Made by a program: the position numbers and the translations under genes. A stretch of DNA of 64,000 bases from Penicillus capitatus (lineage: Eukaryota > Plantae > Chlorophyta): assembly GCA_965649825.1 (NCBI GenBank), contig OZ287698.1:1441949-1505948 (forward strand), written 5' to 3'. Shown piece by piece: positions 1 through 64,000 of this stretch. Under the pieces are notes generated by a model, which did no database searches, had not been told where the DNA came from, and saw only the letters and a program-made list of their open reading frames with translations. Numbering within the stretch: the first letter of the stretch is position 1; each line of letters opens with the position of its first letter.

Positions 1-1531
1 GTCTAAAGGAGTGTCTTTTGTTTTGACATATCTATACATCGCAGAGGGCAATAAGGGATGTGGTTGAGAGCGTATGGATAACCTTTTCCATATGGAGGCT
101 GCGCAGACGAGACAAAAAACAAAAAGTGTTCCCATTGAGACCATTGAAGAAAGTGTAGCAATATCCAGTAGTAGTGTCATGCTCGCAGTGGCGAGACCCG
201 AGAGCACTGTGGCATATATGGGTGTGGATGTATGTTCGTTCACTTCTGCCTAGACATCAGCTGGCCTCTATCAGCCGTTAGCATTCGGGGATACGCACCA
301 GGATTTTTGGGAGAAAGCCTTCTCTACCCAAGACCATAAGCAGACGACAGGGAACGTACATAGCTCCGAACAAAGATGTTACGATTCCGCAGAGTGCACC
401 GAAGGACACGATTCGACTTGCCCAATCCCATCCAATCATTTCAAATGCAGTCGAGTACGCTGCCATGACATCGATCTCGCCATACCTATGAGAGATCATC
501 ACCACACACACATTCACTATAAGGACTCTGTCAAATCTGTCCTGTTACGGGACCATGCCCACGAGGGCGGCAGCCATGAGAATGTAGAGAGTGGTACAGA
601 TCAGGAGGGAGACGATGATGCTGAGGGGTAAATCCCTGGAAGGATTCTTCGAATCTTCAGACACGGTCGCCATCGCTTCGAAACCAAGGTATGAGAAGAA
701 GACGATAGATGTCCCACGGAACATGTTGGAAATGCCGTACTCTTTAGGAAAAAACGGTGTGTAGTTCTCCATGTCAATATTGGGAGCCGATGCTCCCACG
801 ACAAAGATGATGATCATCAGACTGACCGTTGTCGTGATACCATTGAAGGTGAAGGATTCTCGAACGCCATAGGTAAACAGTACTGTCAGGAAGAGCACGA
901 CGACGGTTCCAAATATATCGATCACAAAAGCGTCTGTGTTGTGAAGGGTGATGACTAAAGCATCGCTGTCGATGCCGATCAATGTTGAGAAGTATCCGGC
1001 CAGTCCTTTGGCGACAGCAGCACTCGCAACAGAGCATTCCATCAAGAAACAACTGGCGGCGATCCTGTCACCATAGGGCACGTTGGCTGAAAATTGTGAC
1101 CGACATGGCTGCGTTGGCTGACCATGAAGCAAACTCGCCGAAAACGAGGCTGACGTAGTTATACGAGGCACCGGCGACCGGAACATCTGCTGCAAATTCT
1201 GCGTAGACGAGGGAGCAGAAGAGGGCGGCGATGCCAGCCAATCCATAAGAGAGGATGATGGCAGGTCCTGTCTGTTCACTTGCCACCTCTCCTGTTACGA
1301 CGAAAACGCCAGAGCCGATCATGGATCCCAATCCAAACATGACCTAGGTCGGCATCCAATGCACAACGGATGGTCGGCGTTCGAGACGTCCATAGGGCGA
1401 CGTCTTACCAAATCCAATGGACCGAGCACACGTTTGAGCTTCGTCGACAGTGAGGCTTTGGCAATCATGTCATCGACGGAGGCACAGCGAAAAGCTTTGT
1501 CGCGAAAAGTCGACCAGAAATTTGAAATCAT
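1..1531 (-). CDS. CAT: Cationic amino acid transporter (APC family), copy 1; 3' end runs off the left edge
   Basis: Spliced model MISNFWSTFRDKAFR..LGPLDL|VMFGLGSMIGSGVFVVTG..GPAIILSY..EFAA..FFSYLGFEAMATVSEDSKNPSRDLP. Five GT-AG introns (first 1344-1408); the last acceptor is at about position 3. Confidence 0.92.
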
Positions 1532-1667
1532 CGTGTCGGGTTGCAACGGGGAGGATCAAATCGGCGACGCCTGCGGTGCCGTGCGGACGAAGTCAGTCAA
1601 GAAATCGACCTTTTCTGAGGCGATTTCGATGCGTTTCTTGTGTCTTGAATACTTTGTCGTGCGACTG

Positions 1668-1983
1668 GGACCCCTTGGAATAAATGGATCGTCGTATGAT
1701 TCGACTGTAATGCTCTCATCTTACAACCGCGACTTGTACGGACATCAGTCGTCGTCATACAACAACCGCGCTATCCTTGTGCTTGCGGCGATGTCGCGAC
1801 GGATGAGGTTGAGCTGACGTGCGGCTGTTGCCATCAAAGCTGCACTCAAAGTCCTGTCGCGTTCAGCGGATCGAGGCGATCTCTGATGTCAGAGTCGCAT
1901 CAGGAGTCACCTTACACCGCGAACGTGAAGCGGAAGTTCGCGTGGTCGCGATAAATGTCCGACCATGGACCGTGAGTTGCGCC
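1668..1983 (-). repeat. Dispersed non-coding repeat, segment A (reverse-complement match to 24165-24480)
   Basis: Manual alignment: the reverse complement of 1690-1983 matches 24165-24460 along its length, e.g. TACAAGTCGCGGTTGTAAGATGAG, CTCTGACATCAGAGATCG and CGCGAACTTCCGCTTC. It continues more weakly to about 1668. Confidence 0.9.
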
Positions 1984-2290
1984 GCTGACGGGAATCGTCT
2001 GTCCGAGTCAGCGATCTCCTCGTCCGCGGCGCACGACGCACCACCGAAGAATACTGAGCTTCGTCTGTGGCGAGCCATATTCTCAATTTTTGACGGCGTT
2101 TTGCGCCTTACTCCCAACCCTGTCAATCTAAAGCAGAGGTTTGACATCGTCGCGGTACACTGCCGCAAACACACGGATTACAAAGAGGCAGAGTTCAAGA
2201 GGGGACGCGCATTAAGTGAGTATCCTCATGGTGATGTGACCCGGAAGGGGACAGCTGTCCGAATGGTACGACAGCGAAGCTAACAGCTGT

Positions 2291-3971
2291 CCCCCGAGAC
2301 AGGTAATAATAAAAAGGTTGGCGGTTTTACATGACTTTTGTTTGTTTAAACATATCAGCCATGCAGGGTGTCGTTTAGGGCCCTAGTAAGCAGTCCACCC
2401 TGGTAACTGCCAACTGCCAAAGACCGTCTTTTGAACTACAGAGCATGAATGTAATGAAATGTGGATCAGGAAACTCCTCGGGGGGCGCTGGGAAACCGTG
2501 CAAACGAGCGGATGGGTAATACCATGTAGTCTAACGTGGCGAACGCGGTCTTGGGGTCCTTCAGTTGCTCATAGAGAGTCTTCGACACGAAGACCTTCAA
2601 GTTCCTGCTGGGTGTCCATTCCGGGAGGGGCTGTCCGGCAGAGTCACGTTTGCGGCGATTCATTCGGTGTGGAGCTGCAAAGTGCTCTTCTTCGAGTTCG
2701 GGCGCAGGGATCTGCCAGCGAGAAGCATTCTGTTCGGCGATGGCTGCGATTGCGGCTTCTGGTTCTATGTCCAGATCGACATTGCTGATGACCACGGGGA
2801 CTTTGTCTTTGGTTGGCGAGAGGTACGAATTATTCACTGTGAATGTACCGATATCCGGCAGTTCTAGGTCCCAGGCATCTCCTGCACATTCCAGGCAGCG
2901 ATCCAGCGATTTCTCGAAGGACTCCCGCAGATCGGCACGGATTTGCACGTAGTAGCGGCCTCCGTGATCTGTACGGATGTCTTCCACGTGCTCCTTGAGG
3001 TTCCTGATCTTGAGCCTTCGCTCCAGACTGATTCCGAGCTGACGGAACGACGGGCGATCTTCCTTCAGTTTCACTGGGCACAGCTGGAAACTGCGCTCAT
3101 CGCATCGGATCTGGGCTTTAAGCTCCTGGGTTTTCTTCCTTAGTTCTCTGGCCTGGGCGTTCCGTTGCTGCTGTGCAGGGGTCTTTGTGGGCAAGGCCTT
3201 TCGGGCGGCATCCCGGTACGATCGAGGAACAGCGCTTCCGGATTCTGTCGCTGCTTGGTTTCTGTCCGCAGGAGCAGGGGGCGTGGAGTGAGCGGCGGTT
3301 GGTGTCCAATCCGTGATGCTATGGTAGAACAGCATGCAAGTGTGTACCTCGTGCATCGTGGAAAGAGCCTCGGAGAGACGAGCGGCAAGCGGGTGTTCCT
3401 TGGGTACGAACGGCGAGGCGATCATCTCGATCTGCGCGATAGACGAGCGGATGTCATCGGAGAGTGCTCTGAGGAATTCGCTCGGCGGCACCGAGTGTCT
3501 TGAGCGACAGAGGGATGCCGTGTTTGATTCTTCCCCCTTGGGCAGGTCTGGTGCTTCCGGCGCCAGGAGAAGCTGGTTGCGCAGGTTCTCGAGTCTATTC
3601 GCTAGAACCAGCTGGGCTTCGTCTTTCTTTTTATGCGCCGACAGGTAGTCACGGATCTTCGAGATGAGCGTGACTGGGTCCACGGACGCAGCGATGTGCG
3701 TGGGGCAGGCTTGGAGGGCAGTGTTGACGAGGATGAGCTCCTTCTTGCTCATCGCTTCGAGAACCTCTGGGGACAGGCGCAGATCGCGCCTGTACCTGAC
3801 CGTGTTCGCAGCCTGCGCCACCGCCGTGCGCACCGGGTCGGGGGCGGTGTCAGGACCTCCGGTCTGCGAGCCTGAGGGCTGCATCGTTCGCGTTAGTGCG
3901 TGCGGGCACCGTCGTTCGGCAAGGGTTTTAAACGCGGCAGAACGAAAGTGTCGTACCCCCCGAGACAGGTA
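2291..3971 (-). mobile_element. Non-autonomous non-LTR retroelement (ORF1 only) bounded by a 15-bp direct repeat
   Basis: CCCCCGAGACAGGTA occurs at 2291-2305 and 3957-3971 (putative target-site duplication). The first ATG is 72 nt inside the 5' boundary. No reverse transcriptase ORF is present. Confidence 0.6.
2466..3884 (-). CDS. LINE ORF1/gag-like protein, ending before the expected zinc knuckles
   Basis: Intronless ORF (open from 4250; first ATG at 3884). It has a coiled coil, an SYRDAARK motif and a VPVVISNVDLDIEPE..HRMNRR..PSRNLKVFV segment resembling non-LTR ORF1, and stops where CCHC knuckles normally start. Confidence 0.6.
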   Translation of the reverse strand: MQPSGSQTGGPDTAPDPVRTAVAQAANTVRYRRDLRLSPEVLEAMSKKELILVNTALQACPTHIAASVDPVTLISKIRDYLSAHKKKDEAQLVLANRLENLRNQLLLAPEAPDLPKGEESNTASLCRSRHSVPPSEFLRALSDDIRSSIAQIEMIASPFVPKEHPLAARLSEALSTMHEVHTCMLFYHSITDWTPTAAHSTPPAPADRNQAATESGSAVPRSYRDAARKALPTKTPAQQQRNAQARELRKKTQELKAQIRCDERSFQLCPVKLKEDRPSFRQLGISLERRLKIRNLKEHVEDIRTDHGGRYYVQIRADLRESFEKSLDRCLECAGDAWDLELPDIGTFTVNNSYLSPTKDKVPVVISNVDLDIEPEAAIAAIAEQNASRWQIPAPELEEEHFAAPHRMNRRKRDSAGQPLPEWTPSRNLKVFVSKTLYEQLKDPKTAFATLDYMVLPIRSFARFPSAPRGVS

Positions 3972-4499
3972 TCGCCCTTGCTCTGATTCCCGTCGGGGCT
4001 CTTCCTCGTCGACTTCTGCGTCGGTGGGTCCGTCCTCCCCAGGGCTATGCAGTTGGTCCTCGACTTGGGTGGCGTCTTGTCGAGCGTCGGGATTTCCTCG
4101 TTCCGCTTGTCTGAAGAAGTCGAGCGCCGATAAGTAGGGTGTGTGCTGGTACAGTGGTGGGTAAGGAACAACGGCACGCGAGGGTACTAGCGCCTCGTCG
4201 TCAGCCAGGATGAGAGTTTCTTGCGCGTGTCTTACGCCGAAGGTACACAAAGCCCAAAACGCTTACAAGAACAAAAGCCTCAGAGTCTCCCCTTTTTGTC
4301 AATTTATCCAGTCTAAGCGATGTGACCCTCTGAACAGGTGAGTCATCCCTCGTCCGGGGCCAGAGAATGACGCCTCAGATGACTCAACTTGCACCCCCAA
4401 GACATGAACCCATCGGAAACGAGGCAGTCACATCATCACGCCAAATCTTGGCGACAACAGGCATCATGTCCAATCAGTTGAGTCAGTTAGCTCACAGGA

Positions 4500-4600
4500 A
4501 ATTCGCGTCGTCGTGATTAGTCTTCCGCTACGGATCGTGAGTTGCGCGGACTGTGATCTGGTGGCGTGTTATATTGTGGCTTGCTGTTGACTTACAAGTC
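4500..4600 (-). repeat. Dispersed repeat, segment B (reverse-complement match to 24120-24210)
   Basis: TTCGCGTCGTCGTGATTAGTCTTCCGCTACGGATCGTGAGTTGCGCGGACTGTGATCTGGTGGCGTG aligns to the reverse complement of 24120-24210. Its first 46 nt also match 1937-1983. Confidence 0.85.
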
Positions 4601-5258
4601 GATTCGCAACCGAGTGACAGGTGTCAACCTTCTACATCGAACGATGGATGTCCCAATACGCGATATGCCGATCCGGTCACCCCCGATTTCGCCGACGCGC
4701 ATCATTGCTCGACCTTCGCTTGCGTCCCTTCATGTGACAGAAGGTCGTCGATATTGAGATCGGCGGATCGATTAGAGAGATGACGTCGTCCAATGGTCAA
4801 CTTAACAGTGATAAACGAACGTCCATTGATGAATGTCAAAGGTTTCTTTTTTTGCGACAGTGCATCGTGTAACACTCTCTAGTTACGGAAATGTACACAG
4901 GAATGCACAGAAGAGCAATTCCTGAAGAGCTGTGAACACTAAAGACTGTATAGGAAAGAGTACAAATGTTGCCTTGCTGACAGTTGGAGACTCCACGTTC
5001 CCATTGCTCGACAAATGAAGACATGTAAAGAACGATAGATGATGGCTTCTCAAAGCTTCATTTCTTCCCTTTTCCTTTTTTCGTTTCTGAAAGGTGTGAT
5101 ATCGAAAACACTCTGCAATGCACCAACAACAACAACAAGCCATGCAATAACTGGAACATCCGGTAATAGGAAAAAGATATGAATTAGACGGACTGCTAGG
5201 ACATGCACTGGCTGTTGGGACAGCCGATTCGCAAGTCTCTCTGTGTCTTGCTTTCTCT

Positions 5259-7225
5259 CTAGGAGACTTCTTGAATGATCAATGGTTCTGCTTCGCACAG
5301 GGCAGCAGGCTGATAGGACAAGGACGAGGAAGGGCGATTTTCGCCCGTGCGATGCATACCATAGAAGAAGTAGATGCACGTCGATACGACTAAGCATGCA
5401 GCAAAACGAATATAAGCCTCTGGGCCAAGTGTCGTCAGTAGGTGTACACAACACAGCAATCCTAGACAGGAGATGAGAGGCTGCATGCTTAACGCAAATG
5501 TGGTTGGTCTAAAGATGACGGGCAGTGGTGTGAAGGACAGAACCACTGCAAAGTAACAACCTGAAAGTCACACACCGTCTCCCATATGCAGACAGTCAAT
5601 GCGGTACCGACCTATGAACAACAACCATGTCCACAGCGGCCAAGCTCTGTCGATAGAAAGGCCTTCGAAAACGCCAACGGTCACCATCAACACCAAGCGC
5701 AGAGCAATCCACCCATGGTGAACAGGTTGCACAGCATCCTCGCAACAGAAGTTGTTGGCCGACGCCACATACCTGAAATCCAGTCTGCCTTAGATTCAGG
5801 CAATAGAGAGACGGTCTGTCTACCTTCTCCAAATGGAAGACATACAGACGAGGGAGAAAACGAACAAGATGCCCATCGATGTGGTTGACGTGAGCTCGTG
5901 CAAATCCAAGAGCATCGCCATCGTTGCCGAGATAGCACCCGTCAAGACGGTGGCATACAGTGGCGTGGATGTATATCCATTCACGTTTGCCTAAACGCGC
6001 TCGGCCCTCCACCAAATGTGCAGAAAAGAACAACGCACCAAGATTTTTGGCAGGAACCCTTCTCTGGCCAGAACCATAATCATGCGACACGGTACACACA
6101 TGGCGCCAAGGAGAGAGGTAATGATGCCACACATGGCGCCAAAAGAGACAATCCGACCAGCCCAACCCCATCCAACGGTTTCGAATCCTGTCGAGAATGC
6201 AGCCATGGCATCGATCTCTTTGTATCTGCAGTAGCCATCTCCATTGCCCGACGATGGAATTTTCGAAGGTACTCACGAGACCATGCCCACAAGGGCGGTT
6301 GCCATTAGCACGTAGAGAAAGGTGCAGATTGTCAAAGAGGTCAAAATGCTTAATGGCAGATCTCTCGAGGGATTCTTCGCGTCTTCTGCCACCGTCGCTA
6401 ACGCATCAAAGCCGATAAAGGAAAAGAACACCAGAGAAGCTCCCCGAAAAACACTGGAGCTTCCAAACTCGCTGGGAAAGATGGGAACATAATTGTCTAC
6501 ATCGATGTGTGGAATGGCGGCTCCGGCAAGAAAGAGAATGACGATTAGACTGAGTGTTGTGGCGATTCCATTGAAAGTAAAGGACGCGCGGACCCCATAG
6601 GCCAACAAAGCTGTCAAGAATATGATGGTAACCGCCGCTGCAATATCAAGCTCCATCCCTCCTGCACTGTTCGATGTAAAAACCAGCGCCTTTGTATCGA
6701 TGCCTGTGAGCGTCGCTACATAGCCTGCCACGCCTTTTGCGACGGCAGAGGCCATCGTGGAATAGCTTACTAGTATACAACTTGCCGCTAGCCTAAAATG
6801 GCAGGCGGTTGAGAAGTCTACCGTCTGGAAGTCATACCAAGAAGTGGCTTCCCCAAAGACGAGATCTATGTAGTTGTAGGCCGCGCCGGAGACGGGAATG
6901 TCTGCGGCAAATTCCGAGTAGACAAGGGCGCAAAACATCGCCGCAATGCCGGCCACCGCGTAAGAGAGAATGATGGCAGGACCCGTCTGCTCGTGAGCCA
7001 CTTGGCCCGTGACGACGTAGACTCCCGCGCCGAGCATCGTCCCCACGCCGAGCAAGACCTAAACAGATCAGATTCTTCCGTAACGCGAAGGGGGGCGCTT
7101 ACGAGGTCAAGAAAACTCAAAACGCGTTCAAGCTTTCCATTGGCCGGTGCCTTGCCAACCAGTTCTTCGATGGTCGTGCATCGGAAAGCTCTTCCCCGGA
7201 ATTTCGACCAGACGCTCATAGACAT
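5259..7225 (-). CDS. CAT: Cationic amino acid transporter (APC family), copy 2, complete
   Basis: MSMSVWSKFRGRAFR..|VLLGVGTMLGAGVYVVTG..FFSFIGFDALATVAEDAKNPSRDLP..C-terminal TM region. Six GT-AG introns; the first five are at the same positions as in copy 1. Confidence 0.93.
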
Positions 7226-7241
7226 CGAAAATGATGCGCGA

Positions 7242-10103
7242 CTACATGTGCTTCTTTTTCCGTCTCTTTGGCAAACATCTGTACAGGGCAATACAAACGC
7301 AGACCAATAAGCAACCGCCAACGATTTCGTCCCCGATGCCCCAGATATAACGCCCCTGTCCACTGCACTTGAGTGGCTCTGTGCCACTCTCGATTCTCAT
7401 ACAGGCCGCCAAAAAACGTTTGGCTGTGTCTTCGATGGTAGAAAGCCTCCATGTGGCCTTTTCGAAATCCATATTGCCTGCATCACTTAACGTACGCCTC
7501 CACATCTCCACGATCTCGCCGAAATCTTTTAACAGCGCAATCAACTGTGGAGCCTCGCTCTGGACAAACTCAAATGTCCGATCCGTCGATTCCACCGATT
7601 CCAATAAACGGATGCCGTGATTGACCATCTCGATGGAGAGATCGACCGAATCGAGAATGTACGTTCGATGCAATGCATCTTTCTGAGCCTGAGAGATCTT
7701 CCATCCGGGAGATGTCATAGAAAAAGGATTGGCACCGATGGACCACATCCAGTCATGCGCAACGGCTCGATGCTCGGGACTGTATCCCAGATGAGAAGGC
7801 AGAATACCACCAAGATACTGCAGCACAGCAGCCAATGTTGCCTTGAGCGGAGCTGCCAGCATCTGCCCAACAATACTGGGTCCACACGTGATGCCCGATG
7901 GATGCTGTCCTCGATACTGACTGTTCTGCACCACGATGACCATGTCTTCCAAGGCTCTGGCAACGTAGTGTCGATCGATGAAGATCGGACGATCCCTGTC
8001 GAGGATCAGCACAAAAATCGGCACGTCTAATTGCGTCTGCTGCGTTGTCGCCGTTGTTTTCTTTTGAGGACCTGCGTCACCAAACAACTGCTTTGTTAAG
8101 AGCGATCGCAATTCGAGCGAATCGAAGTAGAGACGCTCTTCGCTCTGAAAACTCGTTTCCGTGTTCAGACTCTCCAGTGTCGACGATCGGAGCGATGCTG
8201 CTAGACTGGACGACAGGAACGGATCGTCCAAGATGTTCTGATGACGCACAACGAAATGAAATTCCTGCCGTTCCAGTTTCAATCCCATCAACTCCTTCTT
8301 CAGATTCTCCGTATCGAATGGCCTCCTCGCTTCCGTCGGGTCTCTCGGAGCATCTGTCAAGAGATAGATCCGAAACGTCACACTCTTGGCATAAGGTGTT
8401 GACACATCCATGTCCTCTGAGTTGTTGTGTTTCCATGTGAGCGTCGGTGGAATGAAGACATGACGCACGGCACGAGAGACCAAGGCCGAGGCGTGAGCCA
8501 AGAAGAGATCTTTCATGCGCCCCTCGTGTTCCATCTCTGCTACGTCGACGTCGTCGTCCATTCCGAACCATTCCAGGAAAAGTTCATCGCCGTCTCGGGC
8601 AACAAACACATTCTCGTTTCTGGAGAGCTCTGTCAAAGCGTCGTGGAGTCGCTGGCAGAAGACAGGTGGCCGAGTGGAATGCGCACAGTGTTCGGAATGA
8701 AAACGACTGAGCAGATCGATTTCGGCATCCCGCATGATGTCTTTGGGCACGTAGCCTTCCACTTTGTAAGCATGCAGGTTCTCCATGCGTTCATCTCTCT
8801 GCGTTTTCAATTTCTCCTTCAGACTCTCCGACTCTTTGTTTGCCTCCTTGGTCGGCGGTTTCTTCAGGAAATAGTCTTCGATAGAAGGCAGCGTGGATAG
8901 GGTCTTCACACCATCGCCGCCAACAAGCGGTCCCCAGTCAACTGGTTTGGCGGCCAAATCGATCAAGATCCATCGTCGATGCCCTGCCCACATGTCAAGA
9001 GCACAGCCCTCTTCAGGTTCAAGCACGCGGAGTCCGCCCGCCCCAGATATCGTCGATCGATGATTGGCGTTTTTCGACAGCAGACTCAGAATCTCTGTCA
9101 GTGGCGCATCTCCATGCATTCCTTTCATCAGAACAACGTCTCTGAGAACTTTGAGATCCGGGTGCAGTCTTTGCAGTATCTTCATCCGCTGTTGGATCCA
9201 GGACTGGATTTGGTAGGACCACATGCCGCTCTCTTGCATCAAGGACTTCACGTCAAATTTCTCGTTGTGTCGTGCAGGATGCCATCGTCTGCTTACCAAA
9301 TCCTGTCCCGGTGGAATCGGCATGTGATTTGCGTAACTTCCTGCCAGCTTCTTCAGTTTCAGGACGGCGTCCGGCGAGATGGACAGGTAATCGATTTCTG
9401 CTTTGGAGAATCCGGCTCTGTAGACATACGCATCATCGAGATCTGGATTGATCAGCAGGATATTGTAACTCCACAGAATTCCCAATTCCGCCAGCATTCC
9501 GTCAATGACCCCTTCCAGTGATGCGACATCCACTTGATACTCCGATGTCTGGCCGCCAAAACTGTCGGGTCGTGAAAGCGCCTTCAGCATTTCTGCAAAT
9601 TGCAAAGAGAGCTCCGATGTCACCTCAATCGCATGGACAGATACATTGTAGTGCACGTAGCTGTGCAATGGCTTCGGTTTTCGAACAGATTCGAAATGCA
9701 GACACATGCCATCTTCTTTGCACGTCAGTTCACTCAGAGGCACTCGGGTATGCGGCAGAATGTGATCCAAAGTGGAGAACCATTCGTGCAATTCCTCCGG
9801 TCGGATCTGAACCTTTGTCCTTCCATCCCCATCGAACCCAATGAGCACCACATTGACTGGAATGGGCAGATGAATGCCTTCGACGGACGAGAGACCGAGA
9901 TATGCAGCGACATCTGATGACTCGGCGAATACATCCGGATCGTCGAATGTGCGTTTGTGCAACTCCCGAACGCGCGAGAGTTCGTCCGATTCCCATGACA
10001 GCGCTGAAGGTCCTGAGCCGAAAAGATGTGCCGAGTGAACGACATCGACGAAGAACGCGACCAGGGCGAAGAGACGAAGACGCGTCATTAAATTCCGTAC
10101 CAT
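7242..10103 (-). CDS. Conserved uncharacterised membrane-anchored protein, similar to Arabidopsis At5g58100 (953 aa)
   Basis: Intronless ORF with an N-terminal signal peptide, IPVNVVLIGFDGDG..RPEELHEWFSTLDHILPHTRVP (recalled match to the plant family), and a C-terminal TM followed by a basic tail. Alternative start at 10088. Confidence 0.8.
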   Translation of the reverse strand: MVRNLMTRLRLFALVAFFVDVVHSAHLFGSGPSALSWESDELSRVRELHKRTFDDPDVFAESSDVAAYLGLSSVEGIHLPIPVNVVLIGFDGDGRTKVQIRPEELHEWFSTLDHILPHTRVPLSELTCKEDGMCLHFESVRKPKPLHSYVHYNVSVHAIEVTSELSLQFAEMLKALSRPDSFGGQTSEYQVDVASLEGVIDGMLAELGILWSYNILLINPDLDDAYVYRAGFSKAEIDYLSISPDAVLKLKKLAGSYANHMPIPPGQDLVSRRWHPARHNEKFDVKSLMQESGMWSYQIQSWIQQRMKILQRLHPDLKVLRDVVLMKGMHGDAPLTEILSLLSKNANHRSTISGAGGLRVLEPEEGCALDMWAGHRRWILIDLAAKPVDWGPLVGGDGVKTLSTLPSIEDYFLKKPPTKEANKESESLKEKLKTQRDERMENLHAYKVEGYVPKDIMRDAEIDLLSRFHSEHCAHSTRPPVFCQRLHDALTELSRNENVFVARDGDELFLEWFGMDDDVDVAEMEHEGRMKDLFLAHASALVSRAVRHVFIPPTLTWKHNNSEDMDVSTPYAKSVTFRIYLLTDAPRDPTEARRPFDTENLKKELMGLKLERQEFHFVVRHQNILDDPFLSSSLAASLRSSTLESLNTETSFQSEERLYFDSLELRSLLTKQLFGDAGPQKKTTATTQQTQLDVPIFVLILDRDRPIFIDRHYVARALEDMVIVVQNSQYRGQHPSGITCGPSIVGQMLAAPLKATLAAVLQYLGGILPSHLGYSPEHRAVAHDWMWSIGANPFSMTSPGWKISQAQKDALHRTYILDSVDLSIEMVNHGIRLLESVESTDRTFEFVQSEAPQLIALLKDFGEIVEMWRRTLSDAGNMDFEKATWRLSTIEDTAKRFLAACMRIESGTEPLKCSGQGRYIWGIGDEIVGGCLLVCVCIALYRCLPKRRKKKHM

Positions 10104-10114
10104 TGAAAACAGTA

Positions 10115-10546
10115 TTACTTGCGCCGGCGTCTCATCGAAACGTAAGCGAGTGCGCCAATCAACGCTGTGGCGAGTTCAAAGCGCAGGAATGCAGGTGATG
10201 AGGTCGGTGGAGTGGTATTCGCTGCATGGACACCTGTATCGGCCTCCTTGGCTTCGCACCCTTCGGCTTTCAGTTCCCATTTGTCCCCGTCTGTCTCGTT
10301 TTCCGTCTTTGTGCAATTTTGCACGAGTCGGTAACCCGTTTGGCGACAGTACTCCTCTGTGGATTCATCTTCGGGACACTTGTCGCAAGGACCTGTTCAG
10401 AATGTGGCACGACGGAAGTCGAATCGCAGCTGTTGTTTACGAATAAGGTAACATGACGTTTCGGCGCTGTTCTCCGCGGCCGTCGCTTCGGCCAGGACGC
10501 AGAAGCTGAGCGCCAACAGTGATAGAAGAAGGAGATGATGATGCAT
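10115..10546 (-). CDS. JTB (jumping translocation breakpoint)-like small type I membrane protein
   Basis: Removing intron 10393-10440 gives signal peptide + CYLIRPCDKC..YCRQTGYRLVQNC..C..FLRFELATALIGALAYVSMRRRRK. This matches the JTB Cys / TGY / FE-TM-RR pattern. Confidence 0.65.
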
Positions 10547-11039
10547 TCTGTTCACAAGGCCTTCGGTGTTCGACATGAAATGTCGCATTATAGGACGTCT
10601 GCATACCAGTGGACATTGAAAATTACCTATTCAGTCTGCCCCATCACAAAGACGGTCTTGTCGAACCTCCCAGGTGAAGCGGCGAGCAAGAATGAGCGGC
10701 TGCGCGTAAAAGTCCCGTCGGCAGCGCCAACCACCCGCCACTCTAGCGGTCATGGCTGCATTGACGGGTACCTCCATTTCACCAAAAAGAGCTTTGTACT
10801 TTGTTTGTTCTCACTTATTTCTCGTTTTCTGCTACTCCCCGAACAACTCAATCATTCAAAGCTTCTTCTTTGTACCACATACAGGTTTATTTGTAACTTC
10901 CTCTCGATGGGAACGGGCGATGTGACCTCGCCCTAGGAGCTATTCCAGAAGAGAATACGAACGTATTGACCGCTCTGTCCCAGAATTGTTTGCCTCGTTG
11001 TCTTATGCATCGAACGCTTTGTGAATCTTAATTCCCACA

Positions 11040-14000
11040 ATGAACTCGTCGAAATCACAAAACTCTGAAGTGAAGGAGAGGTCGAGCGCGTCGTCGTCGA
11101 ATACGTTCTCTGTCTCTCTCGAGGAACTTAGAGAATTAAATCTCGTACGACGTTCTCTGTCCGAGGCAGCGGAATATATCTTCTTCGTTCGTAGGACAAG
11201 GAACTCAGTGCGATAAATCGAAAAGGAGGAGTTGCTGGCATCGCTGAAGCACTGCACGTAAACTTGTCGACGGGGCTGACCTCAGAAGAAAGTTCACAGT
11301 GGAGTATTGAGGCGCGTCACGAAGTGTTCGGCAGCAATGTGATGAAAGAAATATCCCCAAAAAATTTCTTCGCACTCGTTATGGAGCAATTAGAAGACCC
11401 AATTATCATACTGCTGATCCTGGCTGCCCTAGTACCTTACTGAATTAGGTGGGCTTCTGCGAGGAACTGCACTCTAGGCGAGTACGATACTTGGCGTCTC
11501 AATCAAGGAAGAACGGGAGGATGAAGGGTGGATTGATGGCGTGGCGATTTGGGTTGCCGTCTTTGTCGTCGCACTGGTCGGAGCCTTAAACGACTATCAA
11601 AAGGATCAGCAGTTTCGAAAGCTGAACGCCCAGAAAGAGGTCTTTGATGTCACCGTTATTCGAGATGGCACGGAATCGCTGGTCAAAAACTCGGATTTGG
11701 TGGTGGGCGATGTCCTCGTCCTCAACACTGGCGATCGGGTGACAGCTGACGGATTGCTTTTCCACAACAATGACCTCATCATCGACGAGGCGAGTCTGAC
11801 AGGAGAAAGCGAGCCTTTAAAAAAACGGGTAGACGGAGATCCCTTCTGTCGATCCGGAACACAGGTCACAGAGGGGAGTGGCCGTGTCTTGATTATTGCG
11901 GTTGGAGAACACAGCGAATGGGGACAAACATTAGCGCTGGTGACGGGGGATACAGAGGAGACGCCACTTCAGGAGAAGTTGGGAGATCTTGCTGCCGCCA
12001 TCGGCAAACTTGGTTTCTTTGTGGCAATTTGCTCCTTTGTGGTCTTGATGATTAGGTCCATCCACTCCTGTCTCTAACAGAGATACTGAATGGGCTGCGT
12101 TGTCAGATGGTGTGTGCAGGAGAAGGGTTTCCCGTTGGACAAGATCAACGATGATGGCCCTGTTCAGTTCTTTCTCTTTGCTGTTACTATCGTGGTCGTT
12201 GCGGTACCTGAGGGACTTCCACTGGCAGTGACCATTTCACTTGCGTACTCTATGCGCAAGATGATGAAGGATAATAACTTCGTGAGAGTGCTAGCAGCGT
12301 GCGAAACAATGGGCGGTTCGGATGATGATTTCCGGCAGATCTCCATTGAGTGCTTTCCGTAAATGTCTTTTAGGTGCAACGACGATCTGTTCGGATAAAA
12401 CGGGGACGCTTACGGAGAACCTTATGACTGTGGTGGGAGGTTGGTTTCAGGGGAAGACGCACTTAGTGACACCTCAGAGAAACCATTTGGCCGAGCACGT
12501 GCGACATCACATCGTTCTGAACGCGGCACTCAACTCTAAAGTCTGTGACCTGTCTATCAATTACGCATGCGATATCCCTACTGGCACTCAGGCTTTCCTT
12601 ATCGAAGAAGAGACCGGAAGAGTCACGTTTGTTGGGAATCGAACAGAATGTGCTCTGTTGATGATGATTCGAGAGTGGGATGAAAAGTATCAACAAATCC
12701 GGCAGCAGTACGAGAACAACATGATAAAGGTAGCTGACCTTCATGAGTGCCTTGCACCTGCCCGCGAGTCATGTCTCCTCAGGTTTACGGATTCAGTTCA
12801 GCAAAAAAGATGGCCAGCGTCATTGTCAGGGATAACGATGTCATGAAAATACTTAATAAGGTTCGGCACATAATCGGCACTTCTCTGTCTTTTTGCATGG
12901 ATGCATATGCGCAGGGCGCTGCGGAAATGGTCTTGGAACTGTGCACACACTACGTCAATGAAGATGGAGACATCCAAGAGATCACGCCAGAGTACAAGCA
13001 AGAAACAATGGAAAAGATTCAAAGTAGGCACAGCTTTGCATCAGAGTGTTCCTCATTTTGGTTCAAGCAATGGCATCTCGTGGACTGAGAACACTAGCGT
13101 TGGCCTATCAGGAATTGGAGGAGGGACGCTATAGCTTTGGCCCGGACGGAGAAGCTTTGGACGAACCCATTGATGGACTGTTTGGTTTCAAAGAAGCTCC
13201 CGAACACCATCTTATCCTCACGGCCATCGTTGGAATCAAGGCATGTACCATGGCAGCCGTATTCGTCTCAAGCATGTCTGGCGTCGCAGGATCCAGTCAG
13301 AAAAGAAGTGCCAGGTGCTGTGGACCAGTGCAAGAAGGCAGGCATTATGGTACGCATGGTGACGGGAGATAACATTCACACAGCGAAGCACATTGCACGA
13401 GAATGCGGCATCTACTCCAATGGTATTGCCTTGGAGGGACCACAGTTTCGTAGAATGGCAGAAACCAATAAAGAGGAATTGCTTCGAGACTTGCCTCGTC
13501 TGCAGGCAGGGCGCACTCCCTCTTCCATTCTTAATCTCCTCCTCATGTATGGTGGATGTTTAGGTGCTGGCAAGGTCAAGCCCAACAGACAAGCACACCC
13601 TCGTCAGCTTGTTACGTGGCCAGGGAGAAGTTGTGGCTGTAACTGGCGATGGCACTAACGACGCCCCTGCCTTGAAGGAATCTGATGTGGGATTGGCTAT
13701 GGGCATTGCCGGCACTGAGGTGGCGAAAGAAGCAGCAGATATCGTCATTCTGGATGACAACTTCTCCTCGATCGTCAAGGCTGTCCTGTGGGGGCGCTCT
13801 GTGTTCAACAACATCCGGAAATTTCTGCAATTTCAGCTGACGGTGAACGTTGTTGCTCTCATTGTGGCCTTCATTGCGGCGGTTGTGGGCGGCGAGACGC
13901 CACTCAATGTGTTGCAACTGCTCTGGGTCAATCTTATCATGGACACTCTGGCAGCGCTTGCCTTGGCAACAGAAAACCCAACCCCGGATCTGTTAGATCA

Positions 14001-14881
14001 CCAACCCTATGGCAGGAACGAACCGTTGATTAGTCCGACCATGTGGAAGCACATTCTGCTACAGTCGCTCTATCAGCTCCTGTTCATCTTCGTCATTCTC
14101 TATGCATTCCCTAATATGATTGATCGGTCTGTCTCTCAACTGTCTTTCTGAGTAAGACATCTGATGTGGGCGATAGATACAAGATTCCAAAGGAGGAAGA
14201 GTGGTACTACGATCACATCTGTTTTCCCAACGAGGACGGGCGTGATGCGCTCGAAGACTGTTCACAACTGTTCAGATGCAACCCCGATGAAGAGAAATGT
14301 TATCCATTGTCAGATGATTCGGATGTCGATCAGGGGCGCCTGGACTCTTTGAAAGATGACTACGAAGAGGAACACGATGACAGAGAAATGCGAAAAAACT
14401 CAATCATTTTCAACATCTTCATCTTCATGCAGGTCGGCCGATGATAAGCGGCATGAGTTCTCTTTTACGCTTTTGTGTGGACTAGGTCTTTAACGAGTTG
14501 AATGCGCGGAAGATCAATAATGAGTACAACATTTTTCACCAGATTTTCGACAGTCCGATCTTTATTTCTATATTCGTTGGAATTGCTGGCCTTCAAGTCT
14601 CTTCCAGAAGCAGTTGATTCGATTTGAGTGACTTTGTGTGACCTCCAGGTGATTATAATGATGACGCCAATGCGAGATTTCTTCAAAGTTGACAAACTCA
14701 CGAACATGGAATGGTTGCTGTCGATGATCATTGGTTTCGGCGTCGTGCCCTACAGTTGGCTCATTCGATTTATTCTAAGGTTCACTTTTTCTCACTCTTT
14801 CTTCTTGACGATATGGATTATAGATCCCGCGAGAAAGCCACAGACATCTCAATCCAAGCTCCGGCTGTTGATGGAGTTTGA
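11040..14881 (+). CDS. ACA: P2B-type Ca2+-transporting ATPase (ACA/PMCA-like)
   Basis: Motifs [43 protein letters not shown] and [11 protein letters not shown]. Fourteen short introns, two of them GC-AG. Confidence 0.96.
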
Positions 14882-16066
14882 TTCAGCCTTTCCACATGAC
14901 GTAGTAGGGTATTGTCGACGTTGTTAGGGCTGGTTCACTTTATGCTTCATGGACAGAACACCACAGCATTTAGCCATCAAAGTTCTTTCGAATTTAGAGT
15001 TTGCAAAACTCTATCGCCGATGCAACTCATGACAGTCATGCTTTGGGTTCTTACGTGTCGAAGAATTTGAATCGTTAAATCCGTCCTTCTACGTTGCATT
15101 ATATAATGATTCGTTTCTCTGCGTCCTACTCAATGAATGGTTCTCGGGTTGTTGGGCGTTCGACAGACGGCAAGCTCATAACGCCGCGCGTGGCCGTGAG
15201 TTCTTTGACATTCGGAGCATTTGTGGCATTTCATTTTCGTGCTCTTTATTAAAAAGTAAAACATAAAGGTGTAGCATCATAGTCAATAAAGCCGAACGGT
15301 GCATATGCATAAATGCGCCAAACGTGAAATGGCGGCCGTTTCTGAGTGGATACCGTTGCTAATCATCTCGTCCTTCCGTCTGACCCCCCCCCTTAATTTC
15401 TTTCCTCTGTACTCGTAATAAACTCAGGTACCTGCGAACCACTCAATGCATCTGCATATGTGCTCAGAATACGAGGTACCATTCAGAGCTGCGAAACGAA
15501 GCGATTGTCTACAATCTTCCATGTTAGACTTGTTGTGCGGTCCTCTTAGCTTATCGTTTTCGCGGAATGAAAACTCCATCCGACATCTCAGGGTCGATGC
15601 ACTAAACAGATGGTAAAGGAACGAGTGTGTGTGGGAAGCTATTGTCCGGAGGTGTCGTTCGTGAATGCTGAAGCTGTCTTGATGAATACTTAGTGACCTT
15701 TAAGGCGATCTGTTCGAACGTCGAGTTCACTGCGCGCACGGATCGATGGTTTGGCGAGCGACGTGGCTCGGCGGCTGTGCACTGTGTTCTGACTGATGTG
15801 ACGTCTGCCTGGAGGTCAAGTCTCTTCAGTCACCGTTCGACAACAGCAAAAGGGAAGGCAACCAGTCTCTCTTCGAGACAACGCTTTCTTCGAACCTTCG
15901 CGTCTGCGGCTCTTCGACCTGCACTTCATCAACCATCTATTGTTTTCCGTTTTATCGACCTTCGCCGATTTATGAGAGAGTTGTGTCGTTCTAAGTCGAG
16001 ATGATCTCATTAAACCTTCTCTCGCTGCAACACGGACACGTCTGTTTGCTATCTGTCCTAGATAAG

Positions 16067-17724
<1,658 letters not shown>

Positions 17725-17882
17725 TGGGCAACTCTCATCAGCTGAGCATCAACGGCATTCAATTGTGTACCAGCACTTTTCGTGAAGCTTGAAACCGATT
17801 TCATTTGGCGAGCACTCTTCTAAAAGAGCCGCCGTCCATTGAACAAGAAAACGCGTTTCTCTATTCGAACCCGGCGTAACCA

Positions 17883-19800
17883 ATGCTGCTGAAGCTCTTA
17901 TTGTTGGCGGTGCTCGCATTAGGCACCTCTCATGCTCAGGTCACACTCTTTTTTCTTCAAAAGTGTGAGACGTGTGCGGTCTAGTTCTTTGATGGCCTCT
18001 TGTCTGCTCATAATGATGACGGAAATCCCACAGCCTCAACAGGACAAAGCGTCTCTACACACGATGATGGTCTCTTTGCGCCTCTGATGTCTGGCAAGAG
18101 TGACCGAGAGCGTGCATTCTATGATATGCAACATGAGCTTCTACTTGGAAACAAGACATTGGGTCGGATGTTGGTGAAACTGAAAGAGACAGACACCGTA
18201 GATCGCGAAGAGGAAAGTCCTTTTCATCCATTCTTTCAGTGGGTTCTGCACGAGAAAGAATCCAAATTCGAAAAATTCCGCGAACTCAAAAGAGAAGGGC
18301 ACCGTAAGATGAAGGAGAAGATGGAGCAATGGAACATGACGGGCATCGTTTCAAACTTCTTCGGTGTGGAGACGGGTGTCACGATCTTGGACTTCAATAA
18401 CAGCGCACTCAGCATGCTCTCTGCCTGGTTTACTATTCTGGCCGATCCAGGTCACACTCGCCCGCAAAGGACTGTTTGGAATTAATCATATGCGACCATG
18501 GATGGTATTAGATGTGGAGTTTGCTGAGGTGGATATGGAGATGAAACTGTTTGGGACGTGTCGTCTAACAGAAGACTGGGGCTACCGTTATACAAGAGCA
18601 GACCAAGCGGTGACGTTGCTTGACATGTCTGCTGAAGAAGAGAACGCCGCATCGCCATCTAACGTCCTGGTGGCCGTCATCGACAGCGGTGTAGACTATG
18701 AGCATCCCTTGCTGCGTAACCGCATTTGGGTAAATGAAGCGGAACGGGATGGCATCCCAGGAGAGGATGACGATGGAAACGGTACCCCCTTACGCTGTCC
18801 TGAGGTGTGATGAGACGGCCAGCAGGTCTGGTGGACGATATCTATGGGTGGAGTTATGGGTCCAATACGAACGACGTGAGAGACAATGATGGACATGGGA
18901 CACATGTGGCAGGGATCATCGGTGCAGAGGCCACTTTTGATCCCGAGTTCTCAGGCGTGGCACCCAATGTGTTCATTTTGCCCTGTCGTTTTACCGATGA
19001 AGCGGATTCTGGATCGGTTTCGGCGGCCATTCAATGTATTGAGTATGCGCTCGAAATGGGAGTGGACATGATCTCCAATTCCTGGGGCGGTGCTGGAGTC
19101 AACTCTCTGGCACTGGAAGCAGCCATGAATCGTGCCAGCCAAAACGGAAAACTTCAGATCAATGCGGCGGGAAATGATGCCGTCAACAACGATGGATCTC
19201 CGGCAGACGCCACCTATCCTGCTTCCTATGACACAGACATCATCATCTCCGTCGCTGCCGTGGACAACGAAGGAAGGTCGGTCACTCTTTTTCAATGAGA
19301 TGTTCATCCAGAGTCTTTATGTAGATTGAGTGACGTATCGAACTATGGCTCAACGTCGACGGACATTGGCGCTCCTGGGGTCGCTATCTACAGCACTCGA
19401 CATGAAGGACAGTTCATCAAAATGAGTGGCACGAGTCAAGCCACTCCGTACGTAACAGCGGCCGCTGCTTTGTTGCTTGGATCTTGTCGTCAACAAGGGA
19501 AAAGGTATTTTGTCCTTTGCGCTCTTTCTTACTGATGATCATTTTATGCATAGCTGTACAGCTCTAGAGATAAAGGCGGCGTTGTTGGACGGGGCGCAGC
19601 GTAGTGAGGCCCTAGAAGGGCGTGTTCTATCGTCCGGTTTCCTCGATATTCCAAATGCGGCACGAATTCTCGGTCTTTCCAATTCTACTGCGACTGTTCG
19701 CAATGAGGACGACGTCTGCAGCGGGGCCACGTCGCATCCATCGTCCTTTATCTTGATGACGCTGACGGGTATCATCTTCTGGCTTTTTGTTATCCCGTAG
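17883..19800 (+). CDS. Secreted/membrane-anchored subtilisin-like serine protease (S8)
   Basis: Signal peptide; catalytic D (VIDSG), H (HGTHVAG) and S (SGTSQATP); oxyanion N (AAGN); C-terminal hydrophobic segment. Five GT-AG introns. Confidence 0.93.
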
Positions 19801-19832
19801 CGCTCTGATTGTATTATCCATTATTCGAGACG

Positions 19833-20648
19833 ATGTTTGTTTGCCATACACCTCCTTTTCGTGCACGCGGCCGTCGTGGACCCTGTCGCGGCTGGCGCAC
19901 CTGTCATGGACCGTACGGCGGCGGCTTCTCTATGCGCCATCACGGCTTCCCTCTTCACATTCACCCATGCGAAGGACGCTTCCGCCCCGTCGAGCTCTAC
20001 GACACCGAATTAGAAGACGTCGGCCATGAATACTCTTTCCGTCGCGCCATTCCTGGCATTCCACCAGAACAGCTTGAAATCGTCGTCGAAGGACCGATGT
20101 TGACAGTGAGGACGTTGACAGAGGTTCCCGGACAGCGCTTTGAGTGGCGTGTCGCGATTCCGGATGACGTGTCCAACGAATGCATTACGGCCGAAGTCAC
20201 AAACGGATTCCTCCACGTCCGCATGCCCAAGATGCTTCCTCGTGCCATTCCGGTATCCGTTTCCAATACCGACCAAGACTTGTGGAAGCTGGAGCACTGG
20301 GGGAGTGAGTACCGTTTGACGCATCCAGCCCCGGGCGTCCACCCCAACGATGTCGTCGTCAACGTCGAGGAAGGATTTATTTTTGTCAAAGTTCAAGGGC
20401 CCAATGCCCGTTTTTCGAGAGAAGTCAGTTTGCCGCCAGCTGTTGATGTCGATGCCATTATGGTAGACATCGAAAACGGACAATTGATCGTGACCCTGCC
20501 CAAGTATGAACGCGATGAGATTCGCGTTCACTGCGCCACAGAGAGGACTGTGAATGAGGCTGGACCGAGTGCTCCGCCTGACAACGACGCCATTTCTGAT
20601 GAAGAAGACGCTTTGTACGACGAGGCACGTCGCTATGAGGACCAGTGA
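19833..20648 (+). CDS. Small heat-shock-like protein with two tandem alpha-crystallin domains
   Basis: Intronless. IPGIPPEQLEIVVE..ITAEVTNGFLHVRMPK and APGVHPNDVVVNVE..IMVDIENGQLIVTLPK; acidic tail. Confidence 0.8.
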   Translation: MFVCHTPPFRARGRRGPCRGWRTCHGPYGGGFSMRHHGFPLHIHPCEGRFRPVELYDTELEDVGHEYSFRRAIPGIPPEQLEIVVEGPMLTVRTLTEVPGQRFEWRVAIPDDVSNECITAEVTNGFLHVRMPKMLPRAIPVSVSNTDQDLWKLEHWGSEYRLTHPAPGVHPNDVVVNVEEGFIFVKVQGPNARFSREVSLPPAVDVDAIMVDIENGQLIVTLPKYERDEIRVHCATERTVNEAGPSAPPDNDAISDEEDALYDEARRYEDQ

Positions 20649-21022
20649 GTGAAGAAGGACTGGGCCAACCGACGAAGCATCGATATCTGTGTCTTGGCTG
20701 TTTTATTTGATTACGACACCCCTCTGATACCCTGTTGGTTTGATGAATGTCCCATGGAGAAGATTAAACCCCCTTGGTTGGGAAAACAACAGAAACCATT
20801 GGCAGATGCCTCTAGGAATGACACGATGTAACCTGATTGTGTTTTAGTTGTACCTCGATGACTGTTCTTTCGCTATCGGCGATAAACGACTGGCGCTCGA
20901 TTGTCACGGAACGAATGGCGACGACATTTGATTCGGAATGGCGCCGATGAGTCGAGGCGAGATGATAGTGATCGTCTGTCCGCGTGACACATCGTTTTTA
21001 CAGTTCGATGGTGATTGTGTAT

Positions 21023-21930
21023 CTAAAGTCGAGGAAACTGCCTACCAGAAGGCGTGAGTCTTCGTAACTCTGCGGCCAGAAAAGCCACTGGCAAAAAAGA
21101 ACTCCACAATCTTCGGAAACTAAACCGCTTGTCGGAGGGATGTCCATGCCTTTCCCAAGCGCTCTTTGGCCTTTCGCCATGAAGATGTGAGATGAAAGTC
21201 ACGTTCAGCGTTGTAGAAAGCAAAAGCTGACGCGACACCAAAGAGCAGAAGTCGATTGTCTGGGACGATGGTCGAGCAAAATGACGCCGACATCCAAGAC
21301 TCCTTTCGTGGTGGATGCTCCCCCAACTCGGAGCGTTTCCAGATGGGACGAAAGAAACCCGCCGGCTCGTGGTCAGCATAGGAAGAAATGTTTGTCCATA
21401 CACCTCCAAGGCCTTCACAAACAGAGGTCACACTTTTCGCACATCCAGTCGAGTATGAGACCGTATAGCGCGGCATCAAAGCCGAATCGAAGGGTTCCGT
21501 TTGAGTCGAAGACGTGGTAGTGCGTAAGGCCAACCAAGCGCCTCTTGGTACTTTCTACCCAACCTAACAGACGGCCATCGCCGTGCGCTATCCATATCGT
21601 TCCATTTGTATCAGGCCCTCTGGTTAACAGCCCTTACTGAGACGAGACGGTGCGGAGAATGAACGCACTTAACAGTGAGGAAAGGGATTTCGAGCGGTTT
21701 TGCCTGTTCCGTTGATAGGATGGGCGGATAGACACCGAAGTTTGAAGATGTACCGCGGATGGAAAACAAAACGGGGTGGGATTCGACAAGACGCGTAGAA
21801 AAAACGGAATCCGTTCTTGACAGCGGACTTTGCAGCAGATAGACATGAATTCGACTGCTCCTGCTGGTGTCGCGCTGATGAAAGTCGACGTCAAAACGAA
21901 AGATAAAGTCCGTCGCCGCTGGAAAGAAAT
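21023..21930 (-). other. Possible divergent gene or pseudogene; structure unresolved
   Basis: Several overlapping minus-strand frames of 130 aa or more, one containing GTIWIAHGDGRLLGW (beta-propeller-like). No consistent spliced model was found. Confidence 0.25.
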
Positions 21931-24119
21931 CCATTCCGTTCGAGACGGTCGTTTGGGTGAGACATTTGGTGGACGACTCCTCCAAGTGACACGAAGAGAT
22001 TTCGCTCGAAGAAGCAGCCATTAAACATCGAGTTTCTGATCGGACGGATTTTTATAGAGAGCTAGCCTCGTGCGTGGAACCTTCCAACCATGTTCGGAAG
22101 GCAGTACAGCGCGCGGCGGAAACCGCGACGCATTCAAATCTAATACTTCCATACCACACTTGAGGTGACGTGCTTGACATCCTGCCATGAACTTATAGGC
22201 CTTCTCCTAAGGCTTAACCAGAAGAAAACGTCAAGCGTAGCATGATGTTAGGAAGAAAGAGTGAGAAAGTGTGACCGATCGGTTGACGAAGAGCTTGATG
22301 GGTTGGTTGACAAGATGAGATCGTTTCTTTGGCTCGGGGAGGAGTGAGTGATCTATCTGGTGAGAACGTTGCAGATCGCTGTTCTACCATTTGGCGAGGT
22401 GACAGCTTCCTATATGCGTTTAAGGACGTTTACTGCGTCTCTTTTACATTGCATGCTCTTCATTCTGTTCTGCGGAGAACGTATTGATTTTCTCTCTCCA
22501 TTTCAACGTCGAAGGATCACAGTTCAGAAAAGGCAGCGCGTGAGATAAGGTACAGGATCATCTTATCGTTGTGATCTCATTCTTGAGTGCATTTCGTCCG
22601 TGTCCCTTAGAAAGTGGACGACCCTCACGCAATTTGTCTGTTTACGACGTGGTCTTGTCTTAAAAACGTGCAGAAATTTGCTCCTGTGCTGATATCTCGC
22701 CCAAATGTTGTCTCGCCCGTGCGGCAAGTAAAAGCAGAAGAGTCACAATAAGATATGATCATTACCAGTGACTACTGCCTGACGGCTCCGAAATACGATC
22801 AGGCGAACACCGGATGATGCACTGCGTTAAGTACTGCTATGTAATCGTGTCATCGCAGCTGGTCACTTGTCCCAACATGCGGGTCGACCAATGGGCACTG
22901 TCGTGGCCATGTGCTACAGAAAGAGTGCACATGCGAGGCGTTGGTGGAATGCGGAAAGGGTTTCATAGACGGCACTGTCGGCATGACGTCGACCAAGCGT
23001 CACGCCTATACGAAGAACGGCGTTCTTGAAGTCGTTCTTTTTGCACGAGGCAGCGCGAGCATGAACCACGAGACGAAATCACCGTTCGTCTCCTTCGTTT
23101 CAAGATCTATAGCACTACAGCCGCCTTCAAGTCCTGTGCGAAGCGTTTTCCTGCCTCCACTTCTAACAGCTAATGTCGATAATGCCGCGGCGGCGCGGTT
23201 GGCGCGCAGCGGTGATGCTTGTCGATTGCTACCGCCCGATTAAACCACACACTGAATCTTTGGTTAAACCTTACACAAATGTTGTTATCAAGGTCTATGT
23301 TTTCGGCGACAAACTCGCGTTCTTAGATGTTCTATTTCACACGAGGCTGCGTCGAAGGAAGCTCTTCGTAACATTTCACCAGGCAACGTATGATGATCAC
23401 GGCGAGGTTCTTCACTTGCGATCGTTCAAACAGAATATGGCCCGTCTATCGCACGCACACACACATCGACAGTGGTTGAGTGGTCGAGAGGTCGAGAGAA
23501 AATGGAAGAGCGTACCTTGAGAGGTTCCGGAAGAAACGGCCAGAGATTACCCATAGCGATCGGTTTAAACTCGACCGCTTTGTTGTTAGATGAAAAATTC
23601 TCGGAAAAGAAGGCAAACTCGTCGGACGTCGTCCCGTGTTTGTAAATGATCTTGTTCCGCTACAAGAATTGGCGTTTGAAGCCGAACATCTCGATGCCGG
23701 GGAAAAGATCTCAACAATCCTCAGGAACACAATGTCAGCGATATCAATATGTGTTCGATGAACTTACGAGACGTTGCCGGACTTGCCGAAATAACAACGA
23801 GAAGCGGCATAGTTAACACCCATGCAAAACGAAGCTACGGCTTTGGACTCGATTGGAGTTTTTCCTTCCCAGCAGACAAGCCGGATCACTCCTTCTTCGT
23901 TTGGAGCCTCTTCTTCTCCGGATCTATATCTTGACAGTGGAGCATCTCGACTTCGGCTTCGATCTCCCGATAGCAGTGCCTTCCTGGTTGTGCCGGATCG
24001 TTCTACCGACAGAACGATCTGTATTTAATATAGGCCGCCGCTCAAAGACATATCCGCAGTTCTTTTGCTTCACAAGGACAGTATTAGTAATGGCGCTGTA
24101 GTATGCTTTCCGATTCGTA

Positions 24120-24480
24120 GGTCAAAAATACAAGCCATAAGATTGCACGCCACCAGAACAGTCCGCGCAACTCACGGTCCGTAGCGGAATACTTATCGCG
24201 ACGACGCGAACTTCCGCTTCGCTTTCGCCGTGTAAGGTGACTCACCTAATGTGACTCTGACATCAGAGATCGACGCGATCCGCGGAACACGACAGGACGT
24301 TGAGTGCAGCTCTAACTGGCAATAGTCGCACGTCAGCTCGGCCTCATCCGTCGCGACATCGCCGCAAGCGCAAGGATAGCACGGTTATTGTACGACTACG
24401 ATGACTAATGTCCTTACAAGTCGCGGTTGTAAGATGAGCGCATTACAGTCGAATCATAAGAAGATGTCCAAGAGGACCAC
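24120..24480 (+). repeat. Contiguous copy of the ~360-bp dispersed repeat
   Basis: Joins segments B (4500-4600) and A (1668-1983) in one piece. Contains internal inverted repeats CTCTGA-CA-TCAGAG and CTTACAA-N7-TTGTAAG. Confidence 0.88.
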
Positions 24481-25118
24481 CGCCATGTCGCTCTTACTCG
24501 TTTTCACCGCCATTCCGAATCCAGAGTCGGATATGCGACAGAGGCCATGGTGATTGCTGTGCCTAATAGATCAGCAAAGTCATCTCCCGCTCTGACATCA
24601 AGGTCTATGACCGACATTGTTTCGCCTTTATGATGAAGAGAAGAGTTCAGTTAGAACGATGCATCGGTTAGACCGACTTTTGTGGTCAATTGCAATGTAT
24701 GTGTTATGATAGCGCTTTCTGTTGTTATTTCATGACCTCGTTTTCAGTAATGTAGCTGTTATCTTTTTCATCATGAAATACTCTCCCTCGTCTCGAAGAG
24801 CTTTCGAATGTTGTCGCTTACTTTGCATTTCTAGCATCCATTCATTCTTGCAGTATCTTCTCAAAACGATGCACGGCAGAGAATGCACAGCGTACGATTG
24901 CAGCTGCTAGAGCACTGCAGATTTGCCCTTAACAAGTGTTGCCTTCGTTACATCACTTGTACGCACAAAAGTTCTCGCTGGTTTACACAGCCGATGGTGT
25001 GTATTGCCGATTGCAAAAAAGTACTTAAGAACACAAAAACTAGATACGGAATCATCCCTTCACTCACAATACCCGCCACATGTGAACTCAGAATCTGCAG
25101 AGTTGTGGAAACAGGAGT

Positions 25119-26373
25119 CTAGACATCGACAAGTGCGACATTGAAGCCCACAACGATACTTCCCGAGATCGTCACTCCTTTCTTCGGCTTCAGATCCGGA
25201 TCATTAGAAGGTCCCAGTTCCAAAGTGAGAGTAAAGTTCTCCTCTCCTTTCTGACAAACACCACCCATTGCCACCAAGGCACAACCTTCAGACAAAGAGA
25301 GATCGGCGATCACATGTCAGAATGAAAATCTCGTTACCCAAAAAATCGTCTGGAGAATTCGTGTCATGATCCCAGACATTGAACTCGATGACATCGTTGC
25401 TGGACTCGTTAGATTCGCCCAATTCGTACTTTGACATGTTCCATTTTGGCTCCAAACTTTTCATGATGACCTCCGAGACACAGCGGCGTCCTTTGTACTT
25501 TATCTCTACGAAGCAATCCGATGTTCGAGGTCCAAAATAGGGACGATCTGAAGCGGCCAAGTTCGTTCCTTCAACAGCCCATGTGTAAACTCTATATCTC
25601 TTTGCCAGAACAGCCGGCTCCAAAATGATCTGATCTAGCGACATGGTGTACACCACTTCCTTCACGGTACGCCCAGATGCCGTTTCCCCAAGGGCAGTAA
25701 ATTTCCACCAGGACCCCACACGCGTGAACACGCCCAAGATAGCAGCACTCGTATCAAAACTACGTGCCTTAAAGCACAGGAGATCGCGGGATTTTTTGTC
25801 CTCGTCATCCCAAGACAGTTTCATCATCATATCTGTCACATCACTCAATGTCTTGCCCTTTGAATAGACCGTAGCTACCACCAACAAGTGATAGACACTC
25901 GGCGGGACATTGTCAAAATCCACCTAGACACACACGAGGCATCGAAATGGTAGGGGAATCTATCCACAGCAGCACATACCAGCATCTCTTCATTGATATC
26001 CGTTCCTTCGAGGACCGTTCCATTGCGGTCATCGTTCAGATGCGTCGCCGAGACGTAGTGGCTTTTCTTCTTGTCCCACCACAAGACGTCCACGCATTTC
26101 ATGTCGACATTGTAGATAGCCAGAGACACGTCTATGTCGATGCCGTCTGCTTTCCAACCGCATCCAACCTTTCCGGTCTTGACACGCCCGTCGAGGAGAT
26201 ACGTATCGTTGGATTGCATTTCAACACAGCTCTCTAAGCTTCCTGCATTTTTCGGCAAATCAGGTTGCAAATGCACTGCGCACAAGAAAACGGATGAGAC
26301 GAATTTGTCTGTCGCTTAGGCACAGCGTACCCTTTGGTACCTCTTGTCCGTTTGCTTTCTCGGTTGTCGCCAT
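25119..26373 (-). CDS. TerD-like domain + C2 domain protein, paralog 1
   Basis: Three introns. GCGWKADGIDIDVSLAIY..DVLWWD..HLNDDRNG..EEML|VDFDNVPPSVYHLLVVATVYS..WWKFTALG is TerD-like. It is followed by a C2 domain (EGTNLAASD..SDCFV..WDHDTNSPDDFLG). Confidence 0.8.
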
Positions 26374-26458
26374 TGACGCCGCCGTCGATAAACGTGGAGA
26401 TCCAAAAATCGTTAGGTACTAATAAACAGAACAAACGGACCGATTCGACGTTCGCGTC

Positions 26459-27215
26459 ATGTTCAGTTTCTTTCCTTTCAGTTGTTGTTCACTGCTATCT
26501 GCCTTTCCTTTTGGAAACCAACAGACGCCTTATGCTATAGCTCGCCGAGAACGCTTAGCGAACAAAAACACAGGTGCCCTCTCGAGACAGCACGGTGGTT
26601 TTTGTATGAACATTGCCGCGGGCTGTCTGTCACAGTCTTAATAAAGGGGGTAAGGTACTTTCTACCCAACAAACCCAGAGGACATGGCGGTCACCGTATG
26701 AAGTCCGTTCCAATTGCTTTGCGAGCTCCGGAAAAGCCAAATGAAGGCGGCGAGAAAACCGTACTCATCTCTCCATTGGAAGGAACAAATCTGATGCCTC
26801 TTGATCGCCATACATTTGCTCGACCCCTCTCGGACCCCTACATCAAGTTTTTCTTTAAAGACAAAATGGATATGACGGAAGTGCAAGAGAGGACACTGAA
26901 TCCTGTCTTCGAGACAGGGAGGATGAATCTGGGCAAACTGGATCCCAATGACACACACGTTATCGAAATCCAGTACTGGGATTATGACATAGTGCTGTCC
27001 GATGAGTTAGGCGGCGTTGCTCGATTTTCAGTTGCCGGCCTCTTGGCAGCAACGAAGGGACGTTCTGGTCCGCTCTTTGCACCTGTCACTTCATTATGCG
27101 CGAAAAGGCTTGTTATTTAGGTTCAGTATGGGTCAAGCTGCAGCCAAGCGACAGCCAGCTTAGAAGGAAGAAGAAGGTCACTGGACACATCCGCATCGGG
27201 ATCAATGTGAAATGA
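26459..27215 (+). CDS. Single C2-domain protein A
   Basis: Same two-intron structure as B-D. EGTNLMPLD..SDPYIK..WDYDIVLSDELG..RRKKKVTGHIRIGINVK. The only in-frame ATG is at 26459. Confidence 0.8.
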
Positions 27216-27510
27216 GCCGATACACAAGTAGAAGATCTGCTAGATCTAGCACATGTGCAGAATAGCGTTCAGCAGCGTCGTTTGTGGTTTGTTTGTGCAA
27301 TTATCTGAGGCTTATTGAGCACGTAGTTATGACAGTCGAATGAGCACAGTGCTTTGTTAAATGAGTTCGATTTGAACGACAGCAGATGCGACGACGTGAT
27401 GTGACGTAAACTTCTCTTCTGCGGCACTATCCTTCGTCCTTTGCCTTTGCCATCTGTATTTCCATCTCGAAGCATCCGGAACGCCTCGTGGCTTATTGCG
27501 CCTAGAAGAC

Positions 27511-28162
27511 ATGACGAGTCAAACTACAGGTGCTCTCTCGTGACAGCAAGGGTGTTCTGTATAAATGCCTCGGTGGTCTGCCACAGTGAAATTCGAAGGG
27601 ACGGAGTACCAATTACCCACCAAGCCAAAAGAACATGTGAGCCCTGAGATGACGACCGTCCCAATTGATTTGCCAATCCCGGAGACGCCAAACAACGGCG
27701 ATGCGAAAACGATGTACATTTCTGCACTGGCTGGGAGAGAGCTCACACCTCTGGATCGTCATGGACTCGCACGGCCTACCTCGGATCCCTACATCAAGAT
27801 TTTCTTCAAGGAGGATGTAGGGATGACAGAAGTGCAAGAGAAGACACTGAATCCGACCTTTGAGACGGGAAGGTTGGATTTGGGCTTGCTGGACCCCAAC
27901 GACACACAGGTTATCGAAATCCAATACTGGGACTATGACCGAGTAACAAACGATGATTTTGGCGGCGCTGCTCGCATCTCTATTGCTGGTCTACTGGCAG
28001 CAACGAAAGGGCATTCAGGTGTTGTTTTCACATCCGTCACATCATTTGTGTCATGTACTGCTTGTAGGTCAAGTGTGGGTTAAGCTGCATCCAAGCGACG
28101 ATCAGCTCAGGAGGAGAAAGAAGATTACCGGTGACATTCTCATCGGGGTCAATGTGAAATGA
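27511..28162 (+). CDS. Single C2-domain protein B
   Basis: MTSQTT|VKFEG..LTPLD..SDPYIK..WDYDRVTNDDFG|..RRRKKITGDILIGVNVK. Confidence 0.88.
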
Positions 28163-28558
28163 GCTATCAAGCAGAAGATCATTATTAGAATCACATGTTA
28201 TGCAAAACTTAATACAGAAACGACGTTTGGGGTATGTTTGTTTATCCACCCGAGATTCAGGACACGTTGTGGGTTCAAATGAACGCATAGAAACAATGCA
28301 TCATTGTTGACGACTGACTCGAATAGTTTTGAATCTGACGCACGATCCTGGATATTTTGCGTCCGCCTTCCATGGCAGCATCGTCGATGAAACCAGACAG
28401 AAAACAGTGTTGAGTACAAAAGGTGGGTTAGATGTGACGTGACGTCAGCGCATCTTCTGTTTGTTGGCTTCCTTATTTAGTCTCCTTCGCCGTTACCGTC
28501 TGCAAATTCATTTTGAGATTTTCCAACCCATCGTGGTTCCTTCCTCCTAAAACAATCG

Positions 28559-29210
28559 ATGAGTAAAAACACAGGTACTCCTCCCGCTCGTGGCAGCACC
28601 TTTCTTGCATCAATGCTTCTATGGTTTCCCACAGTTGTGGTCGAAGGGATGGAGTACTATTTACCCATCAAGCCCCGAAAGCACGCGAGTCCTTCGACAA
28701 AGACCGTCCCAATTGATTTGCTAGTTCCGGAGACGCCAAACGACGGCGTTCCGAAGAACGTACTGATGTCTGCTCTGGCTGGGAAAGATCTCATCCCTCT
28801 CGATCGTCATGGACCCGCACGGCCGACATCGGATCCCTACATCAAACTGTTCTTTAAGGAAGAGGTGGTGATTACAGAAGTCCAGGAGAAGACAGTGGAG
28901 CCGCTTTTTGAAACGGGGAGGATGGATTTGGGCTTGCTGGACCCCAACGACACACAGGTTATCGAAATCCAATACTGGGACTATGACCGTGTAACGAACG
29001 ATGATTTTGGCGGCGCTGCTCGCATCTCTATTGCTGGTCTACTGGCAGCAACAAAAGGGCATTCAGGTCTTGTCTTCACATCCGTCACATCATTTGTGTC
29101 ATGTACTGCTTGCAGGTCAAGTGTGGGTCAAGCTGCATCCAAGCGACCATCAGCTCCATTGGAAGAAGAAAATCACCGGAGAGATTCTCATCGGGATCAA
29201 TGTGAAATGA
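28559..29210 (+). CDS. Single C2-domain protein C
   Basis: MSKNT|VVVEG..LIPLD..SDPYIK..WDYDRVTNDDFG|..WKKKITGEILIGINVK. Confidence 0.88.
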
Positions 29211-29649
29211 GCTGTTGCGTAACACAAAACGCCGCACAGTTTATGTACGATATGGAAATGGCAACCACATTTCTGGTCTACTTGCTCATTCATCAGAAAT
29301 TCAGGAAGTACAGCAGCAAAAGCGGACAATCAAGAAGCACAATGTGTCGTACATGAACTCAGCCTGAGTGGCTGTGGATGTGGATGCGACGCTCGATCTT
29401 GGCTGTGTTGGTCCTCCATTCGCTTTCTTGTCCTTGTGTAACACTATCCATCATTCGTGGAATCAGATTCAAAGAACCGTTACGCAGCACGCATGACAGT
29501 TGACGCTTCATGATCGGCAGATAAATGCTGCTACCGTAATTCTTCTTTCGTTCGTTTGTTAGTTTCCATCGTCGCTTCGCGGTTTACTCCTCTGCCTTTT
29601 CAAACCGCAACCAACGAACGCTTCTTGGCCATTTTTTCGTGAATCTGCA

Positions 29650-30303
29650 ATGGGTCAGAAGCGTACAGGTGACCCTTCTTTTCTTCGGACCATCATTTTT
29701 CGCTGAAACGCATGTATGCGCTGTAGTCATTGTAGGAGACCAACAATACTATCTGCCCGTGAAGTCCAAAGAACACCGTCGTCCGTCGACGAAGAACGTT
29801 CCAATTGAACTCCTCACTCCCGCAACGCCAAATGGCGGCCACATGAAAACCGTGGTTATTTCCATACTGAGCGGGAGAAATCTTTCGCCGATTGATTTCC
29901 ATATATTCCATCGCAACTCCTTGGACCCTTACGTCAAAGTCTTCTTCAGAGATAACACGTGTCGGACGGAAACGCGTAAGAGAGACGTCAATCCGACTTT
30001 CGAGTCGGGAAGAATGAATCTGGGTCAGTTAGATCCCAACAACACGCACGTGATCGAAATTCAGGTCTGGGATCACGACCTATTAACGAGAGACGATTTC
30101 GCCGGCGCCGCCAAGATTTCGATCGCCGGTTTGCTAGCTAAGACCCATGGACATTCGGGTCATGTTCTCCCACCCGTCACATCATTTGTCTCACGTGCTT
30201 CTCTGTAGGTCAAGTCTGGGTCAAACTTCATCCAAGTGATAGCCAACGTAAGAAAAGAAAAATGATCACGGGAGAAATCCTCGTCGGTGTTCAAGTTCAG
30301 TAA
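29650..30303 (+). CDS. Single C2-domain protein D (MGQKRT N-terminus)
   Basis: MGQKRT|VIVG..LSPID..LDPYVK..WDHDLLTRDDFAG|..RKKRKMITGEILVGVQVQ. Confidence 0.88.
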
Positions 30304-30565
30304 CTTGTCATTTCGCACAATATCTATCTCTACTGGCACCAGCCAGATTTCGTTAATGTTGCACTTGAATCGAACCTTGCTGTATGATAGTGTCGTCGTC
30401 ATGCAGTGTCGGAATAGTCGTTGCAGAAATGATTTGTCCATTAGGAACAATGCATTTGTAAAACAACGATTCAAAAATGAAACGTTTGGCGCAACGTCCG
30501 TCGGTTGTTCACTTCGATGTCTGCTTCGGCGTCTTCCTTCGTCTTCCCCAACAAGCCTAGTGATC

Positions 30566-31725
30566 ATGCTGACCCTACCACCGATGAAAGTGCGTGTACA
30601 ACTATCGTTGAACAGACCGCCAGCATTGCGTACTGTAGTCGAAATCCAGTTCGTCCCGGATTTCCTCCTAAAGAACAAGGCGGTCGAATGCGTTGCCGTT
30701 CAATCCGGAGATTCGGCTGCGTTAGACCCTCGTCTCGAATCCATGGCGCTGAATTTTGGATGGACGTTCAAAGATGACGAAGCAAGATTTGACGTGGATT
30801 CTTCTCTGGCTCTCTTTCGGAAAGATTTCACCGCCGTCGATTTTGTCTGGTGGGATCACCGTGCATCCAGATGCGGCGCTGTACACTTCTTGTCTCATGA
30901 CAACAAGGAAGGCACAGGCAGTGGAACAAAAGAGAGCATCAACGTGAAACTCAACAAGATCCCAGATGCTGTTCATTACTTAGTCGTTGTGGTGAGCGTC
31001 TACTCAAAGGACCACGACATCGAAGACATTCGAGACATTTCTCTATCCGTCGAGAATCCTTCCAATGAACGCCTCGTCGATTACAAGGTCGTGTATGGTG
31101 CATTCTGGGAATCTGTCTTTGATGTGACGTGCAGGTGAAAGTGAGAGGAACTGGAAGAAGTGTATTGCTGGGATGTTTTGTGCGTAAAGCCGAGGCATGG
31201 ACGTTTCGGGCGCTGTCCGAGTGTGTGTTCTCGCGAACGATTCTGGAGCTGCTGCACGAACCAACAAATCTGCAAGCAGTACGTGAGATCCAAGCGGCTC
31301 CCCGTGTGCGCCGCCGCCTCGTTATACAGCCCACCGAGGGGAAGAATCTGACGCCTATGGACTTCACGCTTTTCAAGAAGAGATCGGATCCTTATCTCAA
31401 AATCTTTGTCGACGATCGCGTCGTCGTTTCGGAGATCGCGTTCGCGACACTCAATCCGAAATTCATTTGTCAGCCCATCGATCTCGGCGAAGTCTCGTCC
31501 ACCTCAGCCAAGGTCATCGAGATTCAGTGCTGGGACTACGACAAATTTACGAAACACGATATCATGGGAGTGCACAAATTCTGCCTCGGAGGACTGGTGG
31601 CCAAAATGAATGCCGGTGAGAATGCTGTCTGGCTGAAGCTCTTTCCATCGGCCGAGAACATTAAAGACAAAAAGAAGATCACGGGAGACATTCTGTTCAA
31701 AGTCCTGGTCGAAGAATTCCAGTAG
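30566..31725 (+). CDS. TerD-like domain + C2 domain protein, paralog 2
   Basis: Two introns. NFGWTFKD..FDVDSSLALF..DFVWWD..HDNKEGTGSGTKESINVKLNKIPDAVHYLVVVVSVYS..AWTFRAL is TerD-like, followed by C2 (EGKNLTPMD..SDPYLK..WDYDKFTKHDIMG). The start codon is uncertain. Confidence 0.82.
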
Positions 31726-31831
31726 CCGATGGATGTCATTCATACCACTTTATCTCTCTACTCCATCAGTCACATCACTTATTGATTTTTGATATTGGAA
31801 GTTTCTAATCCATGTGACTTCGAATAGATGC

Positions 31832-32402
31832 ATGACGATTGTTGAGTTTCGGGAGAAAATGAATATTTCGGCCGCGCACTCGTCACGGATTGCATCGAAA
31901 TTGGCTGCCGCCGAAGAGGCACTGCAGAAGTCAGCGGTGTATTTATCACACTGAAAGGCGTCATGCGTAATGCACGACAGGCGTGATCTGACGGCGTTTG
32001 AAGGGATTCCTGGAACGCGGTTTAAGATCCGCGACGTGACGTCCGACCATAAGTATCTGCACAAATGGTCGCTGCAAGCGCAAGAAGCTGCGAAGAAGCT
32101 GGTCATATGTCGCCTCTTTCTATTCACTCGTCGAGACTTGATCGCACAGGGGAAGGGGAAGGACGAGGAGGCCGAGAAGGTGTTGCGCGATGCGCGTGTC
32201 GTCATTGGCGATGACAAAGTCGACGCAATTCTGATGCTCTCCCAACTGCGTCAACTGCGCAAGCAAGTTCAACGTCGTCTCGCAATGACGCGCGCACACT
32301 ACGGTCTGTCAGATTGGGTGAATTTCTCTCGAACGCCTACCGATCTCTGCAGGGCTTTCATACGAAGTCGAGTTGGAATGGCTCGATGCTCAACAACAAT
32401 GA
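31832..32402 (+). CDS. Hypothetical helical protein
   Basis: Three inferred GT-AG introns give an open frame MTIVEFREK..QKRDLTAFEG..HYGLSYEVELEWLDAQQQ. No family recognised. Confidence 0.5.
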
Positions 32403-32415
32403 CAACAACTTAAAT

Positions 32416-32457
32416 GAGTTGAGAAAAGTTCGAGGCGAGTTGAGAAAAGTTTGAGGC
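32416..32457 (+). repeat. 21-bp tandem duplication
   Basis: GAGTTGAGAAAAGTTCGAGGC followed by GAGTTGAGAAAAGTTTGAGGC. Confidence 0.85.
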
Positions 32458-32546
32458 GACCAAACGGTCGTGATGTTAAAAAGAAAAACTAGATTTCGGC
32501 CCACTTAATGATAATCTTTGCATGACGTCCATAAGAAACGTCTTCT

Positions 32547-33446
32547 TTATGCGACGGGGTATTTCGCCTTTGCGTCCAGTTTAGCGAGAATCAGCTTGTC
32601 CTCGTCCGCCGGTGGAACCGGCGATTTCGACGGAGTTGGTTGGGGAAAGGCACATGGACCGACGGCGGTGCAAAATGTGGTGGGATCCAAGATCGCCTTC
32701 GTCCCCTGCATTGCCTACAGTTACAGCGCCGTTTAGAACCTCCTTAGCCTAGAAGATGTCGTTAACGATATACCTGCATCAATGCTCCACCAACAGTCTC
32801 CATGCATTTCTTTTTATCCGTCCGAGAGGAACAGATCTTTACGATCTTTTCCTGAGCCTTGGCAGCGACTTTATCGGAAGTTAGAGTGCCGAGGATGGCT
32901 GTTAGGGTTTGTTCGCAAATCTGACAGGCCGCCCCGAACAATCCGTTCTGTCCCATCACTTCGTAAAAAGGCGGTGGGCAGAAGAAGACGCCAGCGCAGA
33001 AACCATCGAGGGAATACTCGGCAATGGAGAAGGCATACGCAAACAAACCAGCTACGCGCACAGGCATCCATCATCAAGAGAGAAAAGAGAACGCTCCGAA
33101 CGTACCGAACTGATGGACGAAGAGTTCGCACATGTCTTCGCACAGAGCGACGGAAATGCACGTCTAGAGCGCCGCTTTCAAAATGATGCGACGCTTCGAC
33201 TCGGACTTCACCTGCTTGAGGATGGCGTCGATGGTCTTCGTCTCCTTTTCAATTGCCTTGAGTTGCATCTCGAGTATTCCTGTTGCCATCTGGCAGAGCG
33301 GACACATGTCGAATTGCAGCTTCGCTGCGCACAGGATTCTAGGGTAAATGGGTGATGGGTGTATGCTTACGAGGCGCCGGATCTGAATTCTCGGCGGCGA
33401 TGCCGATGAGAGCCAAGGAAAGGCACAAAGCAAGAAGACGCGCCAT
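32547..33446 (-). CDS. Secreted protein with two saposin-B-like domains
   Basis: Signal peptide and four introns. Two six-Cys modules: CPLC..CISVALC..C..FCAGVFFC and CQIC..C..C..FCTAVGPC. Confidence 0.75.
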
Positions 33447-34362
33447 TTCACAAGCAAACGAGCTGCAACGCGAATGCCGGTTCTCTCCTCGGCTAGCCGC
33501 AAAAAAATAACATACGCCTACCAGCCTCAGGCTTTTTCAAGGTCGCAAGCGAAACGACAGCGTCGCATCATTGCATCGAATGGCGTGAAATCGCTGTTGC
33601 TCAACGAGGCAAAAATATATTTGTGGGCAATGCCGTCACATCTTAATGAAAAGACGCCTTGTCAATAACAGCGGGCAGAAGTGTTCGACAGGAATTGCAG
33701 GATTGCATGGATCAGCAGTCCACTCTCTCCTTTCTTTGTGTTTCCGGTATACAAGTCAAGTATTCTCGCCAAGAAATCCAAAATGTCATCACGTTCCCTC
33801 GTTTTCTCAGTTTGCTGCTCCGTGTTCAAAATGATGTCGTCGTCCAAGCAAACGCGTTCGATGGAATCTCTCTCCTGAATCGCGCAGTACTGACGAAGAC
33901 TTCTCAAGATTGCATCGTGCACAGCCCGTGTCCATCGAAGAGATCGGATTTTGTCAGAGATGACGGAAAGAACGGTCCGGTGCAGCGTGATGCAACGGAG
34001 ATCTGATTGACACCTACCTACCTTTAACCAGAGGTCCTTCTCTCCAAAGGCATCCCTGAACTAAAAATGAAAGGAACTATCGAAAAGAGGTACCGCGCGA
34101 TCAACCATAATTCTTTTGTTGACATGTATGCCTTCCAACGACGAAAAGAACTTCCATTCCAAACCGGACATTTCTTGTATTTGCTATTTGCGTCTTTGCA
34201 GACATCTTTGGAGCAGAAGTCAAGTTAACGCTTGTTACTCGAGGTAACGTATTATCTCCCCGTCGAGTCAATCGCACAACGACGCTGTGCACAATCACGT
34301 TCCTTCGTTCGTCTTTTTCGGAAGGAGGTAAGGGTCGCGTCGTATGCGACGTTCGTTACACT

Positions 34363-34995
34363 GGGAGATTTGATGTGTGCAGACATTCCGTGGTTTGGTC
34401 CGGTGGGAGCATGCAGAGTTGCCATGATCGATGGCAGTCTTGTTGTCCATCCTCCCACGCAGTCACTGAGCGACACCCAGATGTCGGTGTTAGTGGCCGG
34501 GACACGAGACAGAGTCGTCATGTTCGAGGCCGAGGGTCAGGCGGTACGTCGCGAACGAAACAAGCACCTGCTGGTTGTGTGTTTGAGTGGCTGGCTGTTC
34601 AGATGTCGGTGGATCAAGTGTCCAAGGCGCTGGATCTGGCACACGCCGAGTGTCGGTCGATGATCGATTCTCAATGGGAGCTCTCTCGCAGAAGACAGCA
34701 GAAGAAACGTCAGATCAAGTGCTTTGGTGCAGATCCCGTAGCCGCGGAGAGAATCTTGGTATCCTCACAGTGGCTGAGGACTGATGGATGACGGATGGTG
34801 TAGAATCTAGCACTGCCAGAGTTCGACAAGCTCTACTCCCTTCCAAGAGACAAAGCCACAAGTTCAGAACTCCGCAGACAAATCAAGGACGACGTCGAGA
34901 AGATCCTCGAGCAGCGCGGTGCCATGCGTTCAGATTTTGCCAGAATCGTATAGCCTGCATACCAGACACCGCCATCCTGTGCGACATGTGTGTGA
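34363..34995 (+). repeat. Near-identical duplicate of an internal PNPase gene segment (source 41273-41905)
   Basis: Offset is 6910 nt. There are two mismatches in the first 17 nt, then identity by eye to the end, including introns. Confidence 0.93.
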
Positions 34996-35844
34996 CCGGG
35001 GATGGAATTGCGCTTGGCACAAGAGATCGAACAACTGAAAAAAGATGGGTAATCAAAGGTGCTTTCTCCTGAAGTCCTCGACTGACTCTTCTCGCCACAG
35101 AGGTCGCAAGAACAACAAATCCCTCATCAAAACAAGCTTGCTGGAAAGCGATTCTTCGTCATTGCTGATCGCATTTCTGCATCGCCATTGCCTGCGCTGG
35201 TCTGGCCTCGGGGAACGCCTTCGAGCCATGCTTTTCACGAGGGTGATGTTTACGGATTTAGAGAGCTGGATCTCGAAGCTTCACAGGACTGCTTGACGTT
35301 GCATGCTGGAACGCAATCTTACTTTGACAAGATCTCACAGCTGCCTGCCAATCTGTCTGTTCACTTCATCCCAAGAAGACCTCTCTCACCTCACTGATCC
35401 CAGGCAAGAAGATCTCTTCGATATGGAAGCGTCAGTCTTACCTGGAGTTCATTCCAGAGCACTCCTGTGCATTGATATCAGGATAAAGATGCTTGACACC
35501 TCCGTGCCGTTCATTCTCACACCGATCGTATCGACCCGTTTGGCATGCTGTCACATCTCAGGGCCTATCAGATCTGGTCTCTGACAGATCTATAGTTATT
35601 TTTTGTGCAAAGTATGCAACGATCGTGACAAGGGCGACAGAAAAGACAGTCTGCATCCCTCTCAAGCCTTAAGAAAAACTCGAAAAGCTAAAGAAACAAT
35701 ACAAGTTTAAACGCAGAACGTTTGAGGCATATGTTGCCCAATAGTTGTCCTGTCTGTAAAGATAGACATCTATCACCGAAAGAAACCATCATCTTCTTTC
35801 AACCAACGCACAGATTATGCGGCATTCACACAATCGACAGGTTT

Positions 35845-38405
35845 TCTACATAGGAAACCCGCTGGGTCCAAAACCCAGCCCAGCTGGTGTGTGAGGAACG
35901 CATCGTTGTGCAGTCGCCGATGGGAATGGCGTCCTCGAAGGCTGCTGAACAAATGGCGGTTCTGTCCCATACTCATCAATCTCTTGCAGCAAACTCTGCA
36001 GAACACAGCCTTCATTCTACATTGCCCGTGTTCCTCTCCCTTCTCACTTTGGTCTCTGCAATGTGATCGACTGGTTCGTATCGCAGAATCGAAAGCTTAA
36101 GTCGCTCATCTCCTTGCCAGTTATCGATGTTGGCCTTCACAGTGAAGATCATTGTTTTGTAGAGCGCGCAGTTGACAATGGCTTCGGCCTGTTTCGCATC
36201 TTCCTGCTCCTTTTCTCTCAATTCGCTCACCGGGATGCCGATGAGGCCTTCGGCGCAGGAAAAGGCTGTTGCAAAATGCGCATCTGTAAAGTCACTCAGT
36301 TTGGTATCCATAGTATATCGCCAATCTGGATCCACATCCTCTCCACATGCCTCACACATCCATCCACCATGGGATTGCTCCATGACTTTCTTCATGCAAA
36401 GTCGTCCGTTTCTCTGAAGAGGACAGCCAGGATAGTAGATTCTGTTTGTCCGTATGTACGTGGTCGTTGCAAGAACCTGCAAACAAGATGTCAGGGCAAT
36501 ACATGGGGACACTGTGTCACCAACCTCGAAGAAGGATGGCTTTGTCGTTTCCACTGTGTTCATGTTGATATCTGACAGATAACTGCGTTGCGCAACACGT
36601 ACTGGACCGCTCTGTGACAATGATGTGGCAGGTACCTGCATCGCACCTCCTTCTTGGTACCTAGTCACACAAACAATGGCATTCTGAGTCATGGCCATTG
36701 CCGACAGACCATGTGGACAATGTCATAGCTTCGGTAATGTCTGGATCAATTTCTATTCTTGTGGTATGATTGGCAGACAAGCTCTTTATATTGAAATCGC
36801 CAACCCTTGCGCCTAGACGTGCATCCTAATGCGTCTCGCATTCATCCATGATCGAGCATACGGGAGACAGCGATGATGTGGATGTGATCATCATTCATCA
36901 GTTCTTCAAGCTCATTGCCTTCCTTGACAGCCATGTCATCCCAAAGTGTGATCTAACCGAAGACAGTGTAACGACTGATCGCAGAAGAGTGAGGCAGGTG
37001 CACTTCAATCGAGCAGTTGGATGTGTCTTTGATTGTGACGCGTCTGATGTCCACTTCGTCGCCGTTTCGCTTTGTAATCCGGCGATTGTTTTCGACACTC
37101 GTCACGATGCCGATCACATCGACCGGTTTTCCACTATCGATGTGAACAATCGATTCGATGGGCTTGAACTGCACAACAGATCTCTCACACTTTTAGCAGC
37201 CAGAAGAGTGAGACTATCATACCTGATAGAGAACGTAAGGGATGTTAACGCCCGCAGCCTCATCTGGAACCAGCTCCACAGTCGAGCTCATACTCAGCCG
37301 CATCTCAAAGTTCGTGTCAAAATCTTTAAACCTCTGCATCGAAATCCACGAATGAGTAAAATAAGTGTGAGATAGTAACATACCGGATTGCGTATCTCGC
37401 TGACATCTGCTCTGGCAATTCTGTATAGCTTGCCGATCTGGACTTTCTCGAAAAACGTCACAGCCGCTTCATTGAACGCCGTGCATCGCATTTGTCCTTC
37501 TTCTGCGTCCAGTAGATCAAACGAAAACAGCTTCCCTGCCAGTACAGATCGCATCTTCCGTGTGACACATGACTGCACCTTCTCCACGCTGATTGTGGTA
37601 TTTCTTCATCATCGTTTTGTTTGTGCACCGTGCCAAAATCGTCCATCTTGCCGAGTAATTGTTCAGTTGGCTCAAAGGTGTGATGTAGTCATCGTTAGCC
37701 ATTGGCCTCCCTGCGGCATAGCTTCCACTACTCGGCAACATCGGAGTCGTCGTCATTGGGAGGCGGTTCGTTCCACCGTGGTCACTAAACGCTTGTCCGA
37801 AGTTATCTTGCGCAGATGACGATGAAGGTCCTGAACACACAGAGACACTTGAGCCTCCTCTGTAGACCCTCTGCAGCGTACCTTGTGTGATCTGACGTCT
37901 TGGCGTATCAACTGGAAAGTATCGAGTCTGGGGAGATCGTTGCTGTGGGTTGACATAGCTTGCATGGCCCATGTCATACACAGTCGGATTCCCGATCATG
38001 GGGCAATGCTGTAGGACTCGGCAGGCAAAGATGATAAACGTCCTATGCAGAAGATAGCAACGACGCTGATTCTAACCATATGCACACTTTTTGGTGTCGA
38101 TTCGCGAGAGCTTGTACTCAGTAGCTTCAACCACAGTTCCAGGTAGAGGAGCGCCGCTCGAGATGGACTGCAACAGCGTCGCCGAGGCTGGACCCGTCAG
38201 GAGTACTGGGATGCTGTAGATGCTGTCGCTGACGATTCCCTGGAACCGATCGCCACGACTTCCGAAAGCCTTTGCCTCTGTACGCCATCATCACGGGAGA
38301 AACGTTGTCGGTACGCTTACCAATGAGTTGAAGTCGTAACGGCTCCTTAAACGTCATGTTTTCGGCTCGGTGCACCACTTCTGGCAGACGACCTGTCGAC
38401 AACAT
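35845..38405 (-). CDS. RPA1: Replication protein A 70-kDa subunit
   Basis: N-terminal OB fold, ITPLSQLNNYSARWTILAR, GKLFSFDLLD..MRCTAFN, VDVIGIV, YPGC..C..C..C zinc site, FTVKA. About nine GT-AG introns. Confidence 0.92.
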
Positions 38406-38457
38406 CGCGCGTGTCGAAGACCGTATCCAAAACGCAGAAAATTAAATTAAGATGCGT

Positions 38458-39770
<1,313 letters not shown>

Positions 39771-39799
39771 GCTGCGCGCAATGATCATCTCGGCTTCGA

Positions 39800-40338
39800 T
39801 GTGTCCATTTGTGTTGATGGGTGGAGTCGCTTATGAGCATTCTGGACCTGCAATCATTGTATCCTATGCACTGATCGCTAGCGACTGTACCCATCTCCGG
39901 CTTGGATATGACGACATGGATCTCGTCTTCGGCGAATTCGCTTCCTAGTATGCCCTCCCGTCCGCTGATGAACAGATACGATATCGACCGGTTCCGTTAT
40001 TAGGATGGCAGCAAGTAGTCTGCCCATGGAATACCTGTTGTCCGTCAGTACAGTAGCCAAAGGCTTCTCAGATCACCTCCGCACGCTTCTTGGCATGGAG
40101 AGCCAGGATTGGCGATCGCGTTTGATGGCGTGGACGAGTGGCGATTGGCGTCTTGGGTGCTCTGGCAGTGATCCTGTCATCGATCCTATTAGCCTATGGC
40201 GTGCGTGAATCGTTTACGTTCGACTGCTTCTTCACGGCGCTGACGATTCTCATCATTGTATCCACGATCTTATCGTCGATGGCGATCGACACCCGAACAC
40301 CGTTGCTCAGTTCACTCGCGTCTGCATTCATGGCTTGA
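39800..40338 (+). pseudogene. Degenerate third CAT transporter fragment
   Basis: GVAYEHSGPAIIVSYAL..DLVFGEFAS(stop), remnant of the second intron, STVAKGFSDHL, then a frameshift to LLAYGVRESFTF. Deletions and a stop relative to the CAT copies. Confidence 0.75.
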
Positions 40339-40746
40339 GTGACGTGCCTGTTCTGAAGGTGGACGCGATGGTCTTGCTGCTGAACTGCCTGCACCGACCT
40401 TCGATGTCTGTACATCCGTCTCTATCATCTCGCCTTCTTTTCGCAATGATGCTCGAATATCTTTATTCTTCCCTCACTTCAATCCCTTCTTCTGCGATCC
40501 ACTGCCGCCTGTTGGTTTCTTTGGCAGAGAGATCATCAACGATGGCTTGGCATCAACATCTCCACTGTCGATGCCCGCAGTATCGTGATAGGACTGCACA
40601 GAGTAAGAAGAGACACCGGCACCCCTTCGTTCAGCGTTTACTTATTTCCAGCGTCCTCTGATCCAGTTTGCGAGCTACTTTCTCATGTGGTCCGTCGTTT
40701 CATCATTTTCGGACGGAAAGGTCGTGTCGTATGAGACGATCGTTAC

Positions 40747-43706
40747 ATGTCGCTTACCGGTGCATCCGGCACTGCTCTTCCGGTTCGTCCATGCCGCAAA
40801 GATCCCCTACCTTCAGCCGTTCGCTTTCGTCCAGTGGCCACGCGGATCGGCGATCGTGACGTTGTATGGAAAGCAGATGGTTTTGGCCGTCTCGCCTCCG
40901 GCAGCTGTACTCTACATTTTGGCAAAACGACCGTGTTCGCTGCCGCTGTGTGTCCTGCTGTTCAGACATTTACATTTCACAAAGTGGTCTTTAATGTGGG
41001 CGGCCACACTTACCCGAGATACAAAACGTCAGTTGGTGGGTGTAGGTGGAGTACAGGGAACGTCTGAGTGCAACGGGACGTTTTCCACACACCAGGGATC
41101 GATATGAGAGTCCTGTCAGAGACCGAGAGCTGCGTCTTGGGCGTTGCATCGATCGCGCATTGCGTCCTCTCTTTCCTCTTCATATGTCACACGATATCTC
41201 TATCAGCACGTCGGTTCTTTCTGCAAGCGCAGACGACGTGGATCCCGTCACAGTCGCCATCAATGCAACATCGGGAGCTTTGATGTGTTCAGACATTCCG
41301 TGGTTTGGTCCGGTGGGAGCATGCAGAGTTGCCATGATCGATGGCAGTCTTGTTGTCCATCCTCCCACGCAGTCACTGAGCGACACCCAGATGTCGGTGT
41401 TAGTGGCCGGGACACGAGACAGAGTCGTCATGTTCGAGGCCGAGGGTCAGGCGGTACGTCGCGAACGAAACAAGCACCTGCTGGTTGTGTGTTTGAGTGG
41501 CTGGCTGTTCAGATGTCGGTGGATCAAGTGTCCAAGGCGCTGGATCTGGCACACGCCGAGTGTCGGTCGATGATCGATTCTCAATGGGAGCTCTCTCGCA
41601 GAAGACAGCAGAAGAAACGTCAGATCAAGTGCTTTGGTGCAGATCCCGTAGCCGCGGAGAGAATCTTGGTATCCTCACAGTGGCTGAGGACTGATGGATG
41701 ACGGATGGTGTAGAATCTAGCACTGCCAGAGTTCGACAAGCTCTACTCCCTTCCAAGAGACAAAGCCACAAGTTCAGAACTCCGCAGACAAATCAAGGAC
41801 GACGTCGAGAAGATCCTCGAGCAGCGCGGTGCCATGCGTTCAGATTTTGCCAGAATCGTATAGCCTGCATACCAGACACCGCCATCCTGTGCGACATGTG
41901 TGTGATGGGCAGCCCGGCTCTGGTTGCGTGTCTAAGACAGATCTTGTTTTCGGAATTTCGATGGCAGAGAACAGAATTCTGCGGAACAACATTTTGTCAA
42001 AAGGCATCCGACTAGACGGACGTCTCACACACGAGATCCGTTCTATGAATTGTCAAGTGCGGCCAATGCTGTCGCACTCGTTTTGTTAAGTGATGCATAT
42101 GGTTTGTGTCAGACAAAGCTGTTTCCCATGGTCCACGGTTCAGCATTGTTCGAGAAAGGCGAAACGCAGTCTCTCTGCACGGCAACGGTGCTGTTCTCTC
42201 ACTCATGGCACGAAGATGTGCAAGCAGATGTGGCAGTCTAGATCGGAAGCGGAGTGGACAGACATACAATGCCTGATTTGTTCAACAAGAGAGAAAAGCG
42301 TTTAGTCGTGCATTACTCTCTACCAAACTACGCGACAAACCAAATCCGACGAGTCCAAGGAGTGAATCTCTTAGAGAGGGAATATTGCTTCTTGATCGGT
42401 CACTCTTTTCTGTCCCATCTTTCCGTGCAACGCTGAACCTGTTTGTAGAGAAGGCTCTAGCGGGAGTACTGCCATCTGCCGACGACTTTCCTTTTTCTAT
42501 GCACCTGATCGTCGACACGATATCGTCCAACGGTTCATCCGCCTTGGTGCGAAGCTATCCTGTCGATCTCGGAGGGTGGGGTGATATGTGATCCCCGTGA
42601 CAGACTGCTCTTTGCGGAGGATCTCTGGCTTTGGCGGATGCAGGCGTCCCCCTTCGATGCTGCATTGCAGGTCTCTTGCTACGTTCCCTCTTGACAGCGT
42701 TCGACAGAAGTGTTGCTCAGGAATCAGCGTCGGGATGGTGACAGATGTCGAGAAAGACTTCTGCGAACATGAAGTCGGAGGCGAGATCTACACCGAAGAT
42801 ACAGCAACTGCCGAAGCAGTCTACCAACAGGCACATCTGCTAACAGGTCTCTCCACTTGAGGACCTAAAACGCAATCGAGATGGGATCGATTAGATATTC
42901 AAGAGATTGAAGATATCCATGGGGATATGGACTTCAAGATTGCTGCCAGCGAGGACGGTCTAGCAGCCCTTCAACTGGATAGTAAATTACCAGGTAATGC
43001 CTGACACATGACGCTCTTCGTCTTTGCACAGTACGGTTTGGCAACCAAGGTGGGGTCACTCTCGAGACAGTAAAATTGGCATTGGAACAGTCAAGACAGC
43101 CAATACAGCAGGTGCTGCGTCGCCTGCAAGAGGAGCTCTCACAGAAAGCGCCGTCAGAATGTCCGATCGTCGAGAAGACGAATATCAATCGCGAAAACAT
43201 GGTATCTTCCTCCCGATCGCACAGTCCCTTGCGATTTTACTGTTCTCTGTGTCAGAGCCTCATCATCGGCAAAGACGGCACACAGATTCGGAAACTGGAG
43301 GACGAAACCGGCGTCCAATTGATACTGCAGTCAACAGGCGATGCAGCCATCTACGCTCGGACGGCCGACCAGATGAAGCAAGCCAAAAAGCGGATCCTCG
43401 ATCTACAAGGACTCACCATCCACGAAGGCATTTCACCCCACCGCTTGCCATCTCATCCATCGATGACATATTGGATGGCACACAGGTGCTGTGTACGAAG
43501 CCAAGGTTGTACAGCTCTTGGACTACGGTGCCTATGTGGAGCTACCCAATGGATTCAACGTTTTGCTACATATCTCACAACTGGCACACGATCGTTTTGC
43601 CTCAGTGAAAGATATCTTGAAAGAGGGTCAGCTCGTAAATGTAAAGTGCATTGGGAGAGATGACCATGGAAATATACTCCTCTCTCGAAAGGAGCTTTTG
43701 GAATGA
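40747..43706 (+). CDS. PNP: Divergent organellar polyribonucleotide nucleotidyltransferase (PNPase) with KH and S1 domains
   Basis: [65 protein letters not shown] and YGAYVEL. About eleven introns, the last GC-AG. Confidence 0.88.
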
Positions 43707-43775
43707 GATGTGATGCTGTGTGTGGATGGTGTTGTTTGTGTAAATACGAATGCTTCCGGTTAATTGTATCGAATC

Positions 43776-43848
43776 GCACACGTGGCGCAATGGATAGCGC
43801 ATCTGACTTCGGATCAGAAGGTTGGGGGTTCGAGTCCCTTCGTGTGCA
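43776..43848 (+). tRNA. tRNA-Arg(TCG)
   Basis: Acceptor stem GCACACG/CGTGTGC, D-loop TGG, anticodon arm TCTGA-CTTCGGA-TCAGA, T-loop GTTCGAG. Confidence 0.93.
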
Positions 43849-44098
43849 GCCTATTGCATTCCTACCTTTACCCACGGTTCAGAACTCGCCGAGAAAAGAA
43901 GACCACCACGAGGAAAGAACGATCCCTCGCGATGCTGGCCGTTGACAAAACCGCCCGCGATCGATTTTGCAAGATGTCGACGAAGTGGATGATGGGATGG
44001 AGTGGTCAACACGATGTAGGCTTTGTTATGGGACATACGGCAGGTGGACCGCGCCCAGTCTATCCCTATCGACATAACCATAAGGTCGAGTGCGTAAA

Positions 44099-44170
44099 TT
44101 CCGCTGCCGGGAATCGAACCCGGGCCTTCTGAGTGAGAGTCAGAGATCATAGCCACTAGACTACAGCGGA
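44099..44170 (-). tRNA. tRNA-Glu(CTC)
   Basis: Acceptor stem TCCGCTG/CAGCGGA, anticodon arm TCTGA-CTCTCAC-TCAGA, T-loop GTTCGATT. Confidence 0.93.
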
Positions 44171-44262
44171 AGACATCTTCTACCGCATGGTTTTGTTTTA
44201 AATCACGTCCGTCTGGGAAAAACCCGTTCTAAGAGCATTGCAACTAAAAATCTCGTTCTCCG

Positions 44263-45038
44263 ATGCAAGGCCGATGGATTTTCGTCATCGCCGTCGTCTC
44301 CTTGGCGCTCTTCGGAGATTTTATCGCTCTCTTTAGCACCACCCATCTACAGCAAACACATGAGCATGCCGAGGCCCCGCCGCCTCCGACGCTCAACGAC
44401 CTTCTGGCCGCACGCAGCCTCGACAAGCGTGTTCACGTGTCTTACTGCGCTGCATGATCCTACAAGTGCAAAATGGACATCCAGGCCTACCATGTTCTTA
44501 CATTCTATGCATAGGGGGGCATTTGTACGTCTTGCACAGACTCTCCAGCATCAGTATCCAGGAACCGAAATCACGGGTGACACGCATCCTGTCTCTCCTA
44601 TCACGGCATGTCACATCATCACACCATCACTCAAACGACATGCTCATGATGTGACAGGCGAAGCTGATGATGGTGATTGATGCGATGCGCTTTGGTGGAA
44701 TCGGCATCGTGGTCTTCAGCGATCATCTGACGCCGTTACTGGGCGACGTGCAAATGCCTCCTCTTTGGAATCAGATACGTACAAACAAGGTGCAGTCTTG
44801 TCTTCTTTTGTGGTTCGTCGGCGGTACGCTTTCATCCAATCTTGAAAAGACAGGTGCGTTCGAGATCTACTTCGATGGGAACAAGGTAACCAACGCCACA
44901 AAATCCAACATCACATTCTAAATCGCCATTTCTGACCAGATCTTTTCAAAACTCGAAGAGAATCGACTACCGCATCTGAATGAGATAACGACAGCGATGG
45001 ATCGAATTCTGGCGGGCGTGGATAACCAAGCCGACTAA
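44263..45038 (+). CDS. SELENOT: Selenoprotein T with in-frame UGA (CxxU)
   Basis: Signal peptide; VHVSYCAA-TGA(44455-44457)-SYKGAF; then TGAFEIYFDG..IFSKLEENRLP (Rdx fold). Three introns, one GC-AG. Confidence 0.9.
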
Positions 45039-45087
45039 AGCGCTCGATCCGACGGGCGAGAATACCTCTCTATGCATTCAAGGACGC

Positions 45088-45146
45088 CATGTCTATCTGG
45101 AATGAAGATCCGGCGACAATCAGGATCTGATGCGACAGATGGCATG
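45088..45146 (+). ncRNA. Putative SECIS element (compact)
   Basis: An 11-bp lower helix, an AUGA(45102)/UGAU(45128) non-Watson-Crick core and a GAUCC/GGAUC upper helix, about 50 nt after the SelT stop. Confidence 0.6.
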
Positions 45147-45358
45147 TCCGTTCGCGACATCTCCTTGTAGAGCAGGCAGACAGACAGTCTACGAAATCTA
45201 TTACGCTTTCGAAAAACATCCCTTCACATCTTTCGTGATCCGTCATTGTACAGCACAGTCGAGTCCCGCCACCAAGGTCATCTTCAGGATGTTGTGTTGC
45301 CACAGTCAAAGCATGAGGTCTGTTCGTTCGTTCGTCTGTTCATGCCACGCGCGTGTCT

Positions 45359-45936
45359 TCAGTAGAAGAGATCTGGCAGTGCGCCGTAGATGGTCTGAGG
45401 TGCTGGCTCGCCAACTTGGGATCTCGCATTCATCTCTCTCAACGCCTGACGGGCAAAGCTCCGTGTGCGTGGCGGCTCAGCTCGTTGCATCTCGGCATTG
45501 CGTTCAGCCTGGAGCGTCGTTCTTTGACGATCCCATTTGACCCTATCCGTCGATGGCATCTCTTGATACCCGCGTGGTCTCCTGCGGCAACCTCGATCGC
45601 ATGTCGTCTTCGTGATCGAGGTTTGACTTGAAGAGAAGGATGTGGCGTTCTGGTTTGTGTATCGCGTAATGCATCCAACCCCCAGACTGCGTCACACCAA
45701 GTGCCCGCCATTCCGTCTACGCATAACGATCGCATTGTCCGCCGCGTTTGCGATTCGAACGCGCCGTACCTCTTTCATCAAACGCTGTTCCGGGATACGT
45801 CGAACGTATTCCTTCGGCAAAACGACGTGTCTACATATCACACGACATCCTCCCACACTCCAGACGTCTCAGCGTCGCACCGGTATTCGAATTGATCGTC
45901 GGTGTAACGCTCCGAGTATTCGAAGTTGCGCGACAT
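45359..45936 (-). CDS. CKS1: Cyclin-dependent kinase regulatory subunit with extended C-terminus
   Basis: Not in the ORF track. [19 protein letters not shown]|[12 protein letters not shown]|[29 protein letters not shown]|KRP. Three GT-AG introns. Confidence 0.93.
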
Positions 45937-46112
45937 GACGGCGGCGATCGAGACAAGGAGTCAAAGGAAACAGACGTCGGCTCGAGTACACTCGGGAGAA
46001 GCGCCACTAGATGACGTCCATCCACATCATAACCTCGATCGATGTCGATGTTACGTGCCACTACTAACGAGTTGACAAGTGTTGTCGACGCGATTCGTGC
46101 GTTGCAAACTCA

Positions 46113-46631
46113 ATGGGTCGAATTTACGTCGAGTATGTGGAGGGGCGCCCCTATCGTTGTCGCCATTGCCACTGCCATCTGGCCACGGCCGATGACTTGT
46201 TGTCCAAAGTACCCTTAGCCTTCACGGCGACCGTCTCGACCGTCGAGTGCGTTCGTGTGTTTGCAGCAATTCCATTCGAAGAACGGAAGAGCCTATCTCT
46301 TCAAAGGCGTGGTAAACGTGTGCTTTGGCTCCAAAGAAGAGCGCCTCATGACAACGGGTGTCCACATTGTCCGTGACGCATATTGCATTGGATGCATGCT
46401 ACCCGTCGGCTGGAAATATGTAAGGGCCCATTGCACGATGCGGAGTGGTCAGGAACGGTGACTGGGGTATGTTCGTTCGTGTAGGAAGTTGCTTATGAAT
46501 ATGAACAGAAATACAAAGAGGGCAAGTTCATTCTGGAATGTGTCAAGTTGGAGACAGAGACAGGGTCACACGATCCTTGCTTTCCTGGCCAGGAGATGCG
46601 TTTCTCAGAACTCGGTGCAACCTGTCCCTGA
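46113..46631 (+). CDS. Yippee-like zinc-binding protein
   Basis: YRCRHC..LSK|QFHSKNGRAYLF..RLMTTGVHIVRDAYCIGC..VGWKY|E..KYKEGKFILE. Confidence 0.93.
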
Positions 46632-46674
46632 CATCCATCTGGCCCAGTAAGAAAGGGAGGCGGGGATGGACTCC

Positions 46675-47065
46675 TTAAAACGACGCGATCGGGCGTGATG
46701 GGACAGGTGTGTCTGTAGGGGAGGAGACCTGGGATGGCTGTGTCTGTACACTAGCGGATGGATGGATCGGTGGGTGCGTGTGTGGGTGGGTGACGGTTAC
46801 CTTTCTTTCGACATACTCCACAGCACAACACACCGCTCTTAGCATTCTGTGTTTTTTATTCTTGCGGTCGTCGGACAATTCTGTACACAGAACTAAAGCC
46901 TGCCAGCTGGTTTTGGATCTTTTTTGGAGCTAAGTTATCCTCTGTATGTACGCATGTACCCATAAACCCTTTGAAAGACACAGGATTCGTTCGCTCTTCA
47001 ATCTCTGGCTGGTCTGTCTCTGGTATGGAAGCACAGCGATGTCTCGGCGTTTTGTCTTCAGCCAT
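46675..47065 (-). CDS. Possible small hypothetical protein
   Basis: MAEDKTPRH.. and ..MLRAVCCAVEY.. frames can be joined by a GT-AG intron. No family recognised. Confidence 0.25.
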
Positions 47066-47206
47066 GATTCTTTTGATTTGACGACGGTTCAATGAAAATC
47101 TAGATGAATGCATTTTGAGGTGTCAAAATGGTCAGGCGTCTCATTCCGCTGCGTTTCGGATTGCGGCTGCCGTGCAGAAGCGCCACGTCGATTGCCGCAG
47201 GTCGTC

Positions 47207-48895
47207 ATGTTATCGCGACTAGCTTATGTTACGCGACGATTGGGAGGAGAATCGATATTGCCCAGCAGCAGTGTCGCCGTCGCCATGTCTTCGGCAGAAC
47301 GCGTCGGCACGACACAGATCGACACGTTCCGATGCCTCAATACATTCTGTATGATAGGATCGACGATGCGTCTGTTCGCCACGGGCGAAAAGATCAAAGT
47401 GACGGAACCGGTCGTCGATCTGGACGGCGACGAAATGACCAGGTCGTCTCGACCTCTCCGAAACCTCCAGCACACCATTCTAACGCGATGCTGTCTGTAG
47501 AGTGATCTGGAGAATGATAAAAGAAAAGGTCCATTCGGATGGCTCGTGACAGAAATGAGATGCCTGTTTGGCGGCCCTGTTGACTGTAGTTGATATTTCC
47601 GTACGTGGATGTGAACATGGAGTACTACGATTTGGGTTTGCCGCATCGAGATGCCACAGACGATCAAGTCACGATCGATGCGGCTCATGCCATAAAAGTG
47701 TGATCGCTCACTCTTTTGCCTTACATACAGATGCCGACCACACGATATACAGAAACACAAAGTTGGTATCAAATGCGCAACGATCACACCTGACGAAGCA
47801 CGCGTGGAAGAATTTAAGCTTAAGAAGGTCAGGAACCGCGTCGGCAGTCTGTTGCTGGTGTGGCACTGGTGCGGTGCAGATGTGGAAGAGTCCCAACGGA
47901 ACGATCCGTAATATACTGAACGGTACCGTATTCCGTGAGCCCATTGTGGTGTCGAATATTCCAAGACTGGTTCCGGGATGGAAGAAGCCGATCGTCGTGG
48001 GCAGACATGCATTTGGCGATCAGTATCGCGCCACAGACATGTTGGTGAGCAGTCCCGGAAAACTCGAACTCGTTTTCACTCCCAACGACGGCGGATCGCC
48101 CGAAAGACACGAAGTCTTTGACTTCGCCTCTAACGGAGGCGTGGGACTAGCCATGTACAACACGGACGATTCGATTCGTGGATTTGCCAAGTCCTGTTTC
48201 GAATATGCCCTGCAGAAAGAGTGGCCACTTTACCTATCGACCAAAAACACGATTCTGAAGAAGTATGATGGCAGGTGAGATGGCCTGGATGGTCAGAGGG
48301 CTGTCAGACATGACATATGTGGTGGTTCAGATTTATGATGCTCTTTCAGGAGATCTACGAAAAGGCTTACCAGAAGAGATTCGAGGATGCCAAGATCTGG
48401 TATGAGCATCGACTCATCGATGACATGGTCGCTCAGGCGCTCAAGTCTCAAGGAGGATTTGTGTGGGCCTGCAAGAACTATGATGGCGATGTGCAATCGG
48501 ATATCGTGGCTCAGGGATACGGGTCTCTTGGCCTCATGACGAGTGTTCTGGTCACACCAGACGGTCAAACCGTCGAGGCGGAAGCGGCCCATGGGACAGT
48601 GACACGTCACTGGCGTCAGTACCAGAAGGGCCAACCGACATCGACCAACCCCGTCGCCAGTATCTTTGCCTGGACCCGTGGTCTGGAACACAGAGCCAAG
48701 CTAGATGGCAACACCGCTCTGGGCAAATTCTGTGCGGATTTGGAGAAAGCCGTGATTCTGACCATCGAAGACGGCGACATGACAAAGGATCTAGCCATCT
48801 GTGTGCACGGCACTTCGAAAGTGACACCTGACCAATACCTAGCAACGGAGCCATTCATGGACAAGATTGCTGACAAACTGGCGACGTTGATGTGA
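47207..48895 (+). CDS. IDH: NADP-dependent isocitrate dehydrogenase, organelle-targeted
   Basis: [61 protein letters not shown] and [12 protein letters not shown]. Five introns. Confidence 0.97.
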
Positions 48896-48954
48896 ACAGA
48901 ACACGATGAACGCAACCGAGTCCTTTAACATCCATCATCACACCTTTCATCTCG

Positions 48955-50719
48955 CTATGTCCTCCTTCTCTTGTTGGTCATTGCATCGAGCGCGGCATCC
49001 ACCTCACCTTTCAGAGGCTTCAGATCTTCAACCGTCAGCCTGCGCTGCTCCATGACGATACCGAGCTTTGCTGTCAGATGCGAGAATGCTTTTTCGTCCA
49101 TCGCTTTTCGCAGGAGAGAAACAGCCACGCCTCTCTGCTCCAATCGAGCCGTTCGGCCGACCCTACACATTGAACGGATCGACAGGGACCATCAACGATT
49201 GATCTTGACAGGCGCACCGATGAACGTAGGTTTTGGAGTGGGTCGGTGCATCGTAGCTGATGACGCAGTCCACGTCTTTCATATCGAGACCCCTTGCCAT
49301 CACATCCGATGCCACCAATACACAACCACCTCTGCATCGCTTACGGTGAACAGACAGCGAGAGGAGAGAGAAGAGACTGTACGACTGTCTGAATCTCTTG
49401 AGTGATTTCTTGAACGTATTCCTTGACAGATCGCCGCAACCTTCGACGACCTTTTCATTCAGGAACTGTACATTCTTTAGCATCTCTGTCAGTCTAGTAA
49501 TGAAGATGGATAGTGTGAGGTCAGATGGTCACACGTCACACTTTTGGCTCATGTCTGTTGTGGAGCAGAAGACAATGATCCGGGAGTCTGGCGACTGGTG
49601 GAGGAGACCTACCAGAGCCAAAGGACGCAACGGTGCAGGGACGATGACTTTCTGGTGCCGCAATCCAATAGGGAACTGATATCTCTGTAATCCGCCCCCT
49701 TCTGAACAGATCATTCGCGGTGCGTGGAGCTCCAGAAGCTTCAGCTGATGCACATCGTGAGATACGGTCGCCGATACCACAATCTTCTGCAAACGCTGCC
49801 CTGTATGCAGCCAGAGAATGACAAATCTCCATGAGCAGATGATGTGACAGACCCTCCATACATATCGTGCTTGTGTCTTGCCTCGATCGCCGAATCAAAA
49901 GGGGCAGACAGTCTCGGTGACGTCGTTTCATCAAATGATCTGCCTCGTCCAAAACCTAAACAACTGATGAGAGACAGACCACGTCACGTCGGGTAGATGG
50001 GTGGATACCAGAAAGCGAAGGTGACGGAGTGAGAATCCATAAGTGTGATCCAAATGTGTGACAAGTCTGCCAGGAGTGCTCAACAGAATGTCTACCGTGC
50101 CATCCCATCCGACAGAATCCGATCTCTCGCATGCCATTCGCAGCATCTGCATCTCGGCGGCGAGAGAGTCTTGACCCAGACAGCCGAGACGAAGATGCAG
50201 GTCTCTGCACAAGGGACTTAACCATCGCATCACCTACACCTCTCCTTCCAGGCAGATCTGTCTACTTTGGCGCTGCACCTGATCCATCAGGGGTTTGGTG
50301 GGCAACAGAATGATGGCCCTTAGACAGTGGACAGGTTCCGGATCGCTTCTGTCTCGAAGCCATCGATACTGGACGTCATGTATGGGGTCCGTTACTGTAT
50401 GAGATGCTGCAGAATGGGTAAGGTGTAGGCGAGTGTTTTGCCAGATCCTGTTGGGAAAGAGAGACAGATGTCGTGTCTCGTGCTGTTTCCGCCGCACAGC
50501 ACTTCCCACGTGGCGCATTGCGGTGCCAGGATCTCAGTGAACCCACCTATACAGAGAGCGCTTACCCAGTGCGGCCTGTGATCAGGAATCGATCTTCTTG
50601 CGTTTTTCCATGGCGCTATAGATTCTGTGATCGAGTTGTGGCACATCCGCCAGCGCCAGCCGGCGACCGGCAGCAGTTTCGATCGGATGCTGAATCCATG
50701 GCAGCGCAGCGTGATGCAT
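48955..50719 (-). CDS. DEAD-box RNA helicase (DDX51/Dbp6/RH1-like)
   Basis: MHHAALPW.., [29 protein letters not shown] and HRVGRTAR. The first intron (50547-50601) is GC-AG. Confidence 0.9.
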
Positions 50720-50783
50720 AGAGGCCCAACGCAAAGACGTCCCATCACCAGCCTTTCGTCGACGTCTTGCTCGCTGTGTGAAG

Positions 50784-52950
50784 ATGCTGTTGGCGGGACG
50801 CTACCAGAGACTCGACGTCATCGGTCGCGGCTCCTTTGGAGATGTCTACCGAGGGTATGACCACATCCATTGCCTAACAGACGCACCAATGTGTCTTCCC
50901 GATTCAGTATCGACACGCGAACCGACAGAGAAGTCGCCCTCAAAGTCATCGAGCTCGATAACTGGTAACATCTATCCTTCTCACTACTCGATACATACAC
51001 GAGTACATATGCCCACAGCCAAGATGATATCGACGATATTCACAAGGTGTGACCCAGAAACGCAATTCCTGAAAAGAGTGAGAGAATGAGTGAGATGTGG
51101 ATTGGACAGGAAATTGCTGCTTTGGCCAACTGCAGTTGTCCGAATATCACCGAATACTACGACTCCGTTATTTTTCAGGACTCTTCTGAACTGCTCATCG
51201 TGATGGAGCTAATGGCCTGTGCCGTCTCAGACTTGGTAGACAACAATACATGACGCGATCAGCCCATAACACAGCGCAATGTCTTTTCAGATTCAGATGG
51301 CGCCTTTGGATGAACTGCTTATTGCCTTTGTGCTCAGAGAAGTGCTTCAGGCCTTGGCATATCTGCATGATCAGAATCGTATGCACCGCGATATCAAGGC
51401 GGCGAATGTTTTGCTCTCTCGTCAGGCCAAAGTGAAGATTGCAGATTTTGGAGTGGCTGGTCAACTGACAGGCACCTTGGCCTTCAAGAGCAAGACATTT
51501 GTGGGCACACCATACTGGATGGCCCCCGAGGTGATTCAGTCTTCAGAGGGGTATACTAAGACGGCAGATGTGTGGTCCTTGGGCATTACTGCCATTGAGA
51601 TGGCGCACGGCCGTCCACCGAGATCCGATATGAATCCGATGAAAGTGCTGTTGATGGTGCCGCAAGCCGATCCGCCAGAATTGGAGGGGCCCTTTTCGGA
51701 TTGCTTTAAAGAATTTGTGAAGCTCTGTTTGACGATGGATCCTGAACAACGGCCTCCAGCCCATGCCCTTCTCACACATGATTTTGTTCGCCGAGCGACG
51801 GCGCCGCCAGATCTGGCTAGTCAGGTAAGACACATAGGAAGAGGTCGGCTGTTTAGGCGCGGTTATGTGGTTAGGTGGCTGCCGCTGTGGCACGACGTCC
51901 TCCGATTCCTCAGTTTCAGCGTGGACCCACACGTCCCCAACGACCCTCTCAGATTCCTGGCCCCAAATGGGATTTCGGCAAGTATAGTGGCGCGCCGCCG
52001 AGTGTCCGAATTCCGAGTCTCGATCAGGTAGTGCCTCTCACTCTCCTGATCGTATCACACATCGTGCAATGTTCATCAGTCCATGTCGATGGATGCGACG
52101 CGGACAACATTGGAAAGTCCGGGAAGTGCCATGAACTGGGGGAATACTGTAGAGGGACCACCTATATCGCCCATCCATGAGAACGCTTTTGCGGGAGGGA
52201 CAGTGAAACGGGAGACGGGATCGCGTCCGTCTTTGGCACAGACGCTCATGACTCAGAGCAGTTTGACAGGAAACGAGGCACTGTTCAGTTCACGTTTCCC
52301 GGAACCCCCATCTCCTACAGCTGCCTCCTCTCAGCCCGTCCCGTTAGAAGTAAAATCGATAGCTTCTCGACAGCTTCGTTGTCTATGCCATCCATAAATG
52401 TAGGCAGAGCCATCGGGGACGTTGCCGAATGCCTCGGTCAGTCGTATCACAAGTCAAAGCAGTTCATTCAAATCGCCCTCAGATGGCGGCGTCTATATGC
52501 AACTACTGCATCCGGCCTTTACGACGGCCTGCAAAAATCATAACATCTCTGAGCTGACGCCAACGGTCCTGTCTAGCCTCGAAGAAATCGAACGCCGAGT
52601 GCACCTTTCTTTGACGCTTTTCACTCCACGTGATACACCTACCTCTCTGTCATAGGCACCAGGTGTGCTGCTGACCATGATGAGCGAGTTGCTGAACATC
52701 CTGAGCACCACCGATGCTGTCACCATGCAACCGTTGCTGCAAACATTGCTCGTGAACTCAGGCCTCATCCATCAACATCAAGCTCAGGATACCGATGACA
52801 TTAAGTCCCTCGGGAGCTTTCTCCTTTCACGGTCACATCCCACCTTTCCTCTCCGGCCATAACTGGCGGCGCTTTTCTTTTAGATGGAAGGGACCTGTTG
52901 CCAGTGATATGCTTATCATGATGCTCAATGCCATGAAGCTTAAACAGTGA
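50784..52950 (+). CDS. STE20/GCK-III-like Ser/Thr kinase (plant MAP4K-alpha-like)
   Basis: IGRGSFGDVY, VALK, HRDIKAAN, DFG and FVGTPYWMAPEVI; C-terminal ERRAPG..LLSRW region. About nine introns. Confidence 0.93.
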
Positions 52951-53018
52951 AAGCATTCAGAGTGCCATTGCGTTATGACAAGGATGGACTACAGCGTCTT
53001 AACGCACAACAATAATCA

Positions 53019-53606
53019 TCACTTTGTCGTGCTCTTGGCTGTGTAATCTTGGGGATCCGATTCCAACATACTGCATCGAACCAGCACAACAGAATGAGAT
53101 GCGTCGTCTACAGAGGGTAAAGCATCCATACCTGACGGAACTCCTCACAATAGCTCTGCCAATGGCATTGATCCAGTCCTCCTTTTCTTTATCGGTATCC
53201 GCTATGAAGAACATCCGATCAGGTTCGTTAGTGGTGATTTCGAAGGAATTGGGTTTGTTCAGCGTATCTTCAGCTCCCTTTATTGACAGGCAACTGTTTA
53301 CAAGGATGACACCGCGCGGAACGCTTTCCTGTCAAGAATGCTGTGTTAGAGGCCAAGACATGGTCGACAGTGTTGAGCTGACCGACGTCACGATGTCCGA
53401 TTTGAACCAGAAAATTTTTCCCTGTTTTAGAACAAACCAGCGTCGACGCCATGTCTTGATGTACTCTCCTGTGACGAGATTTCGACAATGGAGGGATAGA
53501 AAGAGAAGGCCGGACCTTGTTTCATCAGCCATCCGGCTCGTTCGGGACTCTCCCAAAACGGAGTACTCGTCATCGATGAGGCACTACGTCCAAACAGTTG
53601 ATGCAT
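53019..53606 (-). CDS. Small PH-domain protein (AtPH1-like)
   Basis: PERAGWLMKQGEYIKTWRRRWFVLKQGKIFWF..PRGVI..CLSIKGAED..FFIADTDKEKEDWINAIGR. Three introns; alternative start at 53573. Confidence 0.92.
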
Positions 53607-53751
53607 GGACATCTCCGTTACGAACACACGAGAGTTGCATCCATCAATGTCACATCATGAGACGCGATCAAAGCAGGCAAGGATATCGCAATGGATGGCG
53701 GACGATTGAGTGAGCGAACGTACGAACGCCGTTAAAAAACGAACGCAGACT

Positions 53752-55449
53752 TTACACATGCAGATGTTTGCGTGCTCTCTTGCGACGCGAACGGAAGAGG
53801 GCGACCAAGACAGACAGAACAAAGGCAGTGAGTGCCACTGCTGTAATATAGGTGGGCAGATAGAAAGACGAGACTTCGACAGGACGGCCCGTGAGGTGCA
53901 GACGACTGTGATGATAATTGTCTGCTTTTATGTCGCCCCTTGCCACAAAGACACGGCATCTTATATCATCCATAATTTTGTCGATTCCCAGGTGGAGGCA
54001 GCGAATCTTCTCCATCGCCTCCAGTCGTTGAGCATCCGATTGTGATGTGACACTTGAATCGGATTGGGCGTAGCTGAAACTCGGCAGAGAAGGAATATAC
54101 GTACGACAGATCTCACACGACGCTCGGCAATTGTCTCGCATATACATCCACGTGTTGTCGCACTCTTTTCTCTGTCTCCAGTAGAGGCAGAACTCGTGAT
54201 CATCGTGACAGATGACGCCAGGGATGTGCAGGTACGCATACATCTCGTCCAATTCCTTCTCGATCTTGTCCACGATGCCACACTGCTCCTCGACGGCTTC
54301 TTTCTGATCGGTGCATTCGCGTCGATGCCGCTCGCACAATGCCTTGTTGATGGTATTGACGACATCGATGGCCAGCAGATGGCTGTACTTCTTTCTCGGT
54401 TCTCTCTCTGTGATACTACTCTTGGGATAGGGCGGATGCAGCAAGAGACCGATGTCTTCGGCTGTCTTTCTGTTGGCGCTCATGTTCCAAGGCGGACACC
54501 GCAGAGACTCGAAATCAAAGTGCTCGTGTTTGCTGAAGACATAGTTGCCCACTTCATTCCTGAGTCCATAGTGGACAATGACTGGGATGTCTTTCACTGG
54601 ATATCCAGGGTAGTACTGCACGGCTGACTCGACCTTGTGTCGGATTCCGACCTTTGCAGCGGCAAAGACGTAACCGTACATCTCCGAAATCCATGCCTTC
54701 TGTCCTTGCTTAATTTTGGTATCGCCGGTTAGATTCCAGGCATTGGGATCTTCTCGGACAGCCTCGGTGTAGCTCAGCCACAGTGGAGCGATTTTGGCTA
54801 AATCGCGTGTCCTCACAAAGTAAAAGGCCCCGGCTTCGTCTGCCCGTCTGCCCGATGGTCCACCATAGTGATCTTCTTTTCGAGGGACGTCCGGTATGTG
54901 CCGATCTGCCAAGGCGTTGTTCACTCCTGCGAGGTAGTTGTAGTGTGAGGACAGCGCATATCCTTCTGGGACTTCGAAGTCTTTCAGCGTAAAAGGTTGC
55001 TTGAATATCATATCTGGGTCCAAAATGAGAGTCCATTCAGCTGTCGGGAGTCGTTCTGCCAACCAAAACATCATGGAGACAGGCTTGTTGTAAGGCTGAT
55101 AGTAGTCTCCCGTAATGGGATGCTGTTTCCAGTTAGGCACGACGAGGGTGTCCATAATGGCCAAGTCCTCGTCCTTCAGCTTCTCCTTAGCTTCATCCTC
55201 GTTGCAGCTGATGACTCGGGTAATTTTTCCAGGCTGCCCCACTTTGTCGAAGGTATACTTCATCGCGAGCGCCTGGTAAACGAAATACGACTTGAAGCAT
55301 TCCGTTGAAATGACCACATGAATCGCCCCCTTCTCGGACCCGATAACAGGGTCGTCTAAGATAGTCGGCAGCGCTCTTTCTGTACTAGCATTGACTAGGA
55401 GGATCCTTCCGGCGAGGACCAAGTATACGAGTATGCGCCAATCCTGCAT
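53752..55449 (-). CDS. Peptidyl-serine alpha-galactosyltransferase / HPAT-like glycosyltransferase with ShKT domain and C-terminal TM
   Basis: Intronless. HVVISTEC..QPGKITRVISC, YNKP, ILDPDM and WISEMYGYVFAAA; ShKT CHDDHEFC..W..ECD..M..NCRASCEIC. Confidence 0.85.
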   Translation of the reverse strand: MQDWRILVYLVLAGRILLVNASTERALPTILDDPVIGSEKGAIHVVISTECFKSYFVYQALAMKYTFDKVGQPGKITRVISCNEDEAKEKLKDEDLAIMDTLVVPNWKQHPITGDYYQPYNKPVSMMFWLAERLPTAEWTLILDPDMIFKQPFTLKDFEVPEGYALSSHYNYLAGVNNALADRHIPDVPRKEDHYGGPSGRRADEAGAFYFVRTRDLAKIAPLWLSYTEAVREDPNAWNLTGDTKIKQGQKAWISEMYGYVFAAAKVGIRHKVESAVQYYPGYPVKDIPVIVHYGLRNEVGNYVFSKHEHFDFESLRCPPWNMSANRKTAEDIGLLLHPPYPKSSITEREPRKKYSHLLAIDVVNTINKALCERHRRECTDQKEAVEEQCGIVDKIEKELDEMYAYLHIPGVICHDDHEFCLYWRQRKECDNTWMYMRDNCRASCEICRTYIPSLPSFSYAQSDSSVTSQSDAQRLEAMEKIRCLHLGIDKIMDDIRCRVFVARGDIKADNYHHSRLHLTGRPVEVSSFYLPTYITAVALTAFVLSVLVALFRSRRKRARKHLHV

Positions 55450-55494
55450 AGAAGCCGAGAAAGAACTCTCGATGCAACTACAATGATGTGACCG

Positions 55495-56526
55495 CTACAA
55501 GAAGAGAACGGGCTCTTGAAAGACGTCTCCCGTCTTTTGAAAACAGATGTGACAGGCTTTGAGTTTCTGTTTGAGTTCCAAGACCGATTCAAGCGTCAAG
55601 GCGTCGCAGCGCATGACCCTTAAATCACGTAAAGGGAGAGAACTGAGTGACTGGACAGTGCCTTGAGGCATCAAGAGATGGCAGAAGTTCGCGATGAGAG
55701 AGGTGAGGTTCTTGCATCCCCTCAAATGTACAAAGGAAGCATCGGAGACATCGGTTGACGAGACGTCCAGCAGTTGCAGGCAGGACAGGGCACTCAAGTG
55801 GCGGAATCCACGTCCACGAATCCCCTTGGATGAAGAGAGGCACAGTGCTGTGAGTCTGGTAAGGGCAGAAAGAAAACGCAGCCCGTTATCATCGATGCTG
55901 CATTTCTGTAAAGACAGCTTCTCCAGCCTCGACATCGAGGAGAGAAAGAGATAGTCGGCAGAATCCAGAGTGCCATCTCCATCGAATTCGAGTCGGGTAA
56001 GCTGCGCCAAGCGTGTCAGAGACGGAACGCCCCGAGCTGTGATGGTGAGATAGCCGCCAATGTGCACCGATCGCAGTCCGGAACAGCAGGTGAGAACCTC
56101 CAGTGCTCTGTCATTGATGTGACGGATCTCGAGTTGCTGCAGTTGCGTGAGAGACGAGAGACAGTGTAGCTCGGAATACATAAGGATCGATTCAGAGATT
56201 TCTGCCACAGGATCGGACATGAGAGCAGACGGAGTGCAGGGTTTGCATCTCTTGAGGTCCAAGACACGAAGAGAGGGGCATTGGGTCACCATATACGATA
56301 ACTGTTTCAGATAACACCTGGGAGCCAAGAAATGCAAATTCTTCAAAACAACGCGTCGCCAATTTCGACAGACAGAAGCCGCTTCACGCAGTGTCCATGT
56401 CCAGGGGTCCTCAAATGGCGCATCGGAGTCGCCTCGTTGGCGTTCAATATAGAGGACGCACTTCGCAAATACGTCATCGGGCAAAGAAGACCAGCAATGA
56501 CACGTGCTTTCCATGATGTCTGACAT
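55495..56526 (-). CDS. F-box/leucine-rich-repeat protein
   Basis: WSSLPDDVFAKC..ASVCRNWR F-box, then LRRs (LTRLEFD, LEKLSLQKC, LQLLDVSST). Intronless; the upstream ORF extension overlaps the zf-CW gene. Confidence 0.88.
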   Translation of the reverse strand: MSDIMESTCHCWSSLPDDVFAKCVLYIERQRGDSDAPFEDPWTWTLREAASVCRNWRRVVLKNLHFLAPRCYLKQLSYMVTQCPSLRVLDLKRCKPCTPSALMSDPVAEISESILMYSELHCLSSLTQLQQLEIRHINDRALEVLTCCSGLRSVHIGGYLTITARGVPSLTRLAQLTRLEFDGDGTLDSADYLFLSSMSRLEKLSLQKCSIDDNGLRFLSALTRLTALCLSSSKGIRGRGFRHLSALSCLQLLDVSSTDVSDASFVHLRGCKNLTSLIANFCHLLMPQGTVQSLSSLPLRDLRVMRCDALTLESVLELKQKLKACHICFQKTGDVFQEPVLFL

Positions 56527-56568
56527 GACGCAACGCTGTTCGATGTCATTATTGCTGGTTTGCAAAGA

Positions 56569-57250
56569 ATGAAGATGCAAGAAGATCCCAAAGTCGAGTT
56601 TGTGGAGGATTTGTGGGTGCAATGCGATGCGCCTTCGTGTCGAAAATGGCGGCGACTGCCAGCAGGGACTGTAGTGGATGATCACGTCCGTTGGTACTGT
56701 CGGATGAATCCCGACACGCGATACAACGCCTGCGATATCGAAGAGGAGCACTATGACGAACGGAATGAGATTCTGTTGACGGCTGCCAAGGCCGAACCTA
56801 AACCGAAAGGACGACATCGTTCAAAGCGACGCAAACAGGACGCCAAGACGGAACCTGCCGAGAAGGCCATCTCGCCAAAGGCAGAGTTACAGAAACGGCA
56901 GCAATGGTGCGAGAAGAAGCTCAAGGCATTGGCAGAATCACTCGAACGGGTCGCCTGGACACACGAAGACCAGCAGTACCTCCACGTGCACGCTCCGGAA
57001 GGCGCCAAACGTGTGCTGGAATGCCTGGATCTCTCTTCTGCCCTCGCCTACTTCACACAGGTCGTACACGACCCCCTATATCAACGTCAGGCCACTGACG
57101 ATCTTGATTCCTCACGGTGTGCAGACAGCGGATGATCAACGGCAGTCGATGCTGGAGCAGATCAAAGAGGTCCATCAGTTACATCTGAAACAGGCATTGG
57201 AGCAGGCCATGGGAGATATTCAGGGGATGCTGAAAGAGCTCTCGACTTGA
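56569..57250 (+). CDS. CW-type zinc finger protein
   Basis: WVQCDAPSCRKWRRL..WYCRMNPDTRYNACDIEEE, followed by a basic NLS-like stretch and a coiled coil. One probable intron. Confidence 0.88.
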
Positions 57251-57338
57251 GGGATATTCGGTATCGCGCTGCGCCGCTTGGACGCTGTCGTTTCATGTCT
57301 TGCGCCTTGACATTGTCTTCATTCTTTGCTGCTTCTAC

Positions 57339-58925
57339 ATGAATGTTTCTTCCGCGTGTCTCGCGGGAATGGTCGGCCGATGCGTCGTACCGGCCGTTCG
57401 ACATCATCTGAAGACCAGGAAGGAAGTCCATGACTTCGCACATAAGGACACGATCCAGTGGAACAGTCGTCACTCGTGGCGCTATCTGTGCGGTCGGACG
57501 GATTTGGACGGTCCAGCGCCTCTCTCCACGAAAACGATGTCAGAATCTCCTCTGCTTGACGGCACGCTTGAATTTTCGTTCTGGCGGGAATGTCTAACAC
57601 TTTTGACGCTTAGCACTCCTGCTCTCTTTCAAGGATTCTTGGCCATCGGTCTGACCTCTGTTGTTTATCTGTTCATGGGGAGACTCGGTTCCTTGCCCCT
57701 CTCCATTGCCTCTCTGTCTTTTTCTTTCTTTACATTAACTGGCTCCTCTGTCGTTTCCGGTCTCTCCATGGGCATCGAAACGATTGGAGGGCAGGCCAAT
57801 GGAGCAGGAAATGCACAGCTGGTCTCCGTCGCCTTTCTACAGGGATTGTCCTCATCGCTGATCGCCTGTATCGTGATCTCGCTGGCATGGAGTCAAGCAG
57901 AATGGGTTTTCTTGAAGCTCGGTCAAACCCCTTCCATAGCAACCAAAGCTGCACATTATCTGCAGTTACTGATTCCTTATCTCTTCACCGAAGTCATCTT
58001 CTCTTGTCAAGCAAAAGCCTTGGAAGCGCGCGGCATCGTCCGGCCAATAACCACTGCCTGTGGTCTTGCTATCTTCATTTCTCCTTTGCTTTCTTGGTTC
58101 TTGATATTCAAAACGCGATTTGGCATGTATGGCGGCCCCATTGCCCTCACACTGATCAGTTTGTTTACTGCAGTGACGCTGAGCATCTGGACGCATCCCG
58201 TCAAGATCGTGGAGTCCGGTTCCGTGGCACAGATGATGAAAGAGGGCTGGGGATCATTCCGTCGATACATGTCTGTGACATTGCCAGGCTTGGGAACCGT
58301 GTGTAGTGAATGGTGGACGTACGAGGTCTTCACTGTCTCCGCAGGCATCCTCCCATCTCCAGAACTCAGTCTGGGCATCATGGGTGCTTCCAACACTATC
58401 ATTAACATTCTCTTTGTCGTGGCGTTGGGCCTGGCAACGGGTGTGCTGGTCAGAGTGTCGAATCTCTTGGGAGCAGGGTATACACGCAAGGCCATTGCTT
58501 CGGCGCGGACGGCTGTGTTCATCGCCGCCATCTTCGAAACTGTCAGCCTCATGACCATCTGCCACTTTGCCCGTCCCATCAGCAGCATCTGGTTCAGTGA
58601 TCCGACAGCCGAAAGCATTTTTGTCTCCGCCTTGCCCCTTATCTCCCTGACGGAATGGGGATCTGGAATGAGCTTTGTCTTGGGTGGCATTCTTCGAGCC
58701 TGTAATCGAGGCAAGTATGAATTGTTTGCAAATTTTAGTTGTTATTGGTTTGTTGGTATACCTCTGGGACTATTCCTCGGCTTTGCTTCCCACATGGGCA
58801 TCATTGGATTTTGGATCGGTTTAGCCACAGCCGCAATATTGCAGTCCATTGTTTTAGCATTTGTCGTGTGCCAATTGAATTTCGATTTGGAGATGAAACG
58901 TGCGCATCAATTAACCGATGTGTGA
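57339..58925 (+). CDS. MATE-family efflux transporter
   Basis: Intronless, multi-TM. GLSMGIETIGGQANGA, CSEWWTYE, VRVSNLLGAG, GGILRAC and YWFVGIPLG. Start uncertain (57339, 57369 or 57538). Confidence 0.92.
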   Translation: MNVSSACLAGMVGRCVVPAVRHHLKTRKEVHDFAHKDTIQWNSRHSWRYLCGRTDLDGPAPLSTKTMSESPLLDGTLEFSFWRECLTLLTLSTPALFQGFLAIGLTSVVYLFMGRLGSLPLSIASLSFSFFTLTGSSVVSGLSMGIETIGGQANGAGNAQLVSVAFLQGLSSSLIACIVISLAWSQAEWVFLKLGQTPSIATKAAHYLQLLIPYLFTEVIFSCQAKALEARGIVRPITTACGLAIFISPLLSWFLIFKTRFGMYGGPIALTLISLFTAVTLSIWTHPVKIVESGSVAQMMKEGWGSFRRYMSVTLPGLGTVCSEWWTYEVFTVSAGILPSPELSLGIMGASNTIINILFVVALGLATGVLVRVSNLLGAGYTRKAIASARTAVFIAAIFETVSLMTICHFARPISSIWFSDPTAESIFVSALPLISLTEWGSGMSFVLGGILRACNRGKYELFANFSCYWFVGIPLGLFLGFASHMGIIGFWIGLATAAILQSIVLAFVVCQLNFDLEMKRAHQLTDV

Positions 58926-58939
58926 AATCCATAGACACC

Positions 58940-60520
58940 ATGCATACACCGTTTGACGATTCCTTCGCGATGCTTCGAATGGACGACGGTCCCACACGAG
59001 CGTCGTCGGCCACAACGAAAAACGCAAAGAAACAAAGCTCGCGACAGGGCAGAGACCATACCGATAAACACGTGGCCACTTCTCCGATACACCAGACGCA
59101 TGCCGACAAACACGACACCGATTTTCAGGATCCGATCGAGAGCACGAGACACAGGACCTCCACCGAAAGAGGTAAGGCTCCCCAGAGTAACGTCAGATGC
59201 CAAGAGAGTTCAGGAATTGGATATAAGTCGTTCTCTGAGAGCGCCGTTTCGCAATGGGAGGGATTTCTGTTTCGGAGTACGACGTCGACAGAAGAGTCTG
59301 CTCGTACCAGGGTCTACAATACGCTGTTCCGAGTTCCTTATCATCTGGAACGGTTCATATGGACAGGAGTCGTCTGCTGTCTCAATATCCTTCTGGTAGG
59401 GGCATTCTGCACTCTCTATGCTCTCGATTGTCCCTGTTTGCCGTTAGCATAGACGCTCATATGCTGTCTGCCAATTCGCACCGTTCTGCGCCTTCTGAGA
59501 GGCGAACGAAAAAGCGGTGTGCTGTTTGACGCCATCTGGTGTGTGACACTTGTGCTGGGCGTGTATCTCCATGCAGCTTTCATCGAACCTGGAATGCTCT
59601 ACTTTGGAATGAAGGACTTTACAGCCGAGTTTCTGAAGATCACACTCGTCTACGTCGCACTGGACGTTGCCGACAAGGTCACGCACATATCTGCCTCTCC
59701 ACAAGCACGAAATCTCTTGCCTTCTCAGATCATGTCCAATGTGGGCGTTGACGTTATCCGAATGCTGACAGAGAGTTGCGAACTGTACTGCAGTGGCAGG
59801 ACTGCCTGGTTCAGTCTCGTATTCGATTCTCTTCTCTTCATGCTCATGGCATGGCTGCACAGTCTCATCGTCATGAGCATCGCCATGGTGTGGTATATGT
59901 CGATGGAGAGCGAGAAGACTATTCTCGCTTTCATGATCATCAGCAACTTTGGAGAAATCAAGACCTCTGTCTTCAAGAGATTTGATATCAAGAAGTTGTT
60001 CATTCTCTGTCGTATGGATATTATCGAACGGGTCAATCTCTTCATTGCCACGCTGTTTATTGTCGTGGAGGATCTCGGTCAAGTCGGAGTGTGGACAATG
60101 AATCGAGATATTCTCATCAACTGCGCAGCGATTCTCATTTTGGAATCGGTCGTCGATATCATCAAGCACTCGGTCGTGGTCAATTTCAATGGAGTGCGGC
60201 CAGGAATCTATAGAGAGTATCTCAAAGATATCTGCCAGTCACATCTGGAACGTGGGGAGCAAGGATCGGTCGAGAAATTGGTCTTCGAGCCTATCGGTGC
60301 GTCCATTCTCCTTTCGAGAGTCGTCGTTTCTGCTCTGTCTGTTGGAAGCCGCCCCCAGAGCATCCAGTTACCATGCCTTCTGATTCTGTTGCTGCTTCTC
60401 TTGGCCGCGAAGCTGCTGATCGGCTGGTGTCTGCAGTTGGGTGCCGTCTGGTATGTGCGTTACTTTGAATCGCGTTATGGAGAGGGGGGAAAATCGGACA
60501 AGAGCATAAAACAGTCTTAG
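58940..60520 (+). CDS. TAPT1: TAPT1/POD1/Emp65 (DUF747) ER membrane protein
   Basis: LFRVPYHLERFIWTG, DVADK, ISNFGEIKTSVFKRFD, MDIIERVNL and ESVVDIIKHS. Two introns. Confidence 0.9.
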
Positions 60521-60706
60521 CAGACATGACTTACAGGCCGTTGTCTTATATCGGCTGCACATTCTTGATTGTCTACACTAGATCATCATCTTCTTTAAGA
60601 CAGCTTGTTCACAATAAAGGGCCTCAGAATCGAAGGGGGATCTGATAGCAAGGAAGAAAAGACAGCATTCTGCTGGTAATAAACGGAAAGGGTTCATACG
60701 ACTGCC

Positions 60707-62285
60707 CTAGAATCGCACAGCATAGGACGCTTGCTTGATGCAGTTCTGACTCTTGAGTGCCACCGGCGTTGATCTTTTTGCCGTCAGCGTGTGGCTAAGA
60801 ACTTCCAACAACGATCCTCGGGGCACCGAGACACAGGAAATCTTCATCGGCTGATGCGCCTCGAGCGCCAACGGGTTGCAAAGATGAGGAGCTTCGAATG
60901 CATAGACCTGAACGGACTGGGCGATCTGGGACCCGCCGGTGTGCGCAAGCATCCACTCGGGAACAGCAAGGGCTATGACGGAGTTGGTTCCGCTGTACTG
61001 ATCGAAGTGCGTTGTCAGTGAACCCTGTCCGAGAACGTCGATCGTGCCAACTTGAGTCACTTCGTTCCCGACAATCTCCACGACAGCTGCCTGTGTGACG
61101 CCGATGGGCGGGGGTCGCACAGGGACACCCGATGGACACGCCAATGTAGCGTTTGTAGATAGTCGTGGTGCGGCAGCGTCCGGCGTTGTCTCCAGGACGG
61201 TCGCCGTGCCATCGGCGCCATTTGGCACGGATAACTGCGACGCTGTTCCTTGGGGTGCGTGTCGAGCACATGACAGCGCCGTCTGAGGTTCTGCACAGCG
61301 TTCTGCCTGTGCCGTCGGGTGTTGTATCGCGCGCAGAACAGAAGGCGGGCCGTATACTTGCTCAGAATCCAGCTGTGCGGTCGCGATGACGTCGATGCCT
61401 GACAGAACTGTACAGACGCAGCGGAGCAGCTGCTGCAGGTTTGCAGTCTCCACTGGACATCGTTCCACCTCCATCTCTGCAAGAAGGCGCCTCGAGCAAA
61501 GTGGTTCCTATGGTAAGACGATCCCGCCTGGGTCTGTCACCCAGACACCATCTTGCCTTCGTTGCTTTCAGTACTCTCAGGAGGCGGACGACGAACTCCG
61601 CCAGGCAGTTCTCAGACGTATCAGAAGCGGGCAGCTGGCCTGCAAGAAAAGAAGGCGCGTGTCTGACAGCGTCCCCCGCGATGCTCACGTTCGGCCTGAT
61701 GCTGCAGGAAGCGGCTGCAGATTTCTGCTACTCGTTCGGCCCCCGTCCACGACCAAGCATCGCATCCCTCACGTTTCACGACCTGCGGACTCGCGCCCTC
61801 GGTCGAACGCCGATCTCCTGTGCCATTCGACGCACCTCGAGCGGAGAAAGAACGTCGACGATGAACTTTAACGTAGACTCGGGAATTTCAAGAGCGTGGG
61901 CAGCCTGCGGGATTCTAAAATGAACGGCGGTGCCTCCGTCGCTTCGTCCTGCGAAGGCGACAAAGCGTTTGACGCCATCGCACAAACCTGCCGCGCCACC
62001 GTACAATCTCGTTGAGCGAGGTGGTTGTTCACTTTCTACGCTTGAAGGTAGAACTGTCGGCGCCTGCTCGACGCTCTCCTTTGCGTTCTTCACATTCAAG
62101 GACTGCAGCCCTTCGATAGCAGCCAGCTCTCTCTTGTCAATCATGGACAAGTGCAGAAAGAGCTCAGCGAAGTCTTTGCGCCGGCCACGCTTCGCACGCT
62201 TTCCTCTCGTAAGCTGCGGCTTCGTCAAAGCGGCCTGGCGTCGCCTTCCTTTCGCACGATTCCCTTTTTCGTTTCTCTGCGTCAT
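60707..62285 (-). CDS. Hypothetical protein with basic N-terminus
   Basis: Three frames joined by a GT-AG intron and a GC-AG intron (61508-61556). No family recognised. Confidence 0.6.
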
Positions 62286-62858
62286 TGCGTTCACCTAAGA
62301 GCAACAGCACATTTGCAATGCACTAACAAGACAGCAAACTGCCAAGAATCGGGGCATTTCTTGACCGACCTAGCGCGATGCGGCTAATAATGCCAAGCGA
62401 AGAAACAGTGTCACGTTTGGAGGTTCACAGAAAGAGATGCCGTCCAAAGCAAAAAACAATAGAAAGACGTGTTGGTTGGAAGCTACGGTCGCGAGCCTTC
62501 GAGAACACCTTCCCATCTGTCGTCATGCGACGCGACGCCGCGGGACGAGAGAGTTCAAATGGCGCCGCGAACGCGTACTGCGGACACGCTTTTCGTGTGC
62601 GAGGTCGAATTGGCGTATACAGGCGTTGCCACGCATGTAAGCGACATGCAGATTACTTTGCGCCACGTGTGCACCGTTTTTCAATGCGTTTATCTTCACA
62701 GCACCTCGGTTTCTTGTGCTGTTGTCGTCACTGCCACGTTTCCTCGTTCAATATTGTGCGTGATTGTGCAATAAGTTTGTCTGGTTGGGAAGGAAAATAA
62801 AATAGCGTCCGATATGAAGTTTACGACGCGATCGAATCTGAGCGATTGTAAAGCGTTC

Positions 62859-63425
62859 ATGCAATTCGGTCCTCCTTCAAGAACATCATGTCACGCTGTA
62901 CCCGTCAAGGCTTTTTCTTACTGTGCAAAAAATAGACATGCGCATCGGCGCAGACAAAGCACAAGACGTCAGAGTTCGGAGGGAGAGGAGGTGAAGAGGC
63001 AAACCATCGACGAGCACTTTTGGTCAGAAGTCGAAGCGGCGCAGGAAGAGTTAGCGCGTCTGGAGCGCGAAAGGGAAGATTCTCTGCAGAAAGGTCTCCC
63101 ATGTTCGTTGTATTTCTTGTCCTTCAAGCAGAGTTCTGTCAGAATAGTCCGTCGCTTTTCCAAAAGAACGGACCGTCTTTTTCATTCTATTTCGGGTCTC
63201 TACGAAGAAGCTTTGAAACAAGTAAAATCAGGAAATGAAGAAGAAGCGCGTAAATCCCTCATGGTGCGTTGAATACTCACTCGATCTTTGTTGACATGTG
63301 GATGTCTTTACCTATACTAGACGAAGGCTGCTGTCGTTCGGGCGACCCACGTGGCGCAGGAGAAAGCATCAGTGCACTCTGCACTTGCGAGGAAGCTTGA
63401 AGAGGCCATTTGTAAGGATGACTAA
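62859..63425 (+). CDS. Putative plastid coiled-coil protein with a PspA/VIPP1-like segment
   Basis: Transit-peptide-like N-terminus and two introns. LYEEALKQVKSGNEEEARKSLMTK resembles the PspA AxxxxxxGxExxARxxLxxK pattern. Confidence 0.5.
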
Positions 63426-64000
63426 TCGATGATGATGTTCACGATCAATGAGCTTTTCTGTAGATAGAAAGCAGCTGCGTCTTCTGGACAAGGTTATTGA
63501 AGCCGGAAGGGGATTGCGAGACAAAGAGGTTCCCAGTTGAGTAATCTTGGGGAACCGTAGCGAGATGCACGGTGCGCGAGAGTATGGGGAAAAGATGGTG
63601 ATTTTGGTTCTAAGGATCTCAAGCGTATAGCAAATGGTTCTTTCACAGATGACACTAACGCGGTTCAGTACATGTAATCCCATGTCCTTCGATAGCTATT
63701 AAATGGCTCTCGCTATTCGTTTCACGATTGATCAACCTGTACTCCAAAATTCCTCTCTATGAACTCGCCGTCATTTGTGAAATCCAGTGCTCTAAATAAT
63801 CAGTAAAATAAAACACCCATTTAAGCTGCAATAATGCACAAAGACTATGCTTTTCCACGATTCCCATTTTCATCTTGAACATTGGACTTCGTAGACTAGA
63901 TAACAACTCGTTTGTTTCACCCGTGCTAGAATCTGAGTGGGGCCCCGTGGGATCATCGTTAAAGTCCTGCACCCGTCTTATCCTAGAACAGTAGACTTAT

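Follow-up and report, generated by a model that had tools for sequence, protein, structure and literature searches.

Abutting JTB-like, KNS3-like and CAT2 genes, and similarly tight gene junctions, in a 64-kb window of Penicillus capitatus nuclear DNA

Layout of the gene cluster

The window, meaning the whole stretch of 64,000 nucleotides that was analysed, comes from the green alga Penicillus capitatus (GCA_965649825.1, contig OZ287698.1). On its minus strand three intact nuclear genes lie head to tail in the order JTB-like, KNS3/At5g58100-like, CAT2. The cluster and its flanks are made up as follows.

10547-11042, between divergent genes: intergenic region between the ATG of the JTB-like gene (10546, minus) and that of a PMCA-type Ca-ATPase (about 11043, plus)
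10115-10546, minus strand: JTB-like gene (exon 1 10546-10441, intron 10440-10393, exon 2 10392-10115 including the TAA stop)
10089-10114, minus strand: spacer 1, 26 nt, from the JTB-like TAA to the conserved Met of the KNS3-like gene
7242-10088, minus strand: KNS3/At5g58100-like gene (Pfam DUF7906), intronless, 948 aa, TAG stop at 7244-7242
7226-7241, minus strand: spacer 2, 16 nt (tcgcgcatcattttcg), from the KNS3-like TAG to the CAT2 ATG
5259-7225, minus strand: CAT2, predicted cationic amino-acid transporter of the APC family, 7 exons, 553 aa, TAG stop at 5261-5259
4780-5258, minus strand: conserved non-coding tail 3' of CAT2, 3'UTR-like, the only such stretch in the cluster

The gene identities proposed in an earlier note on this DNA stand, as does its view that each product is a secretory or a membrane protein. 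The JTB-like gene has a 48-nt GT..AG intron carrying an in-frame TGA and encodes a protein of 127 aa, in which a signal peptide and a Cys-rich ectodomain precede a C-terminal transmembrane segment and an RRRRK tail. Its Pfam JTB (PF05439) score of 13.3 bits (E = 0.089) lies below the curated cut-off of 22.1 bits; the counterpart in L001, an independent assembly from another sample and an 88% relative, scores 8.2 bits and that in the relative L002 scores 32.7 bits (model positions 16-98 of 110). Membership of the family is by transitivity only, since the L002 orthologue passes the cut-off and the window protein is homologous to it (tblastn E = 1.8e-10).

The middle gene matches DUF7906 (PF25483) at 55 bits (cut-off 27 bits) and its product is 28% identical to a plant homologue across 93% of the length. 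The protein has a signal peptide (an N-terminal hydrophobic leader), a C-terminal transmembrane segment and a KKKHM di-lysine tail (C-terminal end ...CIALYRCLPKRRKKKHM); the KxKxx tail of Arabidopsis KNS3 is functional (PMC11629988). On these features the predicted protein is a member of the KNS3/At5g58100 family. It had been described as both intronless and Met-rich, and the first is correct, but 27 Met in 948 aa (2.8%) makes the second an overstatement.

CAT2 matches PF13520 (130 bits) and PF00324 (93.7 bits), with AA_permease_C on the last exon, and is 47% identical to a Caulerpa CAT and 34-37% identical to plant CATs. Judged by these domains and a conserved N-terminus, its product is a predicted cationic amino-acid transporter of the APC superfamily. 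The gene has six introns of 44-66 nt (7102-7059, 6837-6793, 6276-6226, 6038-5991, 5823-5773 and 5611-5546), which are 0.51-0.88 identical to L001 against 0.89-0.94 for the exons. CAT1, Caulerpa and three cDNA-like contigs all back its start, which the earlier note had placed by alignment with the N-terminus of CAT1. Tandem duplication produced the CAT genes; upstream of CAT1 lies an ordinary region of about 1 kb. Caulerpa lentillifera supplies the best named relatives of the proteins, which points to a green and probably bryopsidalean alga as host. Searches for solved-structure homologues of the KNS3-like and JTB proteins found none.

The coordinates of the cluster and its short spacers, reported as 11 nt (26 nt with the second Met) and 16 nt, were all re-read in the sequence. 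After the JTB-like TAA (10117-10115) come the 11 nt tactgttttca, an in-frame ATG at 10103 (from which the KNS3-like protein would count 953 aa) and the next in-frame ATG at 10088. The second of these is most likely the true start, because the first is out of frame in L001 and only MTRLRL... is conserved; the 11-nt gap therefore exists as described, with 26 nt the probable functional distance. Spacer 1 contains the in-frame ATG at 10103 and zero AG dinucleotides. Spacer 2 contains neither ATG nor AG and is out of frame with the upstream ORF; the CAT2 ATG follows at 7225.

Sizeable non-coding DNA is confined to the outer flanks of the cluster. The 496-nt divergent region is all that there is on the 5' side; it is 0.55 identical to L001 with many gaps, and holds an upstream ATG at 10588 that is conserved with L001. 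On the 3' side, the tail of about 480 nt after CAT2 is 0.82-0.84 identical to L001, with mismatches that show no 3-periodicity (21/20/15) and indels that are not multiples of 3. The green-algal poly(A) signal TGTAA has no occurrence in the sense strand between 10700 and 4597, where about 3.2 would be expected (P about 0.04). We rejected it as a usable marker: its placement after other genes is inconsistent, it is absent from the 3' ends of CAT cDNAs and its total count is as expected.

Conservation of the junctions and packing elsewhere in the window

The JTB-like and KNS3-like genes abut in the window, L001, L002 and L003, with spacers of 26, 30, 21 and 32 nt respectively, across three lineages merely 57-61% identical in the KNS3-like protein. 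The KNS3-like to CAT adjacency is kept in the window, L001 and L003 (two lineages), and spacer 2 of L001 has the same length with 15/16 bases identical. This second adjacency is absent in L002 and L005, and L005 lacks the first as well. The Caulerpa gene models of KNS3-like and CAT are numbered far apart (g42, g7477), which suggests that these genes are not adjacent there. The JTB-like to KNS3-like spacers of L001 and L003 hold out-of-frame ATGs that open ORFs of 47-132 aa, and in L002 and L003 an AG directly precedes the KNS3-like ATG.

The same 64 kb holds at least three further pairs of unrelated genes on one strand that are 14-52 nt apart.

55450-55494, minus strand: LRR protein to HPAT (hydroxyproline O-arabinosyltransferase-like), 45 nt, stop 55497-55495, ATG 55449
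58926-58939, plus strand: MatE transporter to TAPT1/DUF747, 14 nt, stop 58923-58925, first ATG 58940
38406-38457, minus strand: PfkB-family kinase to RPA1, 52 nt, stop 38460-38458, ATG 38405

The upstream ORFs of all three pairs are long and ATG-rich, and the spacers, like spacer 2, hold no ATG. The first exons of the RPA1 gene are RPA70N-like by eye (no Pfam hit there) and its 3' part carries Rep_fac-A_C. The TAPT1/DUF747 gene has further in-frame Mets at 58970 and 58979. In the window, gene prediction had split or missed such tightly packed genes.

At least five of the roughly nine definable same-strand junctions are 52 nt or shorter, and elsewhere genes are about 0.5-1 kb apart. For so many short junctions by chance, a rough binomial calculation with exponential spacing (mean 600 nt) gives P = 4e-4, the count of nine and the mean of 600 nt being our own estimates. 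The census rests on Pfam-anchored genes only, since a codon-bias scan was too weak (about 0.15-0.2 bit per codon) for a full gene map. Tight packing is not special to the JTB/KNS3-like/CAT2 locus. The shared secretory destination of its products is accordingly weak evidence for an operon, since unrelated genes are packed equally closely.

Translation and transcript evidence

Nuclear polycistronic loci are known in Chlamydomonas, Chromochloris and Auxenochlorella (PMC7896298, PMC11892635). The present cluster resembles them in its chlorophyte host, in its co-linear same-strand ORFs with very short gaps and a small first ORF (JTB), in co-linearity kept between species and in having its ORFs in different frames. 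Inter-ORF distances of 26 (11) and 16 nt are short by the published standard (medians 40-183 nt). The JTB ORF of 384 nt fits the published upstream-ORF median of 291-357 nt, but the KNS3-like ORF does not (2,847 nt, or 2.85 kb for the second upstream ORF against an ORF1 median of about 0.3 kb). The published counts are 36-43 high-confidence polycistronic loci among 7,698-15,333 monocistronic genes (PMC11892635); by our own estimate tight junctions are far commoner in the window than the 1% or less of genes that this implies. Those studies did not cover Ulvophyceae. Among the lists of published algal polycistrons consulted, none gave a match to JTB or CAT.

The known bicistrons also bear a signature of leaky scanning, a median observed/expected ATG ratio of about 0.48 upstream of ORF2 (PMC11892635). 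At the present locus ATGs are not depleted: those before the KNS3-like ORF number 6 against 5.7 expected in the window, 7 against 6.5 in L001 and 6 against 5.7 in L002 (ratios of about 1.05-1.08), and the KNS3-like ORF places 64 ATG triplets in all frames before CAT2 against 45.7 expected, so that the ratio overall is 1.05-1.4. Leaky scanning is thereby excluded for the downstream ORFs, in agreement with the earlier note, which had judged it hard to reconcile with three ORFs. The out-of-frame spacer ATGs of L001 and L003 argue against any route in which ribosomes scan to the second ORF from upstream.

Protein searches with the KNS3-like, CAT2 and JTB sequences returned no spliced copies from the same species. 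A JGI scan with the KNS3-like alignment gave no match, and one with a CAT relative gave one additional cDNA-like contig and nothing else. The three cDNA-like contigs of CAT relatives (L006, L007 and L008) are intronless, begin 13, 23 and 33 nt 5' of the ATG and contain no upstream ORF; their leaders differ, are genome-like and have no common sequence. Very short 5' leaders thus occur in the clade. Compared with CAT1 and CAT2, every pair is 56-66% identical, and the 3' flanks find no match in the window. These contigs say nothing direct on the KNS3-like/CAT2 junction, because they are not assignable to CAT2 over CAT1.

RNA structure at the three junctions is unremarkable (z = -1.0, +1.4 and -0.45). 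Synonymous-site conservation at the 3' end of the KNS3-like gene is 0.86-0.88 against 0.80 overall, a difference that is not significant in a comparison of the window with so close a relative as L001. No promoter-like motif common to the junctions was found. The candidates considered included CGCATCAT(T/A)TTCG, which lies just 5' of the CAT2 ATG in the window and L001 and of the JTB ATG in L002, and CACATCATT in the LRR to HPAT spacer; both were rejected as shared start-site motifs. CATCATT occurs 25 times against 14.5 expected, yet mostly in coding sequence and in the introns of repeated paralogues, and CGCATCA is not enriched.

Readings of the locus

A terminator and a promoter do not fit between the genes, so transcripts that cross the junctions are likely. 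We give about an even chance to our favoured reading, in which mRNAs overlap or are nested, start sites lie internally and every mRNA is translated for one cistron only. RNA polymerase II would run across the junctions, and transcripts of the upstream genes would extend into or through the downstream genes, so being multi-ORF in structure; their probable end point is the conserved tail past CAT2, the only one in the cluster. Each downstream protein would be made from its own shorter mRNA, starting a few to a few tens of bases before the ATG, and the core promoter elements would be embedded in the 3' end of the preceding ORF.

A general packing habit in a compact genome fits ordinary monocistronic translation better than it fits a special trick at every pair. 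The out-of-frame spacer ATGs of L001 and L003 would do harm if ribosomes scanned in from the 5' side, but none to an mRNA whose start lies 3' of them. The short leaders of the CAT relatives count for nested mRNAs, as does the unremarkable RNA structure at the junctions. Against them stand the lack of a shared junction motif and the synonymous sites at the KNS3-like 3' end, which are not significantly more conserved. In other green algae, moreover, inter-ORF distances this short are a hallmark of truly polycistronic mRNAs (PMC7896298, PMC11892635).

Overlap of this kind has precedents. Microsporidia and nucleomorphs have overlapping transcription units and multi-gene RNAs, each translated from its 5'-proximal ORF only. 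The likeness lies in stop-to-start gaps too short for separate UTRs, with promoters and 3' ends placed inside neighbouring genes. The window differs in being less compact: its other intergenic regions measure 0.5-1 kb, introns are many and CAT2 has a long tail (about 480 nt), so that its spacing looks bimodal and not uniformly squeezed.

The earlier note had inferred one transcription unit with three ORFs. Such a genuine tricistronic mRNA would be a single capped and spliced transcript from the JTB promoter, and we regard this as unlikely though a serious contender. KNS3-like and CAT2 would then be made by post-termination reinitiation, favoured by the short gaps. The cluster has no room for internal terminators or promoters and a single conserved 3' tail, its first abutment is kept across lineages just 57-61% identical, and green algae have established cases of polycistronic nuclear mRNA (PMC7896298). 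Spacer lengths that stay at 21-32 nt over deep divergence also fit coupling of stop to start. The start is nowhere more than a few tens of bases from the stop. Spacer 2 and the three other tight spacers of the window are free of ATGs, and competing out-of-frame ATGs occupy the spacers of L001 and L003 but none of the others.

An experimental parallel comes from Chlamydomonas, in which Onishi and Pringle (2016) obtained translation of a second ORF behind a 6-10-nt linker where the first ORF was long, up to 654 codons, and contained ATGs, and attributed it to post-termination reinitiation (PMC5144980). Those constructs share with the window a long first ORF with ATGs, a short linker and a second ORF. 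They differ in being engineered and in expressing the second ORF weakly, whereas the spacers here are natural and 14-52 nt long and translation from a shared mRNA is putative.

Reinitiation after ORFs of 127 and 948 codons would be inefficient in known systems, the Chlamydomonas constructs included (PMC5144980), and the out-of-frame spacer ATGs of L001 and L003 would capture re-scanning ribosomes. Housekeeping genes such as RPA1 are packed just as tightly and are unlikely to depend on so weak a mechanism. On general grounds, six CAT2 introns lying after two stops would expose such an mRNA to nonsense-mediated decay, if that pathway works here. The KNS3-like to CAT adjacency is also dispensable, being absent from L002 and L005.

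We consider it rather more doubtful that the locus combines two arrangements, in which JTB and KNS3-like form a classical bicistron (small ORF1, large ORF2) and CAT2 is a tandem-duplicated copy that landed behind KNS3-like and has its own start site. JTB ORFs of 330-384 nt and spacers of 21-32 nt compare well with the published medians (ORF1 291-357 nt, inter-ORF 40-183 nt), the JTB-like to KNS3-like link is the more widely kept of the two (three lineages), CAT is tandemly duplicated with an ordinary region of about 1 kb upstream of CAT1, and the mRNA-like contigs of CAT relatives carry short leaders of their own. However, the ATG depletion expected before ORF2 is absent in all three species examined (ratios of about 1.05-1.08, where the published median is about 0.48), the spacers of L001 and L003 carry out-of-frame ATGs, and this arrangement still leaves the KNS3-like gene lacking its own 3' end.

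Spliced-leader trans-splicing or endonucleolytic processing could also divide a polycistronic precursor, the way operons are handled in nematodes, tunicates and kinetoplastids, but we think this very improbable. The resemblance to such operon-bearing genomes consists in tight same-strand clusters of functionally unrelated genes, with short gaps, set between larger strand-switch regions, and in the AG immediately 5' of the KNS3-like ATG in L002 and L003. Consistent splice acceptors and a shared leader are lacking, however: spacer 1, spacer 2 and the PfkB to RPA1 spacer of the window hold no AG acceptor, the three CAT cDNA-like contigs have differing, genome-like leaders, and no spliced-leader RNA family appears among the Rfam hits. 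We know of no description of spliced-leader trans-splicing from green plants or algae.

An artefact is hardly credible and largely refuted, whether a chimera in the assembly, one fused gene whose introns went unrecognised, read-through of stop codons or a CAT2 copy that has died. The window does come from a metagenome assembly, ENA ERZ25074695, but the independent L001, from ERZ26696514, has the same junctions, the spacers (26, 30, 21 and 32 nt; 16 nt) do not keep a consistent frame, conservation in CAT2 is far higher for exons than for introns, and ORFs in different frames, each protein having its own conserved N- and C-terminus, rule out read-through and gene fusion.

The accepted polycistronic nuclear genes of green algae come from a few algae, are rare, and pair small, ATG-poor first ORFs with leaky scanning. 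What sets the window apart is that long, ATG-rich genes are repeatedly followed by a stop-to-start gap of 14-52 nt, an organisation for which we found no report in the literature on siphonous or ulvophycean algae. It is improbable, in our judgement, that many nuclear genes are expressed here as true polycistronic mRNAs, with ATG-rich ORFs of up to about 950 codons, 14-52-nt spacers and efficient termination-reinitiation in place of leaky scanning. Were the RNAs truly polycistronic, a second mechanism such as reinitiation would have to act at scale in a eukaryote, and the green lineage would hold an operon-like genome organisation without trans-splicing. In the cluster, a KNS3-type ER-exit cargo receptor would then be expressed together with a polytopic transporter, perhaps one of its cargoes. 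If the mRNAs are nested instead, as we favour, this alga would routinely bury promoters in coding sequence. This would bear on gene prediction and on the choice of promoters in algal engineering.

Anatomy and gene content of the cluster

Minus-strand sequence 11000-5000, read directly and in translation, bore out, base for base, the three-gene layout with 11- and 16-nt spacers that an earlier note had claimed. The arrangement is real and conserved, and its members are as follows.

10546 to 10115, minus: JTB-like gene (ATG 10546, TAA 10117-10115), one 48-nt GT..AG intron (10440-10393)
10103 or 10088 to 7242, minus: KNS3-like gene (TAG 7244-7242), without introns
7225 to 5259, minus: CAT2 (ATG 7225, stop 5261-5259), gene model of six introns of 44-66 nt, 553 aa

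The first spacer has 11 bases (tactgttttca) between the JTB-like TAA and ATG 10103, with an in-frame ATG (10088) 15 bases on; the second has 16 (tcgcgcatcattttcg) between the KNS3-like TAG and the CAT2 ATG at 7225. The middle ORF is indeed intronless and open through to TAG 7244-7242. Its description as Met-rich was overstated (Met = 2.8%); ATG triplets are commoner in it than expected (64 versus 45.7). The nearest upstream gene, a Ca-ATPase, is divergent and lies 496 nt from the cluster. For ~480 nt downstream of CAT2, identity to L001, the contig of a relative, is 0.82-0.84, compared with ~0.71 on average in introns and 0.55 in the divergent intergenic region. Since indels in this tail are not multiples of three and mismatches lack three-base periodicity, it is non-coding and 3'UTR-like. 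The divergent upstream region and the single 3'UTR-like tail thus give the cluster one 'front' and one 'back', and from this anatomy transcription across gene borders is likely. An upstream ATG is conserved in the JTB leader (ATGCGACATTT; window 10547-10600, minus; L001 about 5490-5545); in the window this ATG shares the JTB frame, and in L001 it starts a 12-codon uORF.

Pfam assigns the middle protein to DUF7906 (55 bits), and a plant homologue (28% identity) is its sole named non-algal relative. At5g58100 is Arabidopsis KNS3/SPOT1/IEF, a type I membrane protein cycling between ER and Golgi, whose C-terminal KxKxx Golgi-to-ER signal is functional (PMC11629988). The algal protein shares the KNS3 layout of hydrophobic leader, C-terminal TM segment and, here, a KKKHM tail. 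This di-lysine tail (window 7242-7270, minus) resembles KxKxx and is kept in Caulerpa (KKKPF) and a second relative, L002 (KGKKLD), but not in a third, L003 (KTRRQ). CAT2 is an APC-family cationic amino-acid transporter (Pfam, 130 bits) and its proposed start (MSMSVWSKF...) holds, the first residues aligning with its paralogue CAT1, a Caulerpa CAT and cDNA-like contigs. The JTB-like protein scores 13.3 bits against Pfam JTB, under the cut-off; its homologous L002 orthologue reaches 32.7 bits. A 635-kb contig in an ENA metagenome assembly contains the window. Caulerpa lentillifera, a siphonous green alga, provides the best named relatives (KNS3-like 48%, CAT2 47%), followed for CAT by Monoraphidium and land plants. 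Window GC (~50%) is near that of Ostreobium (52.4%); gene density, roughly counted at ~30 genes in 64 kb, is far above the Ostreobium genome average. On this basis the host is assigned to the green algae, as a bryopsidalean or ulvophycean type.

CAT genes are tandemly duplicated: CAT1 (window 1-1470, minus) begins close to 1470 and is cut off by the window start, CAT2 (5259-7225, minus) is the cluster member, and a further copy is found outside the window (L004 21310-22600). The region upstream of CAT1 is ordinary (~1 kb), unlike that of CAT2. A CAT-like fragment (39808-40314, plus) is possibly a pseudogene. A 594-aa ORF without Pfam match (2466-4250, minus) and adjoining opposite-strand ORFs (1359-2283, plus; weak aspartyl-protease match, E = 0.0045) may be a mobile-element remnant between CAT2 and CAT1. 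A TerD/C2-domain paralogue array occupies 25100-32750 on both strands, with an intron segment (tcaCATCATTtgtgtcatgtactgcttg(t/c)ag) repeated almost unchanged at 28040 and 29088 and in more diverged form at 30180. On L005, a Caulerpa-like contig, TerD and C2 genes likewise adjoin the KNS3-like gene. The window also holds three RNA genes.

24256-24377, minus: U4 spliceosomal RNA gene, 48.5 bits
43776-43848, plus: tRNA-Arg(TCG)
44098-44171, minus: tRNA-Glu(CTC)

Conservation and other tight junctions

For comparison we took the contigs of the five nearest KNS3-like proteins. All three genes recur in L001 (88% identical); its second spacer is also 16 nt, with one substitution, and its first is 30 nt. 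The ATG 11 nt after the JTB-like stop is present as the earlier note had it, but is out of frame in L001, and therefore the second Met is most likely the real KNS3-like start. KNS3-like proteins of L002, L003 and the window share only 57-61% identity pairwise, and in L002 and L003 JTB lies directly upstream (21 and 32 nt). Directly downstream, L003 has a CAT gene, with a scaffold gap between, and L002 has none. L005 (68.5% identical to Caulerpa) has neither neighbour within 10 kb, and the Caulerpa KNS3-like and CAT gene models are numbered far apart (g42, g7477). This pattern of presence and absence points to a JTB-KNS3-like abutment that is old within the clade and a KNS3-like-CAT abutment that is less constant. 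The JTB intron of L002 (about 5686-5732) has an apparent GC..AG boundary (GCGAGT...CAAAG), where the window and L001 have GT..AG at the same position.

The three-gene cluster is not unique in the window, as the following junctions show.

58926-58939, plus: MatE to TAPT1/DUF747, MatE stop 14 nt before the first TAPT1 ATG
55450-55494, minus: LRR to HPAT-like, 45 nt; the HPAT-like gene has a signal anchor of its own
38406-38457, minus: PfkB kinase to RPA1, 52 nt; RPA1 N-terminus called by eye, without Pfam support
57250 (stop) to 57369 or 57537 (MatE ATG), plus: zf-CW to MatE, gap 118-286 nt

Counting the last gap, zf-CW/MatE/TAPT1 forms a second candidate triple. Five of about nine definable junctions measure 52 nt or less (P 4e-4, a rough figure built on our own assumptions); remaining same-strand or strand-switch distances are ~0.3-1 kb, and the spacing looks bimodal.

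Transcripts, leaders and motifs

No transcripts of the three-gene locus were found in the collections searched. In two JGI samples, which we take to be coral metatranscriptomes, three contigs without introns encode CAT proteins ~55% identical to CAT2. They lack an intron position common to the window and L003, and therefore are most likely spliced mRNAs. Ahead of the ATG they carry 13, 23 or 33 nt and no upstream ORF, and these leaders are homologous, not identical. Read as mRNAs, they document very short 5' leaders in the clade, with no spliced leader common to the three; resembling CAT1 as much as CAT2, they bear on the clade and not on the CAT2 junction.

Folding of junction RNA was no better than that of shuffled sequence, and motif tests found no trustworthy promoter or poly(A) motif. 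In other green algae, TGTAA serves as the poly(A) signal. Across the whole cluster (window 4597-10700, minus) it is absent from the sense strand (~3.2 expected) and occurs five times antisense; its placement after other window genes is inconsistent. Immediately before the CAT2 ATG (window 7226-7238, minus; also L001) stands the motif CGCATCAT(T/A)TTCG, which in L002 (about 5585-5600) precedes the JTB ATG by 4 nt; CACATCATT lies within the LRR-HPAT spacer (55480-55490, minus). The window has more copies of the heptamer CATCATT than expected (25 versus 14.5), but most of them fall within coding sequence or introns of paralogues.

Interpretation

We favour, at about an even chance, a reading in which downstream genes would be read from internal start sites, giving nested or overlapping mRNAs. 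Three observations favour it: long, ATG-rich genes of unrelated function are repeatedly followed by tight junctions, spacers tolerate ATGs, and the clade has short leaders. For a true tricistron with downstream ORFs translated by reinitiation, Chlamydomonas constructs whose linkers measure 6-10 nt are a real precedent (PMC5144980), but such a tricistron is improbable: in L001 and L003, out-of-frame ATGs in the spacers open ORFs of 47-132 codons and would also trap ribosomes scanning again after termination. Less probable still is a JTB/KNS3-like bicistron beside an independent CAT2. Trans-splicing into the spacer is unlikely, since three of the five window spacers lack AG.

Known algal bicistrons are translated by leaky scanning and have small first ORFs, short spacers and scarce ATGs before ORF2 (observed/expected ~0.48) (PMC7896298, PMC11892635). 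JTB is alike in size and spacing but unlike in ATG frequency: before the KNS3-like ORF, observed and expected counts in three species are 6 and 5.7, 7 and 6.5, and 6 and 5.7, and the 2.85-kb ORF ahead of CAT2 holds 64 ATGs. With ATGs undepleted before either downstream ORF, leaky scanning is excluded, as the earlier note had suspected. Read-through is excluded because spacer frames are inconsistent.

The earlier note's wider interpretation is partly supported: its doubt about leaky scanning is borne out, while the secretory or membrane destination shared by the three products is a weak sign of an operon, partners at other junctions being unrelated. For the same reason, the suggestive adjacency of a KNS3-type cargo receptor and a polytopic transporter may be coincidence. 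No paper on nuclear polycistrons of Ulvophyceae or Bryopsidales came up in a literature search. Overlapping genes in an unusually tight architecture are more likely here than a variant of algal polycistrony; reinitiation, if it held genome-wide, would add a new mode to eukaryotic gene expression.

Follow-up and report, generated by a model that had tools for sequence, protein, structure and literature searches.

A conserved array of C2 and TerD-C2 genes in Penicillus capitatus, putatively encoding Ca2+-triggered membrane-docking proteins

Gene content of the locus

We examined a 64-kb stretch of Penicillus capitatus DNA (hereafter the window). Positions 25119–31725 contain exactly six C2 and two TerD domains, all above the Pfam cut-offs, across six intron-bearing genes (g1–g6). 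Both limits, taken from a first-pass annotation, proved to be stop codons (25119 that of g1, 31725 that of g6). The features are as follows.

25119–26373, minus strand: g1, TerD-C2 fusion, 363 aa; exons 26373–26331, 26275–25980, 25923–25338 and 25285–25119
26374–26458, no strand: g1–g2 spacer, 85 bp separating the divergent start codons
26459–27215, plus strand: g2, single C2, 213 aa counted from the upstream ATG; exons 26459–26573, 26636–27067 and 27121–27215
27511–28162, plus strand: g3, single C2, 181 aa; exons 27511–27529, 27587–28018 and 28068–28162
28559–29210, plus strand: g4, single C2, 180 aa; exons 28559–28574, 28635–29066 and 29116–29210
29650–30303, plus strand: g5, single C2, 181 aa, N-terminus MGQKRT; exons 29650–29668, 29727–30158 and 30209–30303
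30517–31725, plus strand: g6, TerD-C2 fusion, 370 aa; exons 30517–30589, 30639–31087 and 31135–31725

The introns are short (55, 56 and 52 nt in g1, all GT..AG; 49 and 47 nt in g6). Common intron positions had been claimed for the single-C2 genes, and both introns do lie at the same sites in g2–g5: intron 1 (57–62 nt, phase 1) follows a first exon of 5–6 codons, and intron 2 (49–53 nt, phase 1) splits the Gly codon just before (Q/S)VW in the motif G(H/R)SG(Q/S)VW. The C2 intron of g1 is at another site (after DDFLG), and the C2 domain of g6 has no internal intron. In g2 the ATG common to g3–g5 is gone and an upstream in-frame ATG is used; g4 is 81% identical to g3 at the nucleotide level. The 85-bp g1–g2 spacer is presumed to be a shared bidirectional promoter region.

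Among the neighbors in the window, Pfam matches were found for a small heat-shock protein (its gene is 5 kb from the array), a P-type ATPase, RPA and a PfkB kinase, and the remaining flanking ORFs have no Pfam match. The best named relative of a neighboring 953-aa protein is from Caulerpa (48% identity); this and a few other proteins place the alga probably near the siphonous Bryopsidales.

Domain assignments

Pfam searches on the spliced proteins bear out the layout read earlier from the letters alone (six C2 domains, with two TerD-C2 fusions bracketing four single-C2 genes), every domain scoring over its gathering cut-off (22 bits for C2, PF00168; 25.3 bits for TerD, PF02342). The C2 domains score 38–60 bits with E-values from 2e-9 to 3e-16 (g1 4e-13, g2 1.9e-9, g3 7e-13, g4 4e-11, g5 3e-16, g6 2e-11), and the TerD domains score 49.1 bits in g1 (E 6e-13) and 79.3 bits in g6 (E 3e-22). 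By Pfam, each fusion protein consists of TerD plus one C2 and nothing else, and none of the six products has a recognizable catalytic or transmembrane domain. Family HMMs run against the six-frame translation found no additional C2 or TerD copies in the window outside the array. The single-C2 and g6-type proteins have a conserved N-terminal leader in common, predicted to be disordered in the g6-type model.

C2 ligands, basic loop and fold

The acidic loop residues noted in the first-pass annotation are kept: positions equivalent to the five ligands of synaptotagmin-1 (D172, D178, D230, D232 and D238) are acidic in 6/6 C2 domains, with Asp at all five in g1 and g3–g6 and Glu at the last (the D238 equivalent) in g2. 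All five are also kept in nearly all relatives examined, which would be unexpected without selection for metal binding. The basic loop is, as had been said, strongest in the plus-strand copies (5, 5, 3, 5 and 4 Lys/Arg in g2–g6 vs 2 in g1).

An AlphaFold2 model of P0001, a g6-type homologue (mean pLDDT 82.7, pTM 0.74), places a strand at 229–239 followed by Ca2+ loop 1, and a final strand at 354–363 after the basic loop. Foldseek searches with this model returned TerD/SCP2 structures (3ibz, 2qz7, 2kxt and 9a6r_B, TM about 0.7) together with C2 domains of Munc13, cPLA2, perforin, CAR1/4 and ferlins, among them type II C2 domains (cPLA2, perforin, CAR). From the model we infer a circularly permuted type II (PLC-delta/cPLA2-like) topology, as judged by a single strand before Ca2+ loop 1 and the equivalent of synaptotagmin beta1 at the C-terminus. 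Type II topology would bring the Lys/Arg-rich beta7–beta8 loop and the Ca2+ loops together on one face, a placement that follows from textbook C2 topology and from the secondary structure predicted for a 52%-identical homologue. With the C2 ligands kept, the basic loop present and the fold of both domains confirmed, Ca2+-dependent membrane docking of these C2 proteins is, at the sequence level, a well-supported prediction.

TerD Ca2+ sites

Site residues were mapped onto Klebsiella pneumoniae TerD, in which Ca1 comprises residues 40, 41, 42, 78, 79 and 89, and Ca2 residues 29, 82, 84 and 88 (PMC8779313). The earlier statement that TerD binds Ca2+ has to be narrowed here: the Ca1 ligands are kept in g6 (D, V, D, D, N, E) and g1 (D, I, D, D, D, E), but Ca2 is incomplete, with Asp88 replaced by Lys in g6 and by Asn in g1, whose loop at this site also carries a 3-residue insertion. 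The loss goes further in the g6-type relatives P0001–P0003, where residue 88 is Arg and neither 82 nor 84 is Gly; the Ca1 positions Asp78/Asn79 are deleted in P0001 and P0003 and are His/Ala in P0002. The bacterial-type motif GD(D/N)xTGEGGGDDE is mostly kept, with minor variants, in non-bryopsidalean TerD-C2 forms and in Caulerpa g6215, and is partly lost in g1 and g6.

Conservation and turnover of the array

In a related genome (L003 and L005) the six genes are identical in order. Between the window and this collinear sister locus, dS is 0.42–0.71 and dN/dS is 0.08–0.28 over all six genes (g1 0.08, g3 0.18, g4 0.15, g5 0.16, g6 0.15; for g2, 0.19 in the leader and 0.17 in the C2 part), so all six are under purifying selection. 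The g1 orthologue in L003 is 92% identical. The first 38 codons of g2 are free of stops in the sister genome, but their dN/dS of about 1.3 is that of neutral evolution. In the related genome one haplotype (L003) has a broken g5, with TGG>TAG at the codon for the WDxD Trp, and on the other (L005) g4 and g5 are joined in frame as a g4'/g5' chimera. Since g5 is broken or fused there and the original start codon of g2 is lost, not every copy is needed.

L003, L005 and L006 also carry a g1-type gene head-to-head with a single-C2 gene; in L001 the head-to-head partner of the g1-type gene is another TerD-C2 gene. Shorter contigs of more distant relatives show the g1-type/single-C2 head-to-head pair, or a g6-type gene immediately preceded by a single-C2 gene (the transcript-like contig L007). 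The ancestral unit was likely three genes, the middle one of which was amplified in the window array. Such a tight, conserved arrangement suggests that the genes of the cluster are co-regulated.

Distribution and origin of the family

The single-C2 subfamily gave five matches in 5.8 billion proteins, plus one by exhaustive search and one by metagenome scan. The TerD-C2 architecture is scattered over eukaryotes; clustering at 50% identity gives at least 24 groups, and members are known from Bryopsis, Ostreobium, Caulerpa, Mesostigma, Incisomonas, Amoebidium and Acrasis. The label lineage-specific, used in the first-pass annotation, is thus right for the single-C2 subfamily and the array, which are confined to a narrow green-algal lineage, but not for the TerD-C2 fusion. 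Bryopsidales have several TerD-C2 subfamilies (g1-type, g6-type, P0004-type, P0013 and P0017). The fusion is already in databases as hypothetical or 'C2 domain-containing' entries; our literature search found no paper describing a TerD-C2 family.

The g1-type clade (96% bootstrap) includes Caulerpa g9279.t1, and g6 shares 52–53% identity with the full-length, intron-free ORFs P0001–P0003. The single-C2 clade (98% bootstrap) is nested among TerD-C2 proteins with moderate support (57%). An HMM of the single-C2 leader matches only the N-termini of g6-type proteins, a weak match (E from 1e-4 to 3e-3 in 4/5 g6-type proteins tested, 0.08 in P0001). From the tree placement and this leader match, the most likely origin of the single-C2 genes is a TerD-C2 gene that lost its TerD portion and was then duplicated in tandem.

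Interpretation

We consider it reasonably probable, judging from sequence, that the locus combines three gene types in a conserved cluster and encodes Ca2+-triggered membrane-docking sensors or adaptors, with the single-C2 type amplified to four: a g1-type TerD-C2 gene head-to-head with four tandem single-C2 copies, followed by a g6-type TerD-C2 gene. A rise in cytosolic Ca2+ would bring the proteins to membranes with anionic phospholipids, through Ca2+ bridging and the electrostatics of the basic loop, and once docked they could act as sensors or adaptors. The fusion proteins have an additional TerD beta-sandwich, with one of the two bacterial TerD Ca2+ sites kept.

For the process served, sealing of membrane and cytoplasm after wounding is the leading candidate. 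In its full form, a dedicated system of a siphonous alga in which wound Ca2+ recruits the proteins to patch or aggregate membranes, this explanation seems unlikely. The nearest named relatives are from Caulerpa, Bryopsis and Ostreobium, giant coenocytes noted for the rapid healing of wounds (PMC11441479), multiple TerD-C2 subfamilies exist in Bryopsidales, and ferlins, C2 proteins that work in Ca2+-dependent membrane repair, are among the sequence and fold matches. However, the per-domain score of ferlins is not above those of synaptotagmin or PKC (17.5 vs 22.6 bits), C2 and TerD are absent from the wound-related families listed in the Halimeda and Bryopsis genome papers, and TerD-C2 is present in small unicellular protists without such wound biology. 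A more specific proposal, which we hold to be rather doubtful, is that the three components (g1-type TerD-C2, TerD-less single-C2 derivative and g6-type TerD-C2) form a co-regulated, possibly co-transcribed Ca2+-sensor module that re-encloses wounded coenocytic cytoplasm in siphonous algae. If true, the module would be the missing Ca2+-triggered step by which extruded or wounded cytoplasm is re-enclosed in membrane within seconds to minutes.

Co-transcription could mean that a polycistronic mRNA covers the same-strand genes or, at a minimum, g6 and the last of the single-C2 genes. L007, a contig of 1841 nt, joins a single-C2 ORF and a g6-type ORF 125 nt apart, both intron-free; it lacks all four introns of the corresponding window genes, its exon junction sequence equals the predicted one, and the equivalents of both g3 exon junctions are already joined. 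The same-strand genes of the window are just 213–439 nt apart, and polycistronic expression was reportedly described in other green algae by Gallaher et al. in 2021. L007 is, however, a single assembled contig for which the kind of dataset or library is not given, and assemblers can merge overlapping neighboring transcripts. The window spacers each contain 6–10 ATGs, the L007 spacer contains TGTAA, independent g6-type contigs are monocistronic with leaders of 29–80 nt, and every single-C2 gene begins with a conserved ATG mini-exon of its own; we rate a polycistron as improbable. Intron-free full-length ORFs in short contigs of relatives were counted as signs of expression and splicing.

It is still less probable that the genes are a stress or biotic-conflict family under birth-and-death evolution, like the tandem TerD paralogues of bacterial ter operons, with no tie to membrane repair. 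Tandem amplification, the haplotype difference in copy number with one pseudogene and one chimera, the small heat-shock gene nearby, and the label 'stress response protein SCP2' on one JGI member of the wider family would fit such a history, but every copy has low dN/dS with no diversifying selection seen, orthologues still correspond one-to-one at a dS of about 0.5, and other ter-system genes are absent from the window. That the proteins are Ca2+-independent scaffolds or partly decaying duplicates, keeping both folds with metal binding unused, is very improbable: the degenerate TerD motif (largely lost in P0001–P0003), a g5 that is dispensable in the sister genome and the lost start of g2 speak for it, but the five C2 ligands are intact in all copies, each of which is under purifying selection.

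Comparison with known systems

Our preferred reading, Ca2+-triggered membrane-docking sensors or adaptors, has partial counterparts among known C2 and TerD proteins. Ferlins (dysferlin, myoferlin, otoferlin) also have Ca2+- and lipid-regulated C2 domains and are implicated in membrane repair; they are the top PDB sequence matches by summed score, although their per-domain score is below that of synaptotagmin-1 C2A. They differ in size (roughly 1800–2100 residues), in having five to seven C2 domains and Fer/DysF regions, and in a C-terminal membrane anchor. The window genes were rejected as ferlins, with one C2 each and no anchor; every unit starts with an ATG exon of its own, and its stop codon is kept in the sister genome. 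The separate single-C2 and g6-type ORFs in L007 also argue against a multi-C2 chain.

Plant CAR proteins (Arabidopsis CAR1/CAR4) are likewise small, soluble, multi-copy proteins of about one C2 domain that bind membranes in a Ca2+-dependent way. CAR structures 5a52 and 5a4x match by fold (TM about 0.6), and the sequence similarity to CAR is generic (E 0.0025). Identity as CAR proteins was rejected on the missing helix plus beta-hairpin insertion (predicted secondary structure of P0001; gap-free family alignment), and CARs have no counterpart to the Pro-rich N-terminal leader of the window genes or to their TerD-C2 linkage. Copines (BONZAI; BON1 is among the Foldseek matches) are soluble Ca2+-dependent membrane binders in which C2 is joined to a non-catalytic second domain. 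They were set aside on domain order by Pfam, with two C2 domains followed by von Willebrand A (vWA) in copines and TerD before a single C2 in the window fusions.

Bacterial TerD proteins (K. pneumoniae 2KXT, Streptomyces 3IBZ, SCP2) share the beta-sandwich (TM about 0.7) and the Ca1 ligands, and their paralogues also occur in tandem gene sets. The window genes, in contrast, are eukaryotic, intron-bearing and C2-fused with an incomplete Ca2 site, and a bacterial ter system was rejected, as terB, terC, terA/Z and the associated biosynthetic genes were not found in the window. Dictyostelium CABP1 is also a TerD-family protein.

The closest likeness is to other eukaryotic TerD-C2 fusions, which have the same domain order (TerD then C2), a conserved linker and identical C2 Ca2+ ligands. 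We compared those of Bryopsis sp. KO-2023 (GMH36837.1), Ostreobium quekettii (CAD7703874.1), Caulerpa lentillifera (g6215.t1, g9279.t1), Mesostigma viride (Mv04944, Mv21123), Amoebidium parasiticum, Incisomonas marina and Acrasis kona (KAL0479230.1). Among the few genomic contexts looked at beyond the lineage, none was seen clustered with TerD-less derivatives, a difference from the window array. In this comparison g1 groups with Caulerpa g9279.t1; the forms from Bryopsis and Ostreobium fall together with g6 and the single-C2 genes.

Gene structure of the cluster

The window sequence is eukaryotic, with a G+C content of about 50% and short GT..AG introns. We modelled the genes of the cluster by following reading frames and splice-site consensus and by aligning the four paralogous units. 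Using Pfam, we found C2 in six groups of ORFs and TerD in two, all within 25119–31725; in the spliced proteins every C2 and TerD domain passes the curated cut-off. Family HMMs made from the alignments identified no further C2 or TerD copies on either strand of the 64 kb. These searches (PF00168, PF02342) bear out the array of six C2 domains and two TerD fusions that the first-pass annotation had claimed. The models are as follows.

g1, minus strand: TerD-C2 fusion, 4 exons, 363 aa
g2, g3, g4 and g5, plus strand: one C2 each, 3 exons each, 213, 181, 180 and 181 aa
g6, plus strand: TerD-C2 fusion, 3 exons, 370 aa

The introns of these genes are 47–62 nt long. Both introns are common to g2–g5 in position and phase, as had been claimed for the single-C2 genes; the C2 intron of g1 is at a different site, and the C2 of g6 has none. 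Genes g1 and g2 are head-to-head with 85 nt between their start codons, and the same-strand genes are separated by spacers of 295, 396, 439 and 213 nt. A single long ferlin-like multi-C2 gene is ruled out: every unit starts with an ATG mini-exon of its own and ends in a stop codon that the sister genome keeps, and a distant relative (contig L007, see below) carries two separate ORFs.

TGACG(T/C)-like motifs, which are of low information content, are seen in the g1–g2 spacer and, among the four same-strand spacers, in all but one. The TGACGT-containing GATGTGACGTAA (27380–27420) and GATGTGACGTGACGTCA (28440–28470), which precede the start codons of g3 and g4 by about 110 nt, resemble bZIP/CRE sites; these two occurrences are not independent because g3 and g4 are recent duplicates.

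Conservation in a sister genome

ENA assembly ERZ25074695 contains the g1 exon 3 ORF on a 635-kb contig (42x coverage). Two contigs of ENA assembly ERZ26696514 (L003 and L005), which are 98–99% identical to each other and are read as haplotypes, are collinear with 24.6–34.4 kb of the window at 78% nucleotide identity. All six genes are present in L003 in unchanged order and with one-to-one orthology, and the projected models keep every splice site except the g5' intron-2 acceptor (AT). Between window and L003 genes dS is 0.42–0.71, and dN/dS is 0.08, 0.28, 0.18, 0.15, 0.16 and 0.15 for g1 to g6; the low ratios and the kept splice sites indicate that all six have been protein-coding under purifying selection. 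At the same time, the family is in flux. The sister orthologue g5' has a premature stop in L003 (about 5700–5830; TGG>TAG at the Trp of the Ca2+-loop WDxD), and a 1.1-kb deletion in L005 produces an in-frame g4'/g5' chimera (6650–7400).

The N-terminus of g2 differs from those of its paralogues. The ATG common to g3–g5 is absent and an in-frame ATG lies 96 nt upstream, and g2 has thus lost the ancestral start and gained an N-terminal extension (26459–26573, beginning MFSFFPFSCCSLLSAFPFG). We considered the extension as a candidate membrane anchor, being hydrophobic and Cys-rich, with ATG and reading frame kept in L003. Its 38 codons, however, have a dN/dS of about 1.3 (0.19 in the conserved N-terminal leader that follows and 0.17 in the C2 domain), so the extension evolves neutrally, under no constraint detectable in this comparison. 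N-myristoylation of g5 (MGQKRT) was not adopted, as the sister orthologue reads MGRRTI and does not have Ser/Thr at position 6.

Ca2+ ligands and predicted fold

C2 and TerD are each a well-known Ca2+-binding beta-sandwich. Aligned to synaptotagmin-1 C2A, all six C2 domains have Asp at the five Ca2+-ligating acidic positions, except for Glu at the last position in g2, and the acidic loop residues reported at first pass are therefore kept throughout. The loop preceding the last strand contains 5, 5, 3, 5 and 4 Lys/Arg in g2–g6 versus 2 in g1, which agrees with the claim that the basic loop is strongest in the five plus-strand copies. Ferlins rank high among the PDB matches because several weak domain matches are summed; the best single-domain score belongs to synaptotagmin-1 C2A, and a special affinity to ferlins is ruled out.

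For structure we used an AlphaFold2 model of P0001, an intron-free g6-type TerD-C2 relative 52% identical to g6 (15-row alignment; mean pLDDT 82.7, pTM 0.74). Residues 1–37, which correspond to the leader, are predicted to be disordered. According to Foldseek, the N-terminal domain matches TerD/SCP2 structures (TM about 0.7), and the C-terminal domain matches Munc13-1 C2B, cPLA2, perforin and Trichomonas C2, as well as CAR1/4, extended synaptotagmins and ferlin C2 domains; no solved structure with both TerD and C2 was among the matches. In the model Ca2+ loop 1 has a single strand before it and the basic loop is followed by the last strand, i.e. the C2 domain is predicted to have the circularly permuted type II topology. 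In type II C2 domains, the loop joining what are the N- and C-termini of type I sits on the Ca2+-binding face. From this relation and the strand order of the model, the basic loop should flank the Ca2+ site.

The two Ca2+ sites of Klebsiella pneumoniae TerD comprise residues 40, 41, 42, 78, 79 and 89 (Ca1) and 29, 82, 84 and 88 (Ca2) (PMC8779313). The claim that the TerD domains bind Ca2+ holds in part: all Ca1 ligands are kept in g1 and g6, but the Ca2-site Asp88 is replaced by Asn in g1 and Lys in g6. Residues 78/79 are also lost in the g6-type relatives P0001 and P0003, and are His/Ala in P0002. The bacterial-type TerD motif is kept, with minor variants in some, in Caulerpa g6215, Mesostigma, Amoebidium and others.

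Distribution of the TerD-C2 architecture

Word-seeded searches of 5.8 billion proteins gave eight matches with g6 and five with g3. An exhaustive HMMER search with a TerD-C2 profile gave 5142 proteins, most of which have several C2 or several TerD domains; when the best 150 of these are grouped at 50% identity, about 24 representatives align with both domains in one stretch. The representatives that carry a name stem from Bryopsis, Ostreobium, Caulerpa, Mesostigma, Incisomonas, Amoebidium, Acrasis and MMETSP transcriptomes, and their labels read 'hypothetical', 'C2 domain-containing' or 'stress response protein SCP2'. The fusion is thus found in scattered eukaryotes (at least five supergroups) and is old or widely spread, so that the lineage specificity proposed at first pass does not extend to it; the single-C2 derivative and the cluster do appear narrow in distribution. 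Several subfamilies of the fusion have arisen among relatives of the giant coenocytic seaweeds, where it has probably also yielded the TerD-less derivative, and the genes have remained clustered.

We found no description of the fusion in literature on TerD with C2, Caulerpa, Bryopsis and wounding, consistent with the first-pass view, in which the array was not recognised as a described family; the survey of Ter systems that Anantharaman and colleagues published in 2012 may mention the fusion. The cluster is real, conserved, so far undescribed, and built from known parts.

Origin of the single-C2 genes and history of the cluster

Neighbour-joining on the C2 region gave bootstrap values of 98% for the single-C2 clade and 96% for the g1-type clade (fusions like g1). 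The single-C2 genes group with the g6-type fusions and a further, Bryopsis-like subfamily (P0004-type) at 57%, and canonical TerD-C2 proteins fall outside. Single-C2 proteins have a leader of 50 residues (consensus ...Y.LP.KP.EH..P....VPI.L..PE.PN.G). In a 21-sequence set the leader HMM matches only the extreme N-termini of g6-type proteins, four out of five of them (E 1e-4 to 3e-3; P0001, with E 0.08, is below the inclusion threshold), and pairwise BLAST gave no significant match. The best reading, with moderate support from these comparisons, is that the single-C2 genes derive from a g6-like gene by loss of the TerD segment.

Contigs from more distant relatives inform the order of events. 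In L006, a 2.7-kb metagenome scaffold, a g1-type gene (55–63% identity) is head-to-head with a single-C2 gene (46%). L007 (JGI, 1841 nt) contains a single-C2 ORF (33–578; 61% identical to g3) and, after a gap of 125 nt, a g6-type TerD-C2 ORF (704–1813); all four introns are absent, and the exon junction CATTCAG/GTCAAGTGTGGGT equals the junction predicted for the window. In L001 (SRR23272282, 59.7-kb contig, 7144–11440) a g1-type gene is head-to-head with a P0004/Bryopsis-type TerD-C2 gene, i.e. a third TerD-C2 type, which suggests that two divergently oriented fusion genes formed an ancestral pair. The other 13 loci of the metagenome scan are generic C2 proteins (24–36% identity). In a tree of single-C2 proteins, those of L007 and L006 (P0171) and P0122 fall outside the g2–g5 clade. 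The simplest history would be an ancestral unit of three genes (g1-type, an oppositely oriented single-C2, then g6-type), whose middle gene had reached four copies by the time the lineages of the window and L003 diverged.

Neighbouring genes

A 953-aa single-exon neighbour (7242–10103) has its best named relative in Caulerpa lentillifera (48% identity), the next being from a land plant (28%). A few proteins, this one and the TerD-C2 relatives named in Bryopsis, Ostreobium and Caulerpa, thus make a green alga allied to the siphonous Bryopsidales the most likely source. Other features in the window include:

11541–14151, plus strand: P-type cation ATPase exons (E1-E2 ATPase, Cation_ATPase_C)
19809–20648, plus strand: small heat-shock protein gene with two HSP20/alpha-crystallin-type domains
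53752–55449, minus strand: 565-aa single-exon ORF with a signal-like N-terminus and a glycosyltransferase-like core (by eye)

The ATPase resembles a plasma-membrane-type Ca2+ pump by sequence; its location about 11 kb from the cluster is probably a coincidence. The small heat-shock gene adjoins the cluster in L003 and L005 too. The 565-aa ORF also shows, by eye, a Cys pattern resembling the ShK domain followed by a C-terminal hydrophobic segment, and had no exact match when looked up in the protein collection. A 633-bp direct repeat (34363–34995 and 41273–41905, 99.7% identical), part of an RNase PH/PNPase-like gene, flanks about 6.3 kb in which two ORFs lie, one with an RPA C-terminal domain and one of PfkB (adenosine-kinase-like) type. 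In L003 the repeat unit is present once, and the RNase PH gene directly adjoins g6'; the difference could be an insertion in the window, a deletion in L003 or an assembly artefact.

Proposed role

We propose that the cluster proteins are soluble Ca2+ sensors without enzymatic activity, which would bind to anionic membranes as Ca2+ rises. Given the sequence features, we lean towards Ca2+-dependent membrane binding, with some reserve. In g1 and g6 the second beta-sandwich may add one Ca2+ site, and the conserved leader, found in both single-C2 and g6-type proteins, may have a binding partner in common.

Co-regulation is suggested by the conserved order of the genes, head-to-head and in tandem. 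Co-transcription is a possibility, as L007 has two intron-free ORFs on a single contig, but the other contigs are monocistronic and the spacers contain many ATGs. L007, whose spacer contains TGTAA, may represent an mRNA that is dicistronic or arose by read-through, or it may be two neighbouring transcripts merged into one contig.

Giant coenocytic seaweeds survive wounds by extremely fast sealing, and we know of no molecular Ca2+ sensors identified for this process. A putative dedicated role in wound or cytoplasm sealing would fit siphonous-alga biology and the way in which the family has diversified within the Bryopsidales, but TerD-C2 proteins occur in ordinary small protists too and we regard such a role as unlikely. 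Of the Ca2+-triggered, lineage-specific membrane-response system first suggested, Ca2+-dependent docking is the part that the sequences support; lineage specificity of the fusion is not. The cluster gives named, testable Ca2+-sensor candidates with orthologues in Bryopsis, GMH36837.1 among them; a genome of this alga exists, and dsRNA knock-down has been published for Bryopsis sp. KO-2023 (PMC12961179). The cluster would also offer a clean natural experiment on the contribution of TerD to a C2 domain. Should its function prove to be ordinary Ca2+ signalling, it would still be a tidy case of domain loss and tandem amplification.

What the first reader, a model, noticed from the sequence alone, without database searches (positions are those of the whole stretch)
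53019..60520. Six-gene divergent operon-like cassette driven from a ~42-nt ATG-to-ATG gap
Seen: the order is PH <- SGT1-like <- F-box/LRR | zf-CW -> MATE -> TAPT1. The divergent ATGs (56526 and 56569) are 42 nt apart. Same-strand stop-to-start gaps are 45 nt (F-box to SGT1), 88 nt (zf-CW to the earliest MATE ATG), 14 nt (MATE to TAPT1) and about 145 nt (SGT1 to PH). Established: polycistronic nuclear mRNAs are reported in Chlamydomonas, Chromochloris and Auxenochlorella, where leaky scanning past a short first ORF has been proposed. Inference: these gaps cannot hold a 3' UTR, poly(A) site, promoter and 5' UTR. The upstream ORFs here are 1.0-1.6 kb and AUG-rich, so leaky scanning looks implausible, pointing to reinitiation, processing, or promoters buried in coding sequence.
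Basis: partly seen in the sequence, partly recalled or inferred. Interest (0 to 1): 0.85.

Follow-up and report, generated by a model that had tools for sequence, protein, structure and literature searches.

The report
Tightly packed six-gene algal block
Six unrelated genes of a Caulerpa-like green alga are packed with only 14 to 145 bases between them, but the same crowding surrounds them, so this looks like ordinary genome compaction with overlapping gene signals rather than a shown operon.

Summary
The anatomy is real. The order is PH <- SGT1-like <- F-box/LRR | zf-CW -> MATE -> TAPT1. The window is nuclear DNA of a green alga whose nearest named relatives are Bryopsidales (NADP-IDH 87% identical to Caulerpa lentillifera).

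The order is kept in two related genomes and partly in a third. Every gap stays short, but the lengths drift (MATE->TAPT1 is 14, 14, about 120, then 66 or about 300 nt).

The six genes are not a distinct unit. Their flanks are just as tight: a 64-nt divergent gap and a 70-nt convergent gap. A 16-nt tandem gap lies 46 kb away.

- An intact, selected SGT1 paralog lacks the F-box gene and the 42-nt gap.
- One relative has F-box with no SGT1 behind it.
- SGT1's stop codon sits inside a conserved TGTAA.

Leaky scanning is excluded, because the upstream ORFs hold 15-27 ATGs. I found no reinitiation motif and no unusual RNA structure.

The best reading is separate transcription units whose promoters and very short UTRs overlap neighbouring coding sequence. 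A bicistronic MATE-TAPT1 mRNA is not excluded. No RNA data were available, so this rests on inference.

The parts
53019..53612 (-). PH-domain gene. Exons 53612-53516, 53468-53383, 53328-53132 and 53070-53019. Introns of 47, 54 and 61 nt. Stop TGA at 53019-53021.
   Evidence: Spliced model gives Pfam PH at 8e-22. One exon is 95% identical at protein level in L004 and L010.
53613..53751 (-). SGT1->PH spacer of 139 nt (145 nt to the second ATG at 53606). It is the least conserved stretch, with 25 gap positions against L002.
53752..55449 (-). SGT1-like peptidyl-Ser alpha-galactosyltransferase / HPAT-family gene with a ShK domain. It has no introns. The stop TAA is embedded in TGTAA (53752-53756).
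   Evidence: Pfam. Homologs named peptidyl serine alpha-galactosyltransferase. Substitutions by codon position against L002 are 54/32/160. TGTAA at the stop also in L002 and L004.
55450..55494 (-). F-box->SGT1 spacer of 45 nt, stop-free and in frame with both ORFs. The first 30 nt are conserved in L002 and in the paralogous locus L003.
55495..56526 (-). F-box/LRR gene with no introns. The conserved start is ATG 56514. Stop TAG at 55495-55497.
   Evidence: LRR families and a borderline F-box hit in Pfam. Substitutions by codon position 27/9/60. The ORF upstream of 56526 shows only the zf-CW phase.
56527..56568 (.). Head-to-head ATG-to-ATG gap of 42 nt. It contains TGACGCAA. The equivalent gap is 28 nt in L004, 42 nt in L010 and about 58 nt in L002.
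56569..57250 (+). zf-CW gene. Exon 1 is 56569-57060, the intron 57061-57124 (64 nt) and exon 2 57125-57250.
   Evidence: Pfam zf-CW at 1e-15. The intron is marked by indels and 25% divergence, and exon 2 is coding-like.
57251..57338 (+). zf-CW->MATE spacer of 88 nt. It holds the 14-mer TCTTCATTCTTTGC at 57316-57329.
57339..58925 (+). MATE transporter gene with no introns. ATG at 57339 or 57369. The N-terminal 66 aa look like a transit peptide and evolve fast.
   Evidence: Pfam MatE at 1.5e-37. tblastn to L004 starts at 57468. Periodicity 37/17/107 from 57537.
58926..58939 (+). MATE->TAPT1 spacer of 14 nt. The TAPT1 ATG sits in an ACC-ATG context. Upstream ATGs lie 19 and 45 nt before it.
58940..60520 (+). 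TAPT1/DUF747 gene. Exon 1 is 58940-59395, the intron 59396-59452 (57 nt) and exon 2 59453-60520.
   Evidence: Pfam DUF747 at 2e-38. Intron model. tblastn to L004 and L010.
52949..53018 (.). Context: a 70-nt convergent gap between the STE20-like kinase stop (52946-52948, +) and the PH stop. The plus-strand TGTAA at 53042 lies inside the last PH exon.
50720..50783 (.). Context: a second tiny head-to-head gap of 64 nt between the helicase gene (ATG 50719, -) and the kinase (ATG 50784, +). It holds an inverted pair of GACGTCTT.
7226..7241 (-). Context: a 16-nt tandem gap between the stop of a 977-codon DUF7906 ORF (7242-7244) and the ATG of an amino-acid permease (7225).

Best explanation
This is a conserved, very gene-dense stretch of the nuclear genome of a compact Bryopsidales-like green alga. 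It is not a dedicated operon. I infer that each of the six genes is its own transcription unit. The two head-to-head genes share a minimal bidirectional promoter region that spills into both coding sequences. Each downstream tandem gene (SGT1, PH, MATE, TAPT1) starts transcription in the tiny spacer or in the last part of the upstream gene's coding sequence, giving a very short leader. Upstream genes end transcription within or just after the start of the next gene. Read-through RNAs that span two genes probably exist as by-products, but they are not needed for translation. The anatomy, the conservation and the flanking compaction are shown. The positions of transcript starts and ends are inferred.
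For: 1. Compaction is not confined to the cassette or to same-strand pairs.
- There is a 70-nt convergent gap (kinase/PH), a 64-nt divergent gap (helicase|kinase) and a 186-nt convergent gap (TAPT1/g255).
- A 16-nt tandem gap lies at 7226-7241.
- By my rough tally of ORFs and Pfam hits, the window holds about 33-36 genes in 64 kb.

2. SGT1 works without its upstream partner.
- In L003 an SGT1 paralog is intact and under purifying selection (substitutions 83/55/205 by codon position).
- The F-box sequence upstream of it has a 284-nt deletion and 1-nt indels, and the divergent gap is absent.
- About 70 nt around the old F-box stop remain 83-87% identical.

3. An ATG-free stretch of 159-167 nt precedes the SGT1 start in the window, L003 and L004, running into the F-box CDS (P about 0.04 each).

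4. In L004 all six start codons are preceded by 77-342 nt without any ATG, reaching into neighbouring CDS (Monte Carlo P < 5e-5). This is what separate leaders would produce.

5. A TGTAA overlaps the SGT1 stop in three species and the F-box stop in L004. UGUAA is the chlorophyte poly(A) signal, about 17 nt before cleavage (PMC1868727).

6. L010 has F-box followed by at least 450 nt of non-coding DNA and no SGT1.

7. Gap lengths drift between species (14 against about 120 nt; 45 against 141 nt). No fixed stop-to-start geometry is kept.

8. There is precedent. Encephalitozoon cuniculi has 5' UTRs under 7 nt and overrunning transcripts alongside monocistronic ones (PMC2803860).
Against: - No transcript data exist for this organism in the collections searched. 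The SGT1 and TAPT1 searches returned only genomic contigs for it and its near relatives.
- In the window species itself the ATG-free stretches before TAPT1, MATE, F-box, zf-CW and PH are short (19-41 nt). Separate leaders would have to be very short or carry upstream ATGs.
- No TGTAA follows F-box, zf-CW or MATE before the next gene's end. Gallaher et al. read that pattern as a sign of polycistrony (PMC7896298). Here TAPT1 and PH lack one too.
- In known green algae, tandem inter-ORF distances under 100 nt are typical of bicistronic loci (PMC11291117).
- The genome is not uniformly packed. The stretch 43.7-47.8 kb shows little coding signal.
Confidence: 0.55

Rival explanations
1. True polycistronic expression of at least one same-strand pair, most plausibly MATE->TAPT1 (14 nt) and perhaps F-box->SGT1 (45 nt). 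One capped, polyadenylated mRNA would carry both long ORFs. The second ORF would be translated by termination-reinitiation, shunting or internal entry, or after RNA processing.
For: - The stop-to-start gaps of 14 and 45 nt are identical in the 86%-identical relative L002.
- No TGTAA lies between the F-box stop and the SGT1 stop, or after the MATE stop.
- The TAPT1 ATG has the strongest context of the set (ACC-ATG) and lies 14 nt after the stop.
- Short inter-ORF distances mark bicistronic loci in Chlamydomonas, Chromochloris and Auxenochlorella (PMC7896298, PMC11291117).
- The MATE-TAPT1 adjacency is kept in four genomes.
Against: - The first ORFs are 1.0-1.6 kb with 21-27 ATGs, against a median ORF1 of 291-600 nt in known cases. 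Leaky scanning is therefore out, and reinitiation after long ORFs is known to be inefficient (PMC11291117).
- No UGGGA (TURBS-like) motif lies upstream of the MATE or F-box stops.
- The junction RNA folds are no more stable than shuffles, with z-scores of 0.65, -1.2 and 0.46.
- The gap expands to about 120 nt or 141 nt in L004.
- An SGT1 paralog survives without F-box.
- Equally tight convergent and divergent gaps show that this genome packs independent genes this closely.
Confidence: 0.25
2. Two operons (F-box-SGT1-PH and zf-CW-MATE-TAPT1) are fired from a single bidirectional promoter in the 42-nt gap.
For: - The head-to-head arrangement, with under 60 nt between ATGs, is conserved in four genomes.
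- All the same-strand gaps are short.
Against: - A conserved TGTAA at the SGT1 stop lies before PH.
- The SGT1->PH spacer is the least conserved segment, with 25 gap positions in 144 nt.
- L010 lacks SGT1 and has the PH/kinase pair inverted elsewhere.
- The L003 SGT1 paralog has no divergent gap.
- The six products have unrelated functions.
- The neighbouring genes are just as tightly packed.
Confidence: 0.06
3. Annotation artefact. The real start codons lie further downstream, or the gene models are wrong, so the real gaps are of ordinary size.
For: - The TAPT1 N-terminus (58940-59218) and the MATE N-terminus (57369-57536) show no codon-periodic substitution (10/16/11 and 9/5/8).
- The F-box ATG at 56526 is not conserved in L002.
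Against: - TAPT1 has no in-frame ATG after 58979 before the conserved domain at 59219. The 279 nt have no indel against L002, whereas non-coding stretches do. L004 and L010 encode similar basic N-termini.
- SGT1 starts with its signal anchor directly at ATG 55449, and it aligns from residue 1.
- The L004 MATE ORF has the same N-terminal extension.
- At most, the gaps grow to 53 nt (TAPT1), 54-60 nt (divergent) and 118 nt (MATE).
Confidence: 0.07
4. Fusion proteins. The F-box stop is read through, or TAG/TAA encode Gln as in some Ulvophyceae, so that F-box and SGT1 form one protein.
For: - The F-box TAG and the SGT1 ATG are in frame, with a stop-free 45-nt linker, in the window and in L002.
- From my own knowledge, a non-canonical TAA/TAG=Gln code exists in Dasycladales, Cladophorales and Trentepohliales.
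Against: - Homology-supported ORFs of 565 to 977 codons contain no TAA or TAG.
- In L004 a second in-frame stop follows six codons later.
- From my own knowledge, Bryopsidales use the standard code.
- MATE and TAPT1 are in different frames.
- A GT..AG splice across the F-box->SGT1 gap would shift the frame (sequence read).
Confidence: 0.02
5. Operon processing by spliced-leader trans-splicing, as in kinetoplastids, nematodes or tunicates.
For: Only the very short intercistronic distances, which resemble tunicate operons.
Against: - To my knowledge, spliced-leader trans-splicing has never been reported in Chlorophyta.
- No motif or acceptor is shared upstream of the start codons.
- Rfam found no SL RNA in the window.
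Confidence: 0.02

Closest known systems
Bicistronic and polycistronic nuclear loci of green algae (Chlamydomonas, Chromochloris, Auxenochlorella; Gallaher et al. 2021 PMC7896298; Duenas et al. 2024 PMC11291117)
   Same: - Same-strand ORFs with very short inter-ORF distances. Published medians are 40-260 nt; here they are 14-145 nt.
- No UGUAA after the upstream ORF for three of the pairs.
- Colinearity is kept among related species.
- The host is a chlorophyte.
   Different: - Known ORF1s are short (median 291-600 nt) and are bypassed by leaky scanning. Here the ORF1s are 1.0-1.6 kb with 15-27 ATGs.
- A TGTAA sits at the SGT1 stop inside the supposed operon.
- The terminal genes also lack TGTAA, so that test is uninformative here.
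- No transcript evidence exists.
- One downstream gene has a functional-looking paralog without its upstream partner.
Overlapping transcription units of compacted eukaryotic genomes (microsporidia such as Encephalitozoon cuniculi, PMC2803860; nucleomorphs, PMC6009652)
   Same: - Gene density near one gene per 1-2 kb.
- Tiny spacers in tandem, divergent and convergent orientation.
- The implied need for very short UTRs and for signals inside neighbouring coding sequence.
   Different: - This is a free-living-type green algal nuclear genome with spliceosomal introns of 47-64 nt.
- It also has stretches of several kb with little coding signal. The compaction is regional rather than uniform.
- Transcript ends have not been mapped.
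Bidirectional (head-to-head) promoter gene pairs
   Same: Divergent orientation with 28-58 nt between start codons, conserved across four related genomes. A second such pair (64 nt) lies next door.
   Different: The gap is far shorter than usual bidirectional promoters of hundreds of nt. The core promoter must overlap both coding sequences. Co-regulation is untested.
Spliced-leader trans-spliced operons (kinetoplastids, nematodes, tunicates)
   Same: Strings of unrelated same-strand genes with very short spacers.
   Different: There is no evidence of a spliced leader or a shared acceptor, and the mechanism is unknown in green algae. The block also contains convergent and divergent neighbours at equal spacing.

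Membership tests
Green-algal polycistronic (bicistronic) loci | One capped, polyadenylated transcript carries two or more ORFs, and the downstream ORF has no transcript of its own. | not testable with these tools
   No RNA-derived contigs of this organism or its close relatives were returned. All related loci contain introns, so they are genomic DNA.
Green-algal polycistronic (bicistronic) loci | Colinear ORFs with an inter-ORF distance far below that of ordinary neighbours. | tested here: inconclusive
   The gaps of 14, 45, 88 and 139 nt are short. Ordinary neighbours in this genome are equally close: 64, 70 and 16 nt.
Green-algal polycistronic (bicistronic) loci | A short upstream ORF with a weak start context and few internal AUGs, allowing leaky scanning. 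| tested here: not met
   F-box is 1032 nt with 21 ATGs. MATE is 1587 nt with 27 ATGs. zf-CW is about 616 nt with 15 ATGs. None is depleted relative to composition.
Green-algal polycistronic (bicistronic) loci | No UGUAA poly(A) signal after the upstream ORF, but one after the last ORF. | tested here: inconclusive
   There is none after F-box, zf-CW or MATE. There is also none after the terminal genes TAPT1 and PH. SGT1, a middle gene, has a conserved one. Sense-strand depletion of TGTAA in ORFs is not specific.
Green-algal polycistronic (bicistronic) loci | The gene pair is conserved as a pair across species. | tested here: inconclusive
   MATE-TAPT1 and zf-CW-MATE are kept in four genomes. 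F-box-SGT1 is kept in three but absent in L010, and it is broken in the paralogous locus L003. The whole 14-kb neighbourhood is syntenic, not just the pairs.
Overlapping transcription units of compacted genomes | High gene density with very short spacers in all three orientations. | tested here: met
   Six genes lie in 7.5 kb. By my rough tally the window holds about 33-36 genes in 64 kb. Gaps are 70 nt convergent, 42 and 64 nt divergent, and 14, 16 and 45 nt tandem.
Overlapping transcription units of compacted genomes | Mapped transcript ends lie inside neighbouring genes, and UTRs are very short. | not testable with these tools
   There are only indirect hints. ATG-free stretches run into neighbouring CDS in L004 and before SGT1. 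The kinase's nearest TGTAA lies inside the last PH exon.
Bidirectional promoter pair | A head-to-head pair with a short shared upstream region, conserved in orientation. | tested here: met
   42 nt in the window, about 58 nt in L002, 28 nt in L004 and 42 nt in L010.
Bidirectional promoter pair | Co-expression from shared regulatory elements. | not testable with these tools
   There are no expression data. A TGACG-type motif in the gap is only a lead.
Viral-type termination-reinitiation (TURBS) | A UGGGA motif complementary to 18S rRNA within about 90 nt upstream of a stop/start site. | tested here: not met
   There is none upstream of the MATE or F-box stops.
Non-canonical ulvophyte nuclear code (TAA/TAG = Gln) | In-frame TAA or TAG inside conserved coding sequence. 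| tested here: not met
   Homology-supported ORFs of 565-977 codons have none. L004 has a second stop after F-box.

The most novel reading that the evidence does not exclude
MATE and TAPT1 (14-nt spacer), and possibly F-box and SGT1 (45 nt), are translated from bicistronic mRNAs. Their first cistrons are 1.0-1.6 kb long and rich in AUGs. A siphonous-type green alga would then use a route to second-ORF translation other than the leaky scanning shown in Chlamydomonas and Auxenochlorella. That route could be efficient reinitiation after a long ORF, shunting, or endonucleolytic processing into monocistronic units.
Probability: 0.2. Interest if true: 0.75.

Novelty: new member of a known kind. Interest (0 to 1): 0.35.

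Why it matters
If the ordinary reading holds, the locus is a clean example of how far a green algal nuclear genome can squeeze independent genes. Start codons lie 28-58 nt apart head to head, stop codons 70 nt apart tail to tail, and tandem stop-to-start gaps reach 14-16 nt. Promoters, leaders and poly(A) signals must then lie inside neighbouring coding sequence. This is useful for annotating compact ulvophyte genomes and for finding minimal algal promoters.

If the rarer reading holds, it would extend algal polycistrony to long, AUG-rich first cistrons and would call for a new translation mechanism.

Either way the block gives well-defined junctions for a simple RNA test: 58926-58939, 55450-55494 and 7226-7241.

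Tried and rejected
1. TGTAA as a test of transcript ends. The motif is rare (67 against about 125 expected), but sense-strand depletion in ORFs is shared by other TA-containing 5-mers. Absence after a gene is therefore uninformative.

2. A 'TG before the stop codon' pattern (17 of about 80 ORF ends). It is confounded by GTAAG/GTGAG splice donors and was dropped.

3. A home-made 3-periodic Markov coding map of the whole window. It overfitted its 11-kb training set and was not used.

4. Synonymous-site conservation at the 3' ends of F-box and MATE (0/9 and 0/12 third positions), together with the 59-nt perfect run at 58870-58928. Such runs are common (rank 10 of those in 20 kb), so this is not evidence.

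5. The F-box remnant in L003 is 78-87% identical, against 64% at SGT1 third positions. One copy is still coding-constrained, so the excess over expectation is small. Only the loss of the ORF was used as evidence.

6. Shared promoter motifs.
- The SGT1-upstream element is unique to SGT1 loci.
- The 14-mer TCTTCATTCTTTGC and the motif GACGTCTT are leads only.
- No common motif was seen upstream of 11 start codons.

7. A TURBS motif and RNA structure at the junctions. Both were negative.

8. Splice-out or read-through fusions and an alternative genetic code. Rejected.

9. Deeper synteny.
- The Bryopsis SGT1 homolog has other neighbours.
- The L008/L009 loci were not examined for the cassette genes.
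- L012 starts inside TAPT1 and cannot show adjacency.

10. A search for transcript-derived contigs of this species. None was found.

Full report
**What is there.** The window is eukaryotic nuclear DNA with about 50% G+C and short GT..AG introns of 47-64 nt. Pfam confirms the six identities.
- An SGT1-like HPAT-family glycosyltransferase with a ShK domain, 53752-55449(-).
- An LRR protein with a borderline F-box match, 55495-56526(-).
- A zf-CW protein, 56569-57250(+), with intron 57061-57124.
- A MATE transporter, 57339-58925(+).
- A TAPT1/DUF747 protein, 58940-60520(+), with intron 59396-59452.
- A PH-domain protein, 53019-53612(-), with three introns.

Every number in the finding was reproduced:
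- 42 nt between the divergent ATGs;
- 45 nt from F-box to SGT1;
- 88 nt from zf-CW to MATE;
- 14 nt from MATE to TAPT1;
- 139-145 nt from SGT1 to PH.

**Whose genome.** The window's own proteins are not in the protein collection.
- A metagenome contig, L001, is 99.87% identical over 20 kb.
- The nearest named homologs are from Bryopsidales. Caulerpa lentillifera is 51% identical for SGT1, 53% for TAPT1 and 87% for NADP-isocitrate dehydrogenase. Bryopsis is 49% identical for SGT1.
- I therefore treat it as an unannotated, Caulerpa-like ulvophyte.

**Are the start codons right?** I compared the window with L002, a relative 86.5% identical in DNA over the same 20 kb.
- The true coding parts show the expected excess of third-position changes: SGT1 54/32/160, F-box 27/9/60, zf-CW 6/1/33, MATE 37/17/107 and TAPT1 26/9/79.
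- The long ORF upstream of the F-box ATG carries only the phase of zf-CW on the other strand, so F-box does not start earlier.
- The ATG at 56526 is ACG in L002. The conserved start is 56514, which makes the gap 54 nt.
- The N-terminal 66 codons of MATE and 93 codons of TAPT1 show no periodicity. They also have no indels and stay open in the relatives. They encode the same kind of basic, low-complexity sequence in L004 and L010.
- TAPT1 has no in-frame ATG after 58979 before its conserved domain. Its start therefore lies 14-53 nt after the MATE stop.

**Conservation.**
- L002 has the same order and the same 45-nt and 14-nt gaps.
- L004 (SGT1 59% identical in protein) has the same six genes in the same order. 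Its gaps are 28 nt (divergent), 141 nt (F-box->SGT1), about 57 nt (SGT1->PH), 48 nt (zf-CW->MATE) and about 120 nt (MATE->TAPT1).
- L010 (TAPT1 60% identical) keeps F-box|zf-CW->MATE->TAPT1 with gaps of 42 nt, about 80 nt, and 66 or about 300 nt. It has no SGT1. F-box is followed by at least 450 nt of A+T-rich non-coding DNA, and the kinase/PH pair lies inverted elsewhere.
- All gaps therefore stay short across this clade, but no particular stop-to-start distance is preserved.
- The whole neighbourhood is syntenic, not just the six genes.
- The Bryopsis homolog of SGT1 has other neighbours.

**The cassette is not set apart from its surroundings.**
- Immediately to the left, a helicase gene (ATG 50719, -) and an STE20-like kinase (ATG 50784, +) are head to head with 64 nt between them.
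- The kinase stop (52946-52948) and the PH stop (53019-53021) face each other across 70 nt.
- To the right, TAPT1 and the next gene converge across 186 nt.
- Forty-six kb away, the stop of a 977-codon DUF7906 ORF is followed after 16 nt by the ATG of an amino-acid permease.
- Convergent genes cannot share a transcript. This genome therefore tolerates 3' ends, and by the same logic 5' ends, that are very short or overlap the neighbour.
- By my rough tally the window holds about 33-36 genes in 64 kb. It also has a stretch at 43.7-47.8 kb with little coding signal.

**Natural experiments.**
- On the same contig as L001, about 94 kb away, L003 carries a duplicated SGT1. It is 79% identical in DNA, intact, and under purifying selection (83/55/205 by codon position).
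- Upstream of it, the F-box sequence has a 284-nt deletion and several 1-nt indels. Beyond about 420 nt all homology ends. About 70 nt around the old F-box stop and the spacer remain 83-87% identical.
- That copy cannot be the second cistron of an F-box-SGT1 mRNA, and it cannot be driven from the 42-nt gap. Whatever expresses it lies in or near sequence that is F-box coding sequence in the window.
- In line with this, 159-167 nt free of any ATG precede the SGT1 start in the window, L003 and L004.
- In L004 all six start codons are preceded by 77-342 ATG-free nt that run into neighbouring coding sequence (Monte Carlo P < 5e-5). This is the pattern expected if each gene has its own leader.
- In the window, L002 and L010 this signal is absent apart from SGT1. 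Leaders there would have to be 20-40 nt or carry upstream ATGs.

**Poly(A) signals.** UGUAA is the chlorophyte signal and lies about 17 nt before the cleavage site, including in ulvophytes (PMC1868727).
- The SGT1 stop codon is embedded in TGTAA in the window, L002 and L004. The F-box stop is embedded in one in L004. This argues for a 3' end between SGT1 and PH.
- No TGTAA follows F-box, zf-CW or MATE. None follows TAPT1 or PH either.
- The depletion of the motif in sense ORFs is not specific. Its absence therefore says little here.

**Translation models.**
- Known algal bicistrons have short first ORFs (median 291-600 nt) and use leaky scanning (PMC7896298, PMC11291117).
- Here the first ORFs have 21 ATGs (F-box), 27 (MATE) and 15 (zf-CW), none below expectation.
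- I found no UGGGA reinitiation motif and no unusually stable RNA structure at the junctions.
- I found no way to splice or read through into a fusion. MATE and TAPT1 are in different frames.
- F-box and SGT1 are in frame across a stop-free 45 nt in the window and L002. L004 has a second stop there, and long conserved ORFs lack TAA and TAG, which excludes the non-canonical ulvophyte code.

**Verdict.** The anatomy is confirmed and conserved. It is best read as part of a hyper-dense gene block made of separate transcription units. These would have a minimal bidirectional promoter, promoters and leaders buried in neighbouring coding sequence, and overlapping or very short UTRs, as documented for compact genomes such as Encephalitozoon cuniculi (PMC2803860). 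I give this about 0.55. A real bicistronic mRNA for MATE-TAPT1, and less likely for F-box-SGT1, remains possible at about 0.25 and would be notable. The full two-arm operon model is unlikely. Nothing here rests on RNA data, which I could not find, so transcript mapping across three named junctions would settle it.

Noticed in passing
window 7219-7244 (-): A second ultra-short tandem junction. The stop of a 977-codon DUF7906 ORF (7242-7244) is followed after 16 nt by the ATG (7225) of an amino-acid permease. The permease has a 65%-identical paralog at 206-1346 without that upstream neighbour.
   Followed up: partly
L003 9650-14190 (same contig as L001, about 94 kb from the window region): A segmental duplication. 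An SGT1 paralog with a decayed F-box fragment upstream is joined directly to a 90%-identical copy of window 60460-62879 (the end of TAPT1 plus the next genes).
   Followed up: partly
window 55450-55497 (-): The F-box TAG stop and the SGT1 ATG are in the same frame, with no stop codon in the 45-nt linker. This holds in the window and in L002. Read-through would give an F-box-SGT1 fusion with a sensible membrane topology. L004 has a second stop there.
   Followed up: partly
L004, upstream of its six start codons: Every start codon is preceded by 77-342 nt without any ATG on the sense strand, extending into neighbouring coding sequence (Monte Carlo P < 5e-5). The window, L002 and L010 lack this except before SGT1.
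   Followed up: yes
window 50734-50741(-), 50761-50768(+), 55520-55527(-) and five other sites: GACGTCTT occurs 8 times against 2.8 expected. Two copies form an inverted pair inside the 64-nt helicase|kinase gap. One lies 71 nt upstream of the SGT1 ATG, inside the F-box coding sequence. It is a possible promoter-proximal element.
   Followed up: partly
window 56562-56575(-) and 57316-57329(+): The exact 14-mer TCTTCATTCTTTGC occurs only twice in the window. One copy ends 35 nt before the F-box ATG and the other 9 nt before the MATE ATG, each on the sense strand of that gene. It is kept in L002 but not clearly in L004 or L010.
   Followed up: partly
window 43776-43848(+), 44098-44171(-), 24256-24377(-): tRNA-Arg(TCG), tRNA-Glu(CTC) and a U4 snRNA gene. 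The two tRNAs account for two of the longest runs of perfect identity with L002.
   Followed up: yes
window 34363-34995 and 41273-41905: A 633-bp direct repeat at 99.7% identity. It overlaps ORFs with no Pfam match. It may be a young mobile element or a recent duplication.
   Followed up: no
window 25288-31725: A cluster of C2-domain and TerD-domain ORFs with internal tandem duplications of 66-81% identity.
   Followed up: no
window 51923-52025 (+): The last 35 codons of a kinase exon have no third-position change against L002, where about 6 are expected. Something besides the protein may be constrained there.
   Followed up: no
Caulerpa lentillifera EukProt models g3644 (TAPT1), g3654 (IDH), g3552 and g8017 (SGT1 homologs): TAPT1 and IDH are ten gene models apart in Caulerpa, close to their separation in the window. 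The SGT1 homologs lie elsewhere. The block's synteny, without SGT1, may therefore reach Caulerpa.
   Followed up: no
window 43744-47800: About 4 kb aligns well with L002, with several perfect runs of 50-95 nt, but shows no codon-periodic substitution. Apart from the two tRNAs its content is unknown.
   Followed up: no
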